A stretch of 55,371 nt of DNA from a virus (IMGVR_UViG_3300025133_000132:1-55371), one strand, 5' to 3'. Positions 1 through 55,371 are shown, counted from the first letter of the stretch. Made by a program: numbers and translations. Notes: generated by a model not told the origin, from the letters alone.

Positions 1-130
1 CTGGGCTCGGATCATGGCCCCCGATGCTCAGAAGGCGAAGCTCCTCACCCCGACGGGTGGTATCTGGATGCTCGCGATCCGTTGACTGAGGATCCGTAGG
101 CAGGAGCTCGTATGGGTTGGTTCACTCTCG
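1..130. repeat. Terminal direct repeat, left copy (circular overlap)
   Basis: Bases 1-130 are identical to 55055-55184; gene order is continuous across the join (end of 54417..55139 leads into the start of 112..750). Confidence 0.95.
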
Positions 131-750
131 CCATCAACATCGCCAAGGTACTCGCCCCCATCGCGAAGGCGGGTGCGTACTACAAGGCGAACAAGGCGGA
201 GAAGGCGTACCAGGAGTACGTCGAGCAGCAGGGCCGACTGTTGAGCCAGGGGCACGGTCAGTCCGCGATCCAGCGGGATGCCAACGCCTCAGCCATTGCG
301 GGTCAGACCGCAGCTCACGAGCAGCAGGCTCTTGCCGACGTGTCCCGTGGAGGCCAGGGAGCTGGCGGGAGCGGGATGGCAGGGCAGGCCAGGCTCGACG
401 TGTACGAGCAGGGGCAGCGAGGTCAGTCCCAGGCAACAGGACAGCTCGCCAAGCAGGAGCAGGCCTCGATGGCAGAGGCTCACCAGCGGTACACCCAAGG
501 GCTCCTCACGCTCTCCCAGATGGAGTACCAGCGCCGGCAGAAGGCGATGGGCGAGATGGAGAAGATGAACCAGCAGGACGTGTCCGACGCCTTCACGTCC
601 GGTCAGCAGGTTCGTACGAACATGGGCGAGACCGGCCAGGCAGGAGCCGCTGCTGGTCAGGCAGGAGCTGCCGAGGCTTCCGGCCAGGACGTTCAGTTCA
701 AGCAGGCCTCGGCTGACATTTCGACAGGAGCCGCTGGGGCGGCTTCGTAG
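112..750 (+). CDS. Putative internal virion/ejection protein (Ala/Gln/Gly-rich)
   Basis: AGGAG RBS; follows the tail genes across the circular join; A/Q/G-rich helical composition typical of podovirus DNA-transfer proteins. Function inferred from position. Confidence 0.6.
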   Translation: MGWFTLAINIAKVLAPIAKAGAYYKANKAEKAYQEYVEQQGRLLSQGHGQSAIQRDANASAIAGQTAAHEQQALADVSRGGQGAGGSGMAGQARLDVYEQGQRGQSQATGQLAKQEQASMAEAHQRYTQGLLTLSQMEYQRRQKAMGEMEKMNQQDVSDAFTSGQQVRTNMGETGQAGAAAGQAGAAEASGQDVQFKQASADISTGAAGAAS

Positions 751-760
751 GAGCACTCCA

Positions 761-3139
761 ATGCCTACGACTCAGCTTGGCTACGACGTGGCCGATCCCC
801 GTTCCTTCGACACGGGTGCTGACCGACAGCAGGGCGGGACGACCCCCCTGGGTGTCGCCGGTGGCCTGGTCCAGGGACTCACGTCTCCGATCTCGAACCG
901 GATGGACCCGGAGCTCGAGGCTCAGATCCGCGCGAAGTACATCCAGCTGTACAACGAGATCAGCGTCGAGGAGGAGCGGTCCCGCCGGGAGACGGTGGAG
1001 ACCTGGGGCTCGGTGAGCGCCAGCATCCTCTCGGCGGAGGCCAACATCCTGGCGGCTGTCGCTGAGGGGGCGAAGGCCTCGGCGATGAACAACCAGGCGA
1101 AGGCCGACGCCATGCGCCTCATGGAGGACATGACCAAGGCGGCCTCGGAGATGAAGTACTACGAGCCGGACAGGCAGACCTTCGAGCGGTTCGCCTCGGA
1201 GCTCCAGCTCATGGAGGCGGCGATCCAGTCGAAGATGTCGAGCGCCGACTACGGCACGGGCGTCTCTCCGATGGACGACCTCGACACGGCATACGCGAAG
1301 TGGGAGAACGTGCTGAACAAGACGGATGTACGCGCGCTCAAGCAGGTGACCACCATCGTCACGCATGCGAACGAGCTCTCGGGCGACCCGCAGCTGAAGG
1401 CGGACACCGTCCGGATGGAGTACTTCACGCTCGAGGCAGAGATTCGCCAGGGCTTCGCCATGATGGCGGCGAAGGACGGGATCAGCCTCTCGGAGGCCGA
1501 GGGAGAGCGCCTCACCCAGCAGTACATGGCTCGTCACGTGGCCCCCCAGGTCTGGGGAGACCCGGAGCGCGGGCTCCCTGGGGTCGTCACGGACGAAGAG
1601 CGGACGATGGCGGACCAGCGCCGCGCGCAGGCGGTCAGCGACTACGAGGGCTACCTGGCCCGGCTGGACGCCATGAGTGCGGGCCTGCCCCGCGAGTACG
1701 TGGACGAGGCCCGCCTCGCCCTCCGCCAGGCACAGTCCATCGTCGCCGGTGGGCCGGAGGTCTTCGCGGACATCACCTCGCGGATGCCCAGCCCCGAGGG
1801 GACGCGGAAGACGAAGGCGATGATCGAGCATGAGCTGGCGAAGCTGGGTGCTGACCCGCCGGATCCGCTCGTGGCTGCCAAGCGGGAGATCGTCCAGGTC
1901 CCGGGCTTCGACGTGTGGATGCAGGCGATGGGGTTCACGAACGTGACCCGCGCCATGCTCTACGCCGGCAACCACCCGTACGAGTTCAAGGAGGCCGTGA
2001 AGTCGTACGTCATGGCGAAGCAGGGCTCCCTGCCGGAGTCGGTCACCACCCCCGGCGGCATGCGCGAGCACCTGCGTGAGAAGGGTCGCCAGGACGGCAT
2101 GGGCTTCTTCATGACCCCCCTGGGTCGGGCGGTCTCGACCTTCACCGGGCGGCGTCGCTTCGGGGGGGACCTGAGCGACAAGCTCCAGGAGGTCCGGATG
2201 CGGCTCGAGGAGCACGAGCCGAAGACCGAGCTCGGAGCTGGGCTGAAGGAGCGGTTCGGAGACATCCTCGGGCGACCGGACAAGCTGCCTGAGCGCAGCT
2301 TCCGCCCCGAGGACGAGGATGACCTGACGGTGGATGAGATCGAGGAGGATGTCGCCTGGCGGACGCGGCTGGATGAGCTGAAGAAGGAGCCGGGCGGAGA
2401 GGAGCTGGTCCAGCCGGGCGAGACCACTCTTCCCGCTGGCTTCCGTGATGTTCAGGGGGTTGGTGGGTACGTCTACCGACAGCACTCCGACGGCTCGGTC
2501 CAGCTGGTGGGCAACCCGTCCGGGACGGCTACCGCTGACCGCCCCATCTCCGTGAGCTCTCCAACGGCGCTGGCCGCCATCCAGACCGAGATCGGCGTCT
2601 ACCCCGCGACCCAGGTCGAAACGGCTCCTGGGGGGCCTGGAGACGGTCCCATCACGCCCCTGGATGAGGACCCCCACATCCCGGTGGTCCGGGTGAACCC
2701 GCCCCCGGGGAAGGAGGGGAAGTCCTACACCATCGTGAAGCTGAACGCTGCGGCTGGAGGCTGGACCCTCAAGGTCTTCGACGACGACTTCCAGATCCAG
2801 GTGATGGACGCTCCCGGCTTCGACGACGAAGTGGGGAAGGCGTACGGCATCGGCACGCACGCGCACCAGGCGCTCATGCGTGACGTGCAGCACAGCAGCG
2901 AAGCGGGCGTGGGCGTCACCCCCAAGGTGGACCGCTCCGAAGAGCCTGCTGCGGAGCCGAAGCCCGAGCCGACGGCTGCTGCGAAGAAGCCCGAGCCGAA
3001 GAAGCGGGGGCCTGTGGTGGACCCGAACAAGGCCATCGCTGCGGGCTTCCCCAGGGATGACAGCGCGTACATGGACGTGCCCGGGGCAGACAAGCGGTCG
3101 CAGACCTACTACCCGGAGAAGAAGACCACCACGGGGTAG
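761..3139 (+). CDS. Putative internal virion/ejection protein (792 aa)
   Basis: AGGAG RBS, strong GC3 codon bias, middle gene of a small-medium-giant triad after the tail genes. Confidence 0.6.
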   Translation: MPTTQLGYDVADPRSFDTGADRQQGGTTPLGVAGGLVQGLTSPISNRMDPELEAQIRAKYIQLYNEISVEEERSRRETVETWGSVSASILSAEANILAAVAEGAKASAMNNQAKADAMRLMEDMTKAASEMKYYEPDRQTFERFASELQLMEAAIQSKMSSADYGTGVSPMDDLDTAYAKWENVLNKTDVRALKQVTTIVTHANELSGDPQLKADTVRMEYFTLEAEIRQGFAMMAAKDGISLSEAEGERLTQQYMARHVAPQVWGDPERGLPGVVTDEERTMADQRRAQAVSDYEGYLARLDAMSAGLPREYVDEARLALRQAQSIVAGGPEVFADITSRMPSPEGTRKTKAMIEHELAKLGADPPDPLVAAKREIVQVPGFDVWMQAMGFTNVTRAMLYAGNHPYEFKEAVKSYVMAKQGSLPESVTTPGGMREHLREKGRQDGMGFFMTPLGRAVSTFTGRRRFGGDLSDKLQEVRMRLEEHEPKTELGAGLKERFGDILGRPDKLPERSFRPEDEDDLTVDEIEEDVAWRTRLDELKKEPGGEELVQPGETTLPAGFRDVQGVGGYVYRQHSDGSVQLVGNPSGTATADRPISVSSPTALAAIQTEIGVYPATQVETAPGGPGDGPITPLDEDPHIPVVRVNPPPGKEGKSYTIVKLNAAAGGWTLKVFDDDFQIQVMDAPGFDDEVGKAYGIGTHAHQALMRDVQHSSEAGVGVTPKVDRSEEPAAEPKPEPTAAAKKPEPKKRGPVVDPNKAIAAGFPRDDSAYMDVPGADKRSQTYYPEKKTTTG

Positions 3140-3142
3140 AGC

Positions 3143-6100
3143 ATGGCGACCAGCGAGGAACTTGCCGAGATGCTCGGCGAAGGCCTGAAGAACGTGAAGC
3201 CCCCGAAGGACGAAGCCGAGAAGCAGGCCGCCTTCGGGTCGGGCGACAGCATCCCGTCAGCTCCCCCGGGGGCCCAGAGTGAGGTCGGGTTCGCCATCCC
3301 GACTGGGCTCTGGGTCACCCCGACAGGAGAGGGTCCTGGTGGTGGGGATCTGCTCCCTGAGCGAGAGCCGTTCGCTACGGAGATCGCGAGTAAGAACTTC
3401 TCCGCTGCGAGAAACAGCGCGACCCGTGCCCAGACGGAGGTTCTCGCCGCCCAGGTTCACACCGGGGACTACGGGAACATCTACTCGCCCGAAGCTTACA
3501 TGGAGGCCTCCGAGCCCGGGATGCTGGAGCAGCTCTACCGAGGTTTTGAACCGTTCGACAACGCTCGTCGCGCCCTGTGGATGACGTACTACGGCGTGGG
3601 CCAGGTCCTTCCGGACACCCGTGAGGGCGGGGTGGACGCCTCGATGTCCATCTCCGAGGTCTGGAACACCTCGCGCGGGACTGGCGTGGGTGACGCGACT
3701 GCCTGGATCATCGGACAGGTCGGTGCCAAGGCGCTGGAGTCCGAGGTGAACGACACCTTCGGCGACGTGGGTGGTCAGGTCGTGGCTGAGTTCGCCAAGC
3801 CCGAGAAGACCTCGGCCCTCCAGGGAGTGGACCCGAACCAGGTGTACGCCCAGATGGCGACGGACTTCTACACGGCTCTCGCCGAGGGAGACCTGGCCGA
3901 GCGCGCCTGGAACGAGCAGGACATCGAGGCCTTCTGGTTCTACGGACTGGGCTCGGGAGACATGGACCGGAAGGGACAGGGTGAGGTCGGCCCGCTGTGG
4001 ACCGAGGTGTTCGGACGGGAGCGCGCGCCGCACCCGCGAGGGGTCCACATCTGGGACGCCGTGATGACGAAGGACGAAGCCCTCGCCATCTACGAGACGA
4101 CGGACGACCCGGCTCTCCGGAACTTCGCCCTCATGCTCAGCAGCAATGTGGGCCGCGAGCTGTCGGGAGCCTCGCTCGAGGTCGCGATCGACCCGCTGTG
4201 GCTCTTCGGTCCGGCGAAGGGAGCGGAGACCGTCGCCACGGGAGGGAAGACCTACACCGTGAGCCGCCCCCTGCTGGAGGCTGCCGGTGCCCTGGAGAAG
4301 CTGCCAGCGGGTGGCGTTAGCCGCTCCGTGGTCGAGATGCGGGAGCTGGTGCTGAAGAGCATCAACGGCATCTCCACGGCGGAGGAGACCTCGAAGGCCA
4401 GGAAGGTCCTGCTCACCGGGGCGGAGCAGGCCGAGGACGCCGCTGCACGTGCCCTGTACGCTGCCGACGTTGCTCGGGATGCTGCCGGAGGGCTGAAGGG
4501 CGAGAACGCGGTGGCGGAGGCCTCACGCGTCCTGAACGAGCAGGCGATCCTCATCCAGCATGCACACGATGCGGCGAAGGCCTCGGGCCAGCACGACAAG
4601 GTCCTCACCCACCTTCGCACCATGCGCCGGATCGAGGAAGACCTGGTCAAGGTCGGGACGAACGCGTCCGAGGCTGCCGGCTTCCTCACGAAGCGGGCGA
4701 AGGAGCAGTCCGGCCTGGCTCGAGCGATGTCCGATCACGCCGAAGCTCTCCGTCGGGTCCTGTACCTGGGCAGCAACGAGCTCCCCGGGCATGCTGGTTC
4801 GGGCGCGCTGCTCGTCGAGAAGGGCACCTTCTCCTGGCACATCCCCTTCTCGAAGAAGACCCACTACCTGCTGAAGCCTGGGACGGCGAAGACCATCAAG
4901 TCGCTCCTGCCGGAGCCGGTCCTCGCCAAGACGGGCCAGGTCGCCGACATGCTGGAGCCCCTCACCTCGGCGGCGATCCACGCCAAGCTGGAGAAGGAGG
5001 CGAAGTCCCTCGGGGTCACTGGGAAGGAGGCGGAGGCCTTCCTGTCCAACACGGAGAAGTTCGTGCTGGCGGCGGAGAAGTTCGGCGGATGGACCTCGGT
5101 CTACCCCAAGTGGGCCTGGACGGAGATGAACCGGTGGTTCGGTTCTCGGTTCTTCCAGCCCCTGGTCCAGACCGTCCGGACCGAGGCAGAAGCCTCCCTG
5201 CTGGGCATCCGGGGCGCGAAGGTGGCGGGGCTGCCCGGCCTGAACCGATGGATCGCGACTCTCCGGAAGGCTCAGCCCGAGGTCTGGGACAACTACAACG
5301 CCGCCGTCACGGCGTACTTCAACCGCATCGACTCCCTCGAAGGCTCGATGCGGGTGGACATGGAGCGCCTCGTCGGAGAGGCCAAGCGAGCCCTCGCGAT
5401 CCGGAAGCGGACGGCGAAGGAGGGGCTCATCTCTACGAGGAGGAGCCTCGCCGACGACACGGCGGCGCTCCGCGCCAAGCGGTACCTCAGTGAGCCCGGG
5501 AAGGTCGGGACGAAGGAAGACCTCCTCGGGTACATCGCGCGGGACCGGGAGAAGATCGCTCGGTTCGAGGCGATCCTGGCGAAGGACTACGGGGTCAACG
5601 ACATCCTCCTGGAGGCGGGGGCCCACATCGAGGCGGGCTCCGGGCTCCGGAACGTGTACCCCGAGCTGTGGCCCTACTTCCAGATGGCAGAGGAGCTCAC
5701 CTGGAAGTACCGGGACCTCACGGGGAAGGAGCGGGGCCACGTCGCGAACGCGATGGCGAACATGGCCCGGTTCGCTGAGGGCAACCCGGAGAAGCACGTC
5801 TTCTTCCAGGAGGAGTTCATCAAGCGGATGGACCTCATCGAAGAGGTCTCCCTCCACAAGACGGCTGTCATCGAGCAGACCCGTCGGGCAGCGACCCAGG
5901 AGCTCAGCCGCATCACGGCCGCCCGTCGGCTCTTCACGGGGACGAAGCGGAAGCAGCTGATCGAGACCCTGGAGGTGCTCCGGGGCCGGGTCCTCGGACA
6001 GCCGATCGCGAAGGTGGAGATGGGCACGGTCAAGGCGATCGTGCTGGAGGTCTTCGGCGGGGACAAGCAGGCCGCCCACGTCGTCATGCGAGACGCCGCC

Positions 6101-9100
6101 ATCACGATGAAGGACAACAACGGGGCACGCGCCCTGTTGGAGCTGGCGAACCTCCTCGAGTCGGACATCGTCGCCATCGAGAAGGTGCGGGAGGCTGCAC
6201 CCGGCCAGAAGGGGACTGCAGCAGCAGTTCGCATGGCAATCGCGAAGCACCTGGATCGGCTCGACACGAAGCACGCCGAGCTGCAGAAGGTCTTCCTCGA
6301 AGGGGTCGGGGACAAGGTCGTCGTGATCGGGGACAAGGTCCTCACGACGGGCATGCCGGCGGACGCGCTCAAGCTGATCCTGGAGGGAGAGGCTCGAGGT
6401 GCCCTGGCACGCGCGAAGACCCTGGTCGGAGACAGCGAGTGGGGGGCGTTCTACTCGTGGTGGAAGTCGAAGTCCATCCAGGGGCTGGCCCCGGGCGGAG
6501 AGCCCCACGCCTGGACTCAGGCCAGCGACGCGCTGAAGCGGGCCGCCCTCCTGTCGCGCGCCTCGAAGAAGGCCGAGGACATGGAGTCCGCCGTCGGCGT
6601 GATCGCGAAGGTGAAGAAGACGAAGAAGCTCGCGGACAGAGCTTCGACCAGGAAGCAGGTGGAGACCCTCCACAAGAAGGCCCCAGAGGGCACCCTCATG
6701 GGCAAGGACGGGAAGCCCCTGGTCCTGTACCACGGGACCCCGTACCCCATGACCGGTGAGTTCAAGGTCGGAGAGGGCGGAATCTTTTTCGCAACCGATC
6801 CTGTGGTGGCTGCGAAGTTCGCCGGCACGCAGACGAAGAGGGGGATCAAGCTCATCGGGGGGAAGACGAGGAAGGGGGCCAGCCCCAACATCACCCCCGT
6901 GACAATCAGCCCGAAGAAGCTGTTCGACCCCCGGGACGAGAAGGCGACAAAGGCGCTTCTCGCTTCCATCAAGCACGGACTCCCACATGAGGAGGCGCTC
7001 GTGCGGATCGTTGCTGGGGACTACCGAGTGATCGAGTCCTTCGACTTCCAGCGTGCGCTCAAGGCAGCCGGGTACGACGGCTACATGAGTCGGCAGGCCT
7101 ATGCTGCTGGAGGAAAGGCATCGCAGGCCTTCCTGAAGCCGAAGGCCGCGAAGGGGATCAACAGCTGGAACTATGCGGTGTTCTCTCCGGAACAGGTCCG
7201 GAGCGCAATCCTTCCTCTCTCAGAGGTGAAGAAGACCACGTCTGTGAAGACGATCCCCGGGCAGACGACTGTCCGGGCTCGCCCCTCCTTCATGGAGGAG
7301 GTCCCTGGGTCTCGAGGGCGCGACCTGGCTCTCCGTCTCCCCGCTGGGCTGGAAGCTGAGCGGGCAGCTTCCACGGCAAAGGAGGCTCGCCTCACCCTCG
7401 CAGGGATCGGTGCCCTGACGGAGGACACGTTCCTGTCCGAGCGTCTCCGTCGGACCATCGTCGGAGCGAAGACGGACGAGCAGGCGCTGGGCCTGCTCAA
7501 GCGGGCCCTCTTCCGCACGGTAACTGTGTGGGGAGACCCGGACGTGCCGAAGCACCCCCTCGTCGAGCGGTACATCCAGCGCCTCGCTGAAGGCCTCTTG
7601 CCGAAGCTGCGGGATGGGGACCCCCAGGGAGTCACGGCGGTCCTGAAGGCCAGCAGGAAGGCGCACACGGAGGCCGTGAAGGCGGCGAAGAGCTCGGTCA
7701 AGAGCCTCGCGGCGAAGAGCGAGAAGCTCGCAGCCTCGAAGGCCTCCCAGCTGGAGGAGGTGTTCAAGACCCAGGCGGACGAGATGGCGGCGGGAGTCCT
7801 TGAGACCACCCCTCGCATCCCCCTGCGCGAAGGGATGGAGCGGGAGCGGCTCCCCCTGCCCGAGGACCTCTCGGACGGCAAGGCCTGGGCCGCCCTGGCG
7901 GACTGGGAAACGGACATGTGGAAGGAGTTCCGGGTCATCACCAACGGGCTGAACGACCGGGAACGGTTGATGGTCGCGTTCAGCACCTTGAGCGAGCTGC
8001 CCCAGGTGCTCGGCCAGAAGCAGATGAAGAACATCGAGGCGATGTACCCCAGCGCGATGGGCCAGCGCCTGGGCGATGTGCCCGAGGGGCTCGAGAAGAC
8101 CATCGGCGAGATGCGTCGGATGATCAGTGGGTACGAGGACCTCTACACGAAGCACGGCATGCACTTCATGAAGAGCCCGGAGGACATGCTTCGGGTCTGG
8201 GGGGTCACCTCCTACGTCCCCCACCTCGCCACGGAGGAGAGCCTCCTCTCCGCTGGCGGAGCTCTCTCGCACGTGGGCGTCATCGCGACGGGGAACAAGA
8301 CGGCAGCCTCTCGCCCGGGTGTGGAGGCCGCCCTCGCCATGAAGATGGACGCCAGGAAGCTCCGACAGATCGACGGCACCATCGCTGAGATCAACGCCAT
8401 GAAGCGGGACCTCAGCCTGGTGATGACCCTGGACCCCCTCGCCGTGATGGCGCGGTACGGGCAGGCGAACAAGGCGATCTCGGCGAAGGAGATGGTCCTG
8501 ACCCTCATGCGCGGGGGCGTCATCCGAGCAGTGGGTGCCGAGCCGATCCCGGGCGAGGGTCGGATGAAGGCGATGGCGGAGGTGGCGGCCGAGCAGGACA
8601 TGGTCCCCCTGCTGGGCAAGCGCATCGTGGCTCTTGAGGACGAGATCCTCTTCTCAGGGGACCGGGCGGCTTGGGAAGGTGCCGGTGTGCACGGTCCCGA
8701 GCTCATGCTGTCCCTGCGTCAGACGATGAAGGGGGACAAGCCCGGCCTGTTCTCCAACTGGTTCGAGGAGATCCCTGAGCTCCGGGCCCTCCGGAAGGTC
8801 GAGGACTTCTACACGGAGCTGCGCGTGCGTGAGTACGTGCGCGGGGAGGAGCTCACTGACGTGACGGCTCTCCGAGCTCAGGGGCTCTCCTGGAAGGAGA
8901 TCGCCACGCACGTGAACCAGCGGATGCAGCAGGTGGACCCCACCCTCGCCGCGCTGAAGCTGGAGCCTGCTGCGCTCAAGCAGTTCTTCGAGGACGGGCA
9001 CGAGGCCTGGCGTCTCTACGTCCCTCGGGTGGTGGTCCAGTCGATGGACGACATCTTCGGACAGATGAAGCTGCAGGACAGCAAGCTCTACAAGGGGGCC

Positions 9101-10855
9101 ACGGCGCTCAACACCTGGTGGAAGACCCGGGTCACCGTGATGTCGGTCGCGTTCTCGATGCGAAACGCGATGTCGAACGTGATGTCGAACATCTTCGACC
9201 TCGGCGGAGGGGCGCTGAACCCCGTCACGAACACGAAGGGGGCCATCCTCAGCCAGGCCGTGATGTTCGCGGAGAAGTACGGCTCGATCTCGGAGGCTGC
9301 CGCGACCCTCGCGAAGCCTCTCCCTGCGGAGTACCTGAAGAGCATCCCCATCTACGAGCAGGCGGGCGCGAAGGCCCGGCACCTCGCCGCCCAGAAGCAC
9401 TTCAAGTTCCTCTTCGAGAAGATGTCCAAGTTCATCGGGGAGGGCTCCTGGCTCGAGGAGGGCGTGAAGCTGGGGGATGGGATGCCCCGGACCCTGGACG
9501 AAGCCATCAACGTGATGCGGGACAACGGGGTCACGAGCCAGGCGTACACCCAGTTCGTGGACGTGGCGAAGACGGAGCGCCACCTCATGGACGCCATCAT
9601 GTACGGCACCGGCTTCAGCGAGCGGGTGGCTCGAGGCATGGGGATGGTCGAGGACGCGGTCATCGTGGCTCTGCCGGCGATGATGACGGCGACGGGCGGG
9701 CTCCCGCTCATCATCGGGCTCCCGAAGAAGTTCGGTGGGCAGGTGGTGGCACGGTCCATCGAGAACCAGGCCCGCATCGTCAACTTCATCGGGAACATGA
9801 AGCGGTCCCGCTCCGTCGGTACGGCGGCCGAGCACGTTCAGAAGTTCCTGTTCAACTACGGGGACCTCTCGGCGGTCCAGAAGTCGATCCTCCGCCTCGT
9901 CTTCCCGTTCTTCACGTGGAACCAGAAGAACCTGCAGCTCCAGATGGAGCTCATGCAGAAGAGCCCGGTGCTGTACAGCCAGTTCTGGCGGATCCTCATG
10001 GAGGACGGACCTCGGGTGGTCGAGGCCTTCAATGCGCAGCAGGCCGATCGTCCCTACGCCCCGCCGCAGCCCGGCACGATGCGGGAACAGTCGAAGGTGG
10101 AGGCCCACCGGATGCACCAGCTCCGTGTGCCCATGCCCTTCATGGACGACACCTTCATCACGGGGCTCGGGCTCCCCCAGGAGGCCTTCGTCGAGAAGAT
10201 GGGGCTCATCATGGGGCTCATCGATCCGGACAACTGGGGAGGGGCTCGAGAGTACGAGCAGCGCAACCGGAAGCTGCGCCTCATGGGGGAGGTCCACTTC
10301 CTCGCGCGCTTCATCGCGGAGACGATGCTCGACCACCACACGCACTACGACGTGCCCATCGAAGAGCTCACGAACGGAAGGCTCATCGCCCAGAACCTGG
10401 CCCCGCTCGGCTACTTCGGGCCGGTCGGCCAGATGATGCAGGTGTACCTCGCGGACCGGCTGGGGCTGCAGGTGTCCGGCGAGTGGGACCACAAGACCGG
10501 GATGTACGGACCGACTCCCAGGATCAGTGGACGGGCGAACCACGTGTACGGCTCGCTCCCCTGGTCCCGTGTCATCCGGGATGCAGCGGCGATGACGAAC
10601 GTGTATGCCGTGTCCGCCATCGCGAACCCCGTCCGAGCTCGGCAGCTCGGGTTCGAGGGGGCGTACGAGGAGGTCCCGATGTGGATCCGCGTGCTGGATG
10701 CGCTCTCGGGGATCCAGGTCGTTCAGCACGACCCCGCTCTTCAGGACGCTCTGCGTAAGATGCACCTGCGCGAGGCTCGTACGAAGAACATGAAGCAGCG
10801 CGGAGCCTTGCAAGAGGCTGACCTCGACTACATGAGCAAGGACCCAACACGATGA
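3143..10855 (+). CDS. Giant internal virion / large polyvalent-type protein with an ART-like domain (2570 aa)
   Basis: Long codon-biased ORF; central GKPLVLYHGT...GIFFATDPVVAAKFA...GYDG...YAVFSPEQVRS motif set resembles ART-PolyVal; C-terminal KFLFNYGDLS...VFPFFTWNQKN resembles C-termini of large phage ejection proteins. Confidence 0.7.
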   Translation: MATSEELAEMLGEGLKNVKPPKDEAEKQAAFGSGDSIPSAPPGAQSEVGFAIPTGLWVTPTGEGPGGGDLLPEREPFATEIASKNFSAARNSATRAQTEVLAAQVHTGDYGNIYSPEAYMEASEPGMLEQLYRGFEPFDNARRALWMTYYGVGQVLPDTREGGVDASMSISEVWNTSRGTGVGDATAWIIGQVGAKALESEVNDTFGDVGGQVVAEFAKPEKTSALQGVDPNQVYAQMATDFYTALAEGDLAERAWNEQDIEAFWFYGLGSGDMDRKGQGEVGPLWTEVFGRERAPHPRGVHIWDAVMTKDEALAIYETTDDPALRNFALMLSSNVGRELSGASLEVAIDPLWLFGPAKGAETVATGGKTYTVSRPLLEAAGALEKLPAGGVSRSVVEMRELVLKSINGISTAEETSKARKVLLTGAEQAEDAAARALYAADVARDAAGGLKGENAVAEASRVLNEQAILIQHAHDAAKASGQHDKVLTHLRTMRRIEEDLVKVGTNASEAAGFLTKRAKEQSGLARAMSDHAEALRRVLYLGSNELPGHAGSGALLVEKGTFSWHIPFSKKTHYLLKPGTAKTIKSLLPEPVLAKTGQVADMLEPLTSAAIHAKLEKEAKSLGVTGKEAEAFLSNTEKFVLAAEKFGGWTSVYPKWAWTEMNRWFGSRFFQPLVQTVRTEAEASLLGIRGAKVAGLPGLNRWIATLRKAQPEVWDNYNAAVTAYFNRIDSLEGSMRVDMERLVGEAKRALAIRKRTAKEGLISTRRSLADDTAALRAKRYLSEPGKVGTKEDLLGYIARDREKIARFEAILAKDYGVNDILLEAGAHIEAGSGLRNVYPELWPYFQMAEELTWKYRDLTGKERGHVANAMANMARFAEGNPEKHVFFQEEFIKRMDLIEEVSLHKTAVIEQTRRAATQELSRITAARRLFTGTKRKQLIETLEVLRGRVLGQPIAKVEMGTVKAIVLEVFGGDKQAAHVVMRDAAITMKDNNGARALLELANLLESDIVAIEKVREAAPGQKGTAAAVRMAIAKHLDRLDTKHAELQKVFLEGVGDKVVVIGDKVLTTGMPADALKLILEGEARGALARAKTLVGDSEWGAFYSWWKSKSIQGLAPGGEPHAWTQASDALKRAALLSRASKKAEDMESAVGVIAKVKKTKKLADRASTRKQVETLHKKAPEGTLMGKDGKPLVLYHGTPYPMTGEFKVGEGGIFFATDPVVAAKFAGTQTKRGIKLIGGKTRKGASPNITPVTISPKKLFDPRDEKATKALLASIKHGLPHEEALVRIVAGDYRVIESFDFQRALKAAGYDGYMSRQAYAAGGKASQAFLKPKAAKGINSWNYAVFSPEQVRSAILPLSEVKKTTSVKTIPGQTTVRARPSFMEEVPGSRGRDLALRLPAGLEAERAASTAKEARLTLAGIGALTEDTFLSERLRRTIVGAKTDEQALGLLKRALFRTVTVWGDPDVPKHPLVERYIQRLAEGLLPKLRDGDPQGVTAVLKASRKAHTEAVKAAKSSVKSLAAKSEKLAASKASQLEEVFKTQADEMAAGVLETTPRIPLREGMERERLPLPEDLSDGKAWAALADWETDMWKEFRVITNGLNDRERLMVAFSTLSELPQVLGQKQMKNIEAMYPSAMGQRLGDVPEGLEKTIGEMRRMISGYEDLYTKHGMHFMKSPEDMLRVWGVTSYVPHLATEESLLSAGGALSHVGVIATGNKTAASRPGVEAALAMKMDARKLRQIDGTIAEINAMKRDLSLVMTLDPLAVMARYGQANKAISAKEMVLTLMRGGVIRAVGAEPIPGEGRMKAMAEVAAEQDMVPLLGKRIVALEDEILFSGDRAAWEGAGVHGPELMLSLRQTMKGDKPGLFSNWFEEIPELRALRKVEDFYTELRVREYVRGEELTDVTALRAQGLSWKEIATHVNQRMQQVDPTLAALKLEPAALKQFFEDGHEAWRLYVPRVVVQSMDDIFGQMKLQDSKLYKGATALNTWWKTRVTVMSVAFSMRNAMSNVMSNIFDLGGGALNPVTNTKGAILSQAVMFAEKYGSISEAAATLAKPLPAEYLKSIPIYEQAGAKARHLAAQKHFKFLFEKMSKFIGEGSWLEEGVKLGDGMPRTLDEAINVMRDNGVTSQAYTQFVDVAKTERHLMDAIMYGTGFSERVARGMGMVEDAVIVALPAMMTATGGLPLIIGLPKKFGGQVVARSIENQARIVNFIGNMKRSRSVGTAAEHVQKFLFNYGDLSAVQKSILRLVFPFFTWNQKNLQLQMELMQKSPVLYSQFWRILMEDGPRVVEAFNAQQADRPYAPPQPGTMREQSKVEAHRMHQLRVPMPFMDDTFITGLGLPQEAFVEKMGLIMGLIDPDNWGGAREYEQRNRKLRLMGEVHFLARFIAETMLDHHTHYDVPIEELTNGRLIAQNLAPLGYFGPVGQMMQVYLADRLGLQVSGEWDHKTGMYGPTPRISGRANHVYGSLPWSRVIRDAAAMTNVYAVSAIANPVRARQLGFEGAYEEVPMWIRVLDALSGIQVVQHDPALQDALRKMHLREARTKNMKQRGALQEADLDYMSKDPTR

Positions 10856-11325
10856 ACCCCGTCCACGTCGGCCTCTACATCATCCTCTTCGTCATCGTGG
10901 TCGGCCTCGCCGTCACGAACCCCAAGCTGAAAGGCTTCATGCCCACCAGGAAGATCCCCATGCGCGAACGCCTCACCGCTCTCTTCTCCCGCAAGACCCA
11001 GTCCGAGCGCATCGCCGCTCGCATCAAGCGTCGTGCCCGCTTCCAGGAGATCGGCTCGAAGGTGCTCGAGTTCGGCCAGGACGTGAGGGCGAAGTTCGAC
11101 AACGTGAACCCCGAGGAGCGGGTCGCCATCGAGAAGGAGATGAGCGAGTTCGTGGACGAGTCTCGGGACGCTGCCCAGGCGATCCTCACCATCTCGCGCA
11201 AGCAGAAGGCCGGGAAGATCGACGCCATCTCCGCCGCCATCGCCATCCGCGAGGTGGTCGAGGCCGCCCGTGAGGGTGCGGATGTCATCCGCGTGACCAC
11301 CGAAGCGATCGCTTCCTCGGACTGA
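10852..11325 (+). CDS. Membrane protein (N-terminal TM helix, basic/coiled cytoplasmic part)
   Basis: ATGA overlap with the giant gene; hydrophobic VGLYIILFVIVVGLAV segment. Confidence 0.7.
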   Translation: MNPVHVGLYIILFVIVVGLAVTNPKLKGFMPTRKIPMRERLTALFSRKTQSERIAARIKRRARFQEIGSKVLEFGQDVRAKFDNVNPEERVAIEKEMSEFVDESRDAAQAILTISRKQKAGKIDAISAAIAIREVVEAAREGADVIRVTTEAIASSD

Positions 11326-11334
11326 GGCTCCCCC

Positions 11335-12144
11335 ATGCGCGTCGTGGTGATGGTCGATGACGACCCGGACCAGGCAGTCCTCATCGAGCACACCCTCTCC
11401 GCCTCGGGGCACCAGCTCCTGGTCTACGACGACCTGGACAAGTGCATCGAGCACCTGAAGTCAGGGGAGATCGACGAGCCCGGGGCGATGCTCCTGGACC
11501 TGGGGCTTCCCAGGTACCGGGGGACGCAGTCCCTCGAGCGCATCATCGCGACCTCGCCCTCCTTCCCTGTGATCGTCTTCAGCGGGAACGAGAGGGAGGG
11601 GCTGGCCTCGGACTGTCTTCGCCTGGGGGCCACCGAAGTGGTTCGCAAGCGAGAGCTGCACCGGGTGTCCGAGGCGATCGAGAACGCGCAGGACCGCTGG
11701 ACCTACGTCGAGGAGAGAGATCCGCTCGTCGCCCTGGCTCGTAGGGTGAGGCGACTCGAGCTCGCAGTGCACCGACGGGGGGACGCCACGGCGGAGACCC
11801 TGGTCGCCCTGACAGACGTGGTCCGGGAGCTGCCCGCCGAGATGGCGCTGGCAGAAGAGACGGAGGAGCTTCCGCCTCCGACGCCGCCCCCGACGCCGGG
11901 GCTCACCCTGAGCCAGGCGTTTGCGAGCCTGGTGTCGGACTCGAAGAAGTACGCGACCCCGATGGTGGGGCTTGCGATCGGGGGGGCAACCCTGACCCTG
12001 GCTGGCGCGTTCGGCGCGATCCTTTGGTGGGTCCTCGGGACGGCTGGCATCGAGAAGCCGCCCGAGGCGAACCACGAGCTGCTCGTTCCGGAGCCTGCCG
12101 CCCTTCCCCTGGAGGCTCCGGATGATGAAGCCCCGCCCGAGTGA
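11335..12144 (+). CDS. Response-regulator receiver (REC) domain protein with a C-terminal TM helix
   Basis: VVMVDDD acidic pocket, MLLDLGLP phosphoacceptor Asp, PVIVFSG Ser and EVVRK Lys all present; hydrophobic GLAIGGATLTLAGAFGAILWWVLG near the C-terminus. Confidence 0.85.
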   Translation: MRVVVMVDDDPDQAVLIEHTLSASGHQLLVYDDLDKCIEHLKSGEIDEPGAMLLDLGLPRYRGTQSLERIIATSPSFPVIVFSGNEREGLASDCLRLGATEVVRKRELHRVSEAIENAQDRWTYVEERDPLVALARRVRRLELAVHRRGDATAETLVALTDVVRELPAEMALAEETEELPPPTPPPTPGLTLSQAFASLVSDSKKYATPMVGLAIGGATLTLAGAFGAILWWVLGTAGIEKPPEANHELLVPEPAALPLEAPDDEAPPE

Positions 12145-12275
12145 GACCCGCCTTGCCGCAGCCCTTCGCAAGCTGGCCGGCACAACGAGCGACATCGAGC
12201 AGGTGTCTGACCCCGCCCTGGTCGTGGCCCGTCGCTACGAGAAGGGAGACCGGCGGCCTTGCAGGGACGAGGAGG

Positions 12276-13946
12276 TCAGGGAGTCGCCGCGAGAGAGTCC
12301 AGCAGCTCCAGACGACGCTGCTGCATCGTGAAGCGGACCCCGTTCACCTGGCTGCCCAGGCTCCCCTCGATGTAGCGGAGCTCCAGCCGGGTGCAGTACT
12401 CCCGGACGATGTCCCGGATCTCCCCGGCTCCGTGCCGGCTCCGCTCCGCCATCAGTGCCCGTAGGCTCCGAGCTGCCCACGGGGGGAGGGAGCTGAAGAG
12501 CCCATAGCAGGGGGCCTCCTGCATCATGGACATCACGATGGTGCGCTCTTCGGGCTCGAGCCACTCGGGCCGGAGCTGCTCCCGCACGACCCGGTCCACT
12601 CGCTGCTTGTGGTGGGCCAGGCCCCAGATCACGGACTGGCACAAGGGGTCCAGGGTCCGGATCCTCTCCCGGGCAGGGGCGAGCTCTCGCCCACCGCACA
12701 TGCGAGCGAGCACCCGAGCATCCACAGAGAGGGTCCTGGCGGCCCGCTGAAGGCCTTCCGAACGTCCAACCCCACGGAGAGGGCGGAGGAAGGGGAGGAC
12801 GGCTTCAGCAGCAGCGTGACGCCCCTGGGGGGTGAAGGGGTAGCGGCGAGACACCCACCCGATGACCTCGGGGAGGAGGGGCTCGGCCTGGGAGACCTTC
12901 TCGGAGAGGCTCGCAGCACCGTGCTTCAGCACCAGCTCGTCGGGATCCAGGGAGTCGAGAGGTACCCGGTAGACCTGGACCCCCGCCTTCAGGAAGCGGG
13001 GCAGGTCCTTCTCCATCGAGAGGCGACCCGCCTTGTCCGGGTCCTTCGCCTCGTACACGACGTTCGTCAGGCGGGAGATGCGTGCGATGTGCTCGTCCGT
13101 CAGTGCCGTCCCGCAGGCTGCCACGGTCTCCCCGTGCCCGGCGGCGTGCATCGCCATCACGTCCGTGTAGCCCTCGACCAGGATGATCCGCTTCGTCTTG
13201 CGGATGGAGCGGAGGGCTTCGCTCAGCCCATACAGCAGCTTGCTCTTCTGGTAGAGCGGGGTCTCGGGAGTGTTGAGGTACTTGGGCTTCACCTCCGGGG
13301 ACGTGGATCGACCGGCAAACCCGACCACGCGCCCCCTGTCATCCCGGATCGGGAAGACCAGCCGGCCACGGAAGAAGTCATAGTACCGACCCGTCCGCTC
13401 CGACCGTCCCAACACCCCTGCCTCGTGAGCGGCCTTCAGCTCGACACGCCGGGAGGTGAGGAAGCGGCACAGCCCATCCCATTCGTCGGGGGCATAGCCG
13501 AGCTCCCACAGCTCCACGCTGGCGTCGAGTCCCCGCTGCCGCAGGTAGTCCTGCGCCTTGTTCACGTGCTGCCGGTAGTACACGTGAGCGGCGGAACATA
13601 CCTCGAGGAGGCCTGACCGCAGGACGTGCCTGGTCCGAACCTGGGGGGCTCCGACGACCACCGGAATCCCGGCCTCGTCAGCAACCTCCTCGATGGCTGC
13701 AGGGAAGTCCAGCCCGCTCAGCTGCTGGACGAAATCGAAGATGTCTCCGCCCCAGCCACAGCCGAAGCAGTGGCAGAAGCCCTTGTCGGGGACGACGTAG
13801 AAGGACGGGGTCCTCTCGGAATGGAAGGGGCAGCAGCCCTTGAGCTCGCCGCCACCACCGTCTACGAGGGACACGTGCCTGCCGACCACCTGGGTCAGAA
13901 GGGAACCGTCCTGCTTGAGCTGGTTCAGAACCGCCTGGTCATACAC
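12276..13946 (-). CDS. dnaG: DNA primase (CHC2 zinc finger + TOPRIM)
   Basis: CPFHSERTPSF...CHCFGC zinc finger; FRGRLVFPI, GFAGR, PKYLNTPET, LVEGYTDV and DPDKAG TOPRIM motifs. Confidence 0.95.
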   Translation of the reverse strand: MYDQAVLNQLKQDGSLLTQVVGRHVSLVDGGGGELKGCCPFHSERTPSFYVVPDKGFCHCFGCGWGGDIFDFVQQLSGLDFPAAIEEVADEAGIPVVVGAPQVRTRHVLRSGLLEVCSAAHVYYRQHVNKAQDYLRQRGLDASVELWELGYAPDEWDGLCRFLTSRRVELKAAHEAGVLGRSERTGRYYDFFRGRLVFPIRDDRGRVVGFAGRSTSPEVKPKYLNTPETPLYQKSKLLYGLSEALRSIRKTKRIILVEGYTDVMAMHAAGHGETVAACGTALTDEHIARISRLTNVVYEAKDPDKAGRLSMEKDLPRFLKAGVQVYRVPLDSLDPDELVLKHGAASLSEKVSQAEPLLPEVIGWVSRRYPFTPQGRHAAAEAVLPFLRPLRGVGRSEGLQRAARTLSVDARVLARMCGGRELAPARERIRTLDPLCQSVIWGLAHHKQRVDRVVREQLRPEWLEPEERTIVMSMMQEAPCYGLFSSLPPWAARSLRALMAERSRHGAGEIRDIVREYCTRLELRYIEGSLGSQVNGVRFTMQQRRLELLDSLAATP

Positions 13947-14009
13947 CCTTGCACCTACACCTGTTGTTCACCGTAGCCGAGCTGGACACACCACGTCCAG
14001 CCGCCTCGT

Positions 14010-14537
14010 TCATCCTGAACTCCCTGTGCGCAGGTGCTTCGCGTACAACGCCATGCAGGCGGCGTCGGCGATGCCTTCGTGGGGCTTGCGGCACCGAGGA
14101 GGGACCAGCGCCAGCAGGGGGAGCGACCGCTGCACCTTCAGGACGGCGCGCATCTTCGTGTCCCCGCCCTCGATGCCGTACAGGATCTTCTTCTGCCACC
14201 GCCTGGGGTGGACCACGTCGAAGGGCAGCTCGACAGCGGTGAGCGCCATCTTCAGCGCGTGGTAGACCCCGCCGTAGTTGAACATGCTGGTCACGCCCTG
14301 GCCGGGCATGGCCTGGGACTTCTCCAGCACGGTGAAGGTCGCCACTCCGTGGTGTTCAGCCTGCGCCTTGATCGACCGGAGCTCGGCCAGCACGCCGGCG
14401 TCGTCGAGGATGTTCTTCGTCTTGCCCTTCTTCCCGATGTTCAGGACGGGCATGCGGACACACACCCTCACCTTGTGGTCGTGGTCGAGAGCGACGATGG
14501 CTCCGCTCACGCCGGGGTCGATGCCGATGTAGATCAT
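14010..14537 (-). CDS. RuvC-like Holliday junction resolvase
   Basis: MIYIGIDPGVSGAI, VLEK, QGVTSMFNYG, P..WQK and EGIADAAC motifs; start reassigned to ATG 14537 (ATGA overlap). Confidence 0.88.
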   Translation of the reverse strand: MIYIGIDPGVSGAIVALDHDHKVRVCVRMPVLNIGKKGKTKNILDDAGVLAELRSIKAQAEHHGVATFTVLEKSQAMPGQGVTSMFNYGGVYHALKMALTAVELPFDVVHPRRWQKKILYGIEGGDTKMRAVLKVQRSLPLLALVPPRCRKPHEGIADAACMALYAKHLRTGSSG

Positions 14538-14911
14538 CCGTACACCTGCGCCTTCTGAAGGTCGTCGATGAAGACCTCGCAGCCCGTCATGTCGAGGAGT
14601 ACGACCTGGCCGACCTCCTTCGGCATGAGGTGGGTCGCGCTGAAGTCGTTCTTCAGGTACTTCTTCAGCCGGGACTCGGTGTTCCACTGGCGGGGGCGGC
14701 AGTCCTTCACCCGACGCATCAGGCGATCGACGCCCTCCTCGACGAGGAAGCCGTTGCTGACCAGGACCAGTGCCTTCCGGTCCGAGCCGGAGCCGCCGCC
14801 GAGGTACGAGACCTTCGCGATCGGCGGCATTGCACCGTGCTCACCGGGGACCAGGAGCTTCTTCGGGTCCCCGGGCGGGGGGATCAGCAGGATCTTATAG
14901 ACCTTCTTCAC
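14534..14911 (-). CDS. Hypothetical protein
   Basis: Overlapping start/stop coupling inside the leftward operon; codon bias. Confidence 0.7.
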   Translation of the reverse strand: MKKVYKILLIPPPGDPKKLLVPGEHGAMPPIAKVSYLGGGSGSDRKALVLVSNGFLVEEGVDRLMRRVKDCRPRQWNTESRLKKYLKNDFSATHLMPKEVGQVVLLDMTGCEVFIDDLQKAQVYG

Positions 14912-15444
14912 GGGGACTCCTCGGGCATGTTCAGTCCGCAGTCATGGCAGAACAGGTCCGCCGTGTCGGCGTCGTAGAAGCTGTTGATGTGGGAGCAGCC
15001 CCCCACATTCACGGCCCGCACCGTCTCGGCCTGCGTGCGCAGCTCGAAGCTGTGGGGTGGGAGGCTCTCGTCCACCGTCACCCTCGGATCCTGCGCGAGC
15101 TTGATGAGGACGAAGCGGACCTCGTCGTTGTGGCAGTGCTTCTCGGCGGACTGGACCACGAGGGGCTGCCCGTCGAGCTCGAACTTGCACTCCGTGATCC
15201 CCATGACGGGCTCCTTTGTGCTCTCCCACACGGACTGGAGCGCCTCGACCTGGGCCTTCACGACCTCCGCCGTCAGCTCCCGGGCCAGACGGTCGAGCTC
15301 CTCGCTCGCCTCCTCGGGGGTCACGGCCGGGCGCATCGAGAGCAGGCGTGCTCCGATCCGCTCGGTCAGGATGTCGGGGGAGGTCGCGTGCTCCCGAGCC
15401 CAGGCCCGGAAGAAGGCAACCTGGTGCTGCTCGAGCCTACTCAT
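14908..15444 (-). CDS. Hypothetical protein with a C-terminal Cys/His cluster
   Basis: Coupled in the operon; GCSH...FCHDCG at the C-terminus; start could also be 15465. Confidence 0.65.
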   Translation of the reverse strand: MSRLEQHQVAFFRAWAREHATSPDILTERIGARLLSMRPAVTPEEASEELDRLARELTAEVVKAQVEALQSVWESTKEPVMGITECKFELDGQPLVVQSAEKHCHNDEVRFVLIKLAQDPRVTVDESLPPHSFELRTQAETVRAVNVGGCSHINSFYDADTADLFCHDCGLNMPEESP

Positions 15445-15682
15445 CGTCGGGATCCACCGCTTCACGGGGGGTCTCGTGGCGAAGGAGGGCGAACACGCAG
15501 GACTCGGCCCACTTGTTCTCCCCCCCTCGGGAACGGAGCCACCGGAGCAGGCTCTCAGCGTCCAGCTCGGCGATGTCCACGATGTCCACGGAGTCCCAAC
15601 ACTCCCCCCTCAAGGCTCGAACGTAGATCCCGGTCACGAGAGCTTCTCGCTCAGGGTCCACGAGGTACGGCTTCTCACTCAT
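15437..15682 (-). CDS. Hypothetical protein (81 aa)
   Basis: GAGGAG RBS, coupled to its neighbours. Confidence 0.7.
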   Translation of the reverse strand: MSEKPYLVDPEREALVTGIYVRALRGECWDSVDIVDIAELDAESLLRWLRSRGGENKWAESCVFALLRHETPREAVDPDDE

Positions 15683-16061
15683 CTGTCTGCTCCTCGCCTG
15701 GTGTACGCAGCCACGAGCTGTCCCAGGGGTCGGTGTGTTCCGGCTCAGCCACCGGGGGCTTGGGCAGCAACCTGCCCTTGCGTGCTCCGACCACGTCTTC
15801 GTAGATCCACCAGTCGGGTTCCTCGATGCCGAGGAACGTGGACACCTTCGAGCGGGGGGTGGGTCGGAGCCTCCTGCTCTTGTCGCTCAGGATCTTTCCC
15901 GAGGGGACGCACACTCCTCGATGCCACTTCCGAACCGTCTGGACCGAGACCGTCAGGCCCGTCATCCGTCGGAGAGCAACCGCGACAGCGGCGACAGACC
16001 CGAGCTCAGCTACCTTGGCGGCCAGGGCACGCCGAGCTCGGGACTCCCGGGGCTTCGTCAC
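15675..16061 (-). CDS. Putative HTH DNA-binding protein
   Basis: GSVAAVAVALRRMTGLTVSVQTVRKWHRG is Cro/HTH-like; GTGA-coupled start. Confidence 0.5.
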   Translation of the reverse strand: MTKPRESRARRALAAKVAELGSVAAVAVALRRMTGLTVSVQTVRKWHRGVCVPSGKILSDKSRRLRPTPRSKVSTFLGIEEPDWWIYEDVVGARKGRLLPKPPVAEPEHTDPWDSSWLRTPGEEQTDE

Positions 16062-16300
16062 CTTCGAGTCTCGAGGGGGTGGCCCCCTGGCGGGAGCTCC
16101 CACCAGGACACCGGGTACCGGTGCTCGATGGAGCGGAACTGGACAGTCCCCCGGAGCTCGATGCCCTGGGGTCCCACGCCGAGGAAGATGCGGGTGACGT
16201 GGTCCAGCTCCACGTTCGCCATCGCCCGGGTGACCCGGCGGCGGGAAGCCACCGGGTCCGACGGGAGGACGACGACCTCGAAGGGCGCAGCCTCAGCCAC
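16058..16300 (-). CDS. Hypothetical protein (80 aa)
   Basis: GTG start overlaps the ssb stop; stop overlaps the next start. Confidence 0.55.
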   Translation of the reverse strand: MAEAAPFEVVVLPSDPVASRRRVTRAMANVELDHVTRIFLGVGPQGIELRGTVQFRSIEHRYPVSWWELPPGGHPLETRR

Positions 16301-16839
16301 TAGTACCCCTGGCCCCCGCCCTGCGGCGGCTGCTGGGGGGGAGCCTGCTGCTGCACGGGCTGCTGCTGCACGGGCTGCTGCTGCCACTGCTGCTGGGGCT
16401 GCTGGGGCCAGCCACCCTGGGGCTGCTGCTGGGGAGGCTGCTGCACCGGCGGCTGCCCGTACTGCTGCGGCGGGGGCGGCGGCTGCGGGGCCTGCTGCTG
16501 CGCCGGCTGGGCGTACTGCTGCTGCTGGTGCCCGGCGTCGGGGTCGAGGAACTGGACGCTCGTCGAGATGTCCCGGACGTTCATCGCCGTCTTCCACTTC
16601 TTCGTGCCCTGGCTCTCGTACGAGCGGGTCTCCACGTTGCCGGTGCAGATGACCGACTGCCCCGGGCGGAGCTGCAGGGCGGCGTCCTTCTGCCCCCCGT
16701 AGGCCTCGACATCGTTCTTCGTGAAGAACGTCCGTCCGTTGTAGGACCGCCAGGTCTTCACCTTGAAGCAGACGGCGGCTCCCCGCTCGGTGGGCTGATC
16801 GACGACGATGCCGCCGAACATGCAGTTGTTGATGCTCAT
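16300..16839 (-). CDS. ssb: Single-stranded DNA-binding protein with a Gln/Pro-rich tail
   Basis: SSB OB-fold pattern MSINNCMFGG...LRPGQSVICTGNVETRSYE...KKWKT; long Q/P low-complexity tail. Confidence 0.8.
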   Translation of the reverse strand: MSINNCMFGGIVVDQPTERGAAVCFKVKTWRSYNGRTFFTKNDVEAYGGQKDAALQLRPGQSVICTGNVETRSYESQGTKKWKTAMNVRDISTSVQFLDPDAGHQQQQYAQPAQQQAPQPPPPPQQYGQPPVQQPPQQQPQGGWPQQPQQQWQQQPVQQQPVQQQAPPQQPPQGGGQGY

Positions 16840-16856
16840 GCTCTTCCTCGGTTGGG

Positions 16857-17957
16857 CTATTCAGCCAGTGTCGTGACTTGCGCCACGGTGTGAAACCAGC
16901 CCCGCTTCTCCCCGATCTCTCGGGCGTTGGGCCAGCAGGTGTTCAGGTACGGGCACCAGCTGCAGGGGAACCCCAGCTTCTGGTCCTTGCCCGGCTTCAG
17001 CGCACGCTCGAACTCCTCGAAGTCCTCGCTCAACGCTACCTCTCGGAAGCGGGCGGGGATCTGGCGCTGCACCTGTTCGTCTCGGCGGATCCACTGCCCG
17101 TGGATGGGGGCGAGGCCCCTCCACATCAGGGGGTTGTCCACCTGGTAGGTCTTCCTCGGCTTGCCGTCCCGCGTGAGGGGCGGCTCGAAGTTCGGGCTGA
17201 TCTCGATGTCCTTCGCGGACACGCCCTTCCCGAACATGAGGACGTAGCTCCACTCCACGTCGATGCCGCGCTGCCGGTGCGCGAGCTGGTACGCCTGCGT
17301 CTGCCAGTAGTAGCCGTCGGGGTTCCCGGTCTTCTTGTCGTACGCCTGCATCCCGTGCTCACGGAACTTCTTGAAGGCGTAGTCCGAGCCGGACTTGATC
17401 TCCAGGACGAAGGGCATGGAGGGGGCGGCGACAGCTTCCTCGGGGGTCTCGCCTCGCATCCAGCGGAGGGTGTTCACCCATCCATCGGGGTGGCCGGGCA
17501 CCCGGAACGAGTCCCAGGGCTCCTTCCCCATGTCCACCTGAACGTGCACCCGCTCCTGCTCAGCGAGGATCCTGGTCACATCCAGCCAGGGGACCTTGTT
17601 GGCGGCCTCGAGCAGCGCCATCGTGGTGATGGCTTCGACAGCATCCCCCATCGCGAAGGCGAGCTTGCCGCTGGCGTCCGTCCGGAACCCGTCCTCGGGT
17701 ACGCCGTGGAATGCCATCGCCATCCGTCGCTGGCACTGCCCCGACCCCGAGAGGCGGAAGGACTGGAGCCCAGACTTCTGTTCCCGGCGCTCGCTGAGCT
17801 GGCGGGTGATCGTCGCCCCCACCACGGCGTCATCGTGCTGGAAATCGGAGCCCGAGTTGTCCTCCAGCCTGGCTTGCACCAGGGCAGCGATGTTCGGCAG
17901 GCACATCTTGTCGGTCACGCGATCCCAGGCCAGGGAATTCCAGGCGTCAGCGTTCAC
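16857..17957 (-). CDS. Cas4-like / PD-(D/E)XK exonuclease
   Basis: N-terminal CQRR, GHPDG, LEIKS, WQTQAY and C-terminal CSWCPYLNTC (four-Cys Fe-S-type arrangement). Confidence 0.85.
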   Translation of the reverse strand: MNADAWNSLAWDRVTDKMCLPNIAALVQARLEDNSGSDFQHDDAVVGATITRQLSERREQKSGLQSFRLSGSGQCQRRMAMAFHGVPEDGFRTDASGKLAFAMGDAVEAITTMALLEAANKVPWLDVTRILAEQERVHVQVDMGKEPWDSFRVPGHPDGWVNTLRWMRGETPEEAVAAPSMPFVLEIKSGSDYAFKKFREHGMQAYDKKTGNPDGYYWQTQAYQLAHRQRGIDVEWSYVLMFGKGVSAKDIEISPNFEPPLTRDGKPRKTYQVDNPLMWRGLAPIHGQWIRRDEQVQRQIPARFREVALSEDFEEFERALKPGKDQKLGFPCSWCPYLNTCWPNAREIGEKRGWFHTVAQVTTLAE

Positions 17958-18250
17958 TGTCCCTCCTCGTCCATGACGTGGATCTTCTCGACCACCACGT
18001 AGCTGCTGACCTCGGGGGAGGGGCCGAACCGTCCGGTGATGGAGACAAGGGTCCCCATCGGGAGATCGAGGAGCTTGCGTCCCTTCTTCCCGAAGCCGAG
18101 CATCCGACAGACCACGTCGTCGGAGTGCTTGCCCTCGGTGGGGTTGCGCAGCTGGGCCTCGTACCTGGCCCCGCTACGCTCGGACGCAGGGAGCTCGCGC
18201 TGCTCCTCGATGAAGCCACAGAACTGCACGGCGTTGGGGAAGTCGGTCAT
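17954..18250 (-). CDS. Small OB-fold protein (SSB/PriB-like)
   Basis: NAVQFCGFI...VCRMLGFGKKGRKLLDLPMGTLVSITGRF...VVVEKIHV matches the strand pattern of SSB/PriB OB folds; no tail. Confidence 0.55.
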   Translation of the reverse strand: MTDFPNAVQFCGFIEEQRELPASERSGARYEAQLRNPTEGKHSDDVVCRMLGFGKKGRKLLDLPMGTLVSITGRFGPSPEVSSYVVVEKIHVMDEEGQ

Positions 18251-18477
18251 CAGAAGGGGACTCCGGCGCAGGCGCGTAGACGGCTGCAGGTCTCAGGGTT
18301 GCGACAGCCCGCCCAGCAGCTCGGGCCCCCGTCCTCCACGTGGTGGATGTTCACGCAGGGGAACCCGTGCTCGCTCAGCGGGGCTGGCTGCATTAGTAGG
18401 GGATCTCGTCCGAGGAGGGGGGCTCGCCACCCGGGGTCCCACCACTTCCGCCAGTCGTAGGGGGTGAGCCCTTCCAA
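18250..18477 (-). CDS. Small Cys/His-rich hypothetical protein
   Basis: Fills the gap and couples (TGATG) to the next gene; overlaps the Rad52-like 3' end by 85 nt. Confidence 0.4.
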   Translation of the reverse strand: MEGLTPYDWRKWWDPGWRAPLLGRDPLLMQPAPLSEHGFPCVNIHHVEDGGPSCWAGCRNPETCSRLRACAGVPF

Positions 18478-19403
18478 GGGTCGCCCCCCTGGGGAGGAGG
18501 GCCCGGGTTCTGCACGGCAGGGGTGCCCTCCTCGGTCCCGCCCAGGGAGAGGACGTACTCGCCGTACTGGTTCATCTTGTCGAGCATGACGCCCTCGGCC
18601 TCCCAGTCCACGAGCAGGCGCGAGGCGATCTTCAGCTGCATCGTGCTCGCCGAGCTCGGCCGGGCCACCCCGCGCGTGGTCGGAAGGTCGTCCTTCCAGA
18701 CAGCGGAGGCGGCCTCGAAGGCTGCGAGGATGTCCACCGCCTGCCCCTGCGGGACCTGGTTCGGCGGGAGCCAGCCCATCTTCTGGCGGACGATGTCCAC
18801 CCGGGCCATCCGGCGCGCGTGCGGGTCCTCCAGGTGGCGGACCAGGTCCTCGACGGTGAGCAGGTGGACCTGGACCTCACGGATGGACGGGACGATGCAC
18901 CAGCCACCGTTCTTCGGCAGCTTGTAGAGCCGGCACTCCGGCCAGCCGTTCGGCTTCTGTCGGTAGATGGGGCAGAGCGTCTCGCCCAGGTCGTACAGGT
19001 GACGACCCATGCCCCAGGCCGACGCCGCCCGCTTCAGGCAGTCGGACACGCCCGCCTTCCCCTCGTCCAGGGAGGACTGGTTCCCGTGCATCTTGCGCTG
19101 GCCGGCTCCGTCCCACCGCCACACCCAGTGCTTGCGCATCAGGACGGCGATGCCGCCCCGGTAGTACGTGGTCTCGGGACCGGCGATCACCTCGTAGTCC
19201 TGCTGCCAGTTCCACTGCCCGACGACTTCATCGAGTCGCCGCTGGACCGCGCGCAGGTCGAGGTAGCACATGAGCTTGGCGTCGGTGCCGACCTTGCGGT
19301 CCATCCTCCACTCCACCTCCTCGTCGAGGAAGGGGCGGGTGAGCTCGCGCATCACTCGGGCCTGGTTGTTGCCGTCGATGTCGGTGGGTGGGGTACTACT
19401 CAT
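18393..19403 (-). CDS. Rad52/Sak-family single-strand annealing recombinase
   Basis: LTRPF..EVEWR, YLDLRAVQRRLDEVVG..NW, KAGVSDCLKRAASAWGMGRHLYDL; start reassigned to ATG 19403. Confidence 0.9.
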   Translation of the reverse strand: MSSTPPTDIDGNNQARVMRELTRPFLDEEVEWRMDRKVGTDAKLMCYLDLRAVQRRLDEVVGQWNWQQDYEVIAGPETTYYRGGIAVLMRKHWVWRWDGAGQRKMHGNQSSLDEGKAGVSDCLKRAASAWGMGRHLYDLGETLCPIYRQKPNGWPECRLYKLPKNGGWCIVPSIREVQVHLLTVEDLVRHLEDPHARRMARVDIVRQKMGWLPPNQVPQGQAVDILAAFEAASAVWKDDLPTTRGVARPSSASTMQLKIASRLLVDWEAEGVMLDKMNQYGEYVLSLGGTEEGTPAVQNPGPPPQGGDPWKGSPPTTGGSGGTPGGEPPSSDEIPY

Positions 19404-19845
19404 CAGGCGTGCGCTCCCAGGAGAGGACGTTGAGGTTGCTGCTCTCCACCCGCTGGACCTTGCCGGCGGCCTCGAGCAGGTAGAGGTTGTTCGCGGCCCA
19501 GCTGCTGGAGACACCGCAGGAGCGAGCGAGGTTGCTCACCGTCTGGGGCTCGTGAGCTGCCAGGAACCCGAGGATGCTGTCGCACACCACGGACTTCACG
19601 GCCTCGTAGTCGGAGGCGGGCTTGATGCTGGGGACCAGCTCGAAGACGAGAGCCTTCCCCCCTCCTGTACTCACCCGAACAGGACGAGGACGGATCCATC
19701 CGCGAGCCCGGTCCAGCCGGACCAGCTGCTCGACCCGGGACTTCGTCTTGCCCGTCTTCTCAGACAGGTAGGCGAGGGTGCGGGGACGGAGAGAGAGCTC
19801 CCGGATGATGATGTCCGCAGCGGTGTTGCGTGGGGTCCGCGTCAC
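19396..19845 (-). CDS. Tandem winged-HTH DNA-binding protein
   Basis: Two wHTH-like units (TLAYLSEKTGKTKSRVEQLV; TVSNLARSCGVSSSWAANNLYLLEAAGKV); GTGA-coupled start. Confidence 0.6.
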   Translation of the reverse strand: MTRTPRNTAADIIIRELSLRPRTLAYLSEKTGKTKSRVEQLVRLDRARGWIRPRPVRVSTGGGKALVFELVPSIKPASDYEAVKSVVCDSILGFLAAHEPQTVSNLARSCGVSSSWAANNLYLLEAAGKVQRVESSNLNVLSWERTPDE

Positions 19846-20099
19846 GAGCCCAGCTCCGACAAGGGGGCCACGGTCCAGTGACCACCGACCCACGCCCCGC
19901 TCGGTGCCTGCTGCGTGAGCAGGTAGACGGGGACGTAGACGCCGTTCGGCCACGCCCGCTCGGGGTGGGAGAAGCGGAAGAACACTCCGTTCTCGGCGGT
20001 CAGGTTCTTCGTGGGGCCAGCGGGATCGAAGCGCACATCGTGCGTCCCCCACTTCACGAGCGGCAGGTCCCGCATCGCTGTGCCCTGCTGTTCAGGCAT
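19842..20099 (-). CDS. Hypothetical protein (85 aa)
   Basis: GGAG RBS before ATG 20099; first gene after the leftward promoter. Confidence 0.6.
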   Translation of the reverse strand: MPEQQGTAMRDLPLVKWGTHDVRFDPAGPTKNLTAENGVFFRFSHPERAWPNGVYVPVYLLTQQAPSGAWVGGHWTVAPLSELGS

Positions 20100-20143
20100 T
20101 GAAACTCCGGTGTTGACCTTGCCCAACTCGGCGAGGTGAGAGA

Positions 20144-20172
20144 AAACTACCTGGGCAGATGGAGGGTGTCAA
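20144..20172 (-). promoter_or_regulatory. Sigma70-type promoter for the recombination/primase operon
   Basis: Minus strand TTGACA-17 bp-TAGTTT. Confidence 0.7.
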
Positions 20173-20175
20173 CCT

Positions 20176-20676
20176 GTGGCAACAAAGAAAAAGACTCAGC
20201 ACTTCCACCCGAGAGGGAACTACCTCCAGCGATGTGCCGGACGAGACCCTGCTGCCTGCCTTGCCCTGGCGGCATGGAAGGAGGTCCTCGGAGAGGAGCA
20301 CGGGATCGAGGAAGCTCACGACACGAACAACCGGGTCCGGGCTCGGGTCCTCAGCCAGCTCCACTCCATCGGCAGACTCCCCCGCCCCCGATTGCTCCAG
20401 CTCCTCCGGCACTACATGCACCAGACGGAGGAGGACGGGACGCTCCCAACCCTCGCCCGCTTCCGCAACCTCCTCCCCGAGCTCGAGCTCGAGTACCCCT
20501 GGGAGCCACGAGGTTCGCTTCTGAGACGTTCCCCACGTGAACTGGTACTCGGAGAGGACGCAGTCGTCGGGACGGGCCTGGTGGGGGCCAAGCCCGTCCT
20601 CATCACCGAGCACCGAGACAGCCGAGGGATGTTCGTCAAGCGAAGCGACGTGCGCGGGCCCACTCCGGGTCGATGA
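20176..20676 (+). CDS. Hypothetical protein, counter-oriented inside the replication region
   Basis: GGAGG RBS upstream of GTG; best protein-like ORF in the gap between dnaB and the operon. Confidence 0.55.
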   Translation: MATKKKTQHFHPRGNYLQRCAGRDPAACLALAAWKEVLGEEHGIEEAHDTNNRVRARVLSQLHSIGRLPRPRLLQLLRHYMHQTEEDGTLPTLARFRNLLPELELEYPWEPRGSLLRRSPRELVLGEDAVVGTGLVGAKPVLITEHRDSRGMFVKRSDVRGPTPGR

Positions 20677-22069
20677 AGCCCTCGTCCTTCGGGTCGAAGA
20701 CCTGGCCCACATCCATGCGGACGAACAGCTCGATGTCCTTCCTGCTGTCGTCTCGGGTGCCGACGGCGATGAACTCCAGCGGCTGAAGCCGGGCCCCCAG
20801 CTCCTGCTCGGTGTACTTCGACCCCCCGATCTTCTTCGGGTGGTGGTAGTGGAACTCTCGGTACACCCCGGCAGCGATGCCGGCGTCGAAGAGCATCTTC
20901 TCCGTGCCTCGGAAGTCTCCGGCGGCGGGCACACCCAGGCGACCGTTCGTCTTGCGGGTCTCACACTTCTGGTTCAGCTGCGAGAGGATGACGAGGGCGA
21001 TGTCCTCCCGCTTGGCGATGGCACGCAGCTCGTCACCGATGGCGTCCCACCCCGCAGTCTCCCCGGCGTTCCGTCCTCCGCCCTTCACGAGCTGGAAGTA
21101 GTCGAGGTACACGATGGGGCAGCCGTGTACCCGGGACATCCGAGTGATCGCCGAGCACACCCCTTCCAAGCTGTTCACCGAGTCGTCCACCCAGATGGGG
21201 AGCTGACCGATCTCGTCGATTGCCTGGAAGAAGGCCTCTCGCTCCTCGACCGAGGCGACCTGGTTCCGGAGCCTGCTCCAAGGGACCCCGCTCTTCGTCG
21301 CAGCCATCCGATACAGCAGCTTGCTGCCTGGCATCTCGATGCTCACGAACCCCTGGGGGACAGAGACCCCGCCGAAGAGGGGGTCAGCCCCACGGATCGC
21401 TGAGCTCAGGACGAACATCGTCTTGCCCATCTTCGACCGGCCACCGATGTAGCTGGGCCAGCCCCGGGGCCAGCCCGTGTAGTGCTCGTCGAACGAGGGG
21501 AAGTAGCTGGGCACGTACTCGACGAGGATGTCCCCGTCTGCGATCCGCTCGGCTCGAGCCCGCCCCAGGTTGGACACGTCCCGCATGCTGGTGACCGAGC
21601 TGGCTCGGCTGCCGACGGTGGAGATGTTCAGGACTCGACGCTCCGTGTCCTTCAGCAGCTCGGACGCAGGCTCCTCCCCCTCCTTGATGAGGGTGAGGGT
21701 GCGCTCGCACTCCTCCTGGAGCTGGCGCATCTTCGCCCCCTCGGCCACCACCGCACCCCACTCAGCGATCGAGGGGGTGACGCAAGCGTGGGTCGGGAGG
21801 CTGTGCAGGTACTCCGCTCCCCCGTACTTCGCGTTCAGCAGGTACTCGGTGCCCGCACTCTCGACGATCGCCATCGGGGAGATGGGCTTGCCTCCATGAG
21901 AGCGGTCCACGACCCAGCTGTAGATGTTCCGGTGCTGCTCCGTTGCCCAGCTGTCTCCGGTCAGCAGCTCCTCGACCTTGGAGAGGGACCCTCCCCCCGT
22001 GAGCAGCAGGTTCCCAAGCACTGCCCGCTCGGCACCAACCGGGCGGGTGTTCGTTCCTTCCACGAGCAC
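20636..22069 (-). CDS. dnaB: Replicative DNA helicase (DnaB family)
   Basis: AERAVLGNLL N-domain; Walker A GGRSKMGKT; SIEM; IVYLDYFQL; ILSQLN; DFRGT..MLFDA. Confidence 0.92.
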   Translation of the reverse strand: MLVEGTNTRPVGAERAVLGNLLLTGGGSLSKVEELLTGDSWATEQHRNIYSWVVDRSHGGKPISPMAIVESAGTEYLLNAKYGGAEYLHSLPTHACVTPSIAEWGAVVAEGAKMRQLQEECERTLTLIKEGEEPASELLKDTERRVLNISTVGSRASSVTSMRDVSNLGRARAERIADGDILVEYVPSYFPSFDEHYTGWPRGWPSYIGGRSKMGKTMFVLSSAIRGADPLFGGVSVPQGFVSIEMPGSKLLYRMAATKSGVPWSRLRNQVASVEEREAFFQAIDEIGQLPIWVDDSVNSLEGVCSAITRMSRVHGCPIVYLDYFQLVKGGGRNAGETAGWDAIGDELRAIAKREDIALVILSQLNQKCETRKTNGRLGVPAAGDFRGTEKMLFDAGIAAGVYREFHYHHPKKIGGSKYTEQELGARLQPLEFIAVGTRDDSRKDIELFVRMDVGQVFDPKDEGFIDPEWARARRFA

Positions 22070-22071
22070 TC

Positions 22072-22176
22072 CTCTAGGGGCTAGTGCTCTAGCACTTCCC
22101 CTAGGAACTATAGCTATTTAGGTGTTCTAGTTCTTCTAGTACCCCTAGAGCTAGAACTAGCACTAGTACTCTAGGA
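22072..22176. repeat. AT-enriched CTAG cluster 1 (candidate origin / protein-binding array)
   Basis: 11 CTAG tetramers in about 100 bp (22074, 22081, 22089, 22101, 22127, 22136, 22145, 22151, 22157, 22163, 22171) in the divergent gap upstream of dnaB. Confidence 0.8.
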
Positions 22177-22212
22177 GGAAACGCGCGAGGAGTTGACCCC
22201 GAGCACGCCCCA

Positions 22213-22242
22213 GAGCTACACCGGGTAGACGGAGGTTGTCAA
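22213..22242 (-). promoter_or_regulatory. Putative sigma70-type promoter for dnaB
   Basis: Minus strand TTGACA-18 bp-TAGCTC; 17/20 identical to the promoter at 20153-20172. Confidence 0.55.
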
Positions 22243-22246
22243 GCGT

Positions 22247-23206
22247 ATGCCCACCATCCACCCATCCAAGGCGGACAAGGAACGTCACGACCGTGACCGG
22301 ATCCCGTACCTCACGCTCACCAGCAAGTACCACCAGGGCAGGCTGGACATGATGAAGTGCGCCGCGATCCTCGGCCACTACGTCCACTACCCCGCCGGCT
22401 CCCCAGTCTCCCGACCCATCCTGTCCATCGGCGTGATGCAGCTGGGCATCACCAGGTACTGGGCGGGGGTCATCCCCGGGAAACGGATGATCTTCCTCGG
22501 CAGGAACGGACAGCTGTGGAGGTTCAAGCACCGGCAGCTCCCCGGCAAGGCGGCGAACCCCCTGACGATGGACGCCGACGGCAAGTCCATCTGGATGGAG
22601 ACCTACCGCTCGCTCATCGAGGACCTGCTGTGTCCGGCCGAGGAGATCCAGTCCACGAAGTACGCGAACTGGAGGTACCGAGCGACCGTGAAGGAGCTCG
22701 TGCGACGGCGCATCGACGAGGCCCGGGACTACGACCGGGACCTGTCCCCGACGGACTTCGCCCGAGGGGTGTGCGAGAGCTGGAGCCACATCGACCTGTT
22801 GAACCCGAGGTACCCGACGGTGCAGCACGCGCTGTTCACCGCTCTCGTGCTCGCTCTCGAGCGCAAGCAGGCGGCCGAGCTCATCGAGCTGGGTGCCCTC
22901 ATGGAGTACCGGGTGCCGCTCGTCACGAGGCACATGGCCGGACAGATGTACGACCAGGGCATCCGTCTCCTCGCTCGGCTGTGCCCGGCCTGGTACTCCG
23001 AAGGCTGGGCGCTGGACTGGAAGCTGTACGGGAGCATCGACCGGTACTTCCGGAGGGAGTTCGCGAAGACCATCTCGCTGGCCTCGACCCAGGATGCTGA
23101 CTTCGCTGCCGTCCACGGGAAGCTGAGGCGGGGCCTGCCCCCAGTAGGGAGGCCGACCGAGGAGGAACTGAAGGGCGAGGTTGCGGAAAGGTTGTCACCC
23201 GGGTAG
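22247..23206 (+). CDS. Hypothetical protein (319 aa)
   Basis: GGAGG RBS, strong codon bias; no family recognised. Confidence 0.75.
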   Translation: MPTIHPSKADKERHDRDRIPYLTLTSKYHQGRLDMMKCAAILGHYVHYPAGSPVSRPILSIGVMQLGITRYWAGVIPGKRMIFLGRNGQLWRFKHRQLPGKAANPLTMDADGKSIWMETYRSLIEDLLCPAEEIQSTKYANWRYRATVKELVRRRIDEARDYDRDLSPTDFARGVCESWSHIDLLNPRYPTVQHALFTALVLALERKQAAELIELGALMEYRVPLVTRHMAGQMYDQGIRLLARLCPAWYSEGWALDWKLYGSIDRYFRREFAKTISLASTQDADFAAVHGKLRRGLPPVGRPTEEELKGEVAERLSPG

Positions 23207-23209
23207 AGT
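23181..23209 (+). promoter_or_regulatory. Putative sigma70-type early promoter
   Basis: TTGCGG-17 bp-TAGAGT; spacer contains GGTTGTCACCC, shared with 34921. Confidence 0.55.
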
Positions 23210-23263
23210 GGTGGCTCCTCATCGAGAGGAACGCCCCGGCGAACCGGGAACCAGGAGAACCAG

Positions 23264-23839
23264 ATGAAGATTCCATCGATCACAACTCCCGCTGCTGAGG
23301 GACTCATCGGCCGCCTGTGCGCCGGCACCACCAGCAAGCGCTCCGACTACCGCGTCCTCTGGATCGGCGAGCACCTCGCCATCGTGAAGTGGAAGGGTGG
23401 CTCCTACCACAACCGTGGCCGGAACTACGTGAACGGTGACGTGTCCCTGAAGGACCTCACCCGCGCCCCCACGGTCAACCGGACCCGCGCCCCCACGGTC
23501 AAGAAGTATCTGGAGGTCAACCGCAGCCCCAGGGAGTGGGAGGTCACCGACGCTGAGAAGCAGGGCTACGACATCGGTCTGCTCACGAAGGCGCACCTCG
23601 CGAAGTACATCGCCGATGCCGAGAAGCGTGACGCCGGCTGGCTCGCTGAGCGGGCAGCCGCCGCCACGGCGACAAGAATCCGCCGGGCTGCGGAGGAGCG
23701 CAAGCGCAACCTCGAGCAGGAGGTGCGACGTAGCAAGCAGGTCCTCCTCGTTGCCGCTGAAGACAACGAGGAGCTCTCTGGTCTTGCTGCTGACTACCGG
23801 GCCGCCATCGCCGCGCTCAACGCCGAGGTGGCCCCTTGA
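23264..23839 (+). CDS. Hypothetical early protein (C-terminal coiled coil)
   Basis: AGGAG RBS; internal 24-bp tandem duplication (TRAPTVNRTRAPTVK). Confidence 0.75.
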   Translation: MKIPSITTPAAEGLIGRLCAGTTSKRSDYRVLWIGEHLAIVKWKGGSYHNRGRNYVNGDVSLKDLTRAPTVNRTRAPTVKKYLEVNRSPREWEVTDAEKQGYDIGLLTKAHLAKYIADAEKRDAGWLAERAAAATATRIRRAAEERKRNLEQEVRRSKQVLLVAAEDNEELSGLAADYRAAIAALNAEVAP

Positions 23840-24270
23840 AGAATCGAACCGAAGCCGAGTGGCTGCTCATCCTCCACAAGTCCCTGTCCCAGGCCTCAGA
23901 GGATGAGTGCGGGGTCGTCGTCGTCCTCGACCCAGCGGTGTACGAGTGGCTTCACGCTGACGTGCGGAAGCGCATCGGCGGGCCCGTCGCCAGTCGTCCC
24001 GCCTCGAAGGAGTGGTGGGAGAGTGGAGGCGGATCGGGCCAGGCGTACGTGAACGCCAGCGGCGAGATGATCCGGGACACGGTGCGCTGGCCCCGCCGCC
24101 CCCGACAGTTCCTCGTCTACGACCTGAACCAGGAGCGGCTGGAGGTCTACTGGGACAGGGAACAGGCCGCAGAGCGCATGCTGGAGACCAACGTTTTCGG
24201 CCTCTGGATCGACTGGACTCGGCAGACCGAAGCCAACGCGCAGGCTGCGCTCGACCGGGCGCTCTCGTGA
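23836..24270 (+). CDS. Hypothetical protein
   Basis: TTGA-coupled, GAGGT RBS. Confidence 0.65.
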   Translation: MKNRTEAEWLLILHKSLSQASEDECGVVVVLDPAVYEWLHADVRKRIGGPVASRPASKEWWESGGGSGQAYVNASGEMIRDTVRWPRRPRQFLVYDLNQERLEVYWDREQAAERMLETNVFGLWIDWTRQTEANAQAALDRALS

Positions 24271-24629
24271 GCGTGGGAAGCCGAGTCTTCCTGCCCCTGG
24301 GCCTTCGGGGTGCGATCGTCACCCGTGTCATCCAGCACCAGGGCACGACCTACTACCAGACGGATCGGCTGACCAAGGGGAACAAGACCCTCACGGTCCG
24401 GGCGCTGGACTGCACGCTCACGACTCCGGATCCCCGGGTGGTTCCGTACCGGGGGGACATGGTCATCCTGAACGAACGCCTGCTCCTCGTGTCCAGCGTG
24501 GAGTGGGGGCGGGACGAGACCGCCACCCCCTGGGTCACGGCGCAGAACCCGCTCGACTCGCACGACACGTGGAGCTCCACGCTGGAGCTGTGGCAGTCCG
24601 AGATGCGAGTGGCAGAGCTGGTCCCGTGA
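24267..24629 (+). CDS. Hypothetical protein
   Basis: GTGA-coupled; start uncertain. Confidence 0.55.
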   Translation: MSVGSRVFLPLGLRGAIVTRVIQHQGTTYYQTDRLTKGNKTLTVRALDCTLTTPDPRVVPYRGDMVILNERLLLVSSVEWGRDETATPWVTAQNPLDSHDTWSSTLELWQSEMRVAELVP

Positions 24630-25003
24630 GCCGGCGCTACCGACGAGACATGCAGCGAGGCCCGAGCCATCGAGGTGTACCTGGAGAAGGCACAGATCGG
24701 GCCGAAAACACCGGCGCGTACCGTCGTTCCGCCCAGCGAGATCCCGTTCTGACACCGGCGCGTACCTCCCACGTGAACGGGGGACCCTGGCGCAAGGACC
24801 TGATCATCGAAGCCCTCGCTACGCATGGGCTCCTGTCCGTGGCCGAGCTCGGGCGGGCCGCGCTCATGAACAAGTCCCTGGTCACGAGCACCCTCTTCTA
24901 CCTGCCACGCACGTGGGTGGGCAGGCGCAAGCACGCACGTGCGTGGGAGAAGAAGCGGGTCTATCGCTACTTCCTGGTAGCTGCCGAAGACGAGGAGCTG
25001 TAG
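24626..25003 (+). CDS. Putative winged-HTH protein
   Basis: LIIEALATHGLLSVAELGRAALMNKSLVTSTL...VYRYFL; GTGA-coupled. Confidence 0.5.
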   Translation: MSRRYRRDMQRGPSHRGVPGEGTDRAENTGAYRRSAQRDPVLTPARTSHVNGGPWRKDLIIEALATHGLLSVAELGRAALMNKSLVTSTLFYLPRTWVGRRKHARAWEKKRVYRYFLVAAEDEEL

Positions 25004-25119
25004 ATCGGCCTGGCTGGCGGGCTCAGCCACCGTTGCTGCCGCCGGGTTATATTGCTGTTGGCTCCCAACCGATGGGGGCTGCCCGGCTCGGCGGTTTCCG
25101 AGACCCAGACGGAGTGCAC

Positions 25120-26838
25120 ATGAGCACGCAGACGAACGAGAACGAGACCACCATCATCCCCGTCCAGGCCTACGTCCTGAACGACATCATCATGCACGTC
25201 GGCACGGCGCAGGAGTGCATGAAGCACTTCGCCGAGAACAACTTCGGCGGACGCATCCTCTCGCACGTGGACGCCCTGGTCCTCGGGTTCGAGTACGCCC
25301 CGGACGTGACCATCCCGATGGACGAGGCCGAGCCGCAGCTCGACCCCGTGGAGACGGACAAGCTCATGCAGGCGACGGTCGCCGAGGTCGAGGCGATGAC
25401 CGAGCCGGGCGACGGGCTCGTGTACGTCGAGGGTGTGGGACGCGTGGCCCGCGCCGTGGCCGACGCCATCAACGCCGCCCGGGGCGGGGACGAGACCGAG
25501 CTGAAGTCCACGATGCAGGACGGGGACGTGGTCCACACGGGTGCGGACGGGACCGTCTCGCAGCTCGCCGTCCAGCGCATCGAGCGTCACCAGGATGCGC
25601 TCAAGAGCATCGGCATCCACCACGCCCCGCCCGTGTACGCCGCTGGTACCCGGGTCATCGGGTGGGGGAAGGACAACTTCCGCGTGTCCCGTGAGGAGTG
25701 GCGGAACCAGCCCGCCTTCGAGGAGTCCGGGCAGGCGATCATCGACGCCATCCAGGCGGAGGAGCGGGTAGACCTGCACACCAGCCTGCACAACCTGCGC
25801 ATGCAGGACGACGGGATCATCACGAGCGTGTCCACGGGGCAGAAGCTGGCGACCGAGGCGTGGGGCCTGAAGCGCCTGCTCCCCTTCATGCGGTTCCCCG
25901 AGGGTCACATGTACGACGGGAAGATGGTCGCCGAGGGAGCGGGCAACTACCTCATGCGCATGGACCCGGGTGAGCGGGCGCACCGGTTCAACCGGGACGT
26001 GATGCGGGCCGATGACCGAGCCGTCGTCCTCCGGACCCGGTCCGATGGCAACGGGGGCCGGGCGCTCTACGCCACGGTCTCGCAGAAGTACGACACCACG
26101 ATGGGCGGGGACGTGGCGCTCGACATCATGATGCGGGCGCTCGAAGGTCGGGGCTACAAGGGCTCGGTCATCTACGACCCGGAGACCACCCGGGTGACGG
26201 CGGAGGCCAGCTACCACGCGGACAAGGTCGTGGACCTGTCGGCGGGCGACGTGTTCAAGATGGGCCTGGAGTTCCAGACCCGGGACGACGGCGGCTCCTC
26301 GTTCAAGGGCGGACCGTTCTCCGTGCGAAACCTGTGCCTGAACCTGATCATCCTCGATCGTGCGAAGGGTGAGCAGGTCAAGTTCGTGCACAAGGGACGG
26401 CACGGCGACAGCAACCGCCTCGTGCGTGAGGTGCAGGCCGCCTTCACGAAGAGCCAGCGGGTCTTCGACCGGTTCGCCGACGAGTGGGGGATCCTCCGGG
26501 GCACGAGCATCAAGGACGTGAGCCTGTGGGGCAAGACGTTCACGTCCGTGGAGGACGCCCTCACGTACGCCGTGGAGGACAACCGCCTGGACGTGAGCCT
26601 GAAGGACAGCATCCTGGTCGAAGCGCTCCTGAAGGGCTTCGGCAAGGAGCCGGGTGAGTCCCTCGCGGACATGATCAACGCCGTGACCCGGGCCGCGCAC
26701 GAGGAGGAGTGGGGGAACGCCGCTCTCGAACGTGAGCTGGAGCAGATCGCCGGGCGCGTCCTCGTCCCCGTCCTCGTGGAGCAGGCGAACGAGCCCGCCC
26801 GCAAGACGTTCGGCATGAGCCCCATCGCCCAGGCGTAG
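25120..26838 (+). CDS. DUF932-like protein with a long N-terminal extension (572 aa)
   Basis: ALYATVSQKY, GLEFQTRDDGGSS, VRNLCLNL and KFVHKG motifs resemble DUF932/DUF945; GGAG RBS at ATG 25120. Confidence 0.65.
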   Translation: MSTQTNENETTIIPVQAYVLNDIIMHVGTAQECMKHFAENNFGGRILSHVDALVLGFEYAPDVTIPMDEAEPQLDPVETDKLMQATVAEVEAMTEPGDGLVYVEGVGRVARAVADAINAARGGDETELKSTMQDGDVVHTGADGTVSQLAVQRIERHQDALKSIGIHHAPPVYAAGTRVIGWGKDNFRVSREEWRNQPAFEESGQAIIDAIQAEERVDLHTSLHNLRMQDDGIITSVSTGQKLATEAWGLKRLLPFMRFPEGHMYDGKMVAEGAGNYLMRMDPGERAHRFNRDVMRADDRAVVLRTRSDGNGGRALYATVSQKYDTTMGGDVALDIMMRALEGRGYKGSVIYDPETTRVTAEASYHADKVVDLSAGDVFKMGLEFQTRDDGGSSFKGGPFSVRNLCLNLIILDRAKGEQVKFVHKGRHGDSNRLVREVQAAFTKSQRVFDRFADEWGILRGTSIKDVSLWGKTFTSVEDALTYAVEDNRLDVSLKDSILVEALLKGFGKEPGESLADMINAVTRAAHEEEWGNAALERELEQIAGRVLVPVLVEQANEPARKTFGMSPIAQA

Positions 26839-26853
26839 GGGTCCACGAGTCCC

Positions 26854-26879
26854 GGGGTAGGGGCTTCGGCTCCTACCCC
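26854..26879 (+). terminator. Hairpin (putative terminator/processing site)
   Basis: GGGGTAGGGGC-TTCG-GCTCCTACCCC stem with a UUCG loop after the stop; no U-tract. Confidence 0.55.
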
Positions 26880-26937
26880 CTGCTCGTGCACTCCTGCATG
26901 ACGACCGGGCGAACCCGGACACGAGGACAGAATCCCC

Positions 26938-27366
26938 ATGCCCATCACAATCACCCTCGACACGGACCACAAGGCGCAGGTCACGGAACGGGAGGACGGC
27001 TGGTACTACTGGCTGTGCATCCCCTTCGCCGAGGAGCACGGTCCCGTGCCTACGCGTCGCATCGCAGCGGGACACGCCCGCATCATGAGCGTGTCCCACG
27101 AGGAGCAGCTCGCCAGCGACAACGAGCTGAAGGCCACGAACATCATCGCCAAGCACGCGCCCGTCATGCACACCCTCACCTGTGACTTGGACGAGGGCTG
27201 CTTCTGCTCGGACGCTCACCTCACCGAGTCGGTGCAGGCGACCCGTCGCCTGTTCCGCATCCTCGATCACGAGGGCTACGGGTACACTCTGTACGAGGAC
27301 GGCACCCTGCACTGGTCCTTCGGATCCCTGGTCATCCACGTCGAGATCGGGCAGGTGTCCCGATGA
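26938..27366 (+). CDS. Hypothetical early protein
   Basis: GAGGA RBS, codon bias. Confidence 0.7.
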   Translation: MPITITLDTDHKAQVTEREDGWYYWLCIPFAEEHGPVPTRRIAAGHARIMSVSHEEQLASDNELKATNIIAKHAPVMHTLTCDLDEGCFCSDAHLTESVQATRRLFRILDHEGYGYTLYEDGTLHWSFGSLVIHVEIGQVSR

Positions 27367-28028
27367 GTGCGCCCTTCAGCCTGCGTGTTCGGTGCCCCGC
27401 CTGCAGCAACATGTGCCCGGTCGCCACCCGTGATGAGCTCGCTGGAGACGCCGGCATCCAGTGGTCCGAGGACTACCTGGATGCCGAGTGGGCGGGCTCC
27501 ATGTTTGTGTATTGGGATGTTCAGAACCCCGAGCGAGGGGAGCACGGCGGAGTGCTCCTCGTGTGCGAGTGTGGGCACGTGTACGAGGAAGGCGAGCTGC
27601 TCCTCAAGCGGCTGGACCGGGGTCAGGTCCTCGACTTGCCGCCCATGCACGGACACGTGGGACGTGGGCTCGCCATCGACGAGGCCGCCATCCTCGATGC
27701 AGTCCTGCGCCTGCACCCGCAGGCGCGTATCGAGCAGCTCAGCTTCACGTACCGGTCCCCGACGCCTCCCCATTACGTCGCGACGAACAAGATCGATGCC
27801 GACGTGCTCGTACACTGGTCGTACCCGCACGAGGACGTGAACGTGAACGGAGGGATCCCGGTCGGGTCCTGGCACCGGGTGACCCGGGCTGTGATCTGCC
27901 GCACCGGCGCGTCGTACCTGGACGGCTCCCCGGTCAAGCTCTACGAGGCGGAGGACCTGCCGCTGAACGCACGTGACGCGCGCTACCTGTACGAGCGGAC
28001 CGTGCACCTGCGTGCGGAGCTCGGATGA
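27363..28028 (+). CDS. Zinc-ribbon-containing hypothetical protein
   Basis: RCPAC...VCECGH; ATGA-coupled. Confidence 0.65.
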   Translation: MSAPFSLRVRCPACSNMCPVATRDELAGDAGIQWSEDYLDAEWAGSMFVYWDVQNPERGEHGGVLLVCECGHVYEEGELLLKRLDRGQVLDLPPMHGHVGRGLAIDEAAILDAVLRLHPQARIEQLSFTYRSPTPPHYVATNKIDADVLVHWSYPHEDVNVNGGIPVGSWHRVTRAVICRTGASYLDGSPVKLYEAEDLPLNARDARYLYERTVHLRAELG

Positions 28029-28180
28029 AGCTGGCCTACGCCGTCGTCGCACTCATCTACGTGGCGTGCGTGGGTGGTGCGTTCACGTACCTGGGTCCGC
28101 GCGATGCGTTGTGCACGTGGATCGCCATCTCGTTCGGCTACCTCATGCTCTTCGCTGGACAGGAAGAGGACACCCTCTGA
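28025..28180 (+). CDS. Small two-TM membrane protein (51 aa, below the ORF-track cutoff)
   Basis: Own translation MKLAYAVVALIYVACVGGAFTYLGPRDALCTWIAISFGYLMLFAGQEEDTL; ATGA-coupled, GGAG RBS. Confidence 0.6.
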   Translation: MKLAYAVVALIYVACVGGAFTYLGPRDALCTWIAISFGYLMLFAGQEEDTL

Positions 28181-28201
28181 AGCCGCCATCCAGGCGGATC
28201 G

Positions 28202-28235
28202 ACAACCCCGGCTTGGGTTTCTGAGCCGGGGTTGT
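28202..28235. terminator. 12-bp inverted repeat overlapping a putative extended -10 promoter
   Basis: ACAACCCCGGCT-N10-AGCCGGGGTTGT followed by TGTTATGTT. Confidence 0.45.
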
Positions 28236-28302
28236 GTTATGTTGGTTTCCTGACACCGAGTCAGGCCGACCCGGCGGTTCCCGGGATCACGAGGACAGAC
28301 AC

Positions 28303-28626
28303 ATGACCAACCCCAGTGCGTTCCTGCGCACCTATACGAACCCCGCATCCGCAGACGTGGCCGCCACGGTGGCGAGCGAGGTGCTGAGTGAGAAGCTCGG
28401 TGCCCGAGTCATCGTCACGTACGAGGAGGTGGCCCCCTACGAGTACATGCTCACGCTCCCGGAGAGCCTGGAGCTGGTGCCCGCCACGGGCATGGTGCAC
28501 GACATGCCGCTGAAGCAGAAGCCCTTCGCCCCGGCGGAGCACTCGATGCTCCTCGTGTGCGACGAGGACGGACGGGTCAGCGAGCCCACCACGTACCCGC
28601 TCACCCACACCGGCCTGGAGTCCTGA
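28303..28626 (+). CDS. Hypothetical early protein
   Basis: GAGGA RBS before ATG 28303. Confidence 0.7.
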   Translation: MTNPSAFLRTYTNPASADVAATVASEVLSEKLGARVIVTYEEVAPYEYMLTLPESLELVPATGMVHDMPLKQKPFAPAEHSMLLVCDEDGRVSEPTTYPLTHTGLES

Positions 28627-29036
28627 TGTCCCTCAGCATCCTGCTTTCGTTCGTGTCCGCCATGCGTGAGGTCGGAGCCATGCGTGACCGCTTGTCCAAC
28701 GACCCCGCCACGGATGACGTGCCCTGGGACAAGGCGGCCCAGTGCTTCGACGACTGGGCCGCCGACCACCTTGCGCAGGTCATCGCCAAGTACGACGACA
28801 TGCGCCTGGACGAGGTCGGCGGGCTCACCATCGCGGACCTCACGTGGCTGTACGAGGGGTGGCAGGAGCGGCTCGCCGCCAACGCCCTGCCCGACGACCA
28901 CGAGGATCACGACCGGGACGACGGGTACGAGGACGTGATGACGAGCCTCGGGTACGTCGCCCTCCACATGGACGGGCGCGTGTCGGTCTTCAACGGTCCC
29001 GAGCGTACTCTCGTGCACCTGTCGGAGGTGTTCTGA
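28626..29036 (+). CDS. Acidic early protein (paralog of the next gene)
   Basis: TGATG-coupled; Asp-rich; C-terminal GYEDVMTSLGYVALHMDG. Confidence 0.7.
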   Translation: MSLSILLSFVSAMREVGAMRDRLSNDPATDDVPWDKAAQCFDDWAADHLAQVIAKYDDMRLDEVGGLTIADLTWLYEGWQERLAANALPDDHEDHDRDDGYEDVMTSLGYVALHMDGRVSVFNGPERTLVHLSEVF

Positions 29037-29038
29037 TC

Positions 29039-29500
29039 ATGCGGACCATCACACACAAGGGGTACACCATCGAGGCCTTCAGCTCCATGTACATGGACTG
29101 GGGACTGTGCATCAGCGTGGGCGATCACCAGCTCATGTACAACCCGAGCTGTCTCTCGAACGAGAGCTGGGGTGCCACGTACGAGGACGACGACGGCAAC
29201 GAGTTCGACGAGGGCATCCCGTGGACGGACGAGCAGTGGTGCGAGTGTCTGCGTGACGAGGCCGACGACTTCATCGAGGCCTACGTGCAGGAGCACAAGG
29301 CGAACCCTGACTGGGGCGCGCTCACGGCCCACGACATGGCTCACCTCGTGAACGAGTATCACTCGTACAAGAGCGGGTTCGGAAACGACTGGTCGTCCGG
29401 CTACTACGACGTGATGACCAGCAAGGGCTACGTCAGCTTGTACGCAGACGGGACGGTCTACGCTCACGGACGTGAACTCGTGGACCTGGGGGTGCGGTGA
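29039..29500 (+). CDS. Acidic/aromatic early protein
   Basis: GGAGG RBS; YEDDDGNEFDEG...DEADDFIE; C-terminal GYYDVMTSKGYVSLYADG. Confidence 0.7.
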   Translation: MRTITHKGYTIEAFSSMYMDWGLCISVGDHQLMYNPSCLSNESWGATYEDDDGNEFDEGIPWTDEQWCECLRDEADDFIEAYVQEHKANPDWGALTAHDMAHLVNEYHSYKSGFGNDWSSGYYDVMTSKGYVSLYADGTVYAHGRELVDLGVR

Positions 29501-30159
29501 TGCACTGCCACCACACGAACCCGCACATCCTGATGATCGGCGACCCGGGCAAGGTCGCTGCGTACAGCTCGGTCGGCAGCTACCCGATCGTGTACCTCAC
29601 GAACAAGAGCGAGTCCCTGTGCGCTACCTGCGTACAGGGAGACCTCGATCGGCTCTCCCTCATGGTGCGGGACGACTCGAGTACGTACGTGAACGGACAC
29701 GGGGCGAACTGGGAGAACCCGCAGCTCACCTGCTCCTGGTGTGAGACCCCGATCGAGTGCGCGTCCGAGCCGGAGCCCAGCCAGCTCGTCACGCTGCGCG
29801 AGGCCTCGGAGCAGATGCCGCGCAAGCACTCCCGGATGAACGCTCGTGCGTACAGCGAGGGTGTGGACAAGGCGTTCGACACCAGCATCCAGGCGGTGGC
29901 CGAGCTGATCGGCCTCGTGGACACGGACGTGGAGCCGGACGAGTGGATGCCCAAGGTCATCGAGCTGTTCCCTCACATGGACGAGCGCATCCGAGTGCGT
30001 GCGTTCCAGTGCCTGGACGAGCGCCCCGGGTACGTCGGGTACTCCGTGTGGACGCTCGACGGAGCCGAGCTGCGCTGGCACCACAAGCTCCGCCAGGTCC
30101 GGAACCACCACGTGTGGGGCCCGAAGCTCTTCGTGAGCCTGCGTACGGGAGGTGCGTGA
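29497..30159 (+). CDS. Zinc-binding hypothetical phage protein
   Basis: GSYPIVY...LCATC...NWENPQLTCSWCETPIE two-CxxC pattern. Confidence 0.65.
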   Translation: MMHCHHTNPHILMIGDPGKVAAYSSVGSYPIVYLTNKSESLCATCVQGDLDRLSLMVRDDSSTYVNGHGANWENPQLTCSWCETPIECASEPEPSQLVTLREASEQMPRKHSRMNARAYSEGVDKAFDTSIQAVAELIGLVDTDVEPDEWMPKVIELFPHMDERIRVRAFQCLDERPGYVGYSVWTLDGAELRWHHKLRQVRNHHVWGPKLFVSLRTGGA

Positions 30160-30380
30160 TGCTGCCCGACTGGCTGTACCTGCTCGAAGGCCAGCTCGTG
30201 TGCTGGGTGAGCGAGGACCACGAGGAGGTCGTCACCTGGAACCGCTCGCTCACGTTCAACGTGTACGTGTGGACGGGCGACGAACTCCAGAACGTGGACG
30301 TGTTCACGGCGGTGGAGATCCCCAACGACCCCAGGGGCTACGCCATCGACCGGTACCGGGAGCTGGCCTCGTACGAGTAG
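30159..30380 (+). CDS. Hypothetical protein (73 aa)
   Basis: GGAGG RBS, TGATG-coupled. Confidence 0.65.
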   Translation: MLPDWLYLLEGQLVCWVSEDHEEVVTWNRSLTFNVYVWTGDELQNVDVFTAVEIPNDPRGYAIDRYRELASYE

Positions 30381-30400
30381 CCTGAGCACCTGCGCATACC

Positions 30401-30432
30401 GAAAGGCTCGGGGCTTCGGCTCCGGGCCTTTC
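30401..30432 (+). terminator. Hairpin terminator-like element
   Basis: GAAAGGCTCGGGGC-TTCG-GCTCCGGGCCTTTC after the stop. Confidence 0.6.
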
Positions 30433-30641
30433 CTGCGTCTGGACATCGAAGCGTAGGCGCGTAGCGCCCTGGTCCTGGTCCCCGCCCCTCGCATGCGCCC
30501 CGCGCGCACGCACGCATGACGCACGTACGAGGGGACCGAGTCCTGGAAGGGCAGGAAAAAGCACCGTGCTATATTGGCCGTCCGGCCTCACTGGGGGTCG
30601 GGGCACCGGGGCCGTTCCCGGAACACACGAGAGAAGACACC

Positions 30642-31376
30642 ATGACCACCAACACGAACGCCATCGCCTGCAGCCGTTGCCACGCTGAGATCATCTTCAA
30701 CGCTGGCGATCTCCGTCGGAAGCTCACGAGCGCCACGCCCACGATCCGTCTCGGCAAGGTGCCCGGATCCGTGATGCACACGGATACGAAGTGTGGGACC
30801 TACAACACGGACAAGGGACGGGCTACGACGCAGGCGAACAAGGCCGTTCTCACGGCCTGGGGGATCAAGATGCTCTCCACCAAGGCGAGCGAGAACCACG
30901 CGTACCCGGACACCCTGATCGGTGGACGCCTGGAGTACGGAACCCCGAAGAGCGAGCCCAGCAAGGCCGCTCCGAAGGCCTCCCCGAAGCCCAGCAAGGC
31001 GAGCACCGAGACCGATCCGGTTCTCGTGTGGGCTCGTGAGCAGGGAGCGACGGACGATGACGTGAAGCTGATCCAGGCGAGCCGCTCCGGAGCTGTCCCC
31101 GCTCACATCGTGAAGGCCTCGCTCTCCTCGGATGCCCTCGCTCCCTGCCTGGACGCGTCCTGGTCGGTCCCGAAGCCCGCACAGGCTGAGCTGCTCCCGG
31201 AGACGGGCAAGGTGCACGATCTGGACGGTGACACGCTCCGCGCGATGTGCATCGTGGTCGCGATGTCCGAGCAGCCCCTGTTCGGTCACGTCGTCGCCAC
31301 GATCAACGGGAAGAGCTTCCGGATCCCCGTCAAGCTCCCGAGCACCATCGTCGGCAACGTCCTGGACGCTTCGTAG
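30642..31376 (+). CDS. Hypothetical early protein (244 aa)
   Basis: ATG after a leader hairpin and RBS-like GAGAG; TGCTATATT extended -10 upstream (about 30567); N-terminal CSRC. Confidence 0.7.
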   Translation: MTTNTNAIACSRCHAEIIFNAGDLRRKLTSATPTIRLGKVPGSVMHTDTKCGTYNTDKGRATTQANKAVLTAWGIKMLSTKASENHAYPDTLIGGRLEYGTPKSEPSKAAPKASPKPSKASTETDPVLVWAREQGATDDDVKLIQASRSGAVPAHIVKASLSSDALAPCLDASWSVPKPAQAELLPETGKVHDLDGDTLRAMCIVVAMSEQPLFGHVVATINGKSFRIPVKLPSTIVGNVLDAS

Positions 31377-31384
31377 TGGGCAGC

Positions 31385-31450
31385 ATGTTCGCCGGCATCG
31401 TGTGGGCCATCCTCGCGATCCTGCTGCTGTCGTTCATCGCTACTGAGTAG
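31385..31450 (+). CDS. Possible 21-aa hydrophobic peptide
   Basis: MFAGIVWAILAILLLSFIATE lies between the preceding stop and a hairpin. Confidence 0.35.
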   Translation: MFAGIVWAILAILLLSFIATE

Positions 31451-31469
31451 CCACAGCTCTCAGACACGC

Positions 31470-31501
31470 AACGCCCACCCGGGTTCACTCGGGTGGGCGT
31501 T
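31470..31501 (+). terminator. Hairpin ending the early block
   Basis: AACGCCCACCCGGG-TTCA-CTCGGGTGGGCGTT. Confidence 0.6.
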
Positions 31502-32084
31502 CCTGCGTTCGGGCCATTCCGTGGAGATGTGAGAGGTACGGAATGGTGACCGGGTACCCATTTCGGGCCAATGAGAGGCAGGAACCCTGATTCCTGCCTC
31601 TCCAGGGCGTCTGCGCTCCCTCTTCAGACGTTCGCCGTCTACCTGGGCGTCTCAAGGGCAAACAAGCTCACACAGGGGCTGTAGGCCTTCTACGGAGCAT
31701 GGCTCCCTGGTGAACGGTTCCAGGGTTGCCCTGGTGCGTCCTGGTGCTCGATCTGAGGCCTTCCTAGGGTGTCGAGCTGTCCGGGTACGGGATGGAACCA
31801 GGGCAGCTTGACGGGCCCGTGTGGGCGAGCCTGGGGGCGAGCCTGGGGGCGTGCGTTCCTGCTCTCGTGTGGGTGGGTGCCCCACGTCCAGGCGGACCCC
31901 TCTAGTGGGACATGTGCACCCCACCCGGGGCCCCGGGGGAGGGGCCTCCCCCCCAGGGGCGGGGGTCGTGGCTTAGAGTTACCACCCTCCTGGTTTTTTC
32001 CCTAATTTCAAAGACTTCCCAGTACACAGGAACTTTCTTCTCGAGAGGTCCTTGCGTGCCTTAGAGTATTTGGGGTAGATGGGG

Positions 32085-32195
32085 GACCTAGGGGGTGCTG
32101 CTACTAGAAGCTCTAGCGGGAGGGGCTAGTACTTCTAGCGGGAGTTGTTCTTCCTGGCGGAAGAGGTAGCGGGAGATTCTCTAGCTACTAGGGGA
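32085..32195. repeat. CTAG cluster 2 with 3x TAGCGGGAG
   Basis: 7 CTAG (32088, 32104, 32113, 32126, 32135, 32181, 32188) and TAGCGGGAG at about 32114, 32136 and 32167. Confidence 0.75.
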
Positions 32196-32269
32196 AGAAG
32201 GGCACCAGGAGTCTCGGCTTGCCCTGGAGCGGATTGAGCTGCTCATGGCTCCTCTTTAGTTGTCACTGG

Positions 32270-32299
32270 TTGACAGTAGTAGAGAAGGGTGGATAGGCT
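32270..32299 (+). promoter_or_regulatory. Putative sigma70-type promoter
   Basis: TTGACA-18 bp-TAGGCT; the -35 sits in a TGTCA-N5-TGACA palindrome. Confidence 0.55.
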
Positions 32300-32324
32300 C
32301 CTCTCGGTTTCAACCGAGGTGTGT

Positions 32325-32546
32325 GTGCTGATTCTCTCTCTTCTCTTCCTGGGGCTCTTGCTGTTCGCGAGCTGCTTCGTCACCTTCGCTCTCGATGAGT
32401 TGGACGACATCCTGAACGTCGTCGCGCGGAGCACGACGGTGACGGGGATGCTCCGGATCTCCCTCGCGGGGTCCTTCTTCGGGCTCGTCGGGTACGTCCT
32501 GCTGTTCGTCGCCCTGTTCCAGCAGGGGGTGCTCAGTGAGCTGTGA
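32325..32546 (+). CDS. Two-TM membrane protein (holin-like topology)
   Basis: Two hydrophobic segments; GAGGT RBS before GTG 32325. Holin role is speculative. Confidence 0.55.
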   Translation: MLILSLLFLGLLLFASCFVTFALDELDDILNVVARSTTVTGMLRISLAGSFFGLVGYVLLFVALFQQGVLSEL

Positions 32547-33423
32547 AGCCTGCATGGGGAACGTGGCCCCGGGGAAGAGCTGCTACGCCTGCGGGTTGAA
32601 GGGTCCGGCGGGCCAGGGTCGGACCCGGTGGCTGCACGAGCTCGAGGTCGGGACGACCATCTACGAGCGGGGGGTCGCGGTGGAGTTCCTCGGCCCGGAG
32701 CCCCGGTCCCCGAAGCACTGGAGGGTGAGGGTCATCCACACAGGGAAGACGGGTTCGGTGCCGGCCAGGCTGCTCGCCCTCGAGCCCCAGGAGCCCTTCG
32801 ACCCCCAGGGCGACGGGGATGCGGACGACTGGATTCGGGACTGGGGGATCGGCGACGAGCCGGAGGAGGAGGTCTTCATCGACAGGCCGACCTACGTCAG
32901 CACCGAGAAGCTGCGCGTCTTCTCGGCTCCCGGGGAGCTCGCCCACCTCGTTCACGTCACCCTGACGGCTGCGGGGGCTCAGGTGCTTGCTGGGGACGTG
33001 ATCGTCCACTTCAACCAGGGGGTGATGGGGGCGCGTTGCCTGGTCTCTCGGCATGCGATGCAGAAGACCGTGGCGGCGTTCACGCTGGAGCAGAACAAGG
33101 TGACCTTCTACGGGCTGGAGGAGAGCGCGCTGCGGGCTCGCATCCTGGAGGAGCTCCTCACCCCGCTGGATGGCGTCGCGGCGACGCTGGAGGGCCTTTC
33201 CGACGCTCGACTGCTCTCGGACGACGCGCGAGAGGCTCGTGCCTTCGAGGCTGCGGGGGACCTGCTCCTGGAGTTCCAGGACATGGGCGGGATGCCCGAG
33301 GAGCACGAGGGCGACACCTGGGGCCTGATGCGGGAGCGGCTCGCTGAGGTGCTCCTCCACGCCATGAAGGAGGGCACGTCCCTCACCCACAATATCAACA
33401 GCGCACAAGGAGTAGCGCAATGA
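32536..33423 (+). CDS. Hypothetical protein with an N-terminal zinc ribbon
   Basis: MSCEAC...SCYACG; codon bias. Confidence 0.7.
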   Translation: MSCEACMGNVAPGKSCYACGLKGPAGQGRTRWLHELEVGTTIYERGVAVEFLGPEPRSPKHWRVRVIHTGKTGSVPARLLALEPQEPFDPQGDGDADDWIRDWGIGDEPEEEVFIDRPTYVSTEKLRVFSAPGELAHLVHVTLTAAGAQVLAGDVIVHFNQGVMGARCLVSRHAMQKTVAAFTLEQNKVTFYGLEESALRARILEELLTPLDGVAATLEGLSDARLLSDDAREARAFEAAGDLLLEFQDMGGMPEEHEGDTWGLMRERLAEVLLHAMKEGTSLTHNINSAQGVAQ

Positions 33424-33746
33424 GCAGCAAGAACACCATCACCATCGACGGCGTCGAGTACGTCCGGGCAGACAGCGTCACCAACTACGAGCCGCCCGAG
33501 GGTACGCGCCACGTCATCGTCATCGACCGTGGCTGGATCTTCGCCGGCGACGTGACCGAAGAGAACGGGCGGATCATCCTGAAGCGCCCCGTCAACGTCG
33601 TCCGCTGGTCGGGCGTCGGCTTCGACGGGATGCTGGCGAACCCGAAGTCGGACAAGGTCGCGCTGAAGCCGATCGCCAACCCTGTCAACCTTCCCGCCGG
33701 CTCTGAGGTCTACCGCGTGCCGGTGGCTGACGACTGGGGGCTGTGA
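33420..33746 (+). CDS. Small beta-rich (Sm-like/DUF6948-like) phage protein
   Basis: RHVIVIDRGWIFAGDV...IILKRPVNVVRW; AAGGAG RBS. Confidence 0.6.
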   Translation: MSSKNTITIDGVEYVRADSVTNYEPPEGTRHVIVIDRGWIFAGDVTEENGRIILKRPVNVVRWSGVGFDGMLANPKSDKVALKPIANPVNLPAGSEVYRVPVADDWGL

Positions 33747-34045
33747 TGCCCGAGTTTCTGCTGGTCGGCAACGGCTACAGCAACGGCTACGGCTACGGCG
33801 ACGGCAACGGCTACAGCAACGGCAACGGCTACAGCAACGGCGGGGGCTACGGCTACGGGGACGGCCTCGGCGACGGCCTCGGCTACGGCAACGGCGACGG
33901 CTACGGCAACGACGGCGACGGCGACGGCTACGGCGACGGCTACGGCTACGGCAACGGCAACGACGGCGGCGGCGGCGACGGCTACGGCGGCGGCGGCGGC
34001 TACGGCTACGGCTACGGCAACGGCTCGGTCAGCACGAGCCTCTAA
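33743..34045 (+). CDS. Gly/Tyr/Asp/Asn low-complexity repeat protein
   Basis: (GGC-NNC)n hexamer repeats encoding GNGYGYGDG...; coupled to the upstream gene. Confidence 0.6.
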   Translation: MMPEFLLVGNGYSNGYGYGDGNGYSNGNGYSNGGGYGYGDGLGDGLGYGNGDGYGNDGDGDGYGDGYGYGNGNDGGGGDGYGGGGGYGYGYGNGSVSTSL

Positions 34046-34119
34046 TCTTGCCCGGCGTGGCGTCGCGCCCGTCACTCCAGCGGCGTCACGCTCGGGCACC
34101 TTTCAACAGCGGAGTAGTA

Positions 34120-34332
34120 ATGAGCAACAACAACAACGCCGAAAAGAAGCAGCCGTACAGCGGCTGGCTGGTCAGTAACAGCCTGTCAGAGCGTGCCATC
34201 GCGGTGGTACTCCACCACATGTTCGGGGTGCTCCTGCTGGGAGTGATCGCGGGCATCTTGGGCGGAATGGTAACGGTCGGCCTGATTGCGGCAGGGTCCG
34301 CCGTCGGGCCGACGGTGGAGGTGTCGCCATAA
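34120..34332 (+). CDS. Small membrane protein
   Basis: GGAG RBS; hydrophobic C-terminal half. Confidence 0.55.
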   Translation: MSNNNNAEKKQPYSGWLVSNSLSERAIAVVLHHMFGVLLLGVIAGILGGMVTVGLIAAGSAVGPTVEVSP

Positions 34333-34558
34333 CCCTCTCCCACCGATACGCCGTCTCCGCGTGCCACGTCCCAGGGTGCCAGTCAGGGCTACGAGCTCGA
34401 CACACCATCAGGACGAAGCCAACGCGACAGCGTCCAGCGCCAGAAACCGCGATGGTCTGCGCTGACTGCTGGCTGGATGCGGCCAAGGATCCACGGCTCG
34501 ACGCTGTCGGCGATGGTCCTGGCGAGTACGTCAAGGCGCTCCGAGCCGTGGAGGCGTC

Positions 34559-34729
34559 GTGAAGTACCTTGCTATTGCACTCTGGGCCTGTGCGTTCGGA
34601 CTCCTCGCGGGAGCGTACCTCCATGAGATCGACATCATCGAGACCACCTGCGGCGAGGCAGGCGGGCAGGTCGAAGACGGCACCATCTACTGCAAGACGC
34701 CCGACGGCTTCGAGGCGGTGATCTGGTGA
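34559..34729 (+). CDS. Small membrane-anchored/exported protein (56 aa)
   Basis: Own translation MKYLAIALWACAFGLLAGAYLHEIDIIETTCGEAGGQVEDGTIYCKTPDGFEAVIW; GGAGG RBS. Confidence 0.5.
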   Translation: MKYLAIALWACAFGLLAGAYLHEIDIIETTCGEAGGQVEDGTIYCKTPDGFEAVIW

Positions 34730-34911
34730 GCCGCTGCAAGTCTGCCAGGTCTGCGGGAGCCAGCCCGCACCCTCCGTCAGCTGCGGGCGGCCTTCGGGCC
34801 GGCACCCCGGTGTCTCACCTGCGAGCATGAGCGGAGCGAGTGCACCGGGAGCTGCGGTAGAAGCTCAGCTCTCCGCAAGTACCTGTACGTCCTGGGGCCT
34901 ATCCAGAAGCG

Positions 34912-34940
34912 TTGACAGGGGGTTGTCACCCGAGTATTCC
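34912..34940 (+). promoter_or_regulatory. Putative sigma70-type promoter
   Basis: TTGACA-17 bp-TATTCC; spacer contains GGTTGTCACCC. Confidence 0.55.
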
Positions 34941-34968
34941 TGGTGGGCATCCCAACCAGGAGAAGCAG

Positions 34969-35505
34969 ATGCTCGACCCCCTGAAGAACACCAGCGTGGA
35001 CATGTTCCTGCGGAGCCTCGCCGTGAAGCGCGAGAAGGGCTCCGAGGAGACCTACATCGTCACGATGGACCTTGAGTCCGTCACCTCGCCGTCGGCGAAG
35101 GAGCTCAACGGAGTCCTGCTCGGCTCGGAAGGAGCTCTCGCCGCGATGGAGGCGGCCGGCTCGAACAAGGCGAAGGGGAAGCTCGAGTACAAGGGGGACT
35201 CCGGCCTCCTGAACATCCGCTTCGGGACCTTCGACACGGACTCGAACTTCGAGGAGTGCCTCCGGGGCAAGGGTCGGATCATCCTGAACCGCCTGAAGTA
35301 CACGAGCGACGGGAGCCCCGAGCTTTCCCAGCGCGTTCGCCTGGTCGAGTTCTCCCCGAGCATCGACGAGATCGGGCGGCTCTTCCGTCGGATGAACCGC
35401 GAGCTGTGGGTGGAGGTCCAGCCGGCCCAGCTGTCGCTTCTCGACCAGGGTCCGACGACCCCGACCACGGATGGCGAGGACGAGGAGCTCCAGGCCACCG
35501 GATAG
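34969..35505 (+). CDS. Hypothetical protein (178 aa)
   Basis: AGGAG RBS before ATG 34969. Confidence 0.75.
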   Translation: MLDPLKNTSVDMFLRSLAVKREKGSEETYIVTMDLESVTSPSAKELNGVLLGSEGALAAMEAAGSNKAKGKLEYKGDSGLLNIRFGTFDTDSNFEECLRGKGRIILNRLKYTSDGSPELSQRVRLVEFSPSIDEIGRLFRRMNRELWVEVQPAQLSLLDQGPTTPTTDGEDEELQATG

Positions 35506-35560
35506 GTTGACACTGGTTTCCAGTGGTGGTACCTCTCCAGAAGAAAAAAGGAGTGTGTGC

Positions 35561-36418
35561 ATGCTGAGGAACCTGTTGAAGCGAGCCCTGCGAGGTCGCC
35601 CCGTCCCCACGCCCCCCGAGGTGTTGGAGGCGGCGGCGGCCTTCGTTGCTCTGGAAGAGAAGTACGGTCGTCACCCGGAGGCGGTCATCCAGCAGCTGGT
35701 GGCGGAGAAGGTGTCGATCATCACCGACAAGGACGACGCCCTCGTCGAACTGGACGAACTGCAGAAGTTCAACACCCGGCTGAAGGGCATCCAGAAGGAG
35801 CAGACGGAGCAGCACCACCAGGTGGAGTGTGAGCTCCGGACCGTCCTCCGGAAGATGGAGGACAAGCTCCGGATGATCGAGCTCCAGGCGCTCGAGCCCG
35901 AGGCTCCGGACGGCACCCGCAGCCCCGCTCCGCTCTTCCCGGGCTTCACCAGGAAGAACCTGGAGCTGGTCTACCAGGAGCGGGGCCGCCAGGACCTGCA
36001 GTGGGGATGCCAGGACCATCCGGACGGTACGGGCTCCAAGGTGGACAAGTGGGACGCCGTGCAGAAGACCGAGGCCTGCCAGATGGCGTTCAAGTCGGGG
36101 AACGGGACCTGGCTGCACATCCTCAGCGAGGAGGTCGCCGAAGTCCTCGCTGAGTCGGACCCTCGACTCCTCGGCGAGGAGCTGATCCAGGTCGCCGCCG
36201 TCTGCGTGGCTTGGAAGGAGAAGCTCGACCGAGCCGCCCTGATGCCCGACGGTCGCCCCGTTCCGCCGGACGACGCCGTCCCCGGGTCGGACGACGCCCC
36301 GCGCGACCCCTCGACGCGTGAGCCGGAGGAGGTCGAGCACCCCTTCCAGCCCACGCCGGAGGACCTGGACGAGTACGACAAGATGGCGGCCAAGGTCGCC
36401 GAGGAGACGAGCTGGTGA
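35561..36418 (+). CDS. MazG-like NTP pyrophosphohydrolase domain protein with an N-terminal coiled coil
   Basis: ERGRQDLQWG..HPDGTG...TWLHILSEEVAEV...EELIQVAAVCVAW; AAGGAG RBS; TTGACA at 35507. Confidence 0.75.
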   Translation: MLRNLLKRALRGRPVPTPPEVLEAAAAFVALEEKYGRHPEAVIQQLVAEKVSIITDKDDALVELDELQKFNTRLKGIQKEQTEQHHQVECELRTVLRKMEDKLRMIELQALEPEAPDGTRSPAPLFPGFTRKNLELVYQERGRQDLQWGCQDHPDGTGSKVDKWDAVQKTEACQMAFKSGNGTWLHILSEEVAEVLAESDPRLLGEELIQVAAVCVAWKEKLDRAALMPDGRPVPPDDAVPGSDDAPRDPSTREPEEVEHPFQPTPEDLDEYDKMAAKVAEETSW

Positions 36419-36696
36419 GCAACGCGATCCGATACATCAAGGTCCTGGACCTGGAGGGTCGTCCCTCCCTCATGCAGGAGCACAAGATCCTGCTCTTCGA
36501 CAGCCCCTCGAAGGAGGAGCGGCAGAAGACCCCGGCGATGGGGGCGAAGATGGTCCTCCCCGGAGGGCTCGCCATCCCCCTGAAGGACCGCATCGAGCAC
36601 ATCGAGGAGGCGCTCGCCCACCCGAAGGCCTGGGAGACCAACGTCCTGGACATTCAGGCAGTGCGAAAGCTCTCTCGAGTGACCCTCCCGACTTGA
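36415..36696 (+). CDS. Hypothetical protein (93 aa)
   Basis: GTGA-coupled, GAGGAG RBS. Confidence 0.6.
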   Translation: MSNAIRYIKVLDLEGRPSLMQEHKILLFDSPSKEERQKTPAMGAKMVLPGGLAIPLKDRIEHIEEALAHPKAWETNVLDIQAVRKLSRVTLPT

Positions 36697-37358
36697 GCCG
36701 GGGGCAGAACCGAGGGCAGAACCGGGCGAAGCTCGACCAGTACTGGACGCCGGACCCTCTGGCGGAGAAGCTGGTCGAGCTCCTGCCCATCTGGCAGGAC
36801 GAAACGGCTCTCGAGCCCCACGCAGGGGGCGGAGCCTTCGTCAAGGCGCTCCGGAAGCGGGCCAGCTGGGTGGGTGCCATCGACCTGGACCCCACCGCGC
36901 CCGGCCTGGAGCTCGCGAGTCACTCCTGGGTGGCCGATTCGACCACCTTCGAGTGGCGGGCAGGTGGGATCTGGGCTCCACCGGTCTGGGTTGGGGGCAA
37001 CTGCCCCTACAAAGAGGCCGTGAAGCACGTTCGAGCAGCCCTGAAGCTCTCCCGACGGCACGTGTTCTTCCTGATCCCCCTCTCGTTCCTCGAATCAGAG
37101 GGCAGATCGGGCTTCTGGAGGGGTGAGGGGGCCTGTTTGCGGGGCTTCTGGGCTCTTCAGGAGCGAGTTCCCTTCCTTCGGGCGGCTCAGGGGCCCGGAT
37201 CGCTTGGAAAGCCGCTGGATCTCTTCCAGGCGGCGGGAGTGGCCCCCTCGAAGGACGACGGCGGGGGCAATTCGACCCCGTTGGCCTTCTTCTGGTGGGA
37301 CAAAGAGCACTCAGGCCCCCCGGAGCACTTCGTTCCGTGCTGGAGCTGGAAGGTGTAA
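36693..37358 (+). CDS. Small SAM-dependent DNA (amino) methyltransferase-like protein
   Basis: DQYWTP, LEPHAGGGAF (motif I), IDLDP, GNCPY (motif IV variant), LIPLSFLES; TTGA-coupled start. Confidence 0.75.
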   Translation: MSRGQNRGQNRAKLDQYWTPDPLAEKLVELLPIWQDETALEPHAGGGAFVKALRKRASWVGAIDLDPTAPGLELASHSWVADSTTFEWRAGGIWAPPVWVGGNCPYKEAVKHVRAALKLSRRHVFFLIPLSFLESEGRSGFWRGEGACLRGFWALQERVPFLRAAQGPGSLGKPLDLFQAAGVAPSKDDGGGNSTPLAFFWWDKEHSGPPEHFVPCWSWKV

Positions 37359-37362
37359 GGGG

Positions 37363-37391
37363 TTGACACCCTAAAAGGGCGACGCTACGGT
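37363..37391 (+). promoter_or_regulatory. Putative sigma70-type promoter followed by a leader hairpin
   Basis: TTGACA-17 bp-TACGGT; CAAGAGGCGG...CCGCCTCTTG stem at 37421-37453. Confidence 0.55.
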
Positions 37392-37477
37392 GCTGGTGCA
37401 CGAGCACTGCACACACCCTTCAAGAGGCGGTCCCATCCCGGGGCCGCCTCTTGTCGTTGGGGGGTTGACCCCCTCTC

Positions 37478-37819
37478 ATGACGGTGACGGAGGTCAGGAT
37501 GCAGGTCGTCTCCCCAGACAAGCTCGATACCGCTGCGATCGTTGCCCTTGAGGCGGCACCCACCCTGGTCACCGACGGCATCGAGACCATCAAGTTCACC
37601 GAAGCGGTGATGTGGTGGTTCACCGGCGGGACGAGCGCCACGATCACGTACTACGTGTACTCGGAGTCCTCGGGAGCCTGGGCCCCGGTGGGGACGGAGG
37701 CCTTCACCGGGAGCAAGGCAGTGCTCCAGCAGGCCGGAGGTGCCCGTATGCACGCTCGCATCACCACCCACGGCGGCGGCTCCTACAAGCGGAGCTTCCA
37801 GCGACTGCGAGGGTCCTGA
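37478..37819 (+). CDS. Hypothetical beta-rich protein
   Basis: Codon bias; start may be ATG 37499 (GGAGG RBS). Confidence 0.65.
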   Translation: MTVTEVRMQVVSPDKLDTAAIVALEAAPTLVTDGIETIKFTEAVMWWFTGGTSATITYYVYSESSGAWAPVGTEAFTGSKAVLQQAGGARMHARITTHGGGSYKRSFQRLRGS

Positions 37820-38556
37820 TGTCCTTCCGGGGAATGGACGGCTGCGACATGATCGACCCCGTGGTCCTCGCGGAGGCCGGCTGGAACGCATTCGACCCCT
37901 CGCTGGGGACCACGTCGGGGGACGGTCAGCTCCTGACGGACGCCTCGGACACGGAATACTACGACTGGACCGTGAACACGGGATTGACCGGACACGGCAG
38001 CTTCGGCGACTCCGGGTGTGACGGGAAGAAGAACCTCCAGGACATCGGTGACCCCGCAGGCAAGGCGGGGGTGGAGTTCATCTGGGAGCTGGTCGAGGTC
38101 ACCGCAGGCAACAAGTCCGGGACCGACGAGGGCATCGGCTTCATGGTGGCGAACAGCCACACGGTGACGACCAACGTTGCGACGGTGGTCGGGGGCTTCT
38201 ACGTCGAGACGGCAGACGACGCCCTCCAGCCCATCAACCCGGCGCGGTCTGCGAGCTTCTCCAAGAACACGATCGATCTGGACGACACAGTCACAGACTT
38301 CGCGCCTGCCGTTCTGCACGCGCGCTGCATCTTCGACGATGACACGGCGCAGCCCAAGGTGGCCGGAACGCTGTCTCGCTGGGTCGGAGACGACAGCCCT
38401 GAAGGACACGCTACCTCGACCACGGGAACGGCGGCGCTCAACGGTCAGTGCCTTGCCGGTCCCGGGCTCTGGGTCCCAGCGGCTTCGCCGGCAGCCTCGC
38501 CCCGGTTCAAGGTGCGGGGCTGGTGGCGCTGGATCGAAGAGGCGGTGGTTCCGTAG
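37819..38556 (+). CDS. Hypothetical beta-rich protein (possible receptor-binding/virion accessory protein)
   Basis: TGATG-coupled; T/G/D-rich beta composition. Confidence 0.6.
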   Translation: MSFRGMDGCDMIDPVVLAEAGWNAFDPSLGTTSGDGQLLTDASDTEYYDWTVNTGLTGHGSFGDSGCDGKKNLQDIGDPAGKAGVEFIWELVEVTAGNKSGTDEGIGFMVANSHTVTTNVATVVGGFYVETADDALQPINPARSASFSKNTIDLDDTVTDFAPAVLHARCIFDDDTAQPKVAGTLSRWVGDDSPEGHATSTTGTAALNGQCLAGPGLWVPAASPAASPRFKVRGWWRWIEEAVVP

Positions 38557-38592
38557 TTGCACGAGGGTACCTGATGCCCTACTGTGCCGAGG

Positions 38593-39186
38593 ATGACACT
38601 GGTTGACACCCCCGGCTTCTCGGGTCACGGGAAGCGACCTCGCCCCCCTCTCTTCGGGATGCTCCACTGGACCACGGTCGAGTGGGACTTCGAGGCTGAC
38701 GCGCCCGCAATCCCCTTCGGCGAGCTGGCTGCGAAGCTGCAGAAGCACAACGTGGAGTACAACGCCGTCGGCTGGGTGGATGGAGTTCACCAGCTGGTCC
38801 CCTACGATCACGTCGCCTGGCATGCGGGGAAGGCCCAAGGGGTCCGAGACCCGAACACCACGATGGTCGGATACGCGATCCCCTACGCGTCCCCCAGCTT
38901 CAGCCCCCGAGGGCTCGAGAGGGAGCGCGAGTACCGCTTCTGGGACCGAGCGAACGACAGGTTCCGGACGGCCTGGTACCCACCCATCTCGGCGAAGTGG
39001 CTCGACCAGGCAGTGGAGTACTTCCGCCACGTGCAGGAACAGATGGAGTCGTCGCTGGCTGCGATCTACATGCACCACCAGCTCGATGGCGTGAAGAACG
39101 ACCTTCGGAACCTGGATGCGCAGGAGGGCACTCCGAACTGCGCGTACAGCTACAGCGAGGTCCTCGGCAGGGTCGCGAAGCGATGA
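38593..39186 (+). CDS. N-acetylmuramoyl-L-alanine amidase (Amidase_2-like endolysin)
   Basis: GMLHWT, VHQLVPYDHVAWHAG and IYMHHQLDGVKND Zn-amidase motifs. Confidence 0.7.
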   Translation: MTLVDTPGFSGHGKRPRPPLFGMLHWTTVEWDFEADAPAIPFGELAAKLQKHNVEYNAVGWVDGVHQLVPYDHVAWHAGKAQGVRDPNTTMVGYAIPYASPSFSPRGLEREREYRFWDRANDRFRTAWYPPISAKWLDQAVEYFRHVQEQMESSLAAIYMHHQLDGVKNDLRNLDAQEGTPNCAYSYSEVLGRVAKR

Positions 39187-39563
39187 CAGAGCGAGACCGC
39201 TACGAACTTCAGGCTCGAGAGCTCTACCAGCTTCTCGAGTTCTTCGAGTCTCGGATGCAGGAGGAGGGCTACTTCCTCACGACCGAGCTCCTTCACGAAG
39301 GGAGCGAGTGGGTGTGGCACGGGACCCGTCGGGTGCTTTGGGCACGGCTCTCCTTCATGGAGAAGCCCCTGCCCTGGCGCGAGGTCTGGAAGGGCTACCC
39401 CTATGTGCTCGCGGACATGGCGCTGAAGCTGGCTGATCTGCGAGAGAACGCGGGACGGAAGATGGTCTCGGCGTCGAGTCGGCTCACCACCGGGGTCCAG
39501 GACCTCAAGGGTGTCCTCGCCCTGATGGCGGAGCCGCCCGAGGAGGATGAAGATGAAGCGTGA
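39183..39563 (+). CDS. Hypothetical protein
   Basis: ATGA-coupled. Confidence 0.65.
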   Translation: MTERDRYELQARELYQLLEFFESRMQEEGYFLTTELLHEGSEWVWHGTRRVLWARLSFMEKPLPWREVWKGYPYVLADMALKLADLRENAGRKMVSASSRLTTGVQDLKGVLALMAEPPEEDEDEA

Positions 39564-39789
39564 GAAGCTGGTCGAGTGGCTCCAGTCGAAGACCACAGAC
39601 GAGTTCGCCGTCATCGCTGACGAGGTGAACAGGGAGCGAGTGCGTCGCGCCCCCCCGGGCTCCATGACCGAGAAGACGCGACTACTGCTCGCGGATCTGG
39701 GTAGCGGTCTGTCAGCTCGCGAATGCGCTGAGCGTCACGGCGTGACTCGACAGTACTGCTACAAGCTCCGGAAGAAGCACGGGCTCTAG
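39553..39789 (+). CDS. HTH DNA-binding protein
   Basis: GLSARECAERHGVTRQYCYKLRK. Confidence 0.7.
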   Translation: MKREKLVEWLQSKTTDEFAVIADEVNRERVRRAPPGSMTEKTRLLLADLGSGLSARECAERHGVTRQYCYKLRKKHGL

Positions 39790-40409
39790 CCCGCCTGCCC
39801 CATCCCTCGCAGGTTCGTCTTGTCGTCGCCACAGCCCGACATCACGATGTCGCTCAGCTCGTAGACGAGGACGCGCTTCCCGCCACCGAGCTCGATCAGG
39901 GCGGCCTTCGTGGGACTCGCGCACTGCTTGATCGCGTTCGCGGCAGCGACGTACATCTTGCTCAGGGTCTCGTACTCGACGCGGTGCTCACGTCCCGAGC
40001 CGGAGACGAAGGTCGCCGTCGGCTTGCCGGTGGGTGCCGGGGCCTGGATCGGGCTCGCCACGGGCTCAGGGGGGCGGACCGCCTTCGGCGGGGTCTTCGG
40101 CGTCCCATCGGTGATCGGGGGGATCATCGGACCGAGGGCGGCGATGCGCTTCTCGATCGCGCTGAGGACGGTGGCTCGAGGAGTCTCCCGCCCCTTCTCG
40201 CTGGCGTGCATGGTGCGGAGCGTGTCGAGGTCGTCCGTGGCCGTGATGTTCTTGCGCACGTCGGCGACACGCCCATCGACCAGGGGGTGAACCTTCTCCG
40301 CGACGGGCGGGATGGTGGTCACCGGCGTGACGGGGGACTCGGCCACAGGGGGGCTTCCGGGAGGGTCGTCGGTCCAGGGGTCGTCGGGGGCGGTCTCGAA
40401 GATCAGCAT
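39786..40409 (-). CDS. Hypothetical Pro-rich protein with a small helical domain
   Basis: GAGG RBS before ATG 40409; DLDTLRTMHASEKGRETPRATVLSAIEKRI helical motif. Confidence 0.65.
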   Translation of the reverse strand: MLIFETAPDDPWTDDPPGSPPVAESPVTPVTTIPPVAEKVHPLVDGRVADVRKNITATDDLDTLRTMHASEKGRETPRATVLSAIEKRIAALGPMIPPITDGTPKTPPKAVRPPEPVASPIQAPAPTGKPTATFVSGSGREHRVEYETLSKMYVAAANAIKQCASPTKAALIELGGGKRVLVYELSDIVMSGCGDDKTNLRGMGQAG

Positions 40410-40468
40410 GGGTTGCCTCGGTTGTTGGTTGCGCGTGTAGGCTATAGACCGCACGAGAGGCTGTAAAG

Positions 40469-41023
40469 TTGGCAGGAGCATCACCACCCCGTTCGGTCCG
40501 CCTTCCATCCAAGCTGGACAAGCGGGTCTGCGAGGAGCTCGGGGCCGATGGGAACTTCAACCAATTCGTGATCGAAGCCCTCTGGCTGAAGCTCACGAAG
40601 GAGGAGAGCAAGGCCAGGGCGCACGAGTATCGAGAGCTCAACCTCACCCCGGGCAGGAGCTCGAGCGTGGACGACATGATGGAGTGGATCCTCGCTCGTC
40701 AGCCGCTCGTCTGGGACATGATGACGGTGGAGGGAGAGCTCGACTCTCGGGTGGTGCGGGCCGTGAGGAAGGAGCTCCCACCCACCCAGGCCCGCCGGGT
40801 GGTCTTCCGGTTCAAGGGGCTCACCCTGGAGGAGATCGGAAGGAAGGAGGGCTGCAGCAAGCAAGCCGTCCACACCAGCCTGTCCCGAGGCCTGGACGCG
40901 CTCTCGCAGAGTACCGGGTTCGCTGGCACCCTGTTGAGGGTGCTCTCTCGTGACGAGGACTCCTACGAGGGGCTCACGCCCGAGGTCCTCGTACAAGCGG
41001 TGAGGGAACGTCGTGGACGATGA
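40469..41023 (+). CDS. Putative transcription regulator (RHH-like N-terminus + sigma70 region-4-like HTH)
   Basis: RSVRLPSKLDKRV...NFNQFVIEAL; LPPTQARRVVFRFKGLTLEEIGRKEGCSKQAVHTSLSRG. Confidence 0.65.
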   Translation: MAGASPPRSVRLPSKLDKRVCEELGADGNFNQFVIEALWLKLTKEESKARAHEYRELNLTPGRSSSVDDMMEWILARQPLVWDMMTVEGELDSRVVRAVRKELPPTQARRVVFRFKGLTLEEIGRKEGCSKQAVHTSLSRGLDALSQSTGFAGTLLRVLSRDEDSYEGLTPEVLVQAVRERRGR

Positions 41024-41399
41024 GAAGGCCCCCTACTTCGAGAAGGCCCCCTACTTCGCCGCCGAGATCGACCTCACCACGAAGGAGGGTGTTCTCAAGG
41101 CGCTGAGCGACCTGGCCGAGGCCTTCCGCACCAGGAAGATGAACGCTCGTGAGGTCAACGCTCTTCGCCAGATCATCAAGGCGGCTCACGAGGCCCACGG
41201 GGAGGCAGAAGTCCCAGCGAAGCTCGAGCCGGTCAAGCAGGGCCGGAAGGGGGTGGAGGACACAGGCCCCCCCGTCGGTCCCGAGATCACGGCGAGTGGC
41301 CCGATGACCACCTCCCCGCCCAAGATCGTGGTGGCAGAGACGCAGCCCGAGACCGGCGTGTGGGCGCACGCTCCCGGTGAGGGGCAGGGGGGATGGTGA
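41013..41399 (+). CDS. Putative terminase small subunit
   Basis: Position directly upstream of and overlapping terL; no sequence motif recognised. Confidence 0.4.
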   Translation: MDDEKAPYFEKAPYFAAEIDLTTKEGVLKALSDLAEAFRTRKMNAREVNALRQIIKAAHEAHGEAEVPAKLEPVKQGRKGVEDTGPPVGPEITASGPMTTSPPKIVVAETQPETGVWAHAPGEGQGGW

Positions 41400-43030
41400 C
41401 GCAAGAGCTGGTCCGCCCCGGCGAAGAGGGCTTCTGGGACCCGGGGCGTTTCCTGCCGATGACTAGGATCCGCCCGAAGGTCGGAGGCGAGGTTCCCTTC
41501 GAGCTCTGGGACCACCAGCAGCTTCTTCGAGCCGCCGTGCTCCGGTGCTACGCGGAGAGGAAGTGGCTGGTCCACATCAAGCCGCGCCAGGAGGGCTCGA
41601 GCACCTTCTTCACGGGGGTCGTCTACCAGAACGTCGCGTACCGGCGGGGCTGCTACGGGGCGATCGTCGCCCACACGAAGGACCAGGCCTACAAGCTGAA
41701 CAAGATCGCGATGCGCTTCTGGAAGACCACGCCCAGGTCTGTCCGGGTTCCTCGCGACACCCAGCTCAAGCGGCTGCTCGAGTTCCCCGACCGGGACTCC
41801 CTCCTCTCGGTGGCCTCGGTTCAGGACGACGAGCCTCTCCGTGGAGACACGGCTCAGGTCGTTCTCGCGACGGAGATCAGCGCGAAGCAGTGGGAGCAGA
41901 GGCAGGATGCGTGGATCTCCATCCTGAACGCTGTCCCTGGTCCCGAGGAGGGCGGCCTGCTCTTCGCGGAGTCCACCCCTCGCCGCTTCGGGGACCAGCT
42001 CCACCTGACGCTCCAGGAGGCCCAGGAGCCTGGCTCCCGCTGGCTGCCGGTCTTCATCCCCTGGACGATGATCAAGCAGTACGCGCAGGACCCGCCCCCG
42101 AAGTGGAGGCCCCGGCGAGAGGTGCTCGACTACGCGAACGAGTACGGGCTCAGCCCGGCGCAGGCCTACTACCTGCAGACGGTGCTCCTACCGAAGTGCC
42201 GAGGGAAGTGGGGGAAGCTGCGGGCCGAGTACCCCATCACCCTCACGGACGCGTTCGGCCTGGCTGGGGACCCCATCTTCGACGACGCGGTCCTCATCAA
42301 GTGGCTGAAGAACATCGACGGGGGAACGGGCGTACTCGCTGAGATCGACGAGTACGTGGAGTTCAAGCCTCCCGTGAAGGACCATCGGTACGTCGTCTGC
42401 ATCGACCCGGCTTCGGGCTTCACCCGTCGAGACCTCTTCGGCCTGGTGGTCATGGACCTCACCGCATGCGAGGTGGTGGCGGAGTTCCTGGGTCATCGTC
42501 AGGCTGGAGCGATGGCGAGCCTGGCCGCGAGGCTTGGGTACCGGTACGGGCGGGCGATGATCTACGTCGAGGCGAACGGTGTCGGCGAGGGGGTGCTCAG
42601 CCACCTGGTCGAGGTCGAGGGCTACTCGAACATCTTCTGCCGGAAGAGCTCGGACACGATGCGCGACGGGGGCGAGAGCATCCCGGGCTGGTGGAACGGG
42701 GCGAACCAGAAGGCTGCCGCGATCTCCTTCCTCCAGGACATCGTCACGGACGAGTCGCTGATCCTCCACTCGGTCAGACTGTTGCGCCAGCTGGTGAATT
42801 ACCGAGGGGGCTGGGAGAAGCGCAACCGGGACAGCTCTGACGGGCACTTCGATCTTGTTGCTGCACTGGCTATGGCTGCGTGGGCATACTTCCACGAAGT
42901 CCGGGCTGGACGAATCCGCAAAGAGCGGAGCGAGCGCGAGCAAGCCAGTGAGAACTGGAAGCGCGTCCTGAAGAAGCTGAAGGGCATCGAGGACAAGGCT
43001 CAGAACACCCGCTGGGGCAACCACAGGTAG
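41393..43030 (+). CDS. terL: Terminase large subunit
   Basis: HQQ, IKPRQEGSST (Walker A), VVLATE, AESTP, VFIPW, EYP, nuclease CIDPASG, VEANGVG, DGHFDLVAA. Confidence 0.92.
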   Translation: MVTQELVRPGEEGFWDPGRFLPMTRIRPKVGGEVPFELWDHQQLLRAAVLRCYAERKWLVHIKPRQEGSSTFFTGVVYQNVAYRRGCYGAIVAHTKDQAYKLNKIAMRFWKTTPRSVRVPRDTQLKRLLEFPDRDSLLSVASVQDDEPLRGDTAQVVLATEISAKQWEQRQDAWISILNAVPGPEEGGLLFAESTPRRFGDQLHLTLQEAQEPGSRWLPVFIPWTMIKQYAQDPPPKWRPRREVLDYANEYGLSPAQAYYLQTVLLPKCRGKWGKLRAEYPITLTDAFGLAGDPIFDDAVLIKWLKNIDGGTGVLAEIDEYVEFKPPVKDHRYVVCIDPASGFTRRDLFGLVVMDLTACEVVAEFLGHRQAGAMASLAARLGYRYGRAMIYVEANGVGEGVLSHLVEVEGYSNIFCRKSSDTMRDGGESIPGWWNGANQKAAAISFLQDIVTDESLILHSVRLLRQLVNYRGGWEKRNRDSSDGHFDLVAALAMAAWAYFHEVRAGRIRKERSEREQASENWKRVLKKLKGIEDKAQNTRWGNHR

Positions 43031-43035
43031 GACCG

Positions 43036-44865
43036 ATGGACACTGGACTGAAGCGGTACGAAGACCCCGAGAAGATCGACAAGGACCCGGCACGCTTCGC
43101 CTCGAAGCTCACGCTCCTCATCAAGGAGACCTCCCGGACCTACGAGAACCATCGGGCAGACGATGACGTTCGGAACCTGGCCTACTACCGGGGCCACTTC
43201 TGGACCGGCGACGGTCACTCGAACCTCGGCCGCTCGAAGGACTACCGCGCTGCCCAGAACGAGGTGTTCCCCATCGTGGACACCATCCAGAGCTCGCTCG
43301 CGATGGACCTGCCCCAGTGCGAGCTGCTTCGTCAGACGAACACGCACATGCGCGAGTTCAACCGGACGAACGACCCGGCGTTCCAGGGTCGCCGCGTGGC
43401 CGCCTGTCTGAACTGGATGGCGGAGGAGGGCGACCTCGACGAGGTGACTCAGGAGTGGGTCCTGCACGCCCTCATCTTCCCGAAGGGGGTGGTCAAGACG
43501 GCGTGGTCGGCGTCCCTGGGCCGGACCATCTGGGAGAACAAGCTGCCGTGGGAGGTCTTCTTCGACCCGAACGCGAAGCACCCGTCCAAGGCGTCGTGGG
43601 TCTTCGAGTACATGAGCGTGCACTGGTCCGAGTGGAAGCGTCGGCTGAAGGCGGGCGTCTACAACCTCCAGGAGGGGAAGGGCAACATCCGCCCGGACAG
43701 CTACCCCCGCTCCCTGGTGGACAAGAGCGCGAACGACCTCGACGCCTACGAGCAGCGTCTCCGGAAGGGGGGGCTGAAGGAGTACGTCCAGATCGTCGAG
43801 TTCTGGGACTTCCGGACCGGCATGGTCCACCACATCCACCTGGGCACGTCCCAGATCCTGATGTCGGCGAAGGCTCCGTACTCGCGCCCGTACGAGGTCC
43901 TGGTCTTCCACCCCGGGGTTGGCCGCATCGACGGCGTGTCCGACGTGGACCTGATGGCTCCGGTCCAGCGGGACATCAACGAGCTGGTGAGCGCCCGGCG
44001 GGAGATCGTTCACCGTCTCGTGCGCCGCATGATCATCGACCGAGGGCTCTTTCAGAACGAGGACGACTTCGCGACGTTCAAGAACGCGAAGACCTGGGAG
44101 CCCACCCTGGTGGATGTCCCGGCGATGAAGGAGATCGCCAAGCACATCTTCGTGACCCCAGAGATGGACACCACCTACGCCTTCAAGGACCACCTGCACG
44201 GAGACATGGAGACGGTCCGTCGTCTCGCTGGCGAGGCGGACTACCAGCGCGGGGTCCAGAAGAACATCCGGACAGCTGCGGAGTTCGAGGGCATCCGGGC
44301 TTCCATCGAGGGACGGATGAACACGCGCGTCGCGCGCCTCACGAAGGGCGTGACCCGCCTCTTCCGGAAGGGGCTCGAGACGCTCCAGTGGGCGGTCCGG
44401 AACCAGGAGGCGAGCCGGATCGACTACCAGGGGCTGGTCTTCGCAACCCAGGAGGACACTCCTGCGCAGGTCCTGGCCCAGGACATCCTGAATCAGACCC
44501 CTCGCTTCCGGCTCCTACCCTTCAGCCCCCTGATGGAGGACAAGGTCGTCCGGCGGAAGCACCTGGCGGACCTGGTGAAGGAGGTCTTCATGAGGCTCCC
44601 CGACGAGGAGAAGGTCATGAACTGGCGCGAGGTCCTGCGGGAGCTCGTCTCCGAGTACGGTCTCCGACCGAGCCTCCTGCACGCCGAGGAGGAGTCCGAA
44701 GGCCTCGTCAAGGCAGAGACCGAGGCAGCTGGAGCGGTGGCAGGTCCCCCGGGGATGCCCCCGGGAATGCCTGGCGCTCCACCCCCGGGTCTCCCGGTTC
44801 CTGAGCCCGGTCCCCCTGCAGGAATCCAGAGCGGGGCTCCGCTGCCCCTTCGGATCGCAGGTTGA
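43036..44865 (+). CDS. Portal protein
   Basis: 609 aa directly after terL; YYRG..W, GVVK, PWEVFFDPNA and RTAAE motifs of podovirus-type portals; Pro-rich tail. Confidence 0.85.
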   Translation: MDTGLKRYEDPEKIDKDPARFASKLTLLIKETSRTYENHRADDDVRNLAYYRGHFWTGDGHSNLGRSKDYRAAQNEVFPIVDTIQSSLAMDLPQCELLRQTNTHMREFNRTNDPAFQGRRVAACLNWMAEEGDLDEVTQEWVLHALIFPKGVVKTAWSASLGRTIWENKLPWEVFFDPNAKHPSKASWVFEYMSVHWSEWKRRLKAGVYNLQEGKGNIRPDSYPRSLVDKSANDLDAYEQRLRKGGLKEYVQIVEFWDFRTGMVHHIHLGTSQILMSAKAPYSRPYEVLVFHPGVGRIDGVSDVDLMAPVQRDINELVSARREIVHRLVRRMIIDRGLFQNEDDFATFKNAKTWEPTLVDVPAMKEIAKHIFVTPEMDTTYAFKDHLHGDMETVRRLAGEADYQRGVQKNIRTAAEFEGIRASIEGRMNTRVARLTKGVTRLFRKGLETLQWAVRNQEASRIDYQGLVFATQEDTPAQVLAQDILNQTPRFRLLPFSPLMEDKVVRRKHLADLVKEVFMRLPDEEKVMNWREVLRELVSEYGLRPSLLHAEEESEGLVKAETEAAGAVAGPPGMPPGMPGAPPPGLPVPEPGPPAGIQSGAPLPLRIAG

Positions 44866-44899
44866 CCTCTGGACTACAAACACCTGACAGGAGTTCCTC

Positions 44900-45214
44900 G
44901 TGAAGGATGAGCCCGAAGTCGAGACCGAAGAAGAGACCGAAGAAGAGACCTCCGAGGAGGCCTCGGACGAGAGCTCCGTCGAGAAGAAGTACAGCTACCA
45001 GGCCGAGGTGAAGAAGCCCGAGGTCATGGATGGCGTCTGGAGGGCCCACGATGCCTTCTGCGCCGTCGTCCGCCGGATCCTGAAGGACGAGCCGGACGGA
45101 GCCGCCGAGCTCCTGGAGGGGGTCTGTGACGCCCACGGGGAGCACCTCAAGCAGCTCACGAAGGGAGCCACGGCGGAGGACCTCGGCCTGAGCGAGCCCG
45201 TCGAGGACTACTAG
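44900..45214 (+). CDS. Acidic hypothetical protein
   Basis: AGGAG RBS; ETEE repeats. Confidence 0.65.
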   Translation: MKDEPEVETEEETEEETSEEASDESSVEKKYSYQAEVKKPEVMDGVWRAHDAFCAVVRRILKDEPDGAAELLEGVCDAHGEHLKQLTKGATAEDLGLSEPVEDY

Positions 45215-45762
45215 TGCCCTGCTACGAGCACGTCTGTGACTGCGGTTGGAAGACCGAAGACCTCTACCGTCGTCACCACGACGCGCCGGACACCGATGTG
45301 CCTGTGGCACTGGAGTGCCCGAGCTGTGGTGGAAGGGCAACCAGGCCGGTCAGCAAGACCTACGTGAACGGTCCCGTCTTCGAGGGGCTCGAGCGTTTCA
45401 ACAACGCCCTGGTCCCCCACAAGATGAGGAAGGAGCGGGTCGAGGTCATCGACGGCGAGCTGTGCGAGGTCGGTCCCCTCGAGCTCAAGACGGCGAAGGA
45501 CATCGAGCGGTTCGAGGAGTCCCAGGGGCTTGTTCGCACCGAGCCCGGCTCCGACCGATGGAACCAGGTCATCGAAGCCCAGAAGGACGACGCCTCCAGC
45601 ATCGAGGCAGCGGTCCGTACGGGCGGGATGGATGGCGGGGGTGACTACATCGCAAAGACCGAGATCCAGGAGTCTCTTGGCTGGGGCGAGACCCGGTACA
45701 ACACCTGGAAGAGTCAGACCGACGAAGCCCAGAGGAGCTACGATGCCGATGCAGCCGGGTGA
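45214..45762 (+). CDS. FmdB-like zinc-ribbon protein
   Basis: MPCYEHVCDCG...ECPSCGGRATR. Confidence 0.7.
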   Translation: MPCYEHVCDCGWKTEDLYRRHHDAPDTDVPVALECPSCGGRATRPVSKTYVNGPVFEGLERFNNALVPHKMRKERVEVIDGELCEVGPLELKTAKDIERFEESQGLVRTEPGSDRWNQVIEAQKDDASSIEAAVRTGGMDGGGDYIAKTEIQESLGWGETRYNTWKSQTDEAQRSYDADAAG

Positions 45763-46285
45763 GTTCAGCGAAGAGCAGCTGATGAGCATGCCGCTCGAAG
45801 ATCTCGAGTCCATCGTCCTCGGCAAGGCGCAGAACCTGGGCAAGCTCGCTGGCGAGCAGGACATGGCCGCGCCCGCGCCCGTTCCTGGTGCGGTTCCGCC
45901 GCCCCCTGGGCCGGATCTCTCGAACGAGGGGATGATCGACCCCACGCTCGTGATGGCGGCCACGACGAAGCTCGCCCAGCTCGGACTTCCGGTGCAGCCG
46001 AGCGAGACACTTTCCCCGGATGTCGTCCGGGCGTTGCAGGGCGCGCTGGACAGCACGTCTCCGGGGTTGTACAACCTCAGCAACCCCGACGATTTGGAGG
46101 AAGTGCTGAATGGCATCTCGAACGGACAACTCCTCGACGACCTTGCCGGAGGAGCAGCCCCCGCTCCCGCTGGCGGACTCCCCGGAGCCCCTGGTGGAGG
46201 ACTCCCCGGAGGCCCCGCCGCCCCAGCTGGTGGACCCGTCCCTCCAGTCCCCGGAGGACTCCCCGCCCCCGTCCCCGGAATCTGA
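45743..46285 (+). CDS. Hypothetical head-region protein with a Gly/Pro tail
   Basis: GAGGAG RBS before ATG 45743. Confidence 0.65.
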   Translation: MPMQPGEFSEEQLMSMPLEDLESIVLGKAQNLGKLAGEQDMAAPAPVPGAVPPPPGPDLSNEGMIDPTLVMAATTKLAQLGLPVQPSETLSPDVVRALQGALDSTSPGLYNLSNPDDLEEVLNGISNGQLLDDLAGGAAPAPAGGLPGAPGGGLPGGPAAPAGGPVPPVPGGLPAPVPGI

Positions 46286-47135
46286 GCCGGAGCCGGAGTT
46301 CGACCCGGAGACCCTCGTCCAGGACGAGCCGGACCCTGTCGAGCTCGACGACGCACAGCCGGAGCCCGAGCCCGAAGCAGCGTCTGAGCCCGAGACGATC
46401 GAGGCCTGGCTCGAAGAGCTCAAGCTCGAAGAGGTCGAGACGTTCGAGTCCGTCGCCCTGGACTGGGTCCCGGAAGGCATGGCTCGGGACCGGGTGAAGA
46501 CCCTGCTTGCGAAGGCGGACGCCCGTGTCGAGGAGACACGCCTCACCACCTCGGTGAAGAACGACGAGCTGGAATCCCAGGCGGCGGCTCTCTCCTCCCA
46601 GACCGAAGCCCTTCGTCGGCTCACGGACACGCTCGAGTCGGGGACGGACCTGAAGGACGTGGAGGAGTACAAGACGACGATGGCGTCGAACCAGCTCTTT
46701 GCGTCGCAGGTCACGAAGATGTCCTGGCAAGCGTTCGACATGGCGTACCCGGACTGGAACAAGGCTCCGAAGGAGCAGCACGCCATCTTCGGGGAGATCA
46801 TCCAGGGCAACGAGGAGAAGGGGATCGCCCCCAGGCTCATGGAGATGCCGGGCGAGACCTACTTCGACAAGATGGAGGAGGCCTGGAGGTACGCCGCGTA
46901 CACCTCGGGGAGCCCGAAGCCCACCCGGGGCAAGGGATCTTCTCCGACAACGACTGCGACGCCTCCCGCCGCTCCCCAGGCACCTGCCGGACCCACGGAC
47001 GCGCAGAAGGCCGCCGCTGCGATCGGCGGGGACGCAGGGCCCCCGAGCACGCCGATGCGGACCGTGCACGAGCGGGACATGGACGAGATCATGGACGAGC
47101 ACGACCACTACCTGGAGGATGGTCGGATCAGCTGA
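46110..47135 (+). CDS. Putative scaffolding protein
   Basis: Acidic/Pro-rich N-terminus, coiled coil, directly upstream of the capsid gene; GGAGG RBS. Confidence 0.65.
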   Translation: MASRTDNSSTTLPEEQPPLPLADSPEPLVEDSPEAPPPQLVDPSLQSPEDSPPPSPESEPEPEFDPETLVQDEPDPVELDDAQPEPEPEAASEPETIEAWLEELKLEEVETFESVALDWVPEGMARDRVKTLLAKADARVEETRLTTSVKNDELESQAAALSSQTEALRRLTDTLESGTDLKDVEEYKTTMASNQLFASQVTKMSWQAFDMAYPDWNKAPKEQHAIFGEIIQGNEEKGIAPRLMEMPGETYFDKMEEAWRYAAYTSGSPKPTRGKGSSPTTTATPPAAPQAPAGPTDAQKAAAAIGGDAGPPSTPMRTVHERDMDEIMDEHDHYLEDGRIS

Positions 47136-47191
47136 TCTGGATTGACGGCTCTCCGCAGGGATGAAACACGCCCTCTGCGGAGAGAACCCAG

Positions 47192-48301
47192 ATGTCGCTT
47201 CTCGAGTACGCCACCCACACCGTCCCCGACGTGGTCCAGAAGGCCGTCCCCAGCTTCTACAACAGCGATGCGCTGATGAAGCTGATCAAGGCCCGAGGCA
47301 ACGTCAAGCGGTCCGGCGGCACCCACGTCCGCCTCAAGCGCATCAAGTCCGGCCACTCCGATGTGACCGAGATCAACGCGACGAACATGAGCGTCCCGCT
47401 GTCGAAGAAGGAGACCTTCTCGACGATGACCGGTGACTGGGCTCGGTACGTCAAGCCGATGATCCTCCCGCGCTACGACCTCAACCGCCTCGGTCGCGCC
47501 GAGGAGAAGAAGGCGTACACGAAGGACGTGGCCGAGGCCGCGATGCTCTCGCTGAAGAACGACGTGTGTCGTCGCTTCTACATCGGCGACACCCCCTCGG
47601 CTGCGAAGCTGGGCGGCCTCGGCACGCTGAACGGTGGTCGCACGGCGGCCCCGAACGGGAACGGAACCAGCTCGGGTCTCACCAACGGTGCGCTCGAGTT
47701 CGACATCCCCGCGACCCAGGGTGCCACGGGCAACCAGTACCTCAACGAGGCGCGTACCCACGACGCGACCAACGACGAGAACAACTGGTACAACCAGTTC
47801 GCCCAGCACGGCGGCATCGGCACGAGCTTCCTCTCCACCTGCGAGCAGATCAAGCTCACGGCGGACAGCTACAGCGAGGACAGCGAGGGCATCTCGATCG
47901 CCATCGTCAGCATCAACGACCAGGTCGCCATCGCGGACGAGGTCCGGTCGTACCCGGGCGGAAACGCGACGCCGATCATGTACACGACGGCGGACTGGGA
48001 CGGCGGGAACATCCACAAGCCCATCGTCGCCGCTGCCGGCATGCGCTTCTTCAGCAACCGCTGGATGACTGCTGCCGCGCTCGGCAACTACGCGGGTGGA
48101 GCGGCCATCAACGAGGCGGCCTACCTCCTGAACCCCAACTACGTCGAGTGCTGGGTCAACGCGGGCGAGAACTTCCGCGTCGGCAAGTTCTTCGACGGGA
48201 TGGAGCACGGCAACCAGGACGCCCTCATCGGGTACATCTTCCTGGAGCTGCAGTTCGTCCTCACCTCGCTCGTCACCCAGGGTTGCACCCGAGCCGTGTA
48301 G
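47192..48301 (+). CDS. Major capsid protein
   Basis: 369 aa after the scaffold; very strong codon bias; size and LMKLIKARGNVKRSGG..GLGTL pattern consistent with an HK97-fold capsid. Confidence 0.8.
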   Translation: MSLLEYATHTVPDVVQKAVPSFYNSDALMKLIKARGNVKRSGGTHVRLKRIKSGHSDVTEINATNMSVPLSKKETFSTMTGDWARYVKPMILPRYDLNRLGRAEEKKAYTKDVAEAAMLSLKNDVCRRFYIGDTPSAAKLGGLGTLNGGRTAAPNGNGTSSGLTNGALEFDIPATQGATGNQYLNEARTHDATNDENNWYNQFAQHGGIGTSFLSTCEQIKLTADSYSEDSEGISIAIVSINDQVAIADEVRSYPGGNATPIMYTTADWDGGNIHKPIVAAAGMRFFSNRWMTAAALGNYAGGAAINEAAYLLNPNYVECWVNAGENFRVGKFFDGMEHGNQDALIGYIFLELQFVLTSLVTQGCTRAV

Positions 48302-48385
48302 TCGGCTGGGGTGTCCTGACGGGCATCGAGACAAGTCCCCTTCGGGGGCACCCACCACCTTCCCTCTCCCCTCGGAGCCACGAAG

Positions 48386-48967
48386 ATGTTCGAGAACGAA
48401 TCCTGGGCAGGCGATGTCGTCTACCTCGACAACCCGGAAGACATCTGGGCGTACGACACCACCGAACCGGGTGACGGCGCGCCGGGCAAGCCGGGCGAGA
48501 TCCGCTGGTGCTACGCCGAGCTCAACTCGGGCGTGAAGGTCCTCCAGAAGCGCCGGCTCACCCGCCTCGCGCTCCTGTTGGGTGCCTCGGTCGTGAAGGG
48601 CAGCTACCTCGAGCTCGGCACCGGCAGCTACTTCGTGGCGGACGCGCTCGCTCCGGCGAACATGCCCCTCACGGACGCCGCCGGCTTCGTCAGCGAGGAG
48701 GTCAACCGCGAGGGCAAGGGCTCGGTCGCCCAGGGCGTCCTGCCCACCGGCTACTGGTTCTGGGCTGTCGTCGAAGGCCCCTGCGATGTGATCACCGATG
48801 CCGCCGTCGCGGTGGACACCCCGATGATCCCGAAGGCCGCGACCGGCGCTGGTCGTCTCGATGACACCGCCCCGGCGGGTCTCGAGCACACCATCTGCGG
48901 TCGCTTCCTGGAGGCGGGTGGTGCCCCCGCGACCTCGGTCGAAGCCCTGGTGAAGCTGGGCTTCTAG
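48386..48967 (+). CDS. Putative capsid decoration/cement protein
   Basis: Follows the capsid gene with similar codon bias; GYWFWAVVEGP; followed by a terminator. Confidence 0.55.
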   Translation: MFENESWAGDVVYLDNPEDIWAYDTTEPGDGAPGKPGEIRWCYAELNSGVKVLQKRRLTRLALLLGASVVKGSYLELGTGSYFVADALAPANMPLTDAAGFVSEEVNREGKGSVAQGVLPTGYWFWAVVEGPCDVITDAAVAVDTPMIPKAATGAGRLDDTAPAGLEHTICGRFLEAGGAPATSVEALVKLGF

Positions 48968-48985
48968 CTCCCACCGCTGAGCTGC

Positions 48986-49034
48986 GGCTCCGGCTGAAAC
49001 CCTCGTGGGGCCGCCCTGGTCTCACGAGGGTTTC
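48986..49034 (+). terminator. Hairpin terminator after the head genes
   Basis: GAAACCCTCGTG...CACGAGGGTTTC followed by GTCTATT. Confidence 0.6.
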
Positions 49035-49063
49035 GTCTATTCTGAGAGGAGCCGGAGAACGCC

Positions 49064-50608
49064 ATGAACATGGACAGCCTGATCGAGGACCTTCGTGCGG
49101 TGACTGCACTGCCAGGTCGGGGCACCCCCCAGCTCGACCGCTACCGTCGGATCATCCGCATCTGCACCCGCCAGTTCTGGGCGGACATGCCCGACGCCTT
49201 CCTCCGGGAGGAGTACCGGTTCAAGCTCGAGCCCCCGGTCAGCGTCTCGACGATCAGCATCGACAGCACGGACCGCCTGGTCTTCACGCTGGACGTTGCC
49301 CCGACTGTGCCCGCTCAGCTCGCGCTGGACGGCACCTTGCGGGGACGGTGGCTCGAGGTGCTCCGCAACGGGGAGTACTACTACCGGCGCGTCCGGGACG
49401 TGTACGTCGAGACCGTCATCGACGACCCGGACCTGCTCCACATCGTCATCGATCGTCCGTGGGACAACAACACGGACACGACGCTCACGTACCGCATCTT
49501 CACGTACCAGTACCCGTACCCGGCTGACGTGCAGAAGATCCTGTCCGTGCACTACGACCCCGACGTGAGCCCTTCGCAGAAGGTGGAGCCCAAGCTGAAG
49601 GCTGAGCTCGACATCCAGCGTTGGGCGCAGGGGTGGCGGGAGCAGGGGCGCATCACGAGCTACGCGCGGGGGGACTTCTACCAGCTCCCGGCTCCGCACG
49701 AGAAGCCTGGCGTCGCCCTGCTCTCCCAGCAGCCGAACAACAACCAGAAGTGGGGTTGGGACCCGGTCACGGGTGTCGAGCACACCCTCAACGTGGCCCC
49801 GGCGTACGGCAACGCAGGCAGCTTCGAGTACCGCTACAGCCTCGCGTGGGGTCGTTACCCCTGGGGGCATCTCTCGGTGGGCGACCGGGGCGACGGGCTG
49901 TCTGGACCGGCCCAGGGGCCCCTGGACCCCTTCTACATCTCGGCTCCCTCCCAGGCGACCGATGCCCAGGCTGCTGTCTGGGGTGGTTCGGCGATCCAGG
50001 TGACTGCTCTCGATGTGGACTACCAGTACGGGTACGGTCCGGACACGAGCAGGCGGTCCTATCACCACTACGGCTGTGAGAAGTGGTGGTGGCGTCGTCG
50101 GCTGAGCTCGGAGCCCGTTGGCGGCACGAACAACGCGGGCTTCCAGGAAGACCCGGACGCTGTCTGGTACCTGTGGAAAATCACCCCCGGGCACCAGACC
50201 TCGGTGGTGGACCACGGGGACCTCGACCCGGTGGACAAGCGGACCCGGCTCGAGCACATCCACGGGCACCAGCACCTGATGTTCGACAAGCTCCCGCCTG
50301 CTGGAGAGGAGGCGGTGATGCTGGCGATGGTGCAGAAGCGCCCGCCGGAGCCCGCCCACGACCAGGACTACATCCGGATCCCGCCGGAGTGCGAGAGCGT
50401 CTTCCTGAACCTGTGCTCGGCGTACGTGCTCGGGCGTCGTGAGGGCGAGCCCAACAAGGAGAGCCAGTACTGGGGGGCCTACCAGCGGTCCCTGGAGGAC
50501 CTGCGTCGCCGGTTCGGCAACCCCGGGCACGCGAAGGGTCCGTTCGGCTCCGGTCTCGGGGCGGGTGTACCGCTGCACTACATCGAGAACATCACGGACG
50601 GTACCTGA
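49064..50608 (+). CDS. Putative head-tail adaptor / tail tubular protein A-like (with insertions)
   Basis: Position after the head genes; adaptor-like ends (YPYPADVQKI; IPPECESVFLNL..AY). Confidence 0.55.
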   Translation: MNMDSLIEDLRAVTALPGRGTPQLDRYRRIIRICTRQFWADMPDAFLREEYRFKLEPPVSVSTISIDSTDRLVFTLDVAPTVPAQLALDGTLRGRWLEVLRNGEYYYRRVRDVYVETVIDDPDLLHIVIDRPWDNNTDTTLTYRIFTYQYPYPADVQKILSVHYDPDVSPSQKVEPKLKAELDIQRWAQGWREQGRITSYARGDFYQLPAPHEKPGVALLSQQPNNNQKWGWDPVTGVEHTLNVAPAYGNAGSFEYRYSLAWGRYPWGHLSVGDRGDGLSGPAQGPLDPFYISAPSQATDAQAAVWGGSAIQVTALDVDYQYGYGPDTSRRSYHHYGCEKWWWRRRLSSEPVGGTNNAGFQEDPDAVWYLWKITPGHQTSVVDHGDLDPVDKRTRLEHIHGHQHLMFDKLPPAGEEAVMLAMVQKRPPEPAHDQDYIRIPPECESVFLNLCSAYVLGRREGEPNKESQYWGAYQRSLEDLRRRFGNPGHAKGPFGSGLGAGVPLHYIENITDGT

Positions 50609-52905
50609 TGGCGACCGGAAGCAAGCACGTCCAGAAGGGTGTCGGCGGGGCGAAGATCATGGGGGAGTTCCCCGTGTCTCCCGACGGCGAGCACGCCTCG
50701 CTCATCATGAACTTCCGCCTGGACGAGAGGGGCAACCTCGACTCCACCCAGCGGAAGATGCACCTCATCCCCCAGATTTGGAGTGCGGCGAACCCGACTC
50801 CCTGGGCGAGCGATGGCGTCCTCGGGATGGGGTACGTCACGATGGATGGCGGGGCTCGGCCGGAGGTGATGTTCGTCACGAAGACGGGCCTGTTCCGGTA
50901 CGCCCCCTGGACCCGTGCGTCGGGAGCTGCTGGCTTCCGGGGACTCGAGGAGGTGAAGGAGTACCGGTTCAACGGGCCCCTCACGAGCTCGAACAGCGTC
51001 ATCCCCCAGACGGACCCGCTCTTCCCGCCCCAGTTCGAGGCGCTCGGGAACCGGCTGTACATGACCTTCGGCGACGGCGGCGGGGCCTGGGTCTGGGATG
51101 GCGAGAGGGTGCGGCGCTTCGGCTACACGGAGAAGCCGGCCCCCCCGGATGTCGTAGGCCCGGCCCGGAAGCAGGACAGCAAGACCTCGGTGAACGGGGG
51201 AGGCTTCTCGGCGGCCGGACGGATCGGAACGCTGGACCCGCTGTGGACTCGCGCAGTGGAGAAGAGCTTCGACGGCTCCGGGAACCCGACCACGAAGGGA
51301 GTGGGCACCGACCAGTACCTCTTCCACGAGCAGGTCGGCGGCATCCACCAGGGTCGGTACCAGTACTACGGCTGCTGGGAGAACGTGGATGGGGCGTACT
51401 CCGCCCTGAGCGCCCCTGGAGGCGTTTTCACGCTCCGACGCAGGGGAGCGGACCCGGACGAGGCGGAAGCCGACGGAGGGCTCGTCATGGAGAAGCTGCG
51501 CCGTCGTGCCTGGGTGCGCAACGGACAGCAGGGCCCCCCGGGGACTGTGGCCTTCATCCTGTGCCGGACGGCGAACCTCGAGTTCCTCCCCGAGGGGGAC
51601 ACGGGAGCTCCCCGGTTCCTCCACCGGATCCCGGGGAACGTCGCCGTCGAGTACATCGACGACATCCCCGACGGCGAGCTCGGAGGCACCTGGCTGGACC
51701 GGGAGACCATCCCTCACGGCTTCTACTTCCTCCGCCACTTCGGCGGCTCGATGTTCATCATGCGGACGGACGCCAACCCCTCTCGGGTCTGGTGGTCGGA
51801 GCAGACGGGACCCTTCGGCCCGACCCCGGAGAGTGTCCTGCGGGGACACTGGCGGGACGTGTACCCGGAGACGGGCCCCATCACGGGCTCCATCCACACG
51901 CGTCCTGCGACCGGGGACGGCGGCAGCATGATGCTGGTCTTCAAGCAGGAGGCCGTCCACTACATCGCTCCCGAGTACCCCCACTGGAAGTTCGGAACGC
52001 TGCACAGCGGGGCGGGCCTGGCTGGGCCCAACCTGGTCCAGAACTGCCCGGACGGCACGGTCGTCTGGTACGGAGCGTCCACCTTCTGGCAGTTCGACCC
52101 CCGGAACGGGGCGGTGGTGGACATCGGCAAGACGATGCGGGACACCCTGAAGAGGGTGAACGTGAACCGGGTCTCGTTCGGGACGAGCTGGATCGACCGT
52201 CGAGCTGGAGAGGTCCGCTTCGCCCTGCCGATGGAGGACAGCGACACGAACGACCTGCACTTCATCTGGGACTACCGGGTGGGTGGCTTCCGCCTCGCGA
52301 ACGACGTGAAGGTGCACGCTGCGCTTGCGATCCCGGCAACGGAGACGGTCCTTCTCGCCGGGGACGTGGCGACCCCTCCCGGAGTGATCCTGGTCCCGGG
52401 CACGAACCCCTCGGTCTGGATCTACGGCAAGGGCTACCCGGGGGAGAACTTCCGGCAGATGGAGGCGGTCTACCGCTCGGGCTGGATCCCGATGGGCGGG
52501 CTCCACGATTACTTCACGGCGGAGCACCTGGTCGTCCTGGGGGAGGAGCGCCACTACAACGACGCTGCCATCCGGACGTACGGCGACTGGAACCTCGATG
52601 TCGCCCACCTCGCCGACTCGAAGACCGGGGCGGACGAGATCCTGAAGTCTCACCACCCGGAGAACGACGACATCCGTTTCCTCGGCGGAGCGACCTCTGC
52701 CGCAGAGGCGGCGGGGAAGGCGGCGACCTTCGGCGTGACGAAGTGGCGGAAGCGCCGCCCGTACTCGCACATGGTTGCGATGGGGGCGGAGTCGATCGAG
52801 GTACTCTCGGTCGAGGTGGCCTCGCTGTACCCGATGGCGCTCTACAACATCAACGCCTACGGACCCATCCTCACGGACGCCGTTGGAAGGAGCCCTGCGC
52901 TGTGA
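50608..52905 (+). CDS. Putative tail nozzle / tubular protein B (beta-propeller-like)
   Basis: 765 aa beta-rich; NFRLDERG, NPSRVWWSE and MLVFKQEAVH patterns; position. Confidence 0.65.
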   Translation: MATGSKHVQKGVGGAKIMGEFPVSPDGEHASLIMNFRLDERGNLDSTQRKMHLIPQIWSAANPTPWASDGVLGMGYVTMDGGARPEVMFVTKTGLFRYAPWTRASGAAGFRGLEEVKEYRFNGPLTSSNSVIPQTDPLFPPQFEALGNRLYMTFGDGGGAWVWDGERVRRFGYTEKPAPPDVVGPARKQDSKTSVNGGGFSAAGRIGTLDPLWTRAVEKSFDGSGNPTTKGVGTDQYLFHEQVGGIHQGRYQYYGCWENVDGAYSALSAPGGVFTLRRRGADPDEAEADGGLVMEKLRRRAWVRNGQQGPPGTVAFILCRTANLEFLPEGDTGAPRFLHRIPGNVAVEYIDDIPDGELGGTWLDRETIPHGFYFLRHFGGSMFIMRTDANPSRVWWSEQTGPFGPTPESVLRGHWRDVYPETGPITGSIHTRPATGDGGSMMLVFKQEAVHYIAPEYPHWKFGTLHSGAGLAGPNLVQNCPDGTVVWYGASTFWQFDPRNGAVVDIGKTMRDTLKRVNVNRVSFGTSWIDRRAGEVRFALPMEDSDTNDLHFIWDYRVGGFRLANDVKVHAALAIPATETVLLAGDVATPPGVILVPGTNPSVWIYGKGYPGENFRQMEAVYRSGWIPMGGLHDYFTAEHLVVLGEERHYNDAAIRTYGDWNLDVAHLADSKTGADEILKSHHPENDDIRFLGGATSAAEAAGKAATFGVTKWRKRRPYSHMVAMGAESIEVLSVEVASLYPMALYNINAYGPILTDAVGRSPAL

Positions 52906-53726
52906 GCGACTTCATCCCCGCGCCGAAGGGGCACATGCCCGATGAGGTCGTGGACCCCAACCTCATCGCCCAGGACTACCAGCGGCTCCTCGCCCTGGCT
53001 GGCCGGACGACCCAGCACCAGTGGGCGAGCTCGGCCTTCGCCAGCGAGAACGTCTTCAAGGAGGGGGCTCCGGTCCGGGTCCGCGAGGTCTCCGTGCCGG
53101 CCCACCTCTACCAGGCGGTCTACAACCCGGTCAACGCCACGGTGGATGGAGACGACCCGGTCCTCCGCCCGCACATGGACGCGTCGAACCCCTTCACGGT
53201 GGACCCGGCGCTCTACCAGATCCCGTACAACCGAGGGCTCCAGCCCGTCAGCGACGTGCGTCTCGAGTGGACGACGGAGTACCCCGAACTGCTCTACATC
53301 CTGGCGGACTACCAGTACGTCCGGGAGCGGTGGAACACCTGGGGGTACGCGGGTGCTGCTCCCGTGGGACCGGGGACCACCGAGTACTACATCCGGATGA
53401 AGGCCAGGATCGGGGTGAACGGAGGCTTCCTCCCGGGGACGGGCCCCGAGGTGATCCCGTTCAACTCTCGCTATCGGGGTAGCGGGGACCCTCGCCGGTC
53501 CCGCCGGACGAACATCGCAGGGATTGCCCAGGTCCCCGCCGGCACGCACACCGTGCAGCTGCACGTAGGCCAGGGGCCTTCCGAGCCGGACAGTACGGCA
53601 GCCCACGAGCTGGAGCAGGACCTCGAGCTCGCCTACAACAACGAGCCGCCGACCCAGGGCGTATGCCTCGGTCACCGGAGGCTCATCGTCATCTCGTTCC
53701 CCTTCGGCCTTCCGATGGGAGGCTGA
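52902..53726 (+). CDS. Putative tail/virion protein (274 aa)
   Basis: True start GTG 52902 (GTGA overlap, AAGGAG RBS) inside the track ORF 50439..53726. Confidence 0.65.
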   Translation: MSDFIPAPKGHMPDEVVDPNLIAQDYQRLLALAGRTTQHQWASSAFASENVFKEGAPVRVREVSVPAHLYQAVYNPVNATVDGDDPVLRPHMDASNPFTVDPALYQIPYNRGLQPVSDVRLEWTTEYPELLYILADYQYVRERWNTWGYAGAAPVGPGTTEYYIRMKARIGVNGGFLPGTGPEVIPFNSRYRGSGDPRRSRRTNIAGIAQVPAGTHTVQLHVGQGPSEPDSTAAHELEQDLELAYNNEPPTQGVCLGHRRLIVISFPFGLPMGG

Positions 53727-53729
53727 CCC

Positions 53730-54416
53730 ATGCCTGTTCCGACTCCTGACAGCGGCACCACCGTTGATGTGGCGGATGTCGTCGCACAGCACACCGAGCT
53801 CATCGGCCTGGTGAACGCTCTGGCTGTGGGCAACATCGGCCGGCATGCCCTCGGCCCCCAGCACGTCCCTTCGGCTGTCGTCGGTTCTGACAGCATCTGC
53901 TCGGTGACGAACGAGCCCCTCATCTGGGACCGTAGCGGCGGCCCGCCCAGCGATGAGGTGGTGGCGGAGACCACGGCAGACATCTCGGGTGGGCTCTGGA
54001 AGATCCTCAACAGCTACACCCTGGACAACGGAGGCGCGGGGTACACGCTCCCTCCCTGCAAGGTCCTGGTGTTCTTCAACTGCCGGGTGGACAACTTCGA
54101 GGCCCACGACCGGGACAACCAGCTGTGGGTGAACGTCTACCACTCGGAGGACACGGTCGAGGTCTACGATCTGACCCACGGCGGGATGATCCACCCCATC
54201 GAGCAGAGCCCTTCGGGAGACCCGGTGGACATCTGCGAAGAGCCCATCGCGATCTCCTTCATCATCGACAAGACGGCGAACGTGGGCAACTGGGACCTCG
54301 ACTTCATCAAGGTGAAGGCGGGCCTGGCCCGGGGCGGCTCCAACGTGCTGAACCAGTTCGACGCGGACATCATCGCCGGCTCCCTCACCTTCATCGCCTT
54401 CTACAAGGACGAGTAG
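53730..54416 (+). CDS. Putative tail/virion protein
   Basis: GGAGG RBS, operon position. Confidence 0.65.
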   Translation: MPVPTPDSGTTVDVADVVAQHTELIGLVNALAVGNIGRHALGPQHVPSAVVGSDSICSVTNEPLIWDRSGGPPSDEVVAETTADISGGLWKILNSYTLDNGGAGYTLPPCKVLVFFNCRVDNFEAHDRDNQLWVNVYHSEDTVEVYDLTHGGMIHPIEQSPSGDPVDICEEPIAISFIIDKTANVGNWDLDFIKVKAGLARGGSNVLNQFDADIIAGSLTFIAFYKDE

Positions 54417-55139
54417 ATGCCCACCCTCCCTGTGATGGTCCTCGCGCAGCCTGAGCTCGACGCTGAGGAGGCGTACAGCTTCCTGTGGGACCCGGCGACC
54501 ACGCCCGACAGCGGGGAGATCCTCCAGGGTGGGTTGGACTCGCTGAACTACGGCGGCGGGAACAACTCCATCCCGGCCCACGCCTTCCAGCGGGGGACCT
54601 TCGCTCGAGGCTGGTACCAGGGCTTCGACCGCTGGGAGTTCCAGTACGCCCGGCAGCTCGACGGCGACGGCGCGACCCCGGGAGCCATCGCTCTCTCGGA
54701 GGGGGAGCGCATCGTCCACGCTGGGCTGAGCGGCCGGTTCTTCCTCCCCTGGACGGCATCGGTGCTGGTCTTCGGGTACCAGGCCTTCTTCCGCCACGAC
54801 GCCACCGAGTGGGGGAACGACGACGGCGCGCACAACTTCGAGTACTGGGAGCTCCAGGCGAAGATCAAGAACCAGGTCGAGCAGTGCCTGTACGTGAAGC
54901 TCCCCCACAACCGCTACAGCACCGGGAACCCGGACCCCGGGGTCCCGCCCTACGTGGACCCCGGTCACGCCGAGGAGCAGCAGTGGAAGTGGGTCCACAA
55001 GCAGCGCATCCTGAAGAACGTGGCCGCCGGGTACCAGCAGTTCGAGGTGAGCGCCTGGGCTCGGATCATGGCCCCCGATGCTCAGAAGGCGAAGCTCCTC
55101 ACCCCGACGGGTGGTATCTGGATGCTCGCGATCCGTTGA
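54417..55139 (+). CDS. Putative tail/virion protein
   Basis: Abuts the previous stop; its 3' end is duplicated at 1-85. Confidence 0.65.
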   Translation: MPTLPVMVLAQPELDAEEAYSFLWDPATTPDSGEILQGGLDSLNYGGGNNSIPAHAFQRGTFARGWYQGFDRWEFQYARQLDGDGATPGAIALSEGERIVHAGLSGRFFLPWTASVLVFGYQAFFRHDATEWGNDDGAHNFEYWELQAKIKNQVEQCLYVKLPHNRYSTGNPDPGVPPYVDPGHAEEQQWKWVHKQRILKNVAAGYQQFEVSAWARIMAPDAQKAKLLTPTGGIWMLAIR

Positions 55140-55184
55140 CTGAGGATCCGTAGGCAGGAGCTCGTATGGGTTGGTTCACTCTCG
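55055..55184. repeat. Terminal direct repeat, right copy
   Basis: Identical to 1-130; diverges at 55185. Confidence 0.95.
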
Positions 55185-55287
55185 TCATCCTCGCCACTGC
55201 GGCTGCGCTCGACGTATGACGAGATCTTCATCTCCCGCCTATTTGTCTGAACGGGCCTACCAACAACGCAGAAGGATAGGAGTTTCC

Positions 55288-55371
55288 ATGCGTACTTTGC
55301 ACGACCACGAGATCAACGACTTCAACAGCGAGCACGTCAAGGTGTTCGTCGCCGACAAGGCCGATCACGAG
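55288..55371 (+). CDS. Truncated ORF in the non-matching tail (MRTLHDHEINDFNSEHVKVFVADKADHE...)
   Basis: TAGGAG RBS then ATG; runs off the window end. Confidence 0.5.
   Translation, partial: MRTLHDHEINDFNSEHVKVFVADKADHE

Follow-up and report, generated by a model that had tools for sequence, protein, structure and literature searches.

The window, that is, the whole 55,371-nucleotide stretch of viral DNA analysed here, is a phage record with a 100% completeness rating and no end repeats. Two open reading frames lie between the gene for a giant virion protein and a convergent primase gene (Table 1). The second of these, termed the REC-TM gene, encodes a receiver (REC) domain that is connected by a linker to a single transmembrane (TM) helix; the first encodes a smaller partner protein. 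Both frames were confirmed and show a strong coding signal, with GC3 and GC2 values of 0.91 and 0.41 for the partner and of 0.87 and 0.46 for REC-TM, which in GC3 is like the remainder of the genome.

Table 1. Genes and protein features at the locus (positions in the window; residues are those of the encoded protein).
Feature	Position	Strand	Basis
Gene for 2570-aa virion protein (ejection-type, polyvalent)	3143–10855	+	ORF; immediately upstream of the pair
Partner gene, 157 aa: N-terminal TM, basic juxtamembrane stretch, all-helical C-terminal part	10852–11325	+	
REC-TM gene, 269 aa: receiver domain, helical linker, Pro-rich stretch, one TM helix, acidic tail	11335–12144	+	
Receiver (REC) domain, residues 4–106	11344–11652	+	Pfam, six-frame search, column counts, AlphaFold2, Foldseek
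Helical linker, residues 105–164	11647–11826	+	AlphaFold2 helices 105–128, 130–148, 153–164; block pLDDT 77–97
Pro-rich stretch LPPPTPPPTP, residues 179–188	11869–11898	+	Translation
TM helix, residues ~209–237, Gly/Ala-rich	11959–12045	+	Hydropathy window and flanking charges
Acidic, Pro-rich tail, 32 residues	12046–12141	+	1 K/R vs 9 D/E; ends P-x-D-E-x-P-P
DnaG-type primase gene, convergent	12276–13946	-	Pfam DNAG_N 127 bits, Zn_ribbon_DnaG 86 bits, Toprim

An earlier interpretation made from the sequence alone (the sequence-only reading) saw the pair as closing the virion operon, and the gene order bears this out. The two genes are the last plus-strand set before the primase gene, which is itself the first of a minus-strand replication and recombination block, with DnaB, SSB and Rad52-like genes beyond it. 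The giant protein upstream has 61 relatives of 1540–4276 aa, found on contigs of ~6–71 kb, and a weak PHROG tail-fibre match. The start codon of the partner and the stop codon of the giant gene overlap in ATGA, and the REC-TM start codon lies 9 nt past the partner stop, preceded by GAGG. Gene position thus suggests transcription and translation together with the late virion genes, i.e. late expression. The intergenic region at 12140–12280 shows no significant RNA fold (z = 0.16) and no sigma-70-like promoter, and its single terminator-like site is at chance level; Rfam families and tRNAs were not detected in the window.

The source is a marine, high-GC tailed phage, probably with a lytic life style. 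Public sequencing runs that contain the phage sequence are labelled marine metagenome or coded organisms, and none of those listed is an RNA run; the suggestion of a myxobacterial host is left without support. A blastn search of GenBank phages with positions 10000–13000 gave no match, nor did a tblastn search of the same phages with the C-terminal 899 aa of the giant protein.

Identification of the receiver domain is firm. The match to Pfam PF00072 scores 53.9 bits where 30.2 would suffice (E = 2.4e-14), and in a six-frame search of the genome the same segment scores 56.1 bits and is the only REC domain present. An AlphaFold2 model has block pLDDT values of 91–98 over residues 1–130, and strands at residues 3–7, 27–31, 51–54, 79–83 and 101–104 alternate with helices in a (beta-alpha)5 fold at pLDDT >90. 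Compared with solved receiver domains by Foldseek, the model gives target-normalised TM scores of 0.82–0.87 with an rmsd of ~2 Å.

The phosphorylation residues were described previously as canonical, and they are: D8-D9-D10, D55 in the motif LLDLGLP, S83 and K105. The active-site columns line up with those of the Bacillus subtilis PhoP receiver (1mvo). Column counts in a 36-row alignment of the nearest relatives show D55 to be invariant (36/36), and D9 and K105 are shared by 35 of 36 rows each. Position 83 is Thr in 24 and Ser in 11 of the 36, and position 8 is Glu in 22 and Asp in 13. With the five active-site positions canonical, the domain is apparently phosphorylatable, a prediction made from sequence. 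Features that are frequent in the receiver family, although not strictly defining, are the aromatic switch residue and a Lys-Pro pair. Here the usual switch position is Val102 (Tyr or Phe in 28/36 of the aligned rows, Val in 6/36), and K105 is followed by R106. Thus the domain could behave atypically.

That a helical linker follows the receiver and leads to one TM helix, as had been noted, is borne out by the AlphaFold2 helices and by hydropathy. There is no output domain, also as noted: a Pfam search of residues 106–200 returned no families even at E ≤ 10. A His-phosphotransfer role was considered for the linker on account of H146, which is common to the related protein P0005 described below; it was rejected, since searches for Hpt and HisKA gave no match and the residue is compared in two sequences only. 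The best 19-residue hydropathy window of the REC-TM protein is at 211–229 (score 1.74), and the model places a helix at 222–236 within the TM region with low confidence. The hydrophobic helix is preceded by K204 and K205 and followed by a tail that carries a net charge of -8. With this charge bias, the receiver would lie at the cytoplasmic side of the membrane and the short acidic tail, probably, outside the cytoplasm. It should be pointed out that the cytoplasmic membrane face is also where sensor kinases sit.

A cognate kinase is absent from the phage, in agreement with the sequence-only reading. Six-frame searches gave no matches at E ≤ 1 for HATPase_c (PF02518) or HisKA (PF00512), and the same searches over the whole genome gave none at E ≤ 1 for HisKA_3 (PF07730) or Hpt (PF01627). 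With neither a kinase nor a His-phosphotransfer partner in the same genome, REC-TM is not part of a phage-encoded two-component or phosphorelay set, and only the host can supply a phosphoryl donor.

The lack of an output domain, together with the lack of a phage kinase, makes a decoy receiver most likely. The preferred reading, with a rough probability of 0.4, is that REC-TM is an accessory gene specific to its lineage. Its receiver, tethered to the membrane and lacking an output, would bind a histidine kinase in the host membrane or withdraw phosphate from it. A catalytically competent receiver in the cytoplasm would be tied to the inner membrane by the C-terminal TM helix, with the short acidic tail outside. 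From that position it would engage a membrane-bound partner in the host, either a histidine kinase or a phosphorelay protein, and drain phosphoryl groups from this partner, as a phosphate sink, or simply occupy it. The outcome may be the rewiring of one host two-component pathway late in infection. We infer the phosphorylation, the host target and the effect of REC-TM from these properties.

Perhaps the receiver is not phosphorylated at all and serves as a dimerization or docking module; as an anchor or adaptor, it would bring some host or phage protein to the membrane. The Val at the switch position, the missing Lys-Pro pair and the want of a cognate phage kinase are consistent with such a pseudo-receiver, as is the long predicted helical extension of alpha-5 (pLDDT 77–97); extensions of this kind often mediate receiver dimerization. 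However, pseudo-receivers usually lose some of the phospho-chemistry residues, and here the acidic pair, the phospho-Asp, the Thr/Ser and the Lys are kept in three of three proteins: REC-TM, P0005 (33% identity) and P0072, which has the REC domain plus linker. Retention of all five positions despite 33–39% identity argues for selection on phospho-chemistry, and an unphosphorylated receiver is distinctly unlikely.

The partner protein was described as a basic protein with a single TM segment that precedes the receiver gene. This is correct; its TM lies at residues 4–22 (hydropathy 2.56), and the 43 residues past it (23–65) contain 14 K/R vs 2 D/E, so that the C-terminal part is probably cytoplasmic. 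A single-sequence AlphaFold2 model is all-helical, with a mean pLDDT of 67. The partner has no family in Pfam, PHROGs, NCBIfam or PADLOC; hits to Pfam SEN1_N (10.5 bits) and NCBIfam RuvX (15.4 bits) were dismissed as noise. In the Atlas it has no usable feature match, and its structure rows fall below the naming bar. Apart from a variant with 99% identity, it has no relatives.

The suggestion that the two genes form a membrane module is weakened. Only adjacency and tight spacing favour it, and the partner has neither a family nor a distinct relative. Two co-folding runs of REC-TM with the partner scored 0.00, values obtained without controls and with a partner fold that is itself uncertain, so that they speak neither for an interaction nor against one. 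Two relatives of the phage (L002 and L003) carry a small N-terminally anchored coiled-coil protein in the same slot after the giant gene, and BLASTP finds no alignment of these with the partner. Matches of the slot proteins to XhlA (18.6 bits vs a cut-off of 34.7) and to DUF6674 were set aside as sub-threshold coiled-coil and composition noise. It is proposed that the 157-aa neighbour is a separate protein that is N-terminally anchored, basic, helical and predicted to be cytoplasmic.

A role in lysis had also been put forward, and a related possibility is that the receiver is a phospho-switch with the membrane part as its output. Phosphorylation would then control oligomerization of the TM helix or exposure of the tail, and so gate lysis timing, superinfection exclusion or a block to DNA entry, possibly with the neighbour. 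The gene is indeed the last in the late block, after those for the giant ejection-type protein and the small TM partner; its TM helix is rich in small residues; small anchored coiled-coil proteins occupy the same slot in two relatives; and the amidase-like gene of the phage has no adjoining TM protein, with the holin unassigned. Against this, the link to lysis finds no support. The sole amidase-like gene (38584–39186) is ~26 kb from the pair and scores 24.4 bits, under the Pfam cut-off of 26. Neither protein, nor residues 185–269 of REC-TM searched separately, matches a holin or spanin family in Pfam or PHROGs; an exclusion family match is likewise absent for both, and PADLOC anti-phage defence models gave no families for either at E ≤ 0.1. 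Without a family match, and with the amidase-like gene distant, the proteins do not classify as holins. A cytoplasmic domain of 208 residues, as in REC-TM, is atypical for holins, and an 85-aa two-TM protein encoded at 32289–32546 is a more ordinary candidate. Nor do the two proteins resemble a spanin pair: charge puts both soluble parts in the cytoplasm, including the C-terminal part of the partner, which does not fit a spanin, and the list of open reading frames for 10852–12144 contains none with a signal peptide or lipobox. In addition, the small-residue pattern of the TM helix is not kept in P0005, and the partner shows no sequence similarity to its slot-mates in the relatives. A membrane output of this kind is unlikely.

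The design is rare. Of the two-part refutation set out in the sequence-only reading, the part on missing recurrence in related phages is borne out: the REC domain is present in none of nine related phage records, and so it is not a conserved strategy of the phage lineage. The other part, that the closest homologs be ordinary chromosomal genes, does not hold as worded; no close chromosomal homolog exists, and the best matches, confined to the REC part, are 28–39% identical. A tblastn search of GenBank phages with the receiver protein gave no match at E ≤ 1e-3, and word-index protein searches returned only the proteins themselves or the 99% variant. With a two-row alignment, searches of genomes and metagenomes found 52 and 65 REC loci, respectively, all of them generic, and a C-terminal TM anchor in 0 of the 117. 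One locus that had been flagged among these (L007) was rejected on inspection; its hydrophobic stretch lies inside a 366-aa protein. IMG/VR scans with REC-TM or P0005 found no family member. The one IMG/VR locus recovered by the two-row alignment (L006) was discarded as an ordinary 258-aa response regulator that has a long C-terminal extension and bacterial-looking neighbours.

Among 1.84 billion representative proteins, only P0005 has the whole architecture. It is a 287-aa protein from a 44,092-bp assembly contig and forms a singleton cluster; MAFFT puts its identity to REC-TM at 33%, phmmer at 35%. The two share the REC active-site residues, a helical linker that is partly conserved, the Pro-rich stretch (P180, P182, P184–186 and P188 are common to both), one TM segment and an acidic tail ending P-x-D-E-x-P-P, in which P262, D264, E265, P267 and P268 are invariant. 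The hydrophobic segment of P0005 lies near the C-terminus (score 2.15) and is followed by a similar acidic tail. They differ in that the TM sequence is not conserved, and P0005 is absent from IMG/VR and of unproven phage origin. Since P0005 keeps the linker, the Pro-rich stretch, the TM and the acidic tail, the whole architecture looks constrained.

This rarity raises the question of whether the gene is a mere passenger: a piece of a bacterial response-regulator or hybrid-kinase gene that was captured, became joined by chance to a hydrophobic tail and has no role in infection. Such an origin is suggested by the missing receiver in all nine related records, by the location at a module boundary, which is a typical insertion point, and by the nearest REC matches, which are multi-domain bacterial signalling proteins of 28–35% identity. 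In other contigs, moreover, a junction falls at 11998, within the part that encodes the TM helix. On the other hand, the codon composition is fully ameliorated (with GC3 like that of the rest of the genome), and the reading frame is intact and letter-identical in contigs from four runs of three studies, which bridge to both neighbours. Tight coupling to the upstream genes and the full architecture and active-site residues of a relative as distant as P0005 also count against a passenger, which is quite improbable. To judge from its sequence, the design probably taps or jams a host signalling pathway.

Phages exploit host two-component signalling by way of binding sites for host regulators or small kinase-binding proteins. 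A broader claim, which is doubtful, is that this virus-encoded, membrane-tethered receiver plugs into a host sensor kinase, where it either silences an envelope or defence response or reads host signalling to time a late membrane event (lysis or exclusion), and that with P0005 it founds a small family of viral signalling decoys built of REC, linker, TM and acidic tail. If true, a membrane-placed phage receiver would represent a different and very direct route, with the kinase's own substrate fold used as decoy or sensor. It would also offer a testable handle on a host pathway that matters late in infection, and would define a compact module, of natural origin, that keeps a receiver at the membrane. 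Otherwise, REC-TM would be one more orphan accessory gene of an uncultured marine phage lineage.

Stand-alone receivers of the CheY, Spo0F and DivK type, some of which are phosphate sinks, are soluble, chromosomally encoded proteins of ~120 aa. REC-TM resembles them in its REC fold, its full set of phospho-acceptor residues and its lack of an enzymatic or DNA-binding output. It differs in being phage-encoded and in what follows the REC domain, namely ~100 residues of helical and Pro-rich sequence, a TM anchor near the C-terminus and an acidic tail; at 269 aa it is not a soluble regulator that consists of REC only. A functional parallel may be PIT4 of the lytic Pseudomonas phage LSL4, which acts on host two-component systems by binding histidine-kinase domains (PMC10714779). 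Action on host two-component systems by a lytic-phage protein would be the common property, which for REC-TM is a proposal. PIT4 is made early in infection, and the abstract does not call it a receiver domain (PMC10714779), whereas REC-TM has the natural substrate fold of the kinases, is membrane-anchored and is encoded in the late block. A literature search, supplementary files excepted, found nothing on phage-borne receivers or membrane-anchored response regulators; the subject of one paper is sites for host CtrA in phages rather than a phage-encoded REC (PMC9437464).

Viral REC proteins as such have already been catalogued. PHROGs 731, 5982 and 37855 match REC-TM in sequence over the REC part only, and the response-regulator entries in BFVD come from uncultured tailed phages and an Alteromonas phage. 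In these proteins, as here, the receiver fold is virus-encoded; none of them is known to have a C-terminal TM anchor like that of REC-TM.

The 269-residue protein encoded by the last gene of the late block begins with a receiver (REC) domain (Pfam Response_reg, residues 4–106, 53.9 bits against a cut-off of 30.2), and this is the sole REC found by a six-frame search of the window (56.1 bits). The active-site set is complete, with D8, D9, D55 (in the motif LLDLGLP), S83 and K105, and it stays in register with the PhoP receiver structure 1mvo. Among the 36 rows of an alignment of nearest relatives, E outnumbers D at position 8 (22 against 13), T outnumbers S at position 83 (24 against 11), and D9, D55 and K105 are shared by 35, 36 and 35 sequences, respectively. 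Two positions are atypical: the switch residue is V102, where 28 of the 36 aligned sequences have Y or F, and K105 is followed by Arg, not Pro. The aromatic switch residue and the Lys-Pro pair are common but non-essential features of REC domains. That the protein works as an anchor or adaptor independently of phosphorylation is considered quite unlikely. AlphaFold2, with the same alignment as input, models residues 1–130 with block pLDDT values of 91–98, and the modelled REC matches solved receivers with target-normalised TM-scores of 0.82–0.87.

Past alpha-5, three predicted helices extend to residue 164 (block pLDDT 77–97), and these are followed by a Pro-rich stretch, LPPPTPPPTP, a Gly/Ala-rich hydrophobic helix at about residues 209–237 (hydropathy peak 1.74) and a 32-residue C-terminal tail with one K/R and nine D/E. 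By the positive-inside rule, positive residues flank transmembrane (TM) segments on the cytoplasmic side; because K204 and K205 stand before the hydrophobic helix, the REC is predicted to be cytoplasmic and the acidic tail to lie outside. No output domain was detected: residues 106–200 have no Pfam match at E ≤ 10, and the NCBIfam matches are all below threshold and confined to the REC part. A phosphorylation-gated membrane event, in which the TM segment and the tail would themselves be the output, appears unlikely. Six-frame searches of the window at E ≤ 1 were negative for HATPase_c, HisKA, HisKA_3 and Hpt, and control genomes gave a positive signal. The sequence-only reading had described a REC with its phosphorylation residues, a linker and one TM helix, with neither an output domain nor a phage kinase, and the present analysis bears this out.

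The REC–TM protein is rare. When 1.84 billion representative proteins were scanned exhaustively with HMMER, 9803 matched at E ≤ 1e-3, but below 1e-30 only the query itself; the next-best matches are 28–39% identical, over the REC part alone. When the 149 listed non-self proteins were screened for hydrophobic segments, a REC with a C-terminal TM anchor was found in one alone, a 287-residue singleton (P0005) encoded on a 44,092-bp assembly contig. The two proteins align end to end with 33% identity, and have in common the active-site residues, parts of the linker, the Pro-rich stretch, and the TM segment with an acidic tail ending P-x-D-E-x-P-P. The whole architecture is kept in this distant relative, and the possibility that the gene is a functionless passenger seems distinctly improbable. 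A 169-residue protein (P0072), from a contig of 1,123 bp, is 38–39% identical over the REC and linker and is possibly truncated. When 185,579 species genomes and JGI metagenomes were scanned by pattern, 52 and 65 generic REC loci turned up, respectively, none of which (0/117) has the REC–TM architecture.

Among GenBank phages, there is no match to the full protein at E ≤ 1e-3; the REC part alone gives 14 records at E ≤ 1, none covering 80% of the query. Three PHROGs (731, 5982 and 37855) correspond to the REC part, all without functional annotation. BFVD has 23 matches at E ≤ 1e-3; a few come from tailed phages and bear a response-regulator annotation, and many others are hybrid kinases from giant viruses of eukaryotes. 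Receiver folds in viruses are thus already on record; what is new is a phage-encoded receiver domain anchored to the membrane.

The window record is rated 100% complete, has no end repeats and is about 66% GC throughout; its gene layout (see table) comes from a simple gene call by codon-position GC. A long plus-strand late block wraps across the record ends, from the terminase side to the gene of a giant protein. The ATG of the next gene, which encodes a 157-residue partner protein, overlaps the giant gene stop (ATGA), and the REC–TM gene starts 9 nt past the partner stop, with GAGG upstream. GC3 values of 0.91 (partner) and 0.87 (REC–TM gene) both fit the genome. The pair is at a convergent junction between the virion and replication modules, since the late block ends there and opposite-strand primase, SSB-like, Rad52-like and DnaB-type genes come next. 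The REC–TM position points to production with the late genes.

Features of the window and of two related records (L002, L003)
Feature	Position	Strand	Basis or remark
Large terminase, weakly recognisable	41393–43030	+	very weak PHROG match
Portal	43036–44865	+	very weak PHROG match
Major head protein	47192–48301	+	very weak PHROG match
Late-block genes past record ends	112–750; 761–3139	+	codon-position GC gene call
Giant protein, 2570 aa	3143–10855	+	codon-position GC gene call
Partner, 157 aa	10852–11325	+	second-last gene of late block
REC–TM gene, 269 aa	11335–12144	+	final gene of late block
DnaG-type primase	12276–13946	-	directly downstream of REC–TM gene, convergent
Replication/recombination block	12276–22069	-	
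Other small TM proteins	28025–28180; 32289–32546 (two TM segments); 34048–34332; 34559–34729		hydrophobic segments
Amidase-like protein	38584–39186		Amidase_2, below cut-off
Helix-turn-helix protein, 184 aa	40469–41023		sigma-70 region-4 type, 28 bits
Slot protein, N-terminal TM + coiled coil	L002 7715–8026; L003 1149–1445		between giant gene and convergent primase

The partner has a strong N-terminal hydrophobic helix (residues 4–22, score 2.56). Because 14 K/R and two D/E are found in the 43 residues right after it, the helical C-terminal part is, as judged from charge distribution, most probably cytoplasmic as well. AlphaFold2 predicts helices at residues 37–46, 50–83, 87–119, 125–141 and 145–156 (mean pLDDT 67). 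No family was found in Pfam, PHROGs, NCBIfam or PADLOC and no usable hit in the Atlas; the only relative, from a word-index search, is a 99% identical variant.

The phage lineage is poorly charted. Terminase, portal and major head protein have PHROG matches only (E 8.5e-7 to 5.6e-4), six of ten late proteins scanned have no match, and 18 of 20 middle-region proteins have no Pfam family. In the replication block, the SSB-like gene scores 23.5 bits (below cut-off), the Rad52/22-like gene 35.8 bits and the DnaB helicase 105.8 bits. The helix-turn-helix protein is encoded by the second gene ahead of that for the large terminase, and may be either a late regulator or the small subunit of terminase. 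A search of the window for a tyrosine integrase was negative, which fits a lytic lifestyle. The giant protein belongs to a large family of 61 relatives (1540–4276 aa, on contigs of about 6–71 kb, some from ocean surveys); its near-identical cluster bears a precomputed PF18760 hit, and it has one hydrophobic segment (residues 2173–2191).

Searched with the last 500 residues of the giant protein, IMG/VR yields nine related records (33–47% identity), three of which are rated at least 90% complete, and none of the nine has a REC domain at E ≤ 0.01. Within this range of relatives, the REC–TM gene has therefore been added only in this phage or in its immediate kin; the closest giant-protein relatives (P0155 and P0156, 62% identity over the C-terminal 671 residues, followed by P0157–P0160 with 42–47%) are from another collection. 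In L002 and L003, the replication block is ordered and oriented with respect to the giant gene just as it is in the window, and the slot between giant gene and primase holds one protein of 103 or 98 residues and no REC. This protein, conserved in both, weakly matches PHROGs of unknown function only and has no sequence similarity to the partner. In the remaining seven records, other genes come after the giant gene. The module junction is a usual place for accessory genes.

The sequence-only reading had proposed that the pair is a two-gene membrane module that taps a host phosphorelay, for example in lysis timing. The membrane-anchored REC lacking output domain and phage kinase stands; recurrence is not seen in the nine relatives, and the lysis link finds no support. 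The sole cell-wall-hydrolase candidate is the amidase-like protein (Amidase_2, 24.4 bits against a cut-off of 26; PHROG amidases at E ~0.06–0.09 only), which lies some 26 kb away from the pair, with no TM protein adjoining it. The four other small TM proteins have no holin family match; of these, the 85-residue one, which has two hydrophobic segments, would be the most conventional choice of holin. The lysis genes appear to be scattered or unrecognised. No gene could be assigned as the holin; the pair may fill that role, but nothing points to it, and the probable placement of both soluble parts in the cytoplasm speaks against a spanin pair.

Because the REC is apparently phosphorylatable and output-less, is predicted to sit on the cytoplasmic side of the membrane in a phage without a kinase for it, belongs to an architecture kept in P0005 and is probably made late, the most economical mechanism (probability about 0.4) is that the protein would interfere with or eavesdrop on a membrane-bound host histidine kinase, where the REC would act as a phosphate sink or as a decoy that occupies the kinase. 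The protein presumably resembles phosphate-sink CheY proteins, and we take it to resemble also Myxococcus RomR, with its REC, Pro-rich region and acidic tail. Two papers provide precedents: one describes PIT4 of phage LSL4, a phage protein that targets host kinases (PMC10714779), and the other argues, for CtrA, that phages exploit host response-regulator pathways (PMC9437464).

The gene arrangement is seen in four public runs from three studies, a count that leaves out two possible source samples. Contigs in these runs match the window with no differing letters, and identical contigs bridge the giant–partner, partner–REC and REC–primase junctions. Most of the runs holding window sequence are labelled marine metagenome. 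Two runs, X4 and X5, each contain one contig whose fit to the window starts at position 11998, with at least 255 unlike letters before it; this position is codon 222 of the REC–TM gene, within the TM-coding part. A 65-residue protein (P0003), encoded on a contig of 1,808 bp, shares only residues 221–269 with the REC–TM protein (98% identity), and its N-terminus is unrelated. Since these contigs and P0003 agree, the break point recurs in separate data sets; mosaicism, a repeat shared between sequences or faulty assembly could each account for it.
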